A stretch of DNA of 51,254 bases, filler included, from Jimgerdemannia flammicorona (lineage: Eukaryota): NCBI GenBank assembly GCA_003990765.1. It is 2 parts of 2 records of this genome, joined end to end, with 100 filler letters (N's around TTAATTAATTAA, not from the genome) between each part and the next. Parts side by side here need not be neighbours in the genome. Positions count along the whole stretch, not along the records: positions 1 to 25,581 come from RBNJ01000818.1; 1 more part is not named here. The stretch is one strand, 5' to 3'. The notes under the pieces are model-generated. The model saw only the letters and a list, made by a program, of their open reading frames with translations. It did no database searches and was not told the DNA's origin. Both the position numbers and the translations under genes were made by a program. Every line of letters begins with the position of its first letter. The stretch's first letter is position 1. Positions 1 to 51,254 of the stretch are shown here, one piece after another.

Positions 1-229
1 TAGTTACTTGGACTTCTACTTTATTACTAATTATCATCCAATCTATATTATATTAATACAAAGAAACAGATATACCCTTCACTCAATCTCATGTAGACTC
101 TCTTCTCCTCTACTCTCTCCACCCCTCCAGAGAGCCACTAATCCCCCAGTGACCCCAACCCTCTCCCCACTAATCTATCTCTCAAATCCTCCCATTGACC
201 CCTCTCATCATTCTCCCTTCTCACAATAC

Positions 230-707
230 TCAAGAGTTCAGATATTACTTTTAGAATCTTATATTGATGGGAAGACCATACTTATATTCCAAGTTGATCA
301 GGCTCAGAATTATTAATAAGTCAGATCTGAGGGTTTCTTGTGATAAGAATACTGCTTTATTCTTGTGTTTGGGAAAAGCAGAGCTTTAAGCTTTTCTTCA
401 GCTTTCAGACTGAGGTTACAACACACTCAGTACAGAGGATATTTATATCCATACACAGTTATACTATATGAGGTATCTATGACTGCTAGTTGGAATTTCC
501 ATTGGAATTTCTGTTGGAATTTTCATTGGAATTTCTGTTGGAATTTCCAGTGGCTAAAATGTTCATTCAAAATAGATGCAAGTTCTCATGTAACGTGGAC
601 GATTTTGGCGATTTCCTAATTAGGCACGGTTCAGCGTAACGAGGCGGATTTGCAGATTCTGCGTAATATGGTAGATTTGGCAGATTTGCATGTAACGAAC
701 CGTTACA
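230..707 (-). mobile_element. Probable LTR remnant (Ty3/Gypsy-type terminus TGTAAC at 707, reading leftwards); far boundary uncertain
   Basis: Minus strand begins TGTAACGG at 707, followed by TATAAATA (~447) and AATAAA (~360) in LTR order. The body is CpG-depleted and there is an abrupt switch to AT-rich DNA at 708. Confidence 0.45.
491..550. repeat. 12-bp tandem repeat TGGAATTTYYRT, 5 copies
   Basis: tggaatttccat / tggaatttctgt / tggaattttcat / tggaatttctgt / tggaatttccag. Confidence 0.95.
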
Positions 708-1240
708 CTATACTTTTACTAAGAATATTACAAAGTTAAGAAAATTAAATATTTAAGATAAAGAAATATAATATATTTTTTTAAGTTAAATATTATCTAT
801 TTATTTTTAAATAAGTTAAATTAAAGATCTAATTTAATTTCATTATTAAATTAATATATTTTAATTTTTTATCTAAATTTCAATATAATAACTCAATAAA
901 AAATATATCTAAATTTAATAAATTAAAATTTGTTAAATTTGAATATATTTTGATTGAGTTATTAAATTTTGAATTAAATCAAATTAGATCTCAATTTAAT
1001 TTAATTTAATTTATTTCAAGTACTATCTATATTATATTATATTATGAAAAATATAATAATTATAAAATAGTTATATAAGAAATATAAAGAGCAATATAGT
1101 CTCTCTATTATTTTTATCAGAATCTCATCTAAAGTATTTCTAATATTAAACTATTTTTATATTAAAGAATATACTAGTAAAATATATAAATACTATAGTT
1201 ATATCTAAGATATTTTATTATCTAAAATTTACAATAAGCT
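708..1240. repeat. Extremely AT-rich eroded repeat containing a fold-back (MITE-like) palindrome at ~806-1020
   Basis: Inner inverted arms at 887-963 (aataactcaat...attgagttatt). Outer arms are at ~806-845 and ~970-1020 (aaagatctaattt / aaattagatctc). Confidence 0.6.
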
Positions 1241-1556
1241 TGACCAAGACCTCATAGTGCATATCTTTGTTATTTAATCTAGTCTAGGCTAGTATAGGAG
1301 CCTAAATCCTTGAACTTATATAATTCGTAGTGTGAGATTTGATAAGGAATGTATAGGTTCAAATGTAGATATACCAGCTAATGATATATACAAGTATCTC
1401 AAATTATAGTTAAGGGCCCTGCAATAAGTATCACGTTAAAGACAAAGTATCGAATGGTCAAGTCTCGTTGGTCACTGCCAAACTGTCTTGTCTTGAATCC
1501 TTTTTCGAAAACACGACGATGAGTAGGGGTTAAAAAATATATGGCGTCCTAGTAAT

Positions 1557-4500
1557 TCAAGTGTTTAAAAATAGCCCCTTAGCCGCCTCGTCTCGATTCC
1601 TCCGCAGCCACTTCCTGTCCACTGTCAACGCTGGGTACACTGCATCGACCACAATCCTCGCGGAGCGACCTTGGCCCACCGCTTGTGCCTTGATGTTACA
1701 CAATGTGCGCAACGCCATATGCCAACAGAATTTTGAACGATGCTTTGCTTTTATGCTTGACATATAGGCGTAGCTTGCCTTGAGGCGGTCGAGCAATTCG
1801 CCAGGATTGATTCCCCTCTTCGTATCAAATTTTAAACTATTCGACTTGAGGGTCAAAGGATCCGGTTCGCTGTAAAACCGCTTGCGATATTCTTCCTTCA
1901 GAGAAGCAATTTCGTCTCTACAACTATATGGCCCGCCGACGACGCCCGACCCAAAACGAACCTCGCGTTGTTTGTCTTCCCGTCTCTTTTTTCCTTGGAA
2001 GATTTTTGCCCACTTGGCCTCATACTCAACCGTCAACTGTTCGATCTTCGTTTCAATATTCTTTAAATCCTCCGACATATTCTTATCGTTCGAAGCTGCG
2101 GCTGTCTCCTCCGCGTCTCTTGCCACATTGAATAGATCCGCGTCAGGGATCCGAGGCGCAGTTCCATTATTCTCCACCACCGAGAACTTCGGGTCTTTCA
2201 CTTTTTTGACATATTCCATCAAGGCTTCGTAGAGAATTCCCATGACTGTTTGGGGCTCTCGATTATCGATAATCGTGTTATTTTTGCTGTTCTTTACTTC
2301 AGCGTACCATCGCGGAACAGCTTGAGCCATGTATCTGAACTTCCATTCGTCCTGACTTTTCACAGCTGCCTTTAGCGTGAGCCCTTGCTTTGGCGCGTCC
2401 ACGAGTTGCGAGCACATGCGCGCGAGATATACCGTGTCTTTGTGCCGAAAACCTTTTGTTTCTGCACTGATCATGCGCCAGTTTTCGTACGTGCCGAGAA
2501 GACTTTCTTCCTGATAAAGCTCGAAGAAGCGAGTCTGTAACCGGACTTCGTTTTCTTGATGCGAAGTGCAGCCATCATCAATCTTCAGCTCCTGACGGAC
2601 AGTGGTTTTACGCTTGTCAAAATGCTTGTCTTGAAAATCATCAGGTGGATAATCGACGTTTGAATTTTCAAAAGAGCTCGTGATTCTCGAGTCCCAGCAG
2701 CAAAAAATCTGTAAATATTATTACAAAACCGTGGAAATTGGGCAATAAACAGAGTGCGAAAGAATAATAGGAAGAAAAAACTGACACGGAAACAGTGGGA
2801 TAATTATCTTAATGATGAACTCACAATATCTCCATCGTAATCACCGCCGCTGAGAAGACTTGCAAGAGACTCGTTTCCAACGGTTGGAAATACCACGACG
2901 TTCTTATACATACTGAGCGAGGGGGAGTCGACGGCCTTCACCTTTTGAACATCGCTCAAAAGTCCACATGGATTCCTCGTCACAACGACATCTCCTGTGA
3001 TCACGGCGGTTGCCATCCCCGTTCGCTCATTTATAAATGGCGGATCCATCTGCAAGAATATCTCACCAACCTTGAGGATTTTAAGAGGATCAGCCATGCA
3101 CATCACTGTACAAGATTGCGGTACCTCAATGCGATATTTCGAAAAAATCGGTTTTAAGGCCATTTGCAACACTGCCTCAAGCTCAGAGGCCAGAAACGGG
3201 CATGTCGAAGGTTTGAATCCGCTATCGAGAAGGCTAATGCAGTTTTCAGGGTTCAGGTCCGAATATCCCGACCAAACGTTTTTTGCAAAGATGCCGAAAC
3301 TTTGATCTTCTTGGTCTTCTTGGCCGTTCTCCGCATCCATGAAATCGTCGTCAGGCTTCTGCCACAGTTCCTGTTCTATTTCCAGTCGTTCCTGCCTCTC
3401 CTTCATTAAGTACCCAACTTTTGCCACAAAATTACGCAGTATCAAAGGGTCGTCACAGTGCCAGACCTCGGTCATAATCCGCTCGACAGAAGCTTTCATG
3501 ATTTCGACGAATGTTCCTGCAGGAACACCACCTTCGGCCAGCACCATGATAATCTGCGTGTTTAAAAATGACGGGCATACAGCTTTTGCCGTTTTACAAA
3601 TGTCCATCGTATAATGGAGGGGGTCGTAGGTGGATACATCCCAATTACGAACACCGGTCTGGAATTTCTTTTGCGATTTGGTAATCTGGATCCAATTGCC
3701 GGAATTGAAATCTCCTTTCGGATCCAGGAACCAAATCCCTTTCGCCCCATTGATGCGACCCTGAACAGCGATGGGCGTAAGATGATTTTTTTCTCTGTTC
3801 AACATGTCGCCTATTTCCTTCATTGCTGCACAAGATATCCGCGCGCAGCCATCGGTCATAACCTTGTTGGCTGGAGGATTATTTTTTTCCTCCGGAGTGA
3901 TAGTGGTGGCTAACACGTCGTCGACATCGCCAAGTTTGTCCGGGGTGAACGTGACTGTCCCAACGCTTTTGCTGAAGGCAAGGTCCATGCGACTCCAGAA
4001 TTTGGACATACGCAAATCTTTGTTGATGTCGATCGGAATGTGCCAATCGATGACGCTCCATACCGAAATCGGTTCCAGAACTCTCTCCTTCCCCTCCTGC
4101 TCTGTCGCGAACAAGTATATCGTATTGTTCTTGGCGAACAGGAACGAAAACGAGTAACTCAAGATACGAAACTGGATTTGACCTTGAAAATGATCTCGTA
4201 GTATTTTCTGCTCCTCGCGCTTCATGTTTGCGGGAATCTTTACCTGCAGAAACCGATGAGAGCCGTATTTCCGAAAGAAGCGATTGGACGAGCCGAATGC
4301 CAAAGGTTGCAAAGTAATTTTTAAGGCTTTGCTTGACGTCAGGATGCTCAGTTTCGCCATGTATTGAATGCGAGAATATGGGGTCTCACTGGCTTCCCTT
4401 GAATCGATGTCTGGATGCTTCACCGTTTTGATGTAATCCCATACTGAATTTGAGGTTCTGTCACTTGGAGGTAGCCAGCCAGCATTTACTCTCGCCGATT

Positions 4501-5531
4501 CTTTCCTCCACTGAAGAAGAAGTTCGATCGTCTTTTCAGGCGAACTTTTGCATTCCAAGACCCGCGGTGGTGTGATGTCCGACCATTCTAACAACCCGTG
4601 GTTGATAAATCGGGCAATTTCCCATTGCGCGAAGAAAGGCAGGCGATTAAGCTGCCCATGCAAATGAAATCCACCATCGATGATGATTTGAACTGGAGAG
4701 GACCTCGCGATCGGCTTAGGATGATTATTGGACGACTGTTTCCTATCGGCCATTTTCTTGATCCAGCTTTCAGTGACTGTTTCTTTGGAATCCCCTGCTA
4801 TCGACGCCGTGCCTGCGGGATTCGAAATCTCGATCCTTTGGGAAGCGGTATTTTCGTCCACAGGGGCACTTACATTAACACAATTTCTAGGCTCGTCTCG
4901 CCTCGTTTTTTTTGGCTGAAAAGGTTGGTTCGGATTTTCCGATGGCGTGGGTGGTATTTCAGAAGCCATGACAGCTGATTGGGACGCCGGAACACCTAGA
5001 CTCTCTCCAACGGTGGTGCATTGCGTGTTCGAGTCGGTAGATGTCAATGTCTGACTCGGTTCAGCAAGCTGATAGGACGTCGACGCTTCAGAGCCGATAC
5101 TCGATGGGTTCAGAAACGGCGTTTGGACGTCGTTTATGTTTTTGTCGTGCTCGGAATCTAATATTATGACAACAGAGTGAATAAATATACCGTTTTCGCC
5201 CAAAACAATATACGCCTGTCAATGATGCATAAGCGTTCGAGTGCTCACCAAGGTACTCCGAGAAAACCCCAACTAAACGCTTGTTCAGTCTCATAATAAA
5301 TAGCCCCTGGACTATTGGGCTAGGAATTTCGCGGGACACGCCAAAATCCCGGACAAACTTGTCGACTTCTTGCACAAGGCCGGCCGGGTCAACGGAGGAC
5401 AACGACATCATCACCTCCCTGTAGGTAAACCCCTCGACAACCATACAGGTCGCAGGAGGTTTAGGAAATCCTAGGGCCTTTTGGACCCTTTCAAAGGACA
5501 TTTCGAACGACTTTGTGTTTTTGTTTTCCAT
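1557..5531 (-). CDS. RNA-dependent RNA polymerase (cellular RNAi RdRP, QDE-1-like); exons 5531-5249, 5157-2825, 2708-1557; 1255 aa
   Basis: Motifs SNRFFRKYGSHRFL, TDGCARIS, QGRINGAKGIW and RNPC are present. The catalytic LSGGDYDGD joins IFCCWD across a GT-AG intron (2824-2709). A phase-1 GT-AG intron (5248-5158) links the 5531 ATG ORF in frame. Confidence 0.93.
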
Positions 5532-5890
5532 GTCAAAATTTTTTGCCGCAGGCTTCGATGAAAGACGCGTTCTAAGGTGCAGAAGTCAATTGGATTTGGT
5601 ATAATGTGACTGCTTGTCTTGTTTTGTTTGAGCCGCAGCTGGTAATGGTATAATAATATCAATAGTATACATCTTTTTGAGATATGAAGGAAGTAGGAAA
5701 CTGTGAAGGCAAAAGCAGTGGAAGGTTTTGTACTCTATAAAGCCTATGCATAAGTGGGAACCGACACTATCTACAGCCGAAGCCAGGGATATACAACCTT
5801 CTACAATGACTCTGGTGCCCTATTTTTTCTTTCTTTTTTGGTGGTGCCAATATTGGCTCAAAAGAACAGGCGGATTTATCTGCGACTTTC

Positions 5891-7505
5891 TTATAAATTT
5901 GACGCAGACGAAGCCAGATTCAACAGAGGTTTCTTACCCCAGGATGAATAAAAATTACAGTAGGCATTTGAATTCGCACATGCTCGGCCAATAGAATCAA
6001 TGTATTGATCATATTCGTTAACTGGTACGGGAGTGATGCCTGAGAGCGTCGCTTTTCCAGCTTTGGCGGCAGTGACGGTGTTGTCTATAAAAAATCATAA
6101 CGAGGAGCCGCATGTTATTATACATATCAAGCGCAATATCAACCGATTTCTGGTATATTACCAATGTTTTTCGCTTACCTAACATCAATTTGCCAACGTA
6201 GCCGCACCATCCGATGGGTATCGATCGCGTTTTGCGATAAACAGACGTAAAACCCACTTCCGAGAGGAGGACGTGGAGCTTGGGGCCAACGAAGGGATCA
6301 AGTCCGCGCGCCGCGAGCATCTCGCAAACTGTTCATGAACAAGAAAATTATCGTCAAAATGAAGTTACAGTGTCGATTATGTATTTTTGCCATGGTGGGC
6401 TGCTTACCGCCTTTGAACCATTGTTTCGCATTCCCACAGTTGTAAACCTGCAAGGAGCGGAATAAAGTACGTTAAGTTTGCATACATTGCGTCGGCTCAA
6501 ACTCATAAATAATAAGATGAAAAATATAACCTACCATTGGATCCGCCTCCATCACTTGCAAATGACCCCCTGGTTTCAGCACCCTGAAGCCTTCCCTTAA
6601 AAGCTCTGGCCAACGTTCGGTCTTGATGCCGAGGGCCATTACTCTAATATGGACGAACTCAAAGCTGTCGTCTGGGAAGGGGAGACCGTCCAACTAATTC
6701 ACAGGTTTGTGAGAGTAAGTTTTTGTGTGAATATTTAGAGGAATAATGCTTTACGGATTTGGTGATCAGTCTGGTAGATATTTACCACATTGCCAAGCTT
6801 GAATTGACAGTTGTTCGGTTTTACGCTGATCGGAAATATGTTGGCGATATCTATGCCCACAAAATCCACCTTGGCAAATTCGATGGCCATCTCCTATGTG
6901 AAAGAATATAGGATTTAACGACAAACAGAGGACGCATAAATACAAACCATGTCGTAATACTTACACACATCCATTCCCCAGATCCGCAACTGAGTGTTTA
7001 GGAACGCAGAACTATTAGTGATGTGCAAGGCAGTGAGCGAGTGATTTGATCAAATCGCGTCGAAACCGCATACTTACCCAACATCAAGCACTTTAGCACC
7101 TGGTGTCAACACTTCTGCTATATGGGGGCTGTACTTTCTGTTGGGTGGCAGAACCGAATGTTACATACATGACATCCCGAACAAAACAAGAACCAGGCGC
7201 CTTATAGACTCTCCTTACCCAAACGCTATGCACAGTAATTCGTGTTGCATCTGATATCGGTCAACTTCCTTGTCTGTTGGTGGCAAGAAATAGGCGACCC
7301 CATGGGATTTGGGTAATTTGTTTCTCTGCAACCACTCGAAATCGTGAGAGGGTGTGATGCTGTTGTCAGATGTCTGACTCCTTGAGACATTTGAGCTCGA
7401 GACTGAACCGCCAGAATCGTTTGGGTCGGATTTCCTGCTGCTACCACCATTGCCATTGCCAGAAGCAGAACGTTTGCGTTCCTCTGTAGACATTGATCCG
7501 CCCAT
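5891..7505 (-). CDS. Class I SAM-dependent methyltransferase (LaeA-like/Methyltransf_23/25-type); exons 7505-7219, 7137-7078, 6989-6965, 6893-6786, 6693-6535, 6447-6408, 6328-6179, 6084-5891; 340 aa
   Basis: Seven GT-AG introns give an open 1023-nt frame with YFLP..KEVDRYQMQH, VLDVGCGSGEW, FVGIDI, GLPFPDDSFEFVH, RVLKPGGHLQVME, IPIGW and a C-terminal WGKKP. Confidence 0.88.
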
Positions 7506-8803
7506 GATGTTTTATGGGACAGCTTTGTTGTGGGTTGAAAAGGTTCAAGAAGTGGAAAGAGTTTCGGAGGGCTGTCCTTTATTAGTATTGATTTTTCAGT
7601 TGGTGGTAACCACAAAATTGATAATTGCCATTTGGGGCATTCTAGTTACAATCAAGACCGCGTGTACCGTGCTAGCGGATCTCACATCCCGTTGTGGAAA
7701 TTGTTCCGCACTTGAGCAACTGGGTGAATCAATAAGAATGGGAATTCCTCAGATGAACAACTGGAAAACGTGCGACGGGAGTTCTAGCCTCCGTTGAAAC
7801 CATTCCCAGAGAGGTTCGATGCACGACTCAGCAGCGATCTTTTAGCATGCTCGCGGTTACACGATACTTACAAATGGACAAGATCTCTCCCCCATGGGAA
7901 CCTTCTCTGCAATGTGGTTTGCTAATCTGGGAGTGTTGGAATGTAATTCAGACAATTGCGCAAAGGTAGAGAAATCGCTTTCGTTGGAAAACTCTGCGCA
8001 TATACCAAGAACGACCCAGATACTTATGATACTCCCCATTAAGTTGCTGGGATGGTGAGATCAACATGTGAAAATGAGGCTTTCTATCCGACTGATGCGG
8101 TCATCGGGGATTAATCTCATAGCACATGTACTCAACCAAGTTGCAAGCTATAGTTTACGGATGATGCCCCTTTCCTCTGCACGAGATCTGACTTGCGGAT
8201 CGGGAAAAATTAATCATCGACGCCGTGATCAAGACGCAAGGCGTTAGGCTTGAATCGGCTATATTGAGTGAATGATGTACGTTCCGGATATAATTTAAAT
8301 ACACCATCAAAGGCCAAACCACGTGTGGAATAATATAGGATGGGTTAAATTTACAAGCAAATATTCGCGGAAACGCACTCACAAAACCATAAACACTTCC
8401 GATTTTTTAGGTTCGGGGTGAATACGCGTGGTTGTAAAGGAGTTATCTATTCCGTCTTTATCGCCTTGTCATGCGCAATTGAAAAATATATTTCAGAATA
8501 ATAATCCCTGCGTTCCTGAACCACATCAAACGATTGTGTGCGGTGGCTTGCTGATGGGATGACGTCACCCGGAGATGAACAACGCCAAACATTTCTTGGT
8601 GGATTTGATAGTAACCCAATTATGTCCATATTTTATGACTCTGATATTAAAATCAATCAACTAGAATAAAAAAATAAATAAAATAAACAAATAAAAAAAA
8701 AGCTTGGGTGTTGTGTAATAATTATTACAAGTGGTGAAACGAGCTAGACAGCGGATTAAAAAAAAAAAAAGCTGTGACAGATTCGTGGAAGGGGTAATAA
8801 AGA

Positions 8804-9042
8804 GCCACGTTTGAGGATGGGTGTGTGTTGTCGGCGTTTCATTTGGTTGAGGAAAATGAGGGAATGGGGGGCTGCTACGTGTCGCGGGGCTGCAAAATGC
8901 GGGAAGGTGGAGGTGGATGGGCCAATGGCCTGTTCACAACGCAGACAAGCAGGCACCGGCCAATCAGGATGTGCTACGACACCTGCACCGCGCCCCGCGT
9001 TTCAAATTTCCAAGCCATCCCCCGTCCTCACCAGCTTATAAT
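8804..9042 (+). promoter_or_regulatory. BiP promoter with CCAAT boxes, UPRE-like ACGTG cores and a TATA-like element
   Basis: GCCACGT 8804-8810, TACGTGTC 8876-8883, CCAAT at 8922 and 8960, TATAAT 9037-9042, all upstream of the ATG at 9147. Function is inferred from motif similarity only. Confidence 0.5.
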
Positions 9043-9146
9043 CCACCGCCCTCCTTGCAATCGCCTCTTTCTTATCCCCTCCCTCCCTTCCTTCCCTGTA
9101 CATAGTCCAAGCACTCCACATCTGTACTATACGACACGAATTCATC

Positions 9147-11543
9147 ATGCAGAGACACACCGCAATTTTTGCGCTCTTCTGTCTCTTGTACGTCCTGCTC
9201 ATCGCCTCTCCTCTGGCGTTGGCTGATGACAAGAAGGAGGAGTTTGGAACTGGTACGTATGAAGCTCATGTTCAATTTATCTACTTCGCAGCCCTGCATC
9301 TGTGATTGAGCGAGCTGAAAGGCTCGTGGTCGAGTCGACGATGCCTATGCATCCCAGAACATACCGAATGCCGCCGCCATTGTCCAGCTCCCGAAAAGCC
9401 CTCTCAATGGACCATGATTGGCATTTCTCAATCAACACATTGACTACATGTTTTGAATCTAATGGCACATCTCTACTTCTTTCTTGCACATCCAGTCATT
9501 GGCATCGATCTAGGAACAACTTACTCTTGCGTCGGCGTCCAAAAGAACGGTCGCGTCGAAATTATCGCCAACGATCAAGGTCACCGAATCACCCCCTCCT
9601 ACGTCGCCTTCACTGATGACGAGCGCCTAATCGGCGACGCCGCAAAGAATCAGTACGCCTCGAATCCCACTCGTACCGTCTTCGACGCCAAGCGCCTGAT
9701 TGGCCGTCGCTTTAGTGATAAGGAGGTCCAGGCCGACATGAAGCATTTCCCTTTCAAAGTCATTCCCCGAGAGGGTAAGCCCGTGATCGAGGTTGAGGTC
9801 AAGGGTGAAAACAAGATCTTTACCCCCGAAGAAATCTCTGGCATGGTCTTGATCAAGATGAAGGAGACCGCTGAGGCTTACCTCGGCAAGAAGGTGCATA
9901 TCTATGAATATTACCTGTATTTCCACATATACGAGGACGACACTTTCTCATATGTTCATGCGCCATGGTAATTTAGGTCACCCACGCTGTCGTCACCGTC
10001 CCCGCCTACTTCAACGACGCCCAACGTCAGGCCACTAAAGATGCCGGCACCATTGCTGGTCTCACTGTCCTTCGTATCATCAACGAGCCCACGGCCGCCG
10101 CCATTGCGTACGGCCTTGACAAGACCGGTGGCGAACGCACTATCCTCGTCTATGATCTCGGCGGTGGTACCTTCGATGTCTCCCTCCTCTCCATCGACGA
10201 CGGTGTTTTCGAGGTCCTGGCAACCGCCGGTGACACCCACTTGGGTGGTGAAGATTTCGATAACCGCCTCATTGATCACTTCGGCAAGACCTGGAAGAAG
10301 AAGAACGACAACGAAGACATCACTAAGGATCTCAAGACCATGGGCAAGCTCAAGCGTGAAGTTGAGAAGGCCAAGCGTGCTCTTTCCTCCCAAATGTCTG
10401 TCCGCGTCGAGATCGAATCCTTCTTCCAGGGCAAGGATTTCTCTGAGACGCTCACCCGCGCCAAGTTCGAGGAGCTCAACAACGATCTCTTCCGCAAGAC
10501 CCTCAAGCCTGTCGAGCAGGTCCTCAAGGACGCTAACCTCCAGAAGACCGACATTCACGACATTGTCCTTGTCGGCGGCTCTACTCGCATTCCCAAGGTT
10601 CAGCAACTCCTCGAAGATTTCTTCAGTGGCAAGAAAGCCTCTAAAGGTATCAACCCTGACGAGGCCGTCGCTTACGGCGCCGCCGTCCAGGGTGGTATTC
10701 TCTCTGGTGAGGAGGGTTCTGACAAGGTCCTCTTGCTCGATGTCAATCCGCTCACTCTTGGTATTGAGACCACTGGTGGTGTCATGACCAAGTTGATCCC
10801 GCGTAATACCGTCATCCCCACCAAGAAATCTCAGATTTTCTCGACCGCCGCCGATAACCAGCCCACCGTACTCATCCAAGTATTCGAGGGTGAACGCGCC
10901 ATGACCAAGGACAACAATCAACTCGGCAAATTCGAGCTCACTGGCATCCCGCCGGCTCCCCGTGGCGTTCCTCAGATCGAAGTCACATTCGAGATTGATG
11001 CCAATGGTATCCTCAGGGTTAGCGCTTCTGACAAGGGTACTGGCAAGTCCGAGGCCATTACCATCACCAACGACAAGGGTCGTCTCTCTCAGGAAGATAT
11101 CGAACGTATGGTTCAAGAGGCGGAGCAATTCGCGGAGGAGGACAGGGTTCTTCGCGAGAAGACTGAGTCGAAGAACGCGTTGGAGAACTACTTGTACGGC
11201 CTCAAGGTAAGGCATTCCTCCATTGAAACAATTACACGATGCTAAATGTTGGCTGCTGTTCATAATTCTAATTATATGCACTTTTCTAACATTCCAGACT
11301 CAACTTGCGGACGATTCTCAGCTGGGTGGCAAGGTTTCATCCGAGGACAAGGAAACTATCTTGGCGGCCGTGAAGGAGAAGATCGATTGGTTGGAGGAGA
11401 ACTCGGGTTCGGCCACTAAGGAAGACTATGACGAGAAGCGCGAGGAGGTTGAAGCCATCGTGAACCCAATCACCTCGAAGTTGTACGGCACCGGTGCCCC
11501 CCCGTCGGAGGACGAGCCGTTGGAACCGCGCGATGAGCTCTAA
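9147..11543 (+). CDS. KAR2: ER Hsp70 chaperone BiP/Kar2; exons 9147-9252, 9496-9893, 9977-11206, 11298-11543; 659 aa
   Basis: Signal peptide [26 protein letters not shown]; Hsp70 signatures [39 protein letters not shown]-terminal RDEL; three GT-AG introns keep the frame. Confidence 0.97.
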
Positions 11544-11717
11544 GGGTATTTTTAGATGCAAGGGCTGGTCTGTGTGTAATCTAGGCATGTTGTTAGGCAG
11601 TGTTCCTGACATTATAGATAGACAATTGGATTCTGCATTGGGATTCATTAGTTGGTGATTGTGATTGTTTACGGTCAGTTTGAGTGGTTTGCACCGTTGT
11701 ATGTGCGTATGCGGAGG

Positions 11718-11746
<29 letters not shown>
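11718..11746. repeat. Poly(A) tract (29 nt) between BiP and NF-YB
   Basis: Directly visible homopolymer. Confidence 0.9.
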
Positions 11747-11751
<5 letters not shown>

Positions 11752-11973
11752 TTATGTTAGATTACGCTGTCTGATTTTGTCGGGCAGAATAAAAAGATGC
11801 ATTGGATGACGGTCAATTTTCACTGCCACCAAGGACCTATCAGAATCCACCAGTTCACGTGGCAGCTGCGGCTGGGTTCATCGTTCAAAAATACCAAAAG
11901 TACAAACAACACTTAGCAACTTCCCTCCGTGTCCCCCAACTCCCCCTCCCCATACACACGCACGCACGCACGC

Positions 11974-12747
11974 ATGTCCGAAAGCGCCCATCCCTCCGGT
12001 GACGAGCTCGACGCTGATCTCAAGGAGCAAGATCGCTTCCTACCCATCGCAAAGTACGCTTTCCCCCATCACATTTAGAGTCTTACCCTCCCTGGTCGCT
12101 CTTAATCTGCAATGTTGACCCATCTACACCTCTACTCTCCCTCCCGCTTCCAGCGTCGCCCGCATCATGAAGCGTGCCCTCCCTGAGAACGCCAAGATTG
12201 CCAAGGAGGCCAAAGAATGTGTCCAGGAGTGCGTCTCCGAGTTCATCTCGTTCATCACCAGCGAATATCCTCTGAATGCCATCTACTTTATTCGCATGTT
12301 CCTTTGATCGCCGTCTTTGGAACCCTTTGAGCACGGGCATGCGGGGTGAACTTGGAGACCCCATTTTGTTGTTTCTCCTTAACTCTTCCGAGGAATCTCC
12401 TTCCTCCAATTACAGCCAGTGACCGGTGCCAGCAAGAGAAACGGAAAACGATCAATGGCGAAGATATCCTTTGGGCAATGCAATCTCTGGGCTTTGAGAA
12501 CTATGCAGAGGCGCTCAAGATCTACCTCTCCAAGTATCGTGAGGTGCGTTTGGCCATCAATTATATATATTCCCATACCCACCTTCTCGCTGGTCCTGAT
12601 CGTCCACTGACCTGAGATGTGTCCTTGCGCACCCCCTCATCCCCGCCTCCCCTATTCCCCTTGCGCCGGCAGACGACCAAGATCGAGAGGGCCACAGCCA
12701 CAATGAAGGAAAAGGATGATGAGGGTGGGCTGTTCATGCAGCAACAG

Positions 12748-12788
<41 letters not shown>

Positions 12789-12852
12789 GGTCGCCGCCGC
12801 GGGTTATTTTCAGGGGATGGCCCCCCACTTCATGGAGAACCCGCAGAGCTGA
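11974..12852 (+). CDS. HAP3: CCAAT-binding factor subunit B (NF-YB/Hap3/HapC), histone fold; exons 11974-12053, 12154-12264, 12414-12543, 12673-12852; 166 aa
   Basis: The spliced product reads [90 protein letters not shown], the conserved NF-YB core. Confidence 0.95.
12265..12413 (+). other. U12-type (minor spliceosome) AT-AC intron, NF-YB intron 2, 149 nt
   Basis: 5' end ATATCCTCT, U12 branch box TCCTTAAC at 12376-12383, 3' end AC at 12412-12413. Removal restores ITSE/ASDRC exactly. Confidence 0.9.
12739..12789 (+). repeat. CAG/CAA repeat encoding Q17 in the NF-YB C-terminus
   Basis: 17 consecutive CAG/CAA codons. Confidence 0.95.
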
Positions 12853-13599
12853 TTACGTTATTTTTGTTTTCGAGGGTCGCTATTGGTTTGGTGAGGATGG
12901 GGAGGAGAACAAGGATGATGTGGGCGGTTCGGAGTGCTTATGGTAGGGTGGGATATTAGGGTATCGGATTGAGACGCATTGATGGTGCGGATGTGCGAGA
13001 AATTGTGCGTGTGCTTGGGTGCATGATGTATGCCTCTCTAGACTAGCCATCTTTCTTCTATTGTTTCTGGTCCAGGTTCTCTTCTCGTCTCTTACCCCGC
13101 TACACCACTCCTACTCACCACGTATTTCTTGTGGGGGGGGTTTTTTTCTGTCTGTTTTCATATTTCATTTGGACATGTGTACAAAGAAAAGACGTTACCG
13201 CACTTCGTTTACGGACCATAGACGAGCTGTTGTATCTAACAGCTGTCCTGCCGCTGGGACACATTGACGTAATATATGTACATACTCCACCTTAACGCAG
13301 TGGAAGGATGGAGGTCGAGCTATACGTATGTTGAAAGCCAGAGATGGTACGGGAATGCAATTGCCTGATTACGAATTAAATGCAGATTCTCTGACAGTGC
13401 CGCGAGTTCGGAAAACGAGGATGCTATTGCACGATGATTCAGCGACGCTAAATAGTATCGTTGGTTAAACTACCTGCTGGTAAAGTGAAAAATATTTCAA
13501 TACAGCTGTTGTATAAGAATATTGTATAGCTTGTAAGATACATGTAGATCTCAATACATGTAAGTGATAGAAGAGAATGAGCTGCGATATATTTCTATC

Positions 13600-13989
13600 T
13601 TATTATTATTAATATTAAACTGTGAGTTGAGCTGATATTTTTTTTATTATATTTCAATAATGCGAATCTTATTAAATTTAACTAATATAAATATTTAAAT
13701 AAATTTATAATAGATTATTATATTATAAAAAATATTTAAAAATTAAATTATTGAAAAATTATATCTTCTAAATTTTAGTTTATTTGAAATTTTACTTAAA
13801 AAGATATATTTTAATTAAATAATACTATTTATTTAAGAAAATAATATAAATATATAATACTAATTAAAATTTATATTATATATTATATTATAATAAATAT
13901 TTAACTTGAAAAATATTCAATTTCTTTATCTTAAATATTTCTCTTTTTGACTTTTAGAGTTAATTATAAGATAAGTTTAAAGTATATAT
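13600..13989. repeat. Extremely AT-rich eroded repeat, partly homologous (inverted) to 747-795
   Basis: The reverse complement of 13896-13940 (aaatatttaagataaagaaattgaatatttttcaagttaaatatt) matches 747-795. Confidence 0.5.
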
Positions 13990-15519
13990 TATAACGGTGA
14001 CCCCAGAATGATAACATCAGCACAGAAGACAGTCTTTCCTTGCAAGCCACCAGATCGGAGCACAAGAAGATCATATGGCATATGAGATGAGTAATGATGA
14101 CCAACTGTGAGTCATTGTGACCACAGTACAAGCATCCTGAGGAATATAAAAGAAGGATCAAGGAACTGCAGTAACAGCAACCAACAAGACCCACCAATCT
14201 CAAAATAGCTCAAAGACTCATTACAAACAAAATGTCTGCTGCCTGCTAAACCTCAAGGTCAAGGAACCACCAAGGCATCTCAGTTGAAGAGAGGATGTTT
14301 CAAGACATCAGAAGAGCCATGAGAACCTGCTCAAGAAGAACTCCTAGTATCAACCTGGGTACTAGTGATTCTTATCACTATATCCTCTACTACTATGAAA
14401 TGGAAACAAGGATCATTATTGCTACCAAATGTCTCCAAATATAGTAGAAGTATAAAATAGGAAACCTCCTCTGCTGGGAGTTCTCACAGGCCAGCCCTCA
14501 AGAGTTACAAGATGCCACTTCCATGGATATACATGAGGTAAGAATGGCTAAGAAGATCCATCAGATCTTCAGGCATATACCATGGTCAATCTCTAACTTG
14601 GAGTATGTTAGAGTCTCAGATTTCAGAGATATGTCATTCTGCTATATCAATGCACTAGAAGCCAGAGTGGCTACAGAAGCTCAGTCTACTATCACCCTCA
14701 ATAGTGATGAAGTAGAAGACTTCTGGCATCCTATCCTTCAGGACAACCCAGACCAATTTCTGCAAGGATTGATCTCAGTATTCCAAGGCCCAAGCATCCA
14801 GATTAGACCTCCCCAAGATCCCACATTTGTTTTCTATTTTGTGGAAGAGAACCTTATAGACTAGAGAGCTCCAGACCTCCTTTCTACCACTGAACATGAT
14901 GACTTCATCAGTGATGACATCATCCTGTACAACATTGAAGCATGCAAAACATGTGATATACGCGAGACATGCAACCTATGTGATGATAACAACAATAATG
15001 ATGAATTCGCAGACCTCATCTCCTTCAAAGACATCCTGATCTCTGATGATGAAGCCTCTATAGTCCTGAACATTCTGCTCTAAGTCTCTTGGTTACACTG
15101 AATAATGCCAGCACTGGCATTTGATGTAATACTGAATAATGCCAGCACCAGTATTCTGAACCTGTACAACTATCAGTGCCGACCCTGGAACTTAGTAGTT
15201 TTTCCTATTCTGGCATTTTATTTTAGTTATTGGAATTTATATTTAGCTTTATATCTTAGCAATTATTGAATTATATTTTGTATAAATACTCCTCTTATTT
15301 CTTCTAAAATAAAGTCAGTCAACTCAGTACAATATACACACTTCCTTACAAGCAATCTAAGAGATAACAAGATAGTTAAAGATAAGAAGTTTGAGAACTA
15401 TAAGACCTTGGGAAGGTACTCCAATAAGAACTTACTTATAACAAACTTGAGTTAGTCTAAGAGATATACCTTGAAAAGAATCTGGCATATTTGAAGGATT
15501 CAGCGACTACTACATAACA
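13990..15519 (+). repeat. 5' LTR of element A (~1.53 kb), followed by a PBS-like TGGTGCC at 15523
   Basis: Starts TATAACGG (probably mutated TGTAAC) at the compositional boundary and ends ...TAACA 3 nt before TGG. TATA boxes at 14145 and 15281, AATAAA at 15308. No partner LTR is present to confirm the limits. Confidence 0.65.
14232..15083 (+). pseudogene. LTR-encoded accessory ORF of unknown function (copy A), 4 premature stops
   Basis: Single frame from ATG 14232 with stops at 14247, 14442, 14445 and 14862; collinear protein similarity to the ORF at 21932-21105. Confidence 0.8.
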
Positions 15520-15575
15520 ACTTGGTGCCTATTGGCTGGTGATTCAAGATGAATCTCTCACTTTCAAGCTAAAAA

Positions 15576-18500
15576 ATGAACAACCTCCACAATAACTACC
15601 CTGACTACAAGAGTCACCCCTGCAATAATTCAAGACAAGATAGAAATGTGTCTCCCCACATTCTATGGATATACTACTGAAGAGTCAATCCTGACCTTCA
15701 TTGAAGACTTTGAACAATTTGCCACCATATAAGCTCTTAGTGTGGATGCACAATTGGCCCTTCTACCAGTCAGTCTCAGAGGACCTATCAGAGATAAGTT
15801 CAATGCAGCCACTATTGCTGATAATGGTGCAGCCAAACTTGCCAACATAAAGGCCTTTCTCAGAATAACATATTATACTGAAGAGATCAAGCAAGCTTTC
15901 AAGAATTAACTCAATATTATCTGTCAGAGACTTAGTGAAGATCTCAACTCATTCTATACCCAAATATACCATCAGATTGTCCTGGCTGGCTATGATGATG
16001 CCCTCAAGGAACAAATAGCAGATTCAACCTTCCTCAAAGGAGTTCACTCTGAAATTGCCCTAGCAATCTGGTCTACCCCAGCTGCACTGACCCTTGATCA
16101 GAAAGTGGTCTTTGTACAGAGATATTGGACTGCTAGATACCCTGTTAAACACTCAATAGAGAAAATAACTGGCATCAAGATGGAGCCATCAAAGCCAACT
16201 AGTATTATACTTGCCACAGTTGTAAACAGACAACCAACCCTACCTACTCCTAAGGCAGCCAAAGCTGACCCAGTGGAAGAACTTGCCAAGCAGTTCACTG
16301 AGATAACTACACACCTTGGTGATGTTGTTAGAGAAGTCTGAAGCACCAATAGGAGACTAGTACAGAGATTTGCAGCTACTACAGAAGAATGCAATATCAC
16401 ATGCTTCAGATATAGAGAAGAAGGCCACTATATAAAGAATTGCATGACCAAAACAAGATGCAAAGCCCAACCAAGCAATGCTAGCAGAACCAGAGAACAA
16501 ACCAATGCAGTAGTCATCAAGGAGATTAGTAACACTGATGATGAAGAATACTACAAGGAGCTCAAATTCTACCCTGCTACTGAAGGTACCAGAACCCGGT
16601 CCAAGCCCTATGATAAGAAGAGCAACAGCAAGCCAGTTGGAAGACCAAAGAAGACCCCAGCTGTCACTATTCAAAGCAAGACCCAATCTGAGGAGATTGA
16701 TCAAGATATGGAGTTAGATAAAGCTGCCCACCAAATTATTGAAGGAACTACTCCAGTCTCAGGAGAAAGTGAGAGCAAGAAGGAACAGAAGCTGTGCAAG
16801 ACCAAGATCCATCAGTATGATATCTACAAGGACCTCAAGGAACAGAAGGTCAATGCTACTTTTGGACAACTAGCTGAAGTCTCTACCTTCAGACAACAGT
16901 TGAGAGTAGGACTTGTAACTACTGCCAAAAATCAAGAGTACAAGATTGTAGAAGCTCACAATGCACAAGAAGAATCTGAAAACTCAGGTGAAGAATCCAA
17001 AGACCAGTACAAGACATCAGCCTATACCCCATGTCAGATTGAAGACTGTATATTTGATGCCATCATTGATACCGGTGCTGGAGGATGTCTTATGAGCAAG
17101 AAGACAATTGACCACCTAGGTTGGGACATTGAAGAGTCTACCAAGATGGTCTATGTTACAGCAGATGGTATACAAGCTACCCTCCTTGGTAAAATCTGAG
17201 AAGTCTCCATCAAGATAGGAGGAGCTACCATCTCAGTAGACATGATTGTTATAAGTGCTACCAACTATAACATTCTCATTGGCAACCAATGACTTCACAA
17301 GGTCAAGGCCATCATTGACCTCAATGCCCAGAAGATACAGATCAACTATAGAGAAAGAAAGGTATGAGTCTCTATCAATGTCCACAAAGGAGTCCTACCA
17401 GACATAGAGGAAGGAGATGAAGAGGACACAGAGGTCTTCATGCACTTGGTGAATAAGAACAAGAACAAGACACCCAAGCTCACAGATGAGCAGTGGTACA
17501 ACAAGATCATCAATGGCTATACCCCTCAAGGAAGATACCCCCATAGTACTAAGATGTACTACTCTGAACACCTGAATGACTGCTGGTCCTATATCAGTGA
17601 AGTCAGGAAAATCTGCCAACAGAAATATGAGCAAGAAGCCACTGAAGCAAAAAGAAAAGCCAAAGAAGATGACCAGCCCCCAGAGCTTCAGGCTGACAGT
17701 GATGATGAGGAGGAACAAGAGTCAGACATCACCCTCAAGGTCAAGAAGTTTCACCCTAAAGCCAAGATCTCAGAATACAAGACTGAAGGAGCTATAGGAA
17801 TAGACCTTGCCAGCATTCAAGATACTACTCTTGAACCACAGACCACCACCCTACTTGGCACTGGAATTAGAGTCAAGCTGCCAGAAACCATGCCAGAATT
17901 ATCAAGACCAGGAGCAGTCTGGCCAAAAGTGAAATCTCAGTTGAAGGAGGAGTAATTGACCCTAATTACACTGGCAAGATCTTCCTCATAGTCAGGAATC
18001 ACAACCCCACCACCCCATTCAAAGTCAAGAAGCATGATAAGATTGGCCAGATGCTGATCCACGAAATCAAGAAGCCCAAGATCATAGAAGCCATCAAACT
18101 CATCAAGACCAAGAGAGGAGAACAAGGCTTTGGATCTACTGGAAGAGGAGCCTATGCTACCACCAAGATTACTGAACTTGAGCATAAGAAAGACAAGGGC
18201 CAGAATAAGCACACATACACTATTGGAGAAAACTTTCCCCTGGAAGAACAACTTCTCAAGATTCTGTATCAGAATGAAGAAGTACTTGTTACAGACTTCA
18301 GAGATATCCACAATCAAGAACCCAAATACTACCATGAAGTTGACACTTGTGATATCAAGCCTATCTACTAGAAAGCCAGACTCATACCACCTGCCTACAG
18401 AGAATGGCTGTGAGCAGAACTCAAGGAAATAGAAGAAGCTGGAATCATCAAGCAAGCTATCAGCCCCTGGGCCTCACCCATTGTCCTTGCCTTAAAGAAA

Positions 18501-20310
18501 GGAAGCAAGCCTGGAGAGTTTGTGCCAAGACTCTGCATTAACTACAGGAAGATCAATGCTATTACTAAGAAGGATAGACAGCTCTTGCCAAATATTCAAG
18601 AAATCCTTACCACTCTTGGAAGTGAAGTCAAATACTACACCACCTTAGATCTGTTCTCAGGCTTCCATCAGATTGGTCTCACTCAAGATACTAGTGAGAA
18701 ATCAGCCTTCATCACACCTGATGCCACCTATATCTACCTGTGAATGCCATTTAGAATATGCAATGCCTCAGTAAGTTTTCAGTAAATGATGAACAGAGTC
18801 TTCAGCAACAAGATTGAAAAATGGCTCTTTATCTATGTTGATGACATGATTATCTTCAGCAACACTGTACAGAAACATATCAATCACATACAACTAGCCC
18901 TCAAGAAGCTCAAGGAGCATGGCCTTTATATCAAGCCCAAGAAATGCAAGTTTGTGGCTCAGGAAATCACCTATCTAGGACACCTCATCAATCAGACTGG
19001 AATCCACACAGACCCCATAAAGATTGAGGCTATTGTAGCCTACCCAAGATCCAGAACAACTACAGAAGTCCATGTCTTCCTTGGACTGGCCAGCTACTAT
19101 AGAAGATTCATCAAAGGATATTCCAACATTGCAGCACCTATCTATAAGCTACTGAAGAAGGAGACCAAATTTGAATGGACCAAGAAGTACCAAGAAATCT
19201 TCAATGAACTCAAGACCAGGTTGACCCAAGCACCTATTCTCAGAAGACCAGACTGGAACCTAGAATTCATCCTGCAGACAGATGCGAGTGCTATAGGACT
19301 TGGAGCAGTCCTAGCTCAGAAGAAAGATAGATATGAATATGTCATCTCCTATGCAAGCTGAGGTACCTGCAGAGTAGAACAGAACTATGAGTCATGTAAG
19401 CTTAAATGCTTAGCAGTAATCTGGGCAGTAGACAAGTTCCACTACTACCTAGCTGGGAAACACTTCACTATTCAAACAGACCATTCTGCTCTTGCCTAGC
19501 TATTCCACACTCTGAACCCCAAAGAAATATATGCCAGATAGATCTACAGACTATAAGAGTATAACTGTACTATCAAGCACTACTCAGGAAGACCCAACAC
19601 CAATACTGATACACTCTCAAGGACATCCCAAAACACCCCCATCAAGACTATTCAACATGAATAAGGAGCTATATTATGGATTAATCAGCTACCTTGGGCA
19701 GCAGAAGATGCCCAACCACCTCAAACTCTGGACAATCACCATTATCAACCAGACTTAGAAACAGTTTGAACTAGACAACACTATACTCAGAAAAGAAGAA
19801 AAGCTAGTAATACCCAAGTACAAGAAGTATCAAGTAATGAAGGAAGTACATGAGCAAGGATACCTAGGAGGAACCAATACATATGACAAGGCAAGAAGAA
19901 CTATATAGTGGATCAAGATAGAAGAAGACCTGCACCAATTTGTCAAAGGGTGTGACAAGTGCCAAAAACAGAAACAAGATCAGTAAGACCAGGCACCTGG
20001 GTCATCAAGAATTGAGCCTATTCCCTTCCACCACATTACAATAGATATCATTGGGCCACTACCAGTAATACTATCAGGAAACCACTATATTATAGTTATT
20101 ATAGACCTCTTTACCAAATGGATAGAAGCAGGAGCATTACAAGAAGCCAATGCCCTCTCTATAGCTGACTTTCTGCACTGAGAAATCATCTGCTGCTACA
20201 AGATACTGAAGCAAATCACAACAGACTATGGTATGGAATTTGTCAATAGATTTTATGAAATAATGTATCAGAAATACAAGATCCAGCACATCAAGACCAC
20301 TGCATACCAC
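15576..20310 (+). pseudogene. gag-pol of element A
   Basis: ORF fragments 16105-16341, 16444-17199, 17440-17955, 18051-18371, 18522-18743 and 18786-19361 carry the domains in Gypsy order. Confidence 0.88.
17731..18143 (+). pseudogene. dUTPase domain of element A (one frameshift near 17890)
   Basis: Motifs I-V recognisable: AIGIDL, TRSSLA, GVIDPNYTG, DKIGQ, RGEQGFGSTG. Confidence 0.9.
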
Positions 20311-22145
20311 TGTAATAACTCTCACTTCTACCCCTCTCTTATCCTTTGGATATTAGGGAAGTAGACTATTACTTAGGGACTTAGTACACAATGTGTACCA
20401 AGAAGCCTTTAGTTTGAGGAAGCACTCGCTTATAAGTAGTTGTAGCGGCAGTGCCTTATCTTTCAAAGGTCTTTCTCTTGTGCCCTATTTCAAGGGTCTT
20501 GTTCTTTGCTGTACACAGACTGAATTCACCTTAGAATTTAGGTTCAATGGGTTTACTTAAGTCTTTGGGGATTTATATACTGGTCTCAGTTCTGGCAGAA
20601 GTTAGCTAGACTTCTGGAGTTTAGTCAGAAACACTAGAGTCACTTAGATGTTATTACTAAGACTCAGAGGAATGTGTGTGTGTGGGGGGGGGACTTGATT
20701 CTTATATCAAGGACTAAACTAAAACTGCTTTATTTCGGATGGAAACTGGGGGGTATTTATACAAGTTGGTCCGCGATTTCTGACTAAGTATGAGTGACTA
20801 ATTTGGTAACTATAATGAGGTTTATGATCGCGACCTTTGTCAGGTGGTTTTTGGTAAAAAATATCTTTGTAATCAGGACCTCAATTACTAGGCAATGATC
20901 AGCAGCTATGGCAACTGTTGCTATGGTGCCGGTTGTCAGGGATAATCTAAATATCATTTTCCACATCATTTGTTTGCATCATTCATCACTCATTATTCAT
21001 ATGCCATACTTAATCGTATGATGACGTCATCGCTGGGTCACGTGATTGTTCATCTCATCATGTCCCATCTGTTCACTCATTCATTCTATTATATCCTTCT
21101 CCCCTTAGAAATCAACATCCTCGTTGATTGAGAAATTGAGAACTAGGGGAGAGAAAGGTGGGGAATCCTCCTCAGGGTTGTTACCATCTTCTTCAGGGGC
21201 AGGGGGAGTGGTTACTGGTGGTTCACTGTCTAGGATAGAGAAGTTAATGAGGTCTGCAAATGGTTCTTGCATTGGGACAGGTGCTGGTGTAGGGGTTCTC
21301 CATCTGATGCGGTTGGGGCCATCCAAGTAGGGCTCTTGATCTTCATACCTGGGAATATCCATTTGGATAGGTGGTCCTTTAAAGAGGTCAGAGAGGCCTT
21401 GGAGCCATTGGTCAGGGTTGTCATTCAGGAGGGGGCTCCAATGAGGTTCGATGTCAGTAGACTTGAGGGCAATCCAGGAGTTGGCTTCTTGGGCGACCTT
21501 GACTTCTAGGGCATCGACCTCAGGAAAAGAGAGGTTCTGGAAGTCCTTCAGTTGTATGTAGTTGAGGTTGGAGATTGTGAATGGTACATGGCACATGATT
21601 TGATGGACCTTCTTGGCAAGTCTTTGCTCATGCCTGTCTAGGTGAGTCCAGTCAGAGACCTGGTCCATGGGTAGGCCACTTGTATGTTGGAGAAGCTGGT
21701 GACTGATTTCATATTCATGCCAGATTTCTAGGTGACTAGTAGTAAGGTAGGCCCTTTCAATAATTTCATGGCAGTCAAGGACATATTGTCCTAGGTCTGG
21801 GCTGGAGAGGTTAAGGGCCTCTGAGCAGTGGTTCCTTCCTTGGATAGCAACCTGGATGTGTCCAAAGAGGCAGTCAACCTGGCTTGAGAGGGGCTGGCTA
21901 TGGTGGGCAGTTTAGTGGCAGGTAGTAGGTATTCTTGTCTTGTCTTTTCTTTGTGAGAAGAGGGGGATGAGAGTTGCAGAATATTCTTGCCTTGGGTATT
22001 TATACTTATTCACCTGTCTGATGTGACCTTCCTTTGGTCACACTTTCTGGCAAAATGCATGACCTGTGCTGTAAGTAGGGTATGTGCTAGTCATATGAGA
22101 AAAATCCTGATTTTAAAGATATCATCACTTATAATTATGGTTACA
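20311..22145 (-). mobile_element. Long LTR 'B' (~1.83 kb) carrying the accessory ORF; flanks do not form a TSD
   Basis: Minus-strand termini TGTAACC (22145) ... TTATTACA (20311); TATAAATA at 22004 and 20761; AATAAA at 20734. It interrupts the element A integrase. Flanks are ACCAC and CAGAG. Confidence 0.65.
21105..21932 (-). pseudogene. LTR-encoded accessory ORF of unknown function (copy B), nearly intact
   Basis: Open frame 21911-21105. The likely start ATG>ATA is at 21932 with one TAA at 21914. Aligns with copy A, e.g. HEQRLAKKVHQI..ISNL..NDNPDQWLQGL vs HEVRMAKKIHQI..ISNL..QDNPDQFLQGL. Confidence 0.8.
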
Positions 22146-25100
22146 CAGAGTTATCAGGTCTTGGTCCATTTTTATTTTTGTCTGGTTGGCGCATTTGCGA
22201 GGACTGGCTATCCTTGTCTAGGGCGAGGGCTCCCATTGTCGCGGCTGGGGGTTCGAACCTCTTGGAAATAGACTTTCTTATAATCCAAGACAATTCTTAG
22301 TAACAATATCTGTCACGTGGATGGACTTAGACTGGTTTCAACATTGTTGGCTTTCCTAAGTTTCACATGAAGCATCCATCATCATCTAGCAGAGATGATA
22401 CAGATGGCGTGAAATGGAGTTGTTCAAATGTGTTTTGCTGTACAGTACTAGATTGTTCTTTTGCTCAGGTATCTTCTTGTTGGTTATCCATAGTGTTCCT
22501 TTTTCTCTGCAATGTTTGGTATTATATGTTTCCAGTTAAAAATATGTGGTACCCTTCTGCTCGCTGTGTGCTCCCATGCTTAGAGCTGTAGTTCCTTCCT
22601 TTGCTGGGGGGTGAGTGTTTCCATGTAGTCCTGGAGGGCTTGGCATGCATTCTTCAGGGCCTCTTCTTTTTCCCAGGTAGCATCATGGGTGGGGTAACCC
22701 TTCCACTTGATCAGGAAAAAGTGCTTGACTGTTTTGGGATATTTGCAGACCTTGTGGTCAAGTACTTCCTCAATCTCGAATTCCTCATGATCATTGATCC
22801 TAATTGGGGGTGGTGGTGGAACTGTATGCTTGGGGAATAGGTTCTCATAGTAGTCCACCAATTGACTAATATGGAATACTGGGTGTACTTGGATATTGTG
22901 GGGAAGTTGCAACTTGTAGTTCACTTTGCTGATTTTTTCCATGATCTTATATGGTCCAATTCTTCTAGCATAGAGTTTCTTGGCTGGTTGTTATGCCAGG
23001 GTGTCTGGGTGGAGGTGGTCTGTTCTAAGCATGACTTTGTCACTAATATTGTAGGAGGCTTCTCTTTGCTTCAAGTTCATGTACTTGGTCTGGTAGTCTT
23101 GTGCTTCTATGAGAGCATCTCTTGTCATTCGGGTAAGGTCAGAAATGGTCTCGGCCAGATCTTGGGCTGCTGGGACTGCTGATTTCGCAGTAGTACTTGG
23201 GGTCCTTGGGTGTTGACCATGGTTCAGGAAGAATGGAGTCTTCTTTGTAGAGGTTTGCTGACTGTTGTTGTAGGCAAACTCAGCATGAGCTAGGTACTTG
23301 TCCCAATCATTTTGCTTGTAACAGTAGAAGATACTAAGCATCTGTTTGAGAGTTCTATTTGTTTGCTCGGTTTGACCATCAGTCTGAGGGTGGTAGGCAG
23401 TAGAGAACTTCAGCTTGGTTCCATGGAGGAAGAAAAATGCCTTCCAGAAGTTGCTTGTGAACTTGGCGTCTCGGTCAGATACAATAGTACTAGGCATGCC
23501 ATGTAGCCTGAATACTTGATTGAGGAAAATCTCGGCAATCTCTGGTACTGTAGCAGTAGTCTTGGTGGGTACAAAATGGGCTTGTTTACTTAGGTGGTCC
23601 ACGAATACCACGATGGCATCCCATCCTGCCTTGGTCTTGGGGAGTTGGACAATGAAGTCCATTGCAATCTGGTCCCAATTGTAACTCAGGATAGGCAAGG
23701 GTTGCAGGAGTCCTGCTGGTAGCTTGTTACCACTTTTGAACCTTTGGCACATCTTGCATGAGGCCACAAAGTCTTTGATATCCTTGGTCATCTTTGGCCA
23801 GTAGAACTCTCTTGAAAGAAGGTTGTAGGTCTTTTTGAAACCAAAGTGTCCTGCTGCAGGGGTATCATGGAGTTCCTGCATGATCTTGAGTCACAGAGTA
23901 TCATTGTTGGGTACAACTACTCTGTCATGGTCCCTGTAGATAAGTCTATCATGGTAGGTGAATCTCTTGGCCATTTGTCTCATGGGTTCTGGAACCTTGG
24001 CCTCTGGGTCCTGGCAGAATTGAAGGAAATTCATCAGGGGGCTGTCTTGCTGGTAGCCATCCTTGATCATTTGAGTAAGGTCTCCAATTACTTCGACCAT
24101 GAAGACAAGTTTGTCTTCCATGTACCTGGAGAAACCATCAGCCACACGGTTGGTTTTGCCTGGGATATACTTGATTTCCATATCAAAGTTAGCAATGATT
24201 TCCATCTAGCAGGCTTGTCTGTGGGTCAGTATAGGCTATGTGTGAATATACCGCAGTGCATGGTAATCAGTGTAGACCACAAATGGTTGTCCTAGGAGGA
24301 AATGGTGCCATTCCTGGAGTGCAGTGACAATAGCCAGGAGTTCCTTCTCATGGGTAGTATATCGGGTCTCAGCTGGCTTGAGCTTCTGTGAAAGGTAGGC
24401 CACTGGGTGGTCTTCTTGGCTGAGCACTGCTCTAATAGCAATGTCAGAGGCATCTGTGGTCAGGGTGAATGGTCTGGTAGGATCAGGTGCAATTAGCACT
24501 GGGGCCTCGGTAAGGAGTCTCTTGAGATGGTCTATAGCCAGGGTGCATTTGGGGGTCCATTCAGCTTTGATGTTCACTCCTTTATAGGCCAGGCTGGTCA
24601 ATGGGGCTGCAATAGTAGAGTATCCTTGGATGAACCTTCAGTAGTAACTGGCAATACCCAGAAAGTGCTGGAGTAGCTTGAGGGTAGTAGGGATAGGGAT
24701 ATCCTTAAGGGCTGATACCTTTCAGAGGTCTACATTGATACCTTTGGCAGAAATGATGTGTCCTAAGTACTCGATCTGGTCTTGATAGAACTTACACTTG
24801 CTCATCTTAGCATAGAGCTGGTGTTCTCACAGAAGGATCAGTACTTGTCTAAGGTGGGTGTAGTATAGCTCTACTGTCTCGCTGTAAATTAGTATATTAT
24901 CAATATACACAAGGATACAGATGTTGAGGAGTGGTCCAAAGATGTCATTCATCAGATACTGGAATGTTGCTGGTATATTGGTCAATCCAAAAGGCATGAC
25001 TCAGAACTGGTAGTGTCCAAACCATGTTCGGAAAGCTGTCTTCTCAATGTTCTTCTCATCAATGAGAATCTGGTGGTAGCCATTTCGCAAATCCAGTAGA

Positions 25101-25581
25101 GAAAAGGTTTTGGCCTTGAAGATCTGGTGTAGTAACTCATCAATCCTGGGCAAGGTATATTGATTCTTGATAGTGATCTTGTTGAGGGCTCTGTAGTTAA
25201 TACACATTCGCAGAGAGCCATCCTTCTTCTTGACAAATAGAATGGGGGCTTCAAATGGAGAGCAGCTGGGTTCAATGTATCCTTGGGCCAGTAGTTTGGT
25301 CAATTCATCCTTGAGGGTCTTGAGCTCAGGTTGAGCCAGTTGATAGATACTCTTATATGGGGGTTCAGATCCTGGAATAAGATCAATTCCATGTTGGATT
25401 TGGTGCTTGGGTGGGAGTCCTTGAGGATCTTGGAATACATCTTGGAATTCTTCAAACAGTTCTTGAGCTTCTGTTGGAATTGGGCTACTTGTGGCTTTAG
25501 TGACTTCTTGTACTATACAGATGAAGTAGGTGTTTCCCTTTTTTCGAGAGAGTCTCTTCATTTAAATGGCAGAGATGATTT
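22146..25581 (-). mobile_element. Chromovirus (Ty3/Gypsy with C-terminal chromodomain) 'C': RT-RH-IN-CHD plus 3' non-coding region, truncated by the contig end
   Basis: [18 protein letters not shown] (YIDD mutated), TTDAS..HEKELLAIV, HDTPAAGHFG..CKMC, MDFIVQLP, VSDRD, AYHPQTDGQTE, chromodomain EFEIEEVLDH..FLIKWKGYPTHDATWE ending at 22580. Confidence 0.93.
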
Positions 25582-25681
25582 NNNNNNNNNNNNNNNNNNN
25601 NNNNNNNNNNNNNNNNNNNNNNNNNTTAATTAATTAANNNNNNNNNNNNNNNNNNNNNNNNNNNNNNNNNNNNNNNNNNNN
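25582..25681. other. Artificial contig spacer: 44 N + TTAATTAATTAA + 44 N
   Basis: A six-frame stop linker at 25626-25637 centred in a 100-nt N block; unrelated sequences on the two sides. Confidence 0.92.
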
Positions 25682-28600
25682 AGAACCTAGACTATATAGG
25701 CCAAAACCCTCCCCCACCACCCACCAAGCACTGCCCCCCCATTAACCTAGGCTAGCTATTGTCCAGCAGCTCGACCATGCTAGGTATAGTAGGGCTGAAA
25801 AGGCCTGCACCTCATTCTGTACACCATGCTCTCCCTATCACCAGGGGAAACCCAACCATATACCAATGACTGAAAGTGCATGCCCAAGAACCCAATGTAT
25901 GTACAAGACCATGCCCGAGCCGAATAAAATAGCCCCTGCCACTCCAAAGAGAATGACAGGCAAAGAAAAAACTCTCATCAAAGCACAACACAGTGGGTAG
26001 GGCCTGGTTCTCCCAGATGAGGTGAGTAAAGGACTTACACATGAGGCAGGAGGAAACCCCCAATACTCCACTACTCAAGCCTGCAGGCCTCGATCACATT
26101 GCCATATCAGCTCCTGGTTCCAGTTGAGTGTAGCCAAGACACCTGAAATGGGTAGCCTCGGGCCTCCTGACCCCCCTTGATGACTAGGGCCCAACCCCAC
26201 TGACCACCAAAAGAAGCCGATAGTGACACCTACCACCTAATCATGCTACACCAATCAAAAGGCTCCACCGAAGCAGTACCTGCCCCAGCCCCAACAACTG
26301 CCCCCAGCCTGGCACCCTACTGGTTCACCGTAATCATCCTTCCTCCTATCTGTGATGTCCATCTCCCCTCCCATCCTGACAACACCTGAAAAACAGTCAC
26401 CTACACCAGAACTGCGCTCGCTGGGAAGCTCACCAAAGCTAGAGGGCCCCATCACAGGCACCAAAGACCTGCAGATAACCTACACTGAGCACTTGATACC
26501 CAAGGTCAGCCAACTCCCTATGTAGCCCGAGATACACCAAGACACCACCTTGTTGGTGATGGCAAAAGGAAGAAGGCACTACACCAAAATGGGTACACCC
26601 CAGATACAGCTGAAGACACCAGAATCCATGAAAAAGTAGAGGAAGTATCGCTCCGACACCAATAAATGGACAACTCATCACCATTGTCCTTCTCCCACCA
26701 TGCCCCTGCAGGCACAGCAAACCAACCCAAGGTAGAGGGGGTAATAATAGGGAAAAGGGGACTCAGAAGGTCACCTACCAAACCTTGTGACTAGTAAGGT
26801 AGCAGAGAAAGGACCATTGGAGGCTGGGGGTATGACTACTAGTGGTATAGTAGTCTCTGGTGAGATAGTGACTAGTGTATCTGAGAGCAAGAGCAAGGCA
26901 ACCCTAGCAGCAAAGACTGGTAAACTGGTAGTATATCTATTCTTCTACAAGTCAGTGTCAATATGGGTAGTCTTGGCCAATTTCTTGGGCCTTGGTCTTT
27001 CAGCTAAGGAGGTTTTGTAACTGGTGAATGAGGAGGTTGCAGGAGCAGAGTTACTGAGATTCATTCCTTCAGTAGAGACAGTAGAGATGGGCTTTATTGA
27101 GAAAGAGACCATGGTAAAGGCTCTGAAGAAGGGGCTGACAGTTAAGAATATCAAGGTGGAGATAGTGAGATACTTGAGATGAGACCCATGAGTGGTGAGG
27201 CTAGTGGTTGAAGGATTGCTGATGCTGAGCAGACAGAAGACCAAGATAGTGATAGCCAAAGTACTAGAAGGTTTTGGTGAGATGGTGGATTTCAGGTTTA
27301 TGTTTTGGGAGGGCACAAAGTTGAGGAATGGTAACTATGAGGCAATGGTATAGCTGGAAGAGAAGGAGACAACTGGGTTGGAGTGTACCTGGCTAGAGGT
27401 CATTTGTATTGTGGGGCAGAAGTATTGAGTTTAGAGAAGAAAAGGCTTAGAGAAGGAAGAGGAAGAGTTGCTAGTTGCTCTGGAGGCAAAGGCCCTGCAG
27501 AAGAAGAAATAAGAGAAGTATACTAAGGACTAGATCTGGATTGAGGTGGATGAGAAGAGGAGATAATGACATAAGGAGAATTGAGAGTAGCTATAGGCAG
27601 TATTGTAAGGGTCTACTGAGGAGAAGACTGAGAGGATTACAACTGACAAAAATTGAATAGAAGGGGTGGAGATAGTTGAAGTGTTCTTATCATAGCTGGG
27701 GAGAGTAGGAGACTTGGTATATAAACCTGTGGCTGATGGTGAGGAAGAGAGAGGAGCAGACTTTGAGGAGAATGTTGAGATAGTCCCAGAGACTCAGGTA
27801 GAGGACATGGTGATGGCTAGGTTGGTGAATATCCACTGAGAATATTCTGAGACTAGAGAGGTAGTATAGCTGAACAAAGTCTCAGAGGAGGATCTGGTGG
27901 AGATTGCTTCTGATATATCTGTGGACAGAGAACTACTTCAGAAGCTAAATAGGACTCCTAGGCCTGCCACCCCAGAGCCACTAGCTATGGTAGTAGATAG
28001 TTGATTCCAGGCAGTTCTGAAGGATCTTGTAGAGAAAGATATCAAGAAAGTGGATATATCCTAGAGTTCTCTAGAGGTGTGGCAAGAATTTCTTAAAATG
28101 GTATTGCATGGACCAAAGCTAGTGACCACTATAGTAGTAGCCCTCCTGGAGGATAAAGAATATAAGGTAGATGAAGCCCAGATGGCAGATATGAGAAAAG
28201 TGGTATCAAAGTGAGTAGACTTCTTCTGTGGTAGTATTAATAGCAAGCAAATTTATAGAGCAGTCTATGAGAAGTATCAGGACATTATCAAGAGTAGAGC
28301 TGAGAAAGTAGTGGCAGTTACAGCAGATATCTAAACTCACTATCTATAATGAAGAATAACCTATAAATTTTATCAATTAATGTCAATAATCTACATGATA
28401 GAGTTAAGTGGTAGAGTGTCTTTTTTGATGGCTGAAGGTTCAGAGATATGATGTGGTGTTTCTTCAGGATGTTTGAGCTTATGATATACAGGACTATAAG
28501 TTGTAGAGTAAGGAATAGTTTAGAGGTACTGGTTGGAATAAGTAAGTTGGTATTCTAGTTGGGTTAGGAAGGGCAAGCTAGTTGATGTAGATATCTTTAG

Positions 28601-28951
28601 TAGTCATATAATGTAGAGAAGGCTGAAGAGAGGTAATGAAGATAGACTTTTGGTGGACTCTGTATATCTGTCAGCAGTTGGCAGAGAGCAAAAGCAATGG
28701 GTAGAGGAGTAGCTGGCTTGGGAGGATTGGGCAGCTCTAGGATTAGATATTCTGAGAGAGAACTTCAATATGGTATGAGATCATACACTAGATCAGTTTG
28801 ATGGTGGGGCTGGTGTGGCTGTTTCTCAAGGACTGTCTCAGTGACTTCAGATAGAAAAAGGTATGAGATTAGTAGATGGTGTGTGGCTGAGAGCTGAAGA
28901 TAAGTCAGGGCCCTTCACTAGGTAGTATCTGGTGGATGATGGAATAGTGGG

Positions 28952-28980
<29 letters not shown>
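25682..28980 (+). mobile_element. Degenerate L1/Tx1-like LINE: ORF1 (ends ~28334) and the APE endonuclease part of ORF2 (from ~28349), then poly(A)
   Basis: ORF1-like segment VVRLVVEGL..VLEGFGEMVDFRFMFWEGTKLRNGNYEAMV. ORF2 start ILSINVNNL..WLKVQRYDVVFLQD, ENFNMV (GDFN-like), LVDGVW. A29 at 28952-28980. The 5' limit is uncertain. Confidence 0.7.
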
Positions 28981-28983
<3 letters not shown>

Positions 28984-30172
28984 AAAGCTGGATATCTGTA
29001 AGCAATTTGTGTGTCAGTTTCCTAATTGGGACAGTTCTCTGGGTGTAGCAGCGATTTGTGTGTGTGAATGGGTTTCCTTCTTGGGTCAACTGGAAATGCC
29101 ACAATTTTGTATAGTGAGGTAATTTCCAAAAGTATGCAATTTCTGGGAGATGGTCTTGGTGCAATGATCTCTATATAGTACAACAATCTTCTGGGTGTAA
29201 TGGTCTGGCAATTTAGCAGTTCTCCTTATATGATTTCTGCATGATGATCTCTGTGTAGCGTGACAGGTTCCTTATGTGGGACATTCTGATAATCTGGCAA
29301 ATAACTCGATTTGGCTCACTGGTAATAGAGGATGGTGCAGATCCTTATTACTGGGAATTGTACTGGTGGTGGGTTCTCTGTATCGGCTCACTGGGAACAA
29401 ATGAATAATTTGGCAGCAAGTAACTCAGATAACTCAGATAACTCAGATGTCATGGAAACTCGGATGGGTGTGAATCAGGTTCTTCTGGGAATGCAGATAA
29501 CTCAAAAATAGCAGATGACATGGCTTCTCCTGAATTGGTGGGCTTCTGGGAAATAACTCAGATGGTGCAGATTCTTCTGAATCAGTGGCTTCAACTGGGA
29601 ATATGGCAGATAACTCGAAAGGTAGCAAAGTTCTTCCTTGAACTTGGTGGCAGACTTCAGGCTTATCTGGCAAGCAGACCAAAAATGGACTCATTCTTTG
29701 TATCGGAAAGTGGACCAGAGTGGAAGAGAAGAGAACTAAGCTCACAACTTCTTGGTAGTGGCTCATTGGTAGGCATATCTCCTAAGTGTTGCAATCCTTC
29801 CTGGAACAAGTGGCTTTTGGCAGGCATTTCTCCTAAGTATATCAGACAATTGACATTTGCTTTGGTTTGTATTCAACTTTTGGACTGAGGTTTATTCACT
29901 CTTATCTCTGGGGTAAATTATTCATTGTAGATGCTATCTGGTTGCTATCTGGCTAACTATAGATCTGCTATTTATAGTGTGTTTGGGTGGACTGTTACTG
30001 TCCAGCGGACAGTCACTGTCCAGGAGACAACCACTGTTCACATTATTCCCTTCTTTGGCTATGTGGTTATTTATACATTTTTCCACAGCAATGGTTGCTG
30101 GTTACTATACTATATTAATATTCATATCACCTGGTTAGTTTTTGAGATTGCTATATTTCATAGTTTGTCACA
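28981..30172 (-). repeat. 3' LTR of element E (lacks its last ~138 nt)
   Basis: Starts TGTGACAAAC at 30172 right after the PPT CTTTAGTGGGGGCTGA (30188-30173); aligns to 37897-39087. Confidence 0.93.
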
Positions 30173-30211
30173 TCAGCCCCCACTAAAGAATAGTCTGTCC
30201 CAGACTGTTCT

Positions 30212-30778
30212 TCAGTCATCATCCCAATAAGCATAAGCTGCTTCTGCATCTATACCTGTCCCATCATCTTCATTATCTGTATCAGGGTCACTCCATTCTA
30301 GCTCTAGATCTTCTTCTTGTCCTTCAGAAAACATGATGTCTACTTGTTGGAGAATACTCTGAAAGGTGGTCTCATTTATCTGATGAATATCATTGAGGTA
30401 GAAGTAAGATTGCACCAGAGCTCTGACATTTCGTTTATACAGAGTGTAGATTCATTTGGCAGTTCTTGCTTCTTGGCAGATTATCCCAGCTGGTCCTCCA
30501 ATGTATGGCTGTTCTTCAAGTAATTGTCCAATGTTGTAGAAGGCCTGTAGATGGTGGATCTGTAACAATCTTTGGGTGATGGCAAGGTTCTCTTGATGTT
30601 TCTGGATCAATTGTATTGGGGTTCCTTCAAGTTGACAGAACTGGAGTAAGGGAACTGGTAGGGCCTGGAAGGAGCTGAGGACCAATGTCTGGAGGTGCTG
30701 ATCAATTCTTTGACTCATGGTGTAGAGGGGAGATATAGTTTGAGGCAATTGATGTATACTGATATTCTCAGGGTTCAT
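30212..30778 (-). pseudogene. Extra ORF3 between integrase and PPT of element E, unknown function, one premature TGA at 30452-30454
   Basis: ORF-track pieces 30452-30778 and 30212-30415 are in the same frame. Acidic C-terminus; ends ~25 nt before the PPT. Confidence 0.75.
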
Positions 30779-30791
30779 CCATGCATGCTTC

Positions 30792-33700
30792 TTAAATAGA
30801 TGCTAGTTCCTCTAATGTTGTATACCATTTGGGTTCCAACTTGGCAGCAAAGTTTGTTTCAATCATACTTCTCCAAACTAGTACTTGATCACCAATCTTG
30901 ATCTTCTGGTCCTTCTGTTTCCGGTCATAGTACTTCTTTTGTCTTTCTTGGGCTTTGGTAATATGAACTCGGGCCTGATTACATAACTGTTCTGCCTTCT
31001 TGAGGAGATATCCAAGCTTCTCATGATCAGTGGTTCTGTTTTTCTTGGCAAACATCATTTCGAATGGCTTTTGTTTGGTGGAGGCAGCAGGGGTGTTCCA
31101 AATTTCCCACAGGATCTCAGGTAAGCAGAGGTCCCAATTGATAATATTGACTTGGGCAAGTCCTTTCTTGATGGTCTGGTTCATCCTTTCTGTCATGTCA
31201 TTGGTCTGGGGGTAGTATGATGTGGTTCATTTGAGATGAATCTTGTGAAATTGAACATAACTTGTGATTATGTTATTGATGAATTCTGTGCCTCAGTCAG
31301 AGATAAGTTCTTCTGGGGGTCCATATCTGAGTGTGAGTTTATGGAGGAGGCTTATAATGTTTAAGGCATCTGCGATTTCTATTGAGAAAGCCTCAGGCCA
31401 CTTGGTCGGATGTTCTACAAATATAAGGATATATTTGTTCCTTCTTGGTGTAACTGGTAGAGCTCTAATTACATCTACTCTCCATCTTTGAAAGATGTGA
31501 GTGAGTGGGGGAATCAGTTGTAGAGGGGCTTGATAGTTCTTCTTTCCTTGGTACTTCTGGCAGATGTCACATTTCTGGATGATGTCTCAGACTTGGGTCC
31601 TGAGGTGGGGCTAATGTTGATATTGTTTTCGAATCTTATCTTCTGTGCTTGTCTGTCCTTGTGGGCTTTCTGATATTCTTGGCAGATGAGATCTTCTTGT
31701 TCCTTAATGGTCTGAGGAGCTTCCTATAGAGCGTAGTTCCTCAGGACACCCTTCTTCTGGTTCATTGGGGCTGGTGGGAAAGTACATCAACATTGTTGTG
31801 GGTTTTCTCTGCTTTGTTGGTGATGGTGATTTTGTAATCCTGAAGGATAAGTATCCAGCAGGCTAGGATTCTGGTGGGTTCCTTGTGGTTGAATAGCCAT
31901 TTGAGAGCTGCATGGTCTGTGATCAGGGTGAACCTTTTTCTGATGAGGTAATGTTTGAACAGAGTGACTGCCTATATAACTGCAAGGAATTCCAGTTTAG
32001 TGCTACCATAGTTCATCTGCTGCTGATGGGTAGCTCTGCTTGCATAAGCTATTATATGGTGCTGTTGATCAGGTCCTTCTTGGGCCAGAACTGCCCTAAG
32101 ACCATCTTTAGAAGCATCTGTATACAAGATGAATGGCTTCTGTAGATTGGGGCATACAAGAATTGGTGCTGTAGTCATGAAGTTCTTGAGTTCTCTGAAG
32201 GCTTTTTCTTGTGTTTCTGTCCATTTGAATGGTACTTCTTTCTTGAGAAGGATTCGGATTGGAGCAGCAATTTGGGCAAAGTCTTTGATAAGCCTTCTGT
32301 AATAGGATACTAGCATCAGGAATGATAGTGTTTCCTTCAGGGTTTTGGGTACTGACCAATTGTTGATCATCTCAGTTTTCTTTGGGTCTGTATGAGTTCC
32401 TTCTTTTGAAACTATGAATCCAAGGAATTCAAGTTTCTGTTTCCCAAAGTAGTATTTCTTTGCATTCAATCTCAGGTGGTTCTTGTGGGTGAGCTTGAAG
32501 ATTACCTCTAGGTGGTGCAGGTGTTCTTCAAAATTTGCTGAATAGATGTTAGAATCATCCATGTATACAATCAGGCAATATGGTGGATCAAGAGGACATA
32601 GACTGAATTCATCATCCCCTGAAAGGTGGGGGGTGCATTGCAGAGTCCAAAGGGCATTCAGAGGTATTCAAACAGTTTTCCTAGAGTAAGAAATGCTGTC
32701 TTTTGAATGTCCTTGAGGTCCATGGGGATCTCATGGAATCCTGTAAAGAGGTCCATACTGCTGAAGTATCTGGCATCTTGTAACTGGTCCAAAAGGTCAT
32801 CGATTCTGGGCAAAGGATAAGCATCCTTCTCAGTGACTGAATTGAGTTTCCTGTAATCTACACAAAGTCTCCATCCTCCCTTCTTTGGTATAATAAGTAT
32901 AGGGCTAGCCCAAGAGCTGGGAGAGGGTCGGATGACTCCATTGTCAAAGAGTTCTTGGATATGCTCCTTTTCAAATGTTTTCAAGTGATGGGGTATTCTA
33001 TAGGATTTCTGCTGGATGGGTGTTGCATTTCCTGTATTTATGCTATAGTGATATGATGGATTATATGGCAGATTGCCATAATTAGTGGTGAAGATATCTT
33101 GATATTTGTTGAGAAGTTCTACTAGTTATTGTTGTTGTTGAGGTGTTAATTCTTCTCCAATATTGGTGGAAGGCTTCACTGTCTCCTGGGTCACAGAGGG
33201 GCCTTTCCTTTCTTCTGGGATATTTTGCTATTTCCTGATAGGTTTAGTTCATAAACTTCCCTATGAGTTTGGTTGAGAAAAGGCACCAGATGTCCTATGA
33301 TGGTCCCTTTTGGCAAGATGATGGTCTCCCAACTTTGGTTGGTTGCTTGGGAGTGTACTGGGTTCATCTTGTTGGAGAATGTGTATCCCTCTATGTCCAG
33401 ATGGGGAATATCTTCCTTAGGTTCAAAGAAAAGGTTTCTGGGGTCGGGTGGTGCAAAGATTTTGAAGGTTGTTTGTTCTCTAGGCTCCAGATAAGATTCT
33501 TGTGCAGTCTGACTTGTTGCCAGTATACTTGCTGAGGAACATTTCTCTTGAGGTGGTTGACTTGAAGGAGATATACTTCCTTCCTGTCTGAACTTCCAAA
33601 TCCTTTGGCTTGTCTTGTTCCTTCAGTTAGTTCAGAGACTTCTTGTAACTGTGGGGTCTTGACTTTCATGAAGACTGCTTGGGCAATCTTCTGTCCTTCA

Positions 33701-36700
33701 CTGATTCAGTGCTATTCTGCACTGCTGTTGTATAAGATAACCTTGATTTCGCCTATATATCCTGGGTCAATAGTTCCTCCTTCCACAGTTATTCCTTGTC
33801 TGGCAAGTCCAGACCTTGAGGTCAGTTGGATGTAAGATCCTTGGGGTGGCTGTATGGCTAATCTGGTTCTGATAATGAAGGTTTTTCCAGGTTTGATAGA
33901 TTCATCCTCCAGACTGTGAAGATCATACCCTACATCTTCTGGGTGGGCTTTGGTCAGGGGTTTGGCCTTGGGATATAGCAGGGCATACTGGGCAATATCC
34001 TTGCTGAGTTCAGGTTGTCCTAGAGCTGAGGCTCTACTAGCAGAGAGCTCCAGGCTCTGAGGTTGAGGTGTGGCCATCTGGCTCCAGTAGAGAGGTCTTG
34101 GAGATAGTTGATTCCCCTTCTTCCTGTAGGGTCTAGAGCTTCCATGAAGTTGGTGGCATCTTCTGCCCATCCTTAGCAGGTTGCATGTCTGATGAGAGCT
34201 AGGATGTCTTCTCCCAAATTATAGATCTTGAAGATTCTTCTTCCTGGCTTCTTGGCTTAGCTTTTTCAGATCTGGCCTCTCTTGTCTCCTTTCTTTAAAG
34301 TATGGACTGCAACATCATGACTGCGGTGAATCTTCTGATGTCTGCAGTCTCAGTAGTCAGGGTGTCTCCCATGGTTGCAATATCCCATTGCTCGAAAATG
34401 GTGTTCCTGGTTGTTGATCTCTTGTTGCCTTGGGAATCAGTACTCATCTTGGTCATAAGTGGGTGGAAGAGTAGACAAGGGATATATTTCTGTCCAGGTG
34501 AAGAAGTCTTGTCCTCTAAATCGACTTTGTAATCTTGTAGTAACTTCTTGAAGGGTGGTTGACTGTGCAATTGTAGTTGGGGATTCTGGTCTCTGGGGTC
34601 TCTGTCTTTCTTGTTGATCCAACAGATGAAACTAATAGCAGTAATCTCGGGGAGAGTGGAAGACCATTTGGTGTGGACACCTTCCAAGCTGTAAAGTCTT
34701 CTCTTGGTGAGTTTCTTTCTTTGGGATAATGGTGATTGTACTGGGTCCTTCTTCCATGTTCCAAGGGTTATTGTCCTCAGGTAGTGTCTAATGAGGATCA
34801 TCCCAGGGAATGAGTTCAGGGACTTCTTCTTCTTCAGGTGCTTCTTGTTCAGGGACTTCTTGATCAGGAGTTTCTTCTTCCTCAGATGATTCTTGACCCC
34901 AAATTGCTTGTACTTCTGCAGCTTTGGTTGCAGGTGTTTCTGAAACATGTCTGCATTTCTTCTTCTTTCTGCACTCTGGGCAGGTTGTGCCAGGCAATTT
35001 CCTTGTTCCCATGATCTTGGAGGAGTGCTCAGGTCACTTGTGTCTCTTGAGGCAGATAGGGCATCCTTTGGCTTCTCCTGCAATAGCTCCAATAGTGATG
35101 GGGATGGTGTTCTTAGCCCACACATTGTCTTCTGGTCTGTCATCCACCAGGTTAATTCGGGGATTAAGTCTGGGATCATTTCCATCTTCAGATTCTTCCT
35201 CTTCTTCTGTGGTAGATTCTTCACTACTGGCATATTCTTCCTGAATAGTGACCTTCTTCTTCTTCTTTGATTGCTTATAGCTAGTCACCTTAACTCTATA
35301 TTTCTTGCCTCAGTAATCGAACTTGAGTACTTGTTGGCCAATGTCAACAACTGCATTCGTTTCCTTCATCCAGTTGATACCAAGAATCATGTCATCGGTG
35401 ATAGCTTCAGTGATAACAGCTTTAGGGATGGAGAACTGGATGTGTCCAAGAGAGATAGTGATATTTCATACTTCTCCAAGGGGTTGAGTTCAGGCTCCAT
35501 CTGCTACTATGATACTGAGGTTGGATGGTCTATCAATGGGCTATTGAAGGGTATCCAGGAACCATTTGGCAATGACACAGATAGCTGCTCCTGTGTCTAT
35601 GAGGATCTTTGCCTTTTGTCCTCCAATATCTCTATGTAGGTAGGTGCTGACATGTCTTTCAGCTGCCTGAACAGGGATGGGAACTGGTTCTTGCTGTAGA
35701 ATTGGGACTTAGCCAGTGCTAGACCTGGTGGTTCTTAGTAATTTGTTTTGGACTCCAGCTGGTATCAGTTGTAGGAACTGCAGGAGGGGAACTTCCATCT
35801 TGGCCTCTTGAAGCTTCTGCCAGGCTTCATTGTAGATGTCTCTGGGCATGGTTTTTGGGGTATACTTTTTCTTGGGCTTTTGGGCAACAGGTCCCTGTTC
35901 TTCTTGTTCCATTTCTTCATCCTCTGGTGACAACTTATTTGTCTCAGGAACAAAAGGTGAGGGGGTTCGGGGAGGTGTTTCTACCTGCTCCTCTTCATGT
36001 TCTTCATCCTGCTCTTGAATAATTCTTCTGCTGATGTTCCTGAATGGCCTTCCTACAGGTCTCTTCCTTTTCTCTGCTGGGTAAACTGTTTTTCGAGAGG
36101 TGACCTTGGTAGGGTACAAGTCTAGATCACTATAGTCTTCACTGTTGCTTGCTTCCTCGAAATCTTCCACAGGATAGGCTTCAGTCTTCCTGTACTGAAT
36201 GTCATTCCTTTGGTTTGGTGGTTCTGAGTCCCTTCAATCACTTCTTTTGTTGTCACATTCAGTGGTATAGTGTCCAAATTGTCTGTAGTAGAAGCATTGG
36301 GCTTGGGCTCTGTCTCAGACAGGATATCTTCTATCTTCTTGCTGATAACCCCTGTTATCTCTGGGTGGATATCTTCTTTCTTCTTGCTGATAACCCCTGT
36401 TATCTCTGGGTGGATAACCTTGGCTCCTCTGTGGTGGATATCCTCTGTTGTTTTGGTAGCTCCTATTTTTACATATAGTGAATTTTTCAATCTGTCCAAC
36501 CAATTGGTCCAACTTGGAGCTGAGGTCTTGGATTTCATTTCTGTCCTTCTTTCCTTCCTTGGCTGGCCTTCTTTCTTCAGATCTTTCTTGTCCTTGAAGG
36601 AGTCCTTGTAGGGCTTTGACCAGGATGTCTTCTTTCTCTTCTTTTCTATCATGATTGCTCCAGGTAGTTTCTTGCCTGACATCAAAGAATTCTTGGGCTG

Positions 36701-37202
36701 CATCTACTTGCTCTTTGGACCTTCTGATGCCTAGGGTGCAGACATGCTGGGAAATGTTTGGGGGAATTCCATTCATGAAGGTCATTGGACCAATGATGTC
36801 CTGATTAGTGGCATTGAACCCAGCAGCATGTATTCTCTTCTGGATTCTTATGAAGAAGGCTCTGGGTGATTCTCCAAGATTCATCTTCATCTCCATGATA
36901 GATTCCTGAGCCTTGTGGCGGGTTTCATTTCCTGTATACTTTTCAATGAGCCAGTGGACCATGGCCTCATATTCAAGCTCATAGGACATTGCTGCTTGTA
37001 TCTGCCTTGCCAGTTCTGAATCTGGGTTGTTTGCTATTTGATGGAAAATTTCTCTGGCTGGTTCTCTGAGCTGAGCTTTGTAGATGGCAATTTTTCTTTC
37101 ATCTGAGAGATTCCTTAAGGCTGCAATTCCTTCAATTCCATCAAGGAATTCTCTGGGGTCTTCCTCTAGGTATCCTGCAAAGGTTGGCAATAAGGTGGCC
37201 AT
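30792..37202 (-). pseudogene. gag-pol of element E
   Basis: ORF fragments 36315-37202, 35709-36170, 33712-34170, 32658-32984, 31972-32562 and 30792-31196. The gag carries a 45-nt tandem repeat (YPPRDNRGYQQE x2). Confidence 0.9.
33586..33990 (-). pseudogene. dUTPase domain of element E
   Basis: DVGYDL, SRSGLA, GTIDPGYIGEI, QKIAQ, RQAKGFGSS. Confidence 0.92.
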
Positions 37203-37738
37203 TTCTTTGTCACTTTCTTCTAATTCTGGTTTGGGTTTGAATTCTGATTCTGGTTCACTTTCTGAGCTATTACTAGAGGTGGGGGTGCTTGTGTACCATG
37301 AGAATAGTGTTCTGGACCTTGAATGAAGTGGAGTAAGTCTAGGTATTCTTGTAGGAGCTACTTCTAACTCTGTAAGGAGTTGTGGTAAAGGTTCTATTAA
37401 TGCAATTGATGGAGCTGATATGGGGCATCTGGCTGTAAGGTCTCAGGTTCATGTGATAAGATCTTTGAGTTCTTGTACAAGTTCTTCATAATCTCTAGTA
37501 GGGCTGCCTTTATTGTCTAGTTGATCTGGTTGGCGATTTCAGGCTGTACTGCCTTCTGGTTGGGAACCTTCTGATGCTGGGTAGTTGGTAAGTCTTGATG
37601 TGATTACTTCTCTTCCTGTCCTAATGCTGGTGATGACTAGTTCTCCTGTAGTGGCAGAGATTGGTGTTGTATGTATCAAATGTATCCAGTTTGACTGTGG
37701 GTTCTTATGAACTGAAAAGTCATGTCGATTTTGAAATC

Positions 37739-37756
37739 TTCCCAGTTGAGCCCCCA
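37739..37756 (-). promoter_or_regulatory. Primer-binding site of element E, tRNA-Pro-like
   Basis: TGGGGGCTCAACTGGGAA lies 2 nt after the LTR end. It resembles the tRNA-Pro PBS TGGGGGCTCGTCCGGGAT once CpG decay is allowed for. Confidence 0.75.
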
Positions 37757-37758
37757 AA

Positions 37759-39087
37759 TGTAATGTGCCTGGCTCAATGGAGACAAATTACAAGGTTGGG
37801 GAAGGATGTAGTTTGGCTTGAGCCCCCAGTTACTTTTTCAAAAAGCAACAAAATGTTCTAAGATTCCTGAGGTCCTTGGTGTCTAGTGGTATAATAGTCA
37901 AAGCTGGATATCTGTAAGTGATTTGTATATTGGTTTCCTAATTGGGACAGTTCTCTGGGTATAGCAGCGATTTGTGTGTATGAATGGGTTTCCTTCTTAG
38001 GTCAACTGGGAATGCCACAATTTTGTATAGTGAGGCAATTTCCAAAAGTATGCAATTTCTGAGAGACAGTCTTGGTGTGATGATCTCTGTGTAGTGCGAC
38101 AATCTTCTGGGTGTAACGGTCTGGCAATTTAGCAGTTCTCCTTATGTGATTTCTGCATGACAATCTCTATGTAGCATGATGGGTTTCTTATACAGGATGT
38201 TCTGATAATCTGGCAAATAACTCGATTTGGCTCACTGGGAATAGAGGATGGTGCGGATCCTTCTTACTGAGAATTGTACTGGTGGCAGGTTCTTCTGTAT
38301 CGGCTCACTGGGAACAAACAAATAATTCGGCAGTGAGTAACTCAGATGACTCAGATAACTCAGATGTTGCGGAAACTTGGATGGCATGAATTGGGTTCTC
38401 CTGGGAATGTAGATAAGTTGAAAATGGCAGATGACATGGCTTCTCCTGAATTGGCAGGCTTCTGGGAAATAACTTGGATGGTGCAGATTCTTCTGAATCA
38501 GTGGCTTCAACTGGGAATATAGTGGATAACTCGAAATGCAGTGAAGTTCTTTCTCGAACTTGGCAGCAGACTTCAGGCTTATCTGGCAAGCAGACCAAAA
38601 ACAGACTCATTCTTTGTATCAGAAAGTAGACTGGAGTGGAAGAGAAGAGAACCAAGCTTACAACTTCTTGGCAGTGGCTCATTGGCAGGCATATCTCCTA
38701 AGTGTTACAATCCTTCCTGGATCAAGTGACTTTTGGCAGATGTTTCTCCTAAGTGTATCAGACAATTGACTTTTGCTTTGGTTTGTATTCATCTTTTGGA
38801 CTGAGATTTATTCACTCTTGTCTCTGGAGAATTTATACATTGTGGTTGTTATTTGGTTGCTATCTGGCTAACTATAGATCTACTATTTATGGTGTGTTTG
38901 GGTGGATGGTCACTGTCTGGCAGATAGCCACTGTCCAGGGGACAACCACTGTTCACATTATTCCCTTCTTTGGCTATCTGGTTATTTATACATTTTTCCA
39001 CAGCAATGGTTACTGGTTACTATACTATACTAATGTTCACATCACCTGGTTAGTTTTTGAGATTGCTATATTTCATGGTTTGTTACA
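37759..39087 (-). repeat. 5' LTR of element E (1329 bp)
   Basis: TGTAACAAAC (39087) ... CATTACA (37759), followed by the PBS; matches the 3' LTR and the LTR at 45685-47021. Confidence 0.92.
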
Positions 39088-42000
39088 ATACCATTGGGTT
39101 GATCAGGATAGAAATTTCTACATAAATTTCCTGCTTAATTTCCTTGAATCAAATATTATATTAAATGACAATATAAATTTTCTATGAATTCTACAAACTA
39201 TATGCTACTCTATTGTATTTAAGAAATATATACTTATCTACTTTAGACTCAAATTTATCTCTATTATTATTCTTATTCAAGATGTAAGCCTTACTTCTAA
39301 ATATCTGTAGATATAAAATATCTAACTTAGATCTACATCATAATTCTTTAGGAGTAAGATCACCATTATTTCTAAATCATTGATTATTATTATTAGATTT
39401 GCTAGATCCATCAGAGTCTTTACTTAAAGCTCAAGAAATATAGTGATTTTGAGTATATGCCACTATATTTACCACTTCAGCCCAGAAGGAGTATGGTAAG
39501 TTAGCCATATTCATCAATATTTAAGCCATCTCTACTACTGTTTAATTAAAGTACTCTGCTACACCATTCTGCTCAAGTTTATAAAGAGCTATTATAGAAT
39601 ATTGAATACTGTACTTCTTCAAGAAGTATCAGAAGGATTTGTTAACATATTTCTTACTATTATCTAAGTATACTATTTATAACTTATGTCCTATTTCATT
39701 CTCTACAATTGTCTTAAATTTTCAAAATTTCTCAAATATATCATTCTTTACTAGAAGGAAGATTATATAGATTTTTAAGTATAATTATCAATAAAAGTGA
39801 TGAGATACTTCTTTCTAAAGTATGTTATCATTCATATAGAGCTACAGATGCCATATATATCATGTTGAGAATACTGGCCACTTACTTCATATATTCCTGA
39901 AAAGGTTACTGAGAAGCCTTATTTACTATATATCAATTATAAAAGCTAAGATCTGATGGCTTATAGTTTGGTAATCTATATTTAGATTTACTCCTTATTA
40001 TTTATTTCAAGTTTGTCTTGCCAATATGTCCTAACTGTTCATACTATATATACTAGAGATTCTCTCTAGTTATATATAGCAGAATATATAGATGATATAC
40101 TACTCAGTATACCATTGATTACATATAGGTTCTTTTTTTTGATACATATATTAACTCTTTATTATTCTTTAGATTGATTACTATTATATTATTTGGTAAT
40201 ATATTTACTCTGTTAGCTCCTCAAGCTATTATCTAGTCAATTGAGAAGAGATTCTTACTGATATCTAAAGTATATAGTATATCTACAAAGGTGCTTGAGA
40301 GTTTATTGACTTTTCTATATATGTAGATAAATACTGACATTTCTCTTGCCTTAAGTATAAATGATATTATTATCATCTAGTTTGATAGGTATGAGATACT
40401 TGAACTTCTCATATATAGAGAACTACTCATAGTGAGCTATTATATACTATGTAATTCTAGAATCTATGAGCCAAACTTCTCTGCTACATATATATATAAG
40501 TGCTCAGTATATAGCTTGCATTTATGCTGAAACTGACATTAATATTTTCTGTTTTTATAATTTCTTTTGCATATTGATATGTCAATACTTCTGCAAAAAA
40601 CAGGTCTCTATTATTTCTACTGCATTTATTGTTTCTGTTATTGTTGGTATTTATAATATTTATCGTCCATTATCTATGTTACTCATCTTGGCCACTCTTT
40701 TCCTTTTTCTTATAATTGCTATCTTGTTTATAATATCTATGCTTATTAAAGTAGAAGTATTTACTATTAATTTTCTCACATTGCTAACCTTGGTCTCATT
40801 CTTTGCTCAGCTTGCCTTTACCTCTCCCATATACTCTATAGAAGGCTTTTTCATCACCATCATTATTGTCATTGCTGCTCAGTCTTGATTTCTCATTTAA
40901 AAGACTTATGATGATATGCTTATAGTTCATTAGTTTGCTAGATTCTCTCATAGTAGTAACAACTTGTTATATATCTTGAGAAGACCATATATAAGGGCCA
41001 GAACCTTGTCTTTATTCTTGATGAGTTCTGTCAGTATAGAAAGAGAGTTCACTTGATTCACCAGATCATCAACATAGTTGGTGTAGTCTCAGATGCTCTT
41101 CTTAGACTTTATTCAGAGATTAAACAGTTGGACTTTTAGATAGAATCTCTTTGATATAGATGTCTGCTGGTAGTGATTGTGTAAGTGCACAACCTCCAAG
41201 CCACCAAAATCGCATAGCATCCTCAGAACTAATTTGGAAACCACATGCAAGACTACAAAACAAGTTACTGAAGAGATCATCTAGTTATACGAAATACGCC
41301 AGTAAGCATGAGAACCCACCACCAAGATACAAGAATACTAGAAGAAGTACTATAACTATAAGACTGACTCTGAACTGCTATAACCAGTTTGGTGTACTGT
41401 ATTATTACAAAAGGAAACCGAAAGTACCAAACTCAAATTGAGACAAGAAGAACCCTATCTCATCTACCAAAAGGTTCACAAACTACACTTATCAACTCAA
41501 GACCAAGATACACTACAACTATACAAGACCTCATTACTTAGCAGAAGCAAAGCGCATTTGAACAACTCTGTTCACTCTATCTGTGTCATCTCTATTGGAG
41601 AGTGACAGATGCTTCATCTGAACTCAAGAAAGCTGACAATGTCGAAACCAATCTCAAGCCATCCATATGACAGATATTACTACTAGAAATTGCCTTGGAT
41701 TATAGAAAATATCATTTCCAAGAGGTTCGAACCCCCAGCCATGACATTGGGAGCCCTTGCCCTAGATAAGAATGGCCAGTCCTCGCAAATGTACCAGCAG
41801 ACCAAAAAAAAAAGAGAACCAAGATCTGTTATCCTTGTACAACCACCACCACTAAAGACAGCCTTAATCTTGCAAGAGATAGAAGTGACAACATCTTGAA
41901 ACTGATGATGTCCAAAGTCAGAAAACTGTTCAGACTTTGCCAGTGATGATATCATCAATAGTGATATCATCAAAGACTAACCAGATAGCACTGAAATCTA

Positions 42001-43287
42001 TAAATAGCTTAGCAGTCATAGTATAGTTAGATTAGCCTTATACAACGTGACTGTAAACTGACTCAGCAGTCAGACGATCACTTGACATGTCAGATCACAC
42101 TTGTACTATGTGACTGCATTCTGACTCAGCAAGGCACTAAGTGCTATATCCATATTCAGCATAGTCCAGATAGCCCCTCACTAGTATAAATACCCCCTCC
42201 CCCAGACCTCAGAATCTCAGACTCGAATACACAAGAACATTTCTGAACACTTCTCCACCATATCCCTTCACACAACTACTCCTAGTATAGCAATATTATG
42301 AATAGTGAATAAACCTATTTAATAACCCACAAACCACTCTTAAGTAAATCTGCTCCCTGTTAGGTCCCACTCCTAACCCCATCACGAAATTTCCTAATTG
42401 GGTATTGTCTGCAGCGATATGTTGATTCAACTTAGCTGGCCTTAGTTTTTTGAACTTTCTGAAATATGGAAAATCCTGAATATCCAGAACTAGTCTGAAA
42501 AAGGACTTTGGTTGAGACATCAACCTGAACTCGAAATCAATAAGCATAGAGGACATACTCCATATGAAATTGATCTTGACCATAAGAAAACGGTCTTCCA
42601 GAATATCCAGAACTTCCAGAAAACTCTTCCAGAACTATGTAATGATTACCCTAAAAAGCAACCCTCTTACAGATTGTATAAGATCTCCCAGACTTCATTT
42701 ACTATCATAGTATTGATGATAAGTTTCATTTATATATTCAAAAGAGAGAACATAATCTACCTTAGTGCTCTATGATCCATATAGCTTTATATATCATTAT
42801 TTATATCTGTGGCTTTCAGTAATCTTCCAAACTATATTCTTTTAAGAGATTCATCATATAGTATATCCATATGATGTAATCTTTACTATTAAAGACAGGA
42901 ATCATCCTCTTTATCATCATCAGTACCATGGTAGTCATGGCTGTCATATTAGTTATACTTATACTACCAGTACTCATTCCAAGTCCTGTTCTACTTATAC
43001 TACTTGGCTGACTTATGTTTGATGTACTGCTAGTATTAACCAATATTATAGCATAGTGTAGCATATATGTTAGAGCTATATTTGTTATCTATTTTTGCTT
43101 ATAGAGCTTTTAATCTTTTATTATAGAATACTTAGAAGAGTGAAGAAAAATATAAAAAAAAGAGAGTATTATTTATTAATACTAACTTATGTACTTTTAT
43201 ACATATTAATAATATTTATATAATAATATAGTCAGGGTTAGACTGCACCACTCTATATCAAGTTACCATAACCAAGATATTTCAATA
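39088..43287 (-). mobile_element. Heavily mutated Ty1/Copia element 'G' (5' LTR 43287-43119, gag, protease, integrase), interrupted by solo LTR D and cut by element E
   Basis: Gag EVWEILYN/HYQQTSISKRFYLK spans the D insertion. Integrase remnant EQNGVAE..N..VVEMA at ~39570. The LTR is similar to 44289-44448 and 47683-47857. Confidence 0.78.
41180..42671 (+). mobile_element. Solo LTR 'D' (1492 bp) with a 5-bp TSD GATTG
   Basis: Perfect inverted termini TGTAAG...CTTACA; GATTG at 41175-41179 and 42672-42676; TATAAATA 42185, AATAAA 42308. The Copia gag frame continues across it. Confidence 0.92.
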
Positions 43288-44288
43288 ATAATAATTAGAA
43301 GATATATGACATTATCATAGACTTTATAAATATTAGTAAAATAATTTATATGAGTATTAATCTTATAAAGAGCCTAAAGCTGATAATAGATAATTTGTTA
43401 CCTAGTAACAATTAAATCATTACTATCATATATAATAATACTAATATATAACAATAATACTCTATTTGAAAATCTCTATCATCTGCTTGCTTATATTTAC
43501 TATTTTGAATATATGTTAAATCTTATTGCTCATGATGCTCTTAGTTCTCTTAGTGATCTCATTGGAAAGCTATGAGAGTTAATAAAGAAGAGCAAAAATT
43601 CAGCATAATGATATGTACAACTGTGAATTCTTCAGAATTTCCATTTTGAAGCCTCTCTTAGATATTATGACAAAATAGAGTTCTATATATGAAATGTTAG
43701 TACATATTCTAGAGATTTGTAAGATGAGATTTTGAATCTATTTATATAGATTTTAGAATGTGATACAACAGTATTTTGATACTAAATAAATTAATATTAT
43801 ATCTAAATAGAGTTTAGATATATTGTATACTATAGATAAGCAAATGAGTAATATATCTGAAGATGTATAGTAATAATTTAAATTGATTTACCAATTTCTC
43901 AAGTCTTTTGCCAAAGTAACAATCATAATGTCAGCTTTAAAGTATCCTACAATAGCAGCTGTGATCTCACTATTTAATTAACTATGTAATTATCTTGAAG
44001 ATATTATCAATACATATTAAACTGATAAATATTTTAATTAAGTAATTATATGATTTTGAAAGTAATTTTATTTGTATATTTGGTTGGGAAGTAATATATA
44101 TATATTTTAATTTATTTTTATTTTTTCATAGATAATGCTTACTATTACTGAGAATATATGTACAAAACTTCTAAAATATTATTACAAGATGAAACCATTA
44201 TATAGCATAGCTGTGATCTTAGATCTATATATTAATATATACTATTTCTATTATGAGTAATGAAAAAATTGTTAATTGATAAATGGAA
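43288..44288 (+). pseudogene. Eroded hAT-family transposase fragment
   Basis: After allowing for C>T/G>A changes, remnants of IITITxDN, CxxHxLNLIA, TRWxSxYEML, FLKPFAKVT..SxxKYPT and IAVILDP appear in the expected order. Confidence 0.6.
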
Positions 44289-45684
44289 TGTTATAGAATA
44301 CTTGAAAGATAGATGAAGAGAAGTAGTGATTCTTTATTAATACTAGTTTATATACTTTTATAAATATTAGTAATATTTATATAATAATATAGTTAGATTA
44401 TAGCTATACTATTATATACTGAGTTACTATAACTAAGATATTTTAACACTCTTACTCAATGAGATATATTCCAGAATATGCAATAAAAAAACTAATTATG
44501 ACCAACTGAGTGCTATCTAAATAACCAGAAAAGGTAAAAATACTCTGTTTATAAGTATGAAAATAGGTCAATAGGATAGTGAAAAATTAAAATCCTAAGT
44601 AATATTAATATAAGAAAATTACCCATAACTAGATAAGACTAGAAATATTGCTAAATCTATATAAAATATACAAGATGCAGTAAGAGGAATTTTAGTATTC
44701 CAAAAAACTTCCCATAATTACTGTATTGTTATTATTGCTATTGCTTGCTACTTGCTGATATAGAATTATCACTTACTGGCATATAGTTCCTATTTGGTAA
44801 TATAGAATTATTCATAAGTCTCATTTCTTGCACACATAAGTTAAACTTTGCCTTTGGAAGAGTATTAGTCAACAAATACACTATTATATACTCTATTGGA
44901 GTATATTCTAGATGAATAGTACTATTTTCTACATATTTCTATATAAAATAATATTGTATATTAATATATTTAATCCTTGTATAATGTATAGAGTTCTTAG
45001 CTATAGCAATTATAGATTGATTGTTATATTGGAGTATTGTAAAGTACAATTGATCATATCTTAACTTCTTTAGTAGTTCTCAAAGCTATATAGCTTTCTT
45101 TATTACTATATATAATACATAATACTCTGCTTACATAGATGATGTTGTCACTAAATATTGCTTATATATTTGCTATAAAATAGTTCTATTTTTGCTGATT
45201 TTAAAGAGATATCTGATCATAGACCATCTGTTATTCAGATTACCAGCCCAATTAATATCATATATATCAGATAACCTTATAGTACTCCTACATAATCTGT
45301 TACTACTTAAACTTAGTATATAGGGTATTATACTTTTAATATATCTAAAAATATACTTAATTGCTATCTAATGTAAATTGATATAGTAGAATGAGTACTA
45401 CTCCACTTTGTTGACTATATATAATATATTAGGTCTTATTCTAAGTATAAGATATATGAGAGATTCTATAGCTTACTGATAGAAGATATTATTATCTTTA
45501 GGTATATTAGACTTCTTTAGCCTTATAGATGTCTCCATAGAGGTTCTGATAGATTTATATTCACTATACTAAATCATTCAAGTATAGTCCAAATATATAT
45601 AGCTTGTGATATATATATAGTGTATTTATACCTATTATATATGATCAATATTTCAAAAAGATAGGATATATTATCCATATATAT
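44289..45684 (-). mobile_element. Heavily mutated Ty1/Copia element 'I' (RT C-terminus, RNase H, PPT, 3' LTR 44448-44289)
   Basis: Collinear with Copia H over 47850-49000 (e.g. aaactttgcctttggaag, gtctccat, ctcaa.gagata) but with most C/G lost. Confidence 0.82.
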
Positions 45685-47682
45685 TGTGATAAACTAAAAT
45701 ATACCACCCAAATTATAACTTAGCCAGATGCTGTGAATATATAGTATAGTAACCAGTAACTATTGCTATGGAAAACTGTGTAAATAGCCAGACTACTAGA
45801 TAAGATACATATATCTGTATAAAACCTGCACACCTGTACAAGACCTGTACACCTGTGTAAGACCTACACACCCATGCAAGACTTGCATATTTACCATAGA
45901 TAGCAATCTATAATTAGCAATTTAGTAACCAGATAGCAACCACAACTATATAAAATACTCCAGAGACAAGAGTGAATAAACCTCAGTTCGAAATTCAAAG
46001 TGAAAGACAAGTCTGCCTATCACACTTTGAGAGGAACTCTACAGCCACTGCTTGGAGATTGTGAGCTTGTTTCCCTCTCTGGTCTACTTTCTGATACAAA
46101 GAATGAGTTCATTTTTGGTTCACTTGCCAGATAAGCCTGAAGTTTGCCACCAAGTTTAAGGAGAACTTTACTGTCATTTGAGTAATCTACTACTTAAGGA
46201 ATAAACTACCATTTCCAAGTTATCTACATTCCCAGAAAGCCTAAGAGAAAGCTGCCTTGCTCGAGCCAGTTTCTGATGTAACTTTATAGTGAATCTGTTT
46301 GTACAAATAAAGCCAGTCTTTGATGTAACTTTGCTGAGAGACCCTTTTTCAAAGCTGTCAGTTGTTCATATTCCCAGTTGAAGCTGCCGATTCAGGAAGA
46401 ATCTGCATCATCTGAGTTATCCATACCATCTGAGTTATTTCCCAGTTAAAGCTGCTGTTTTCAAGAAGCCTGCTGATTCAGAAGAATCCATGACATCTGA
46501 GTTATCCAAATTATCCAAGTTATCAGAATTATCTATGATATCTGAGTAATTTGTTGTTTCTAGTGAGTCTGAGAAGAATCTGCTGCCAGTATAATTCCCA
46601 GTAAGAAGAATCTGCACCATCTTTTATTCCCAAACTGCCAATTTAGGAGAATCCATACCAAATCGAGTTATCTACCAAATTATCAGAATGTCCCACATAA
46701 GGAACCTACTACACTATAGAGATCATTGCACCATACAAGAGATTGTTACCCAGAAATCACATACTTTTGGAGATCATGCTACACATGAATTTCTACCAAT
46801 TCTCAGTTGACCAAAGAAGGAAATCCATTCACACACGAATTGCTGCTACACCCAGAGAACCATTCCAATAAGGAAATCACTTGCAGATATCCAACTTTGA
46901 CTATTATACCACTAAACACCAAGAACATTTTGTTACTTTTAACAAAGTAACAAGGAGCTCAAGCCAAAATACATCAACCCCCAACCTTGTAATTTGCCTC
47001 CATTGAGCCAGGTACATTACATTTGGGAGCTTAACTGGAAATATTTCAAAATTGATATGACTTTTCAGTTCATAAGAATCTACAGTCAAACTGGTTATAT
47101 TTGATACAACACCAATCTCTGTCACCACAGGAGAACTAATTATCACCAGCATCTGGACAGGAAAAGAAGTAATCATATCAAGACTTGCCAACTACCCAGC
47201 ATTAGAAGGATCTCAACCAGAACCAGAAACCAGTACAGCCCAAAATCCCCAACCAGATCAACCAGACAATACAGGTGGCTCTGTTGGAGACTTTGAAGAA
47301 CTTGCACAAGAACTAAAAGATCTTATTATACAAGTATGAGATCTTACAGCCAGATACCCCATACCAATTCCACCAATCTCACTAATAGAACCTTTACCAC
47401 CAGCCTTTGCAGAATTGGTAGTAGCTTCTACAAGAATACCTAGGCTCATTGCACTCCATCAAAGGTCCAGAACACTATCCTCAGGATACCTAAGCACCTC
47501 CATCTCTAGTGATAGCTCAGAAAGAGAATCAGAATTAGAATCTGGACCAGAACCAGAATTAGAAGAAAGTGATGATGAAATGACCACCTCATTGCCAACC
47601 TTTGCAGGATATCCAGAGGAAGACCCCAGAGAATTTCTTGATAGAATTGAAGGAATTGTAGCCCTGAGGAATCTCTTAGATT
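45685..47682 (+). mobile_element. Gypsy element 'F' (E family): 5' LTR 45685-47021, PBS 47024-47041, gag start 47580, truncated by Copia H
   Basis: LTR TGTGATAAAC...CATTACA is homologous to the E LTRs; gag MTTSLPTFAGYPEEDPREFLDRIEGIVALRNL matches the E gag. Confidence 0.9.
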
Positions 47683-50600
47683 TGTTGTGAACTCAGGAGG
47701 AAATGAGAAGGAAGAATGGAAGAAAGAAGGATGTTTATTGATCACCCAATATTACGTGCTTTTACGCGATTATTGATGATATCACCCCAATGCCACTGTG
47801 CCACAAATTATATCTATATCGAGTGCTTATATCGAGTTGTAACCTGTAATCTCAACACTTCCGCTCAACGAGATAAAGAATGCAAATGAAACTGATCAAT
47901 CTCCAGCTAAGTTAAGCAGAAAACAAAACATTACTAATGGGATGCTATCTAGATGACTGAAAAAGGTCGAAATTCCCTGCTTATAATCATAAAAATAGGT
48001 AAGAAAAGTAGTGAAAAATGGAAATCCTGAGCAATGTTATAGGTTTCCATCCCAAATGTTTGCCGTAACACTCATTCTACCCATTGTTTCACCGTAATAC
48101 TTATTTTTACCTGTCATATGCTGTTATTTGCTCGTCGCTCGTTGTTATACCCATTCCTTGCACACAAAAATCAAACTTTGCCTTTGGAAGGGCCTTCGTT
48201 AGTGAATCTGCCACCATTTGCTCCATAGGGGTGTATAACAGGTGTATAGCCTCGTTTTCAACGCACTCTCGTATATAATGATGTTGTATATCGATATGCT
48301 TGGTCCTTGCATGATGTATAGGGTTCTTTGCCAAAGAAATGGTGGATTGGTTATCCTGTCGTATAGTCGTAGATTCTTGAGGGAATCCCAGATCCTTTAG
48401 CAGTTCACGAAGCCAGATGGCCTCCTTTGTCGCCATTGACAACACTTGATATTCCACTTGCGTAGACGACGTCGCCACTGATGATTGCTTATGAGTTTGC
48501 CACGAAATGGCTCCACCGTCATCGAGATAGAAGAAGTATCCTGTTGTAGACCTTCTGTCATCTAAGTCCCCAGCCCAATCAGCATCACATGCACTGGAAA
48601 GGCTTACTGTAACAGTACTCCTACTTAGTCTTTTAACTCCTTTATCACCCAAATTGAGCGTATAGCTCTTTGTACCTTTAATGTACCTGAATATGCACTT
48701 GATTGCTGTCCAATGCGAGTTGTCATCGCATGATGCGTATTGCGCCACCTTGTTAATTGCATGCGATAGGTTGGGTCTCATCCCGAGCATTAGATACATG
48801 AGGGATCCCACCGCTTGTCAATAGGGAATGTCGTTGTCGTCGGGTGTATCTGACTTCATTAGTCTCACAGACGTCTCCATCGGTGTTCCGACTGGCTTGC
48901 ACTCGCTCATGCCGAATCGCTCAAGTATTGTCTGAATGTAGGCTTCTTGGCTTAGGTGAATAGTACGCACGCTCCTGTCACATATGATGGATATCCCCAA
49001 AAGGAAAGACGCATCACCCATATCGGTCATCTTGAACTTCTTGCGTAATGCCGCCTTTACTTCATTGATCTCACTTGTCGTCCTGACCAGAATGATATCG
49101 TCGACCCAAATTCCCAGGTACACCGTTCCTGAGGATGTATGATGAGTATATATGCATGGGTCTGCTTGGCATCATTTGAACCCATTTTCTTCTATGATAT
49201 AATCATTGATCTTTCGATTCCATAGCCTTGCCGCCTGTTTTATACCATAGAGGCCTTTGCGTAGTCTGCATACTAACTCCTTCTCATTGTTGTAGAGTTC
49301 GTATTCTTGTGGTTGAAGAACATATAGTTCGGTATCCACGTCTCCATTTAGGAAGGCTGTCTTAACATCCTTTTGATGTATCTCGTAATCATACTTGGCT
49401 CTGATCACAAGAAGTATTCTAAGCGAAGTAAGCTTGAACACCAGGGAAAATGTCTTGTCGTAGTCAACTCCAAAGTCTTGTGAATACCCCTTTGCCATGA
49501 ATCGGGCCTTATATCATTCTATGCCGCTGTTGCTATCGCGCTTGATTTTATACACCCATCGGGATCCTATGGCTTGTTGATTTGCCGGAAGTGGTACCAA
49601 GTCCCATGTGTCGTTCTCGATGAGTGAGCCATACTCCTCATCCATAGCCTTTTTCCACTCCTTTTTATCATTCGAATAAATGGCTTTGTCGTAGTGTGCC
49701 GGCTCACTGGTCGTTGCTATGTAAGCGCATTCACAGGCGTAGTTCATATGATGTTGTTTGCGGTGAGATGACTTGAGTGAGTTCCAGTAATTTCCCAGAT
49801 CCGCTTGGACTTCGTTATCCATCCCAGATTTACGCTTTTTCTTACCCTTCAGAGAGATGTCCTCTTTGTTATCTGAAATCTCCGTAATTCTCGATTCAGG
49901 GGGTCTCGTAGGTGCTTGCACTGTTGATCTCGTAGGCATTGGTTGTGTCGCCATTGCCGGAATCGTTGGTGTAGTATTTGCACTCACCGTTGGCGTAATT
50001 CCACTCATCGTTGGATTGGTTACGGGTATAGAAATTTCCACGCAAATTTCCTTTGTTTTCTCTTTGAACTGAACGTCGCGAGAGATGATTATACTGCACT
50101 TTTGCGTATTCCACAGCCTATATGCTGATCTGTCGTATCCAAGGAATATATACTTATCCACCTTAGGTTCGAATTTTCCTCTATTTCTGCTCTTATCCAA
50201 TATGTAAGCCTCGCTTCCGAATGTCCGTAAGTGCGAGATGTCAGGCTTGGATCCACTCCACAGTTCTTCAGGTGTAAGGTTATCATCCTTAGACTGTATG
50301 TCACTCACTTTGCATAAGGCTCGAGAAATGCATCGATTATGTATATACACCGCTGTGTTCAATGCTTTGGCCCAGAAGGTTTGCGACAGGCCGGCTGCAT
50401 TCATCATTGTTTGGGCCATCTTGACAATTGTTCGATTGAACCATTCCACCATGCCATTTTGTTGCGGTGTATAGGGAGCCGTTCTAGTATGATATATTCC
50501 ATGCTCTTTTAAAAAATGTTTAAAGGACTTATTTACGTATTCTGTCCCGTTATCCGAGTGTAGCATCCCTTTCCGACATTTCGTATTGTTCTCCATGCTT

Positions 50601-51235
50601 GCCTTGAATTATTTGAATTTCTCGAATGCTTCGCTCTTTGCAGATAGGAAGTATATGTGGGCCTTATGAGTATAATTGTCTATGAAAGTAATGAAGTACT
50701 TCTTCCCGGAATGTGATGACGTATGCATGGAACTGCAGATGTCCATATGTATAAGGTCGAGTATACTGTTTGCTCGCTTCGTCCATTCCTGAAAAGATTT
50801 CTGAGTAGCCTTATTCGCCACACAGTCATCGCAAAAGAAGTTCGGAGATGCACAGCTCAGCAATCCTTTCACTGAGCTATTCCTCATCATCCATTCTAAG
50901 CTTGTCTGGCCAATGTGTCCTAATCATTCATGCCATATACGCCAGGTGTCGTTTGCCATTGCAGAATGTGCTGATGTACCATTCGGCATACCGTCGATTG
51001 CATAAAGATTTCCTCTTTTCGATGCATACATTAATTCCTTATTGTTCTTCAGATCAATTACCATTACTCCATTCAGGCGTATGTTTACTCCTTTGTCTCC
51101 TTGGGCCATCATTTGTCCTATCAAGAAGAGATTCTTGCCTATATCCGGAGCATATAGTACATCCGCAAAGGTGCCTGAGGGTTCTTTGACCTTTCCGTGC
51201 AGATGTATACCGATATTTCCTTTGCCCTGAGCGTA
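47683..51235 (-). mobile_element. Younger Ty1/Copia element 'H': pre-integrase, IN, RT, RNase H, PPT and 3' LTR (47857-47683, 175 bp)
   Basis: One continuous frame to 48107 with five in-frame stops; WHE*LGH, HMDIC, HSDNGTEY, PQQNG, DVKTAFLNG, WVDD, CDADWAGD, KHIDI. LTR TGTTG...CAACA; PPT TTGAGCGGAAG. Confidence 0.95.
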
Positions 51236-51254
51236 TTTTTTTTTTTTTTTTTTT
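51236..51254. repeat. Poly(T) tract interrupting Copia H at the window end
   Basis: 19 T to the end of the sequence; could be the tail of a reverse-oriented non-LTR insertion or a contig-end artefact. Confidence 0.6.

Follow-up and report, generated by a model that had tools for sequence, protein, structure and literature searches.

The NF-YB/HAP3 gene of Jimgerdemannia flammicorona holds a 149-nt AT-AC intron in the middle of its histone fold, which is removed precisely between positions 12264 and 12414 and very probably by the U12-dependent minor spliceosome. NF-YB-family proteins form the CCAAT-binding trimer together with NF-YA and NF-YC. Positions count along the window, i.e., the whole 51,254-nucleotide stretch of DNA that was analysed, of which 1-25581 map to contig C818 and 25582-51254 lie off that contig. 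Papers given by PMC number are represented throughout by excerpts.

Gene structure, splice signals and transcripts

By translation, the NF-YB gene consists of four coding exons encoding 167 residues (Table 1). Both exons flanking intron 2 match PF00808 (CBFD_NFYB_HMF), at adjacent positions 8-42 and 44-65 of 65, and the PDB chains nearest to exon 3 are those of HapC and NF-YB (best match HapC, 4g91_B, 75.8 bits), with an NC2-beta-type match far behind at 25.8 bits; judged by its predicted histone fold, the gene is nearer to NF-YB/HAP3/HapC than to NC2-beta. Most of the best-scoring homologues come from Mucoromycota and Zoopagomycota. A quick tree of 94 rows and 65 columns, from which rows were omitted if they contained stops, had no readable next exon, or duplicated a previous locus row, leaves 63 of its 88 branches open and does not order events; it sets the window protein beside those of Phycomyces, Umbelopsis, and Rhizophagus, grouping it with Mucoromycota. 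One NF-YB locus was found among five scored candidates in the genome, the other match, elsewhere, being NC2-beta-like, and because the assembly is fragmented (35354 contigs), a second NF-YB copy is possible. Within the gene, a CAG/CAA tract (12737-12790) encodes the polyglutamine run of exon 4. Upstream, an Hsp70 of BiP/Kar2 type, recognised from its translation with a C-terminal RDEL, occupies about 9977-11543 on the + strand and ends some 430 nt before the NF-YB start.

Table 1. Features of the NF-YB/HAP3 gene in the window
Feature	Position	Strand	Evidence or remark
Coding exon 1 of NF-YB/HAP3	11974..12053	+	Translation; tblastn-type match to P0041; RNA contigs
Intron 1, ordinary GT-AG (U2-type), 100 nt	12054..12153	+	Joint 12053-12154 in 4 of 4 RNA runs
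Coding exon 2, first part of histone fold	12154..12264	+	PF00808 positions 8-42 of 65, E 8.8e-13
Intron 2, U12-type AT-AC, 149 nt	12265..12413	+	Sequence; 12264 joined to 12414, with AT..AC ends, in RNA runs X1, X2, and X4 (3 of 4)
U12-type 5' splice site ATATCCTCT	12265..12273	+	Sequence; predicted duplexes with own U11 and U6atac
U12 branch site TCCTTAACTC	12376..12385	+	Predicted 9-bp duplex, one bulged A, with own U12 candidate, -10.3 kcal/mol
AG near branch site	12391..12392	+	About 10 nt past branch; use would add 7 residues in frame
Acceptor AC (12412-12413) abutting exonic AG (12414-12415)	12412..12415	+	Ready YAG 2 nt downstream
Coding exon 3, rest of histone fold	12414..12543	+	PF00808 positions 44-65; PDB HapC match
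Intron 3, ordinary GT-AG, 129 nt	12544..12672	+	Joint in RNA runs X1 and X2
Coding exon 4, polyglutamine tract and stop codon	12673..12852	+	Translation; partial RNA cover

Exon 2 ends within the Glu codon of ITSE (phase 2), with ...ACC AGC GA closing at 12264, CAATTAC closing the intron at 12413, and the next exon opening as A GCC AGT GAC. Every intron coordinate given by an earlier, sequence-only reading of this DNA proved right on re-reading. That reading had also held that an AT-AC pair, and no GT-AG pair, restores ITSEASDRC. Enumeration of in-frame, stop-free GT-AG, GC-AG, and AT-AC pairs (donors 12190-12399, acceptors 12300-12499) bears this out, since the pair 12265/12413 is the only one to yield FITSEASDRC; gene models with a GT-AG or GC-AG pair around the site were rejected, none of them restoring the motif. 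Retention of intron 2 would place a stop 13 codons past the split codon. Given this early stop and the one NF-YB locus found, full-length protein needs this splice, and the further proposal that CCAAT-factor supply depends on it holds just as far as that single locus and the null product of retention carry it.

The donor ATATCCTCT fits RTATCCT(Y), reading ATATCCT, and is predicted to pair with the genome's own U11 (-3.5 kcal/mol) and U6atac (-6.6 kcal/mol). A TCCTTRAC-type branch motif, TCCTTAAC, stands at 12376-12383, with the predicted branch A at 12381 or 12382, and the stretch before the acceptor is pyrimidine-rich. These donor and branch pairings with the genome's own U11, U6atac, and U12 candidates agree with the U12 class that had been proposed. 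The intron resembles the U12-type AT-AC introns described in passages of PMC3584512 in its RTATCCT donor, TCCTTAAC branch, AT-AC ends, and phase 2, but differs from them in two off-optimum traits, namely a C at donor +8, where the TCCTT run is broken, and a distance of 31-32 nt between branch A and intron end, above the stated optimum of 11-13 nt (PMC3584512) and within the -40 scoring window used elsewhere (PMC2846911, PMC11347168).

Computed from local base frequencies, the chance of finding the donor 7-mer at a fixed site, the branch motif in any of 31 offsets, and AC at a fixed site is ~5e-9. Genome-wide, the donor, branch, and AC pattern gave 112 matches, as against 115 for a reversed control; the pattern is not enriched, so the case for this intron is carried by its position in a conserved frame and by its RNA joint, and we rejected the count as a sign that the genome has many minor introns. 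In the window, no other donor and branch pair was found, one of 16 donor-like sites having a branch motif within 400 nt.

Transcripts were compared in four (X1-X4) of the 20 available RNA runs. Contigs of X1, X2, and X4, runs that carry three study codes, skip exactly the 149 nt, joining 12264 to 12414 as the sequence-only reading predicted; one base at the joint fits either side, and the shifted reading would have TA..CA ends. Intron 1 is skipped in all four runs and intron 3 in X1 and X2, which identifies the contigs as RNA. Runs X1 and X2 possibly share their source with the assembly, while X4, a root metatranscriptome, differs from the window at one exon base and so likely represents another individual. 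Run X3 has no spliced joint at intron 2; its unspliced pieces, at depth 3-4, lie over introns 2 and 3 and could be either DNA or pre-mRNA. Since these pieces cover intron 3 too, we make no claim of minor-intron-specific retention, and assembled contigs give no retention levels. No joint at the AG at 12391-12392 or at that at 12414-12415, whose use with this donor would shift the frame, occurs in the RNA contigs of the four runs, contigs being apt to drop rare forms.

The machinery that would remove the intron

A working minor spliceosome had been proposed for this genome, and its U11, U6atac, U12, and U4atac candidates, together with PDCD7, support the proposal. U11 scores 65.4 bits (Rfam cut-off 39), and U6atac has 14 matches, the best at 80.4 bits (cut-off 33). 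The U12 candidate is sub-threshold (46.3 bits against a cut-off of 53, E 5.6e-6), with its 5' half well matched and its branch-pairing stretch intact. Relative to the Rfam models, U12 (L009:992-1160) carries a 33-nt insertion near the Sm region and U11 (L010:1501-1641) an 18-nt insertion in the first stem-loop. PDCD7, listed as U11-59K in PMC3584512, scores 52.1 bits (cut-off 27), and CCDC84/CENATAC gives a weak match over 31 positions.

For U4atac, the Rfam search at E 0.001 returned nothing in the genome, and two complement-based patterns returned nothing or only U6atac copies. A relaxed search gave a divergent candidate on contig C5115 (12259-12383, + strand; L178:1501-1625) with 39.3 bits against a cut-off of 53 (E 0.0027), at a threshold where nine of 14 control genomes also give matches, none over the cut-off; a G-U pair and a single flanking base had hidden it from the complement patterns. 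The 5' end of this candidate forms 16 contiguous pairs with the genome's own U6atac, a duplex energy reached by 0 of 500 shuffles, a second short stretch pairs with the U6atac stem-I region, and an Sm-type site is present. A local scan assigns the candidate to U4, whose model belongs to the same clan, at 31.4 bits against a cut-off of 46. Taken over these candidate components, the minor spliceosome of this fungus is likely complete.

In the established minor pathway, a U11/U12 particle binds donor and branch together and a U4atac/U6atac.U5 particle then joins (PMC3584512). Applied to the NF-YB intron, U11 and then U6atac would pair with the donor from position +4 onward, U12 would pair with TCCTTAACTC and bulge the branch A, U4atac would deliver U6atac, and the AC lying 31-32 nt downstream of the branch A would be used as acceptor, rebuilding the Glu codon of ITSEASDRC in mid histone fold.

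Removal by the major spliceosome, as a U2-dependent AT-AC intron, is in our judgement very unlikely. Such introns exist (PMC2831892), and the pyrimidine-rich stretch before the acceptor and the long branch distance would suit one; they have G at +5, however, according to passages of that paper, whereas the NF-YB donor reads ATATCCT with C at +5, its branch motif pairs over 9 bp with U12, and the orthologous sites in loci L077 and L066 (see below) keep U12 donor and branch together. We give similarly little credence to a U12-type intron whose splicing employs a hybrid machine with U4 in place of U4atac, an arrangement proposed in PMC11347168 for lineages without detectable U4atac: no U4atac scores over the cut-off, the complement patterns found none, and the candidate also scores on the U4 model, but 16 bp of complementarity link its 5' end to the genome's own U6atac, with which its stem-I region pairs too. 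An artefact, whether from an ambiguous alignment, a misassembly, or a gene copy in decay, is scarcely credible, as the one ambiguous base at the joint and the many contigs of the assembly are outweighed by the same joint in three runs, an intact frame, normally spliced neighbouring introns, and relatives with the same signals, and is already refuted by the RNA joints unless those contigs were mis-assembled alike.

The snRNA genes have features of their own. Six of eight U6atac copies examined (L001, L004-L008) have direct repeats of 10-18 nt on either side, as would retroposed copies with target-site duplications, and such snRNA retrocopies have reportedly been described in mammals. Copy L002, which has no direct repeats and a TATA-like upstream stretch, is therefore likely the source gene, and L138 is a duplicated, internally deleted U6atac copy with the same upstream region. 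The U6atac (L002) and U12 (L009) genes have in common an upstream CCATAACC...CCCCCAAAAC motif, possibly an snRNA promoter element, which has four matches in the genome, two of them new, and none in the control; neither new place has an Rfam match.

Further AT-AC candidates were sought among the 112 pattern matches, of which 30 loci (24 distinct places) were examined. When the flanking exons of 13 candidate loci were compared with Pfam, one locus had matches for both flanks, three had a match for a single flank, and nine had none. In the first, L147, the candidate splits a TatD (DNase) domain in frame with both flanks matching; the one-sided matches are L155, L157, and L165. PDB searches had no match for either L155 flank or for the upstream L145 flank, and the downstream L145 flank matched importin-9 weakly. 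The genes of the one-flank candidates (L165, L155, L157, L145) are an RFX DNA-binding protein, DNA-PKcs, an RNB-domain nuclease, and importin-9. In all five loci, L147 included, the putative intron stands at position 1501 on the matched strand.

The same codon in other organisms

A pattern for the 14 codons before the site found at least 118 metagenome loci. Among the 118 listed, 59 have no intron at the site (some may be transcripts), 33 have a GT two bases downstream, 19 have a U2-type GT at the same site, and the donors GTATCCT, GTATCCA, and ATATCCT stand at the site in three, three, and one; at L117 and L121, the donor alone is in view. Locus L077, with a Mucoromycota-like protein, has an AT-AC U12-type intron at the site with branch TCCTTGAC, and the animal-like L066 has a GT-AG U12-type intron there with donor GTATCCTTT and branch TCCTTGAC. 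The next exon of L066 is nearest to the NF-YB chains 1n1j/4awl (81.5 bits against 65.7 for plant-type and 64.6 for HapC-type chains), which we take to be human. Comparison across orthologues, suggested by the sequence-only reading, finds the same codon position U12-type in a further Mucoromycota-like contig and in an animal-like one. Same-site U2-type introns occur in plant-, alga-, or protist-like contigs, labels that come from peptide resemblance alone. Since a fungal and an animal-like gene have U12 status at one phase-2 position, the intron would be older than the fungus-animal split, and the site is likely ancient, its intron position probably inherited from before that split and then kept, converted, or lost by lineage. 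Separately, three plant/alga-like NF-YB loci (L029, L061, L098) have donor GTATCCACA at the same site, two of them (L029, L061) with TTCCTAAAT near the acceptor, and their intron is possibly a decaying U12 intron.

Annotated proteins deviate at this junction. The conserved motif is not read there in 41 of the best 120 homologues, comprising 32 of the 101 named by NCBI/nr and nine unnamed ORF calls, and in 12 of the 41 a U12 donor or branch site has left traces in the translation. Six named proteins contain ITSEYP, the translation of GA/ATATCCT (Apophysomyces ossiformis, Rhizophagus clarus, Gigaspora rosea, Syncephalis pseudoplumigaleata, Dichotomocladium elegans, and Gongronella butleri), and six further deviant proteins contain a translated branch motif before T-ASDR, branch-type peptides having a background rate of 8 in 401 windows. 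In eighteen deviant homologues, some of the helix is missing or a different segment stands upstream; two forms among these, FITTSDR and EFISDR, are products of canonical pairs in the enumeration. Such deviations would most likely arise through mis-modelling of the gene. The expectation that standard predictors mis-model it accordingly finds support in relatives. As the site deviates in 32 of 101 named homologues, mycorrhizal fungi included, family surveys would misjudge the NF-YB histone fold.

The GT two bases downstream raises the question of intron sliding. Because the next exon starts with AG (AC/AG), a U2 acceptor is already present 2 nt downstream, and two donor substitutions would turn GA/ATAT into GAAG/GT with the protein unchanged. 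The 33 shifted loci include 28 with a HapC-type next exon, three without a next exon in view, and two of other types (L070, L080). Six unnamed read-through proteins whose exon 3 resembles that of Mucor or Rhizopus point by their translations to this shifted GT donor, and are nested among relatives keeping the AT-AC donor. Four named Mucorales proteins (P0003, P0103, P0110, P0111), scattered among relatives with the normal reading, contain ITSESSDR, the product expected of a one-step intermediate of a 2-nt slide; this may reflect an AT-AC intron annotated at a shifted position or a genuine slide intermediate. That an ancient minor intron was repeatedly converted to the major class in fungi by a 2-nt slide is a tentative suggestion which we think somewhat unlikely: loss plus separate gain of an intron after the exonic AG explains the data too, and intron sliding is described as very rare (PMC10639083). 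If true, sliding would offer AT-AC introns a repeatable means of escape, and the site would be a datable case of it.

Relation to published minor introns and meaning

Minor introns in non-Dikarya fungi are already published, and the NF-YB intron is a further case. Excerpts of PMC10639083 give 205 for Rhizophagus irregularis and 249 for Basidiobolus meristosporus, with none convincing in Dikarya, and AT-AC introns are reported in Rhizopus oryzae and Phycomyces blakesleeanus (PMC2846911); Rhizophagus, Basidiobolus, Rhizopus, and Phycomyces are, like J. flammicorona, non-Dikarya with minor introns and minor snRNAs. NF-Y and CCAAT are not mentioned in the main texts of these two papers or in one supplement PDF of PMC10639083, although the online intron lists of both may hold an orthologue, nor is NF-Y in the main texts of PMC3291851, PMC2831892, and PMC11347168. 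A literature search gave no paper on an NF-YB minor intron, and the supplementary tables of PMC11347168 and online intron databases may list one.

The snRNA set can be set against that of Bifiguratus adelaidae, in which U11, U12, and U6atac are detectable; several mucoromycote and zoopagomycote fungi have no high-confidence U4atac, and the excerpts report divergent U4atac candidates for two other fungi only (PMC11347168). In contrast, a divergent U4atac candidate was identified here via its pairing to the genome's own U6atac. Published conversion routes comprise a subtype switch followed by conversion of U12 to U2 (PMC2831892) and, in nematodes, a three-codon splice-site shift from AT-AC to U2 (PMC2846911). 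The NF-YB site likewise shows U12 AT-AC, U12 GT-AG, and U2 GT-AG across taxa, but its GT-AG intron at +2, present in several fungal groups, is a phase-changing offset of a kind not described in the excerpts of those papers.

Knowledge of where minor splicing occurs is unchanged by the NF-YB intron. The divergent U4atac candidate is relevant to a published suggestion, namely that fungi of this kind may lack U4atac. Further, a single codon of NF-YB shows a U12 AT-AC intron, a U12 GT-AG intron, a U2 intron in place, a U2 intron shifted by 2 nt, or no intron, making this site a compact test case for the conversion or loss of minor introns.

Follow-up and report, generated by a model that had tools for sequence, protein, structure and literature searches.

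What kind of gene, if any, lies inside the long LTRs of two decayed retrotransposons of Jimgerdemannia flammicorona, and does it belong to the elements that carry it? The stretch analysed here (51,254 nucleotides, hereafter the window) contains two such elements, A and B, which lie on opposite strands and adjoin each other as follows.

13990..15519, + strand: 5' LTR of element A, 1530 bp, starting TATAAC and ending ...CATAACA
15523..15540, + strand: PBS-like site (TGGTGCC...), 3 nt past the end of the A LTR, read directly
15520..20310, + strand: interior of element A, with gag, protease, dUTPase, RT and RNase H (Pfam matches)
20311..22147, - strand: 3' LTR of element B, ~1.84 kb, starting TGTGTAAC/TGTAAC at 22147/22145 and ending GTTATTACA at 20311
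22148..25581, - strand: 3' part of the interior of element B, with RT, RNase H, integrase and chromodomain (Pfam matches)

Element A matched the Pfam domains Asp_protease_2, dUTPase, RVT_1 and RT_RNaseH_2, and a decayed gag with a CCHC-like knuckle was found downstream of its PBS-like site (~15550-16440); element B interrupts it at 20311, so that it is truncated before IN and has no 3' end. Element B matched RVT_1, RT_RNaseH_2, Integrase_H2C2 with rve, and Chromo (E 3e-13). Between its pol stop at 22580 and the LTR lies a tail of 430 nt that contains a purine-rich tract, and the element's 5' part is lost at the N gap (25582-25681). The window therefore holds one LTR per ORF-bearing element, the 5' LTR of A and the 3' LTR of B. 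The pol order PR-RT-RNase H-IN and the C-terminal chromodomain are those of Ty3/Gypsy chromoviruses, and the LTRs are identified by their TGTAAC...ACA ends, by the PBS-like TGG after the A LTR and by PPT and PBS contexts in metagenome contigs. The A LTR start, TATAAC in the window, reads TGTAAC in the other copies present in these contigs, and the limits 13990-15519 and 22145/22147-20311 agree with both the termini and the contig evidence. A and B are decayed, fungal-type, env-less Ty3/Gypsy elements, and both window copies are defunct through erosion by C>T/G>A transitions. The window copies are also heavily CpG-eroded.

The initial annotation had described an ORF of ~280 codons in each of the two LTRs, at these positions:

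14232..15083, + strand: ORF A, degenerate copy of the gene carried by the LTR; in-frame stop codons at 14247, 14442, 14445 and 14862
21105..21932, - strand: ORF B, with its start changed from ATG to ATA and a TAA at codon 7 (21914-21912), then 268 open codons up to the stop at 21107-21105

Homologous frames were found at these coordinates, each on the strand of its element, but neither is intact, ORF A being interrupted by four stops and ORF B having an ATA start and one early stop. In metagenome contigs, positions 14247 and 14445 are C, which gives CAA and CAG, and P0003, an intact 247-aa relative of ORF A, reads W/Q/W at the other stop positions. Likewise, position 21914 is G on the + strand in contigs, giving CAA on the - strand. 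The stops and the lost start are transition-type decay. The two ORFs had also been reported to align with each other within LTR DNA that lacks similarity, and both observations were borne out. BLASTP of ORF B against the ORF A core gave 53 of 105 identical residues (50%, E 1e-37), and tblastn gave 37-41% identity over 170-214 aa (E 3e-39 and 5e-40), a conservation as high as that of the RT/RNase H region (~40% over 416 aa). The A and B LTRs had no match in either direction by blastn, and in a MAFFT alignment their identity was 52-62% without gaps in the ORF core and 36-50% with gaps elsewhere. A third copy of the ORF was found in the window neither by tblastn nor by an HMM search of its six frames.

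Outside the window, the family consists of 14 database proteins (P0001-P0014, 119-342 aa), every one of which derives from a metagenome assembly rather than a named genome, together with L001, an intact 291-aa ORF on a soil-metagenome contig. The intact homologues are 247-342 aa long and form three subfamilies with 28-60% identity, and the start-codon context is conserved among family members. Comparison of ORF B with L001 over 261 codons by the Nei-Gojobori method gave a pN of 0.231 and a pS of 0.676, from which a dN/dS value is rough because dS is saturated and ORF B is a pseudogene; the differences fell on the three codon positions as 75/51/129. This substitution pattern fits purifying selection, and pN far below pS, together with the intact homologues, upholds the earlier proposal of a selected gene. 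These sequences indicate a small orphan family and a real gene.

Candidate transcription signals flank both ORFs, and had been noted as a TATA box ~70-90 nt upstream of each and a separate TATA/AATAAA pair downstream:

14145..14150, + strand: TATA box (TATAAA) upstream of ORF A, 87 nt from its ATG at 14232
15281..15313, + strand: downstream TATAAA (15281) and AATAAA (15308) of A, 27 nt apart, the only AATAAA of this LTR
20729..20761, - strand: downstream TATAAA (20761) and AATAAA (20734) of B, 27 nt apart, the only AATAAA of this LTR
21999..22004, - strand: TATA box (TATAAA) upstream of ORF B, 72 nt from its start at 21932

Both sets of motifs were confirmed, and L001 likewise has an upstream TATA box, 80 nt before its start codon. 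The upstream TATAWA is the sole such motif before the ATG in all three members (A, B and L001); with a background of 19 in 21.7 kb of element sense strand, all three would occur by chance with a probability of ~1e-5 if independent. The downstream pair of A is a putative U3/R border, comprising a genomic-RNA promoter and a shared polyA signal. Because A and B each have the second TATA box 27 nt ahead of their sole AATAAA, the ORF would fall within U3, like MMTV sag; this layout test takes the second TATA box as the genomic promoter, a role that we infer. The ORF lies wholly between the LTR 5' end and the TATA/AATAAA pair, on the sense strand (in A, LTR start 13990, ORF 14232-15083, pair 15281/15308, LTR end 15519; B is the mirror image). 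From its 5' end, the LTR thus comprises ~140-155 nt, a TATA box, a leader of 72-87 nt and an ORF of ~250-340 codons, and then a trailer of 200-370 nt, the second TATA box, the only AATAAA 27 nt on, and a short R/U5, followed by the PBS.

The elements and metagenome contigs provide further evidence on this placement. ORF A sits between the LTR start and the PBS-like site, in agreement with its assignment 5' of that site (LTR end at 15519, PBS-like site at 15523, gag next), and ORF B sits beyond the pol stop and the purine-rich tract. L001 shows ~100 nt resembling the B pre-LTR tail, then TGTATAAC, the TATA box and the ORF, and the LTR start (TGTAAC) precedes the ORF in each of A, B and L001. 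The X2 and X4 contigs have a polypurine tract and TG immediately before 13992, the A-type LTR start, while contigs that continue past the B-type LTR end (20311) have a PBS-like TGGTAGC... directly after it (six in X1, three in X5 and two in X4). The summed contig depth of the four A LTR bins was ~1.7-2.1 times that of the 12 interior bins in 4/4 runs, a ratio that is not a copy number. The B-type ORF bins had ~0.6, 1.05, 0.5 and 0.17 times the B interior bin depth in X1, X2, X5 and X4, below the interior in three of the four runs; this low depth would mean that many B-family LTRs are without the ORF or are >15% divergent. Placement of the ORF in the LTR is supported indirectly, by the A 5' LTR, the B 3' LTR and separate contig ends. 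We consider it probable (roughly 70%) that a fungal-type Ty3/Gypsy chromovirus lineage carries an extra sense-strand gene wholly within the U3 of long (1.5-1.8 kb) LTRs.

For a gene so placed, the second TATA box would drive the genomic RNA, and the first would drive a monocistronic mRNA of ~1.1-1.3 kb ending at the same AATAAA, which would be active only at the 3' end because it lies at or upstream of the presumed start of the genomic RNA. This separate transcription of the ORF is something we infer from promoter-like and polyA-like motifs. Each genomic RNA would contain the ORF in its 3' U3, from which reverse transcription would copy it to both ends, so that each LTR, solo LTRs included, may be a self-contained promoter-gene-polyA cassette. 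The initial annotation had solo LTRs spreading the gene, which does not hold as worded, as a solo LTR can only retain such a promoter-ORF-polyA cassette.

Related elements in the window lack the ORF, among them the following fragment:

41546..42300, + strand: fragment D, a B-like pre-LTR tail 80% identical to 22439-22138, with a short LTR from 41828 (TGTTATCC)

Homology between B and fragment D ends at 22138, and the LTR of fragment D has two TATA boxes (~41999 and ~42186) and is without the ORF. An HMM search of the six-frame window found no ORF in the LTRs of fragment D or of element C, the window's only full-length element. With C and D devoid of it, the ORF is not a constant component of the lineage.

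No known domain had been recognised in the ORF product, and the searches agreed. In hmmscan against Pfam-A, 12/12 members gave at E up to 10 only a chance match to ATG5_HBR (E 0.13, one member); a PDB profile search with the ORF family returned no matches at E up to 10; and a fold search with the predicted models, both low-confidence, found no match and recognised no DNA-binding fold. Membership of the MMTV Sag family was rejected on these Pfam and PDB results. A gag fragment was likewise rejected: the family profile aligned to the gag of C and of A with an hhalign probability of 0.1, and A has its own gag downstream, a remote shared fold being possible given the low-confidence model. AlphaFold2 (12 sequences; mean pLDDT 52.8) placed helices at residues 21-186 and scored the tail below 50, which suggests, with low confidence, a helical domain of ~190 aa and, after it, a disordered tail rich in acidic and aromatic residues. 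The C-terminal part has a pI of 4.05-4.41, 19-34% D+E, clusters of F/W/L and conserved hydrophobic motifs such as F-x-D-L-I-x-F and V-L-N-F, and the N-terminus is basic (net +3 to +6 over the first 30 residues) in three of the five proteins examined.

Judged by its layout, a protein gene housed in U3 would be an arrangement that is already known, best from mouse mammary tumour virus (MMTV). PMC9412291 describes MMTV sag/naf as a sense ORF of ~300 codons wholly in the U3 of an LTR of >1.3 kb, with an additional U3 promoter (P2) upstream of the standard one, in a virus that also encodes dUTPase. The likeness extends to the ORF wholly in the U3 of a long LTR in sense orientation, to the extra promoter upstream (here a TATA motif) and to the dUTPase, encoded here by elements A and C (Pfam). 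However, there is no sequence or family relation to MMTV in the Pfam search of 12/12 members, the host is a fungal-type env-less retrotransposon rather than a vertebrate retrovirus, expression is putative, and the product is acidic and helical, without sign of a membrane protein. Foamy virus tas/bet, which has an internal promoter, and HIV/SIV nef are further examples of 3'-terminal genes, accessory or regulatory, that reach into U3; foamy Tas, ~300 aa long, has an acidic activation domain at its C-terminus and is served by an internal promoter of its own. These differ from the present ORFs in that their overlap with U3 is partial and their promoters lie outside the LTR, and no homology was found; the likeness is one of layout and composition and, for acidic activators (foamy Tas, VP16-like), one of tail composition.

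By analogy with the retroviral regulators that overlap U3, we tentatively suggest that the product may be a nuclear regulator that raises LTR transcription or counters silencing. The helical N-terminal part and acidic aromatic tail match the proposed trans-activator or anti-silencing factor by composition only, and since no family, solved structure or fold matched, homology lends this function no support. It is slightly more doubtful that the LTR is a complete gene cassette whose trans-acting product activates the element's LTRs or blunts silencing, in a fungal 'complex retrotransposon' convergent with MMTV and foamy viruses; each new insertion would then carry the regulator gene in duplicate, and solo LTRs would preserve it. 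LTR retrotransposons are usually seen as gag-pol machines whose LTRs are purely regulatory. A conserved U3 gene with a promoter-like element of its own would mean that regulatory complexity like that of complex retroviruses also arose in fungal-type env-less elements, and the orphan family would gain a testable role in element-host conflict over methylation and silencing. The question also matters for annotation because such genes get masked along with repeats.

Just as doubtful is the proposal that the same architecture serves another function, with the product acting as an RNA-export or packaging adaptor, a Gag or integrase cofactor, or a histone-binding acidic protein. A basic N-terminus together with an acidic tail bearing conserved hydrophobic motifs would suit these roles, and the tail motifs presumably also suit export signals and SUMO- or Atg8-interaction motifs; however, nothing discriminates between the functions, the searches gave no RNA-binding or known domain, and there is no likeness to gag.

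An unlikely alternative to placement in U3 is that the ORF lies in a very long R, with the upstream TATA box as the genomic promoter and the downstream one incidental, so that the ORF would be the first cistron of the genomic RNA and would be carried again at its 3' end. The upstream TATA box, ~140-155 nt from the LTR start, is in the usual place of an LTR promoter, and C and D likewise have a TATA box 100-170 nt from the LTR start. Against this, transcripts should terminate ahead of gag at the 5' AATAAA, which would lie ~1.15 kb downstream of the cap; gag would become a downstream cistron; and the 27-nt spacing of the second TATA box and AATAAA is kept in A and B despite unalignable DNA around it.

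Quite improbable is a position outside the duplicated LTR, whether internal (in B and L001 a 3' ORF that follows pol, in A one in the leader) or as a nested unit. No single element showed the ORF in both of its LTRs, A and B having one LTR each, and in plant elements, according to PMC7264820, extra ORFs are usually found either before gag or in the stretch from pol to the 3' LTR. However, this would need opposite placements in two related lineages. It is also at odds with the TGTAAC start that precedes the ORF in A, B and L001 and itself follows a polypurine tract (other A copies) or the pre-LTR tail (B and L001), the LTR end and PBS being downstream of the ORF, and with the ~2-fold depth of the A ORF bins over the interior in 4/4 runs; the divergence between the A and B ORFs, equal to that of pol, speaks against their having been nested independently in recent times. 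Capture of a host-gene fragment, or a chance frame of no use to the element, is disfavoured as very improbable, since the small orphan family (14 database proteins) and the absence of the ORF from the related C and D are set against intact frames of 247-342 aa across three subfamilies, pN far below pS, conserved start-codon context and TATA, and homologues that come from metagenome assemblies and in no case from a named host genome.

Additional ORFs are described in other LTR retrotransposons. PMC7264820 treats the aORFs of plant Ogre, Retand and Tat-type elements as extra ORFs of unknown function beside gag-pol, and a phrase search of its text returned no mention of an ORF in an LTR. Botrytis Boty brtn is described as an additional ORF of BcGypsy1. 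The aORFs so described differ from the present family in being located in the internal region or antisense, not in the LTR. An 'add. ORF' of fungal chromoviruses, named in the legend of Figure 3 in PMC2864245, may overlap the U3 ORF family. The same source places a dUTPase between PR and RT in PosPlaTy3-5 (PMC2864245).

Two reading frames, ORF A (14232-15083, plus strand) and ORF B (21932-21105, minus strand), lie inside the long LTRs of elements A and B, decayed Ty3/Gypsy chromovirus copies among the nested retroelements that come after two host genes in the window:

1557-5218, minus: RNA-dependent RNA polymerase host gene, RNAi-type (PF05183, E 1.9e-98)
9444-11299, plus: HSP70 host gene
13990-20310, plus: element A, with LTR, decayed gag, protease, dUTPase domain, RT and RNase H, cut off at 20311
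LTR from 22147 down to 20311, minus: element B, with RT (25561-25004), RNase H, integrase and chromodomain along its own strand
28977-39087, minus: element C, full-length; its LTRs are 1.2 kb long and about 90% alike, and it also has a dUTPase
41546-41845, plus: fragment D, with 80% identity to the tail that precedes B's LTR
48110-51253: Copia element

In element B, the chromodomain is followed by the end of pol (stop at 22580), 430 nt of tail and the LTR from 22147 to 20311; two N runs (25582-25681) cut off its 5' part.

Both frames described in the initial annotation exist at these places, on the sense strand of their element, but neither is open. ORF A has in-frame stops at 14247, 14442, 14445 and 14862, and ORF B has ATA as its start and TAA at codon 7, followed by 268 open codons. 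The two are homologous, as had been proposed (BLASTP, 53/105 identities, E 1e-37; tblastn, 37-41% over 170-214 residues), and the A and B LTRs do not align beyond the ORF, in agreement with the dissimilarity noted earlier. The suspected repeat erosion is real. The three Gypsy copies have a CpG observed/expected ratio of 0.02-0.20, whereas the ratio is 1.07-1.17 for the two host genes, 0.87 for the Copia element and 0.5 for L001, a soil-metagenome contig with an intact homologue. The vast majority of differences between these copies and those in metagenomes are transitions. The Gypsy copies, but not the Copia copy, have the look of strongly deaminated DNA, and this erosion explains the in-frame stops. 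The original codons at these stops are revealed by intact relatives and metagenome contigs: the intact relative P0003 reads LQMWQEYEIG and LIDWRAPD at the places of A's stops, and in the contigs positions 14247 and 14445 are C and position 21914 is G, restoring CAA or CAG codons.

A search of 5.8 billion clustered proteins and 1.84 billion representatives, with a cluster look-up, returned 14 protein relatives (P0001-P0014; 119-342 aa), every one from a metagenome assembly. The family comprises three subfamilies, one B-like, one A-like and a third. The metagenome scan reduced 155 pattern matches to a single locus, L001 (1535 bp), which holds an intact ORF of 291 codons; scans of viral_contigs and genome_contigs gave no relatives among 40 and 24 pattern matches, respectively. 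Over 261 codons, B and L001 differ with pN 0.231 and pS 0.676, and the differences fall 75/51/129 at codon positions 1/2/3. The coding signature is plain in this comparison, and the corresponding ratio of ~0.16 is rough, given a saturated dS and the pseudogene state of B. Together with the intact relatives, these values bear out the initial annotation in calling this a selected gene; it is a real one. The conservation of the ORF between A and B equals that of their RT/RNase H (~40%, 416 aligned residues), which argues that the ORF is old in these lineages and not a recent independent insertion.

The position of the gene inside the LTR was assessed from the order of landmarks. A has its LTR start first, then the ORF and then, 3 nt past the LTR end, a PBS-like TGG followed by gag; in B, the order is pol, a purine-rich tract, the LTR start and the ORF. 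The LTRs of A, B, C and L001 have TGTAAC-like starts, with A reading TATAAC through a G>A change, and the homology between B and D stops at 22138, a few bases inside the LTR. L001 shows ~100 nt resembling B's pre-LTR tail, then TGTATAAC, a TATA and the ORF. No single element shows the ORF at both of its ends; in the window, A and B have one LTR each. Logan contigs from four soil-metagenome runs (X1, X2, X5 and X4) were placed on 13500-25500 at a likeness of at least 85%. Immediately 5' of 13992, X2 and X4 contigs have a polypurine tract and TG, so that the A-type LTR occurs also in the 3' position. Conversely, six contigs of X1, three of X5 and two of X4 extend past 20311, where their complement begins ACT-TGGTAGC, matching the ACT-TGGT after A's LTR; thus the B-type LTR occurs also in the 5' position. 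Read as depth of summed contigs and not as copy number, the four bins of A's LTR stand at ~1.9, 2.1, 1.8 and 1.7 times the 12 interior bins (X1, X2, X5 and X4), and, with the same reading, B's two ORF bins stand at ~0.6, 1.05, 0.5 and 0.17 times the depth of B's interior. The window holds no third copy of the ORF, C's LTRs included, by tblastn or by the family HMM against the six-frame translation. The LTR of D, which starts at 41828 in the stretch 41828-42300 (plus), is short, has two TATA boxes ~190 nt apart and is without the ORF; it looks like an ORF-less sister LTR, through loss or LTR exchange. The low depth over B's ORF and the ORF-less LTRs of C and D speak against a universal presence; they suggest that some lineages carry the gene in their LTRs and that close relatives lost it or never had it.

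All of the signals listed in the initial annotation are present: TATA boxes at 14145 (A) and 22004 (B), and downstream TATA/AATAAA pairs at 15281/15308 (A) and 20761/20734 (B). A, B and L001 each have a single TATAWA 5' of the start codon, at a distance of 87, 72 and 80 nt, respectively; with a background of 19 TATAWA in 21.7 kb of element sense strand, the chance for all three is roughly 1e-5 if they are independent. The ~25 nt directly before the ATG are also alike among members. AATAAA is single in each LTR, 27 nt past the second TATA in A and B. From this arrangement of motifs we infer a scheme for both TATA boxes. The second would start the genomic RNA at or just beyond the AATAAA, which would place the polyA signal in U3, leave a short R and put the whole ORF in U3. 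The first would give an mRNA of 1.1-1.3 kb terminating at the same AATAAA, and each LTR would be a self-contained cassette. The ORF would be present in the 3' U3 of the genomic RNA as well, so a spliced or internally initiated message may also be produced. A bacterial promoter/terminator scan was uninformative, as was a tRNA scan (0 genes).

In foamy virus and HIV, tas/bet and nef, respectively, extend into U3 only in part. The closest layout is that of MMTV, where, according to the passages of PMC9412291 concerned, sag/naf is an ORF in the U3 of the LTR and can be expressed from P2, a second promoter in U3. MMTV likewise has a dUTPase; that domain lies between protease and RT in A (17368-18368, plus; PF00692, E 2.6e-15) and C (33394-34218, minus; PF00692, E 4.5e-17), a placement described in part of PMC2864245 for PosPlaTy3-5 of the basidiomycete Postia placenta. 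Membership of the Sag family was rejected. Extra ORFs are reported for plant LTR retrotransposons (PMC7264820) and for fungal ones (brtn of Boty; an 'add. ORF' in the Figure 3 legend of PMC2864245); where described they are internal or antisense, unlike the ORF here, and the fungal 'add. ORF', known from the legend without a position, may overlap with the present family. Full-text literature searches turned up no protein-coding ORF located in an LTR of a fungal retrotransposon, and the passages found of the crapaud paper, on the variable 5' half of its LTRs, mention no LTR ORF. The gene is a new orphan LTR-borne accessory gene, in an arrangement itself of a known kind.

Consistent with the earlier view that the protein has no recognised domain, Pfam gave 0 families for the ORF pieces in the window and none meaningful for 12/12 members (E up to 10), and a sequence profile gave 0 matches in the PDB. 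A gag origin was rejected at the sequence level, as the family resembles neither A's gag nor C's. Fused longer forms (600-2000 aa) were absent among 7999 candidates, which is weak evidence. AlphaFold2 models were poor (pLDDT 47.0 with 7 sequences, 52.8 with 12), and both predict helices over residues ~21-186 and a disordered tail. Foldseek against the PDB gave 0 matches at E <= 0.001 (TM below 0.2), the best Z in a wide VIA-align search was 4.8, under the noise level for helical models, and the ESM Atlas had no usable match, its model of the relative P0012 having a pLDDT of 0.36. One ESM Atlas row, a Mucoromycota cluster of 259 aa with score 0.89, is a candidate lead. The tail is acidic (pI 4.05-4.41, 19-34% D+E), and its aromatic/leucine clusters F-x-D-L-I-x-F, V-L-N-F and D-D-W-P-L-F-Y are kept between subfamilies even though the remainder of their tails cannot be aligned. 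Acidic activators pair a folded targeting domain with a tail that is acidic and hydrophobic, and for this reason we tentatively prefer a transcriptional or anti-silencing regulator, at a probability of about one in four; the protein could instead act in export, packaging or chromatin binding.

In the LTRs of C (37893-39087 and 28977-30172, minus), the TATA boxes and AATAAA fall within the first ~280 nt, followed by ~900 nt to the LTR end; here the U5-like part is long rather than U3, opposite to A and B. Between the N gaps of B and the LTR of C, 3.3 kb (25682-28976) show no similarity to the rest of the window and no Pfam match, have very strong GC skew at 27-29 kb (+0.42 to +0.48) and are closed by a 29-nt A run at 28952-28980. 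Antisense to HSP70, an open frame of 447 aa (9959-11299, minus) matches Pfam NAD-GH (PF10712, E 1.2e-93); it was rejected as a second gene, since we take PF10712 to be, as is widely held, an artefact of opposite-strand translation of HSP70 genes. The RNAi-type RNA-dependent RNA polymerase gene (1557-5218, minus) is interrupted by a short gap, as a small intron would typically leave, and lies 9 kb from the retroelement cluster.
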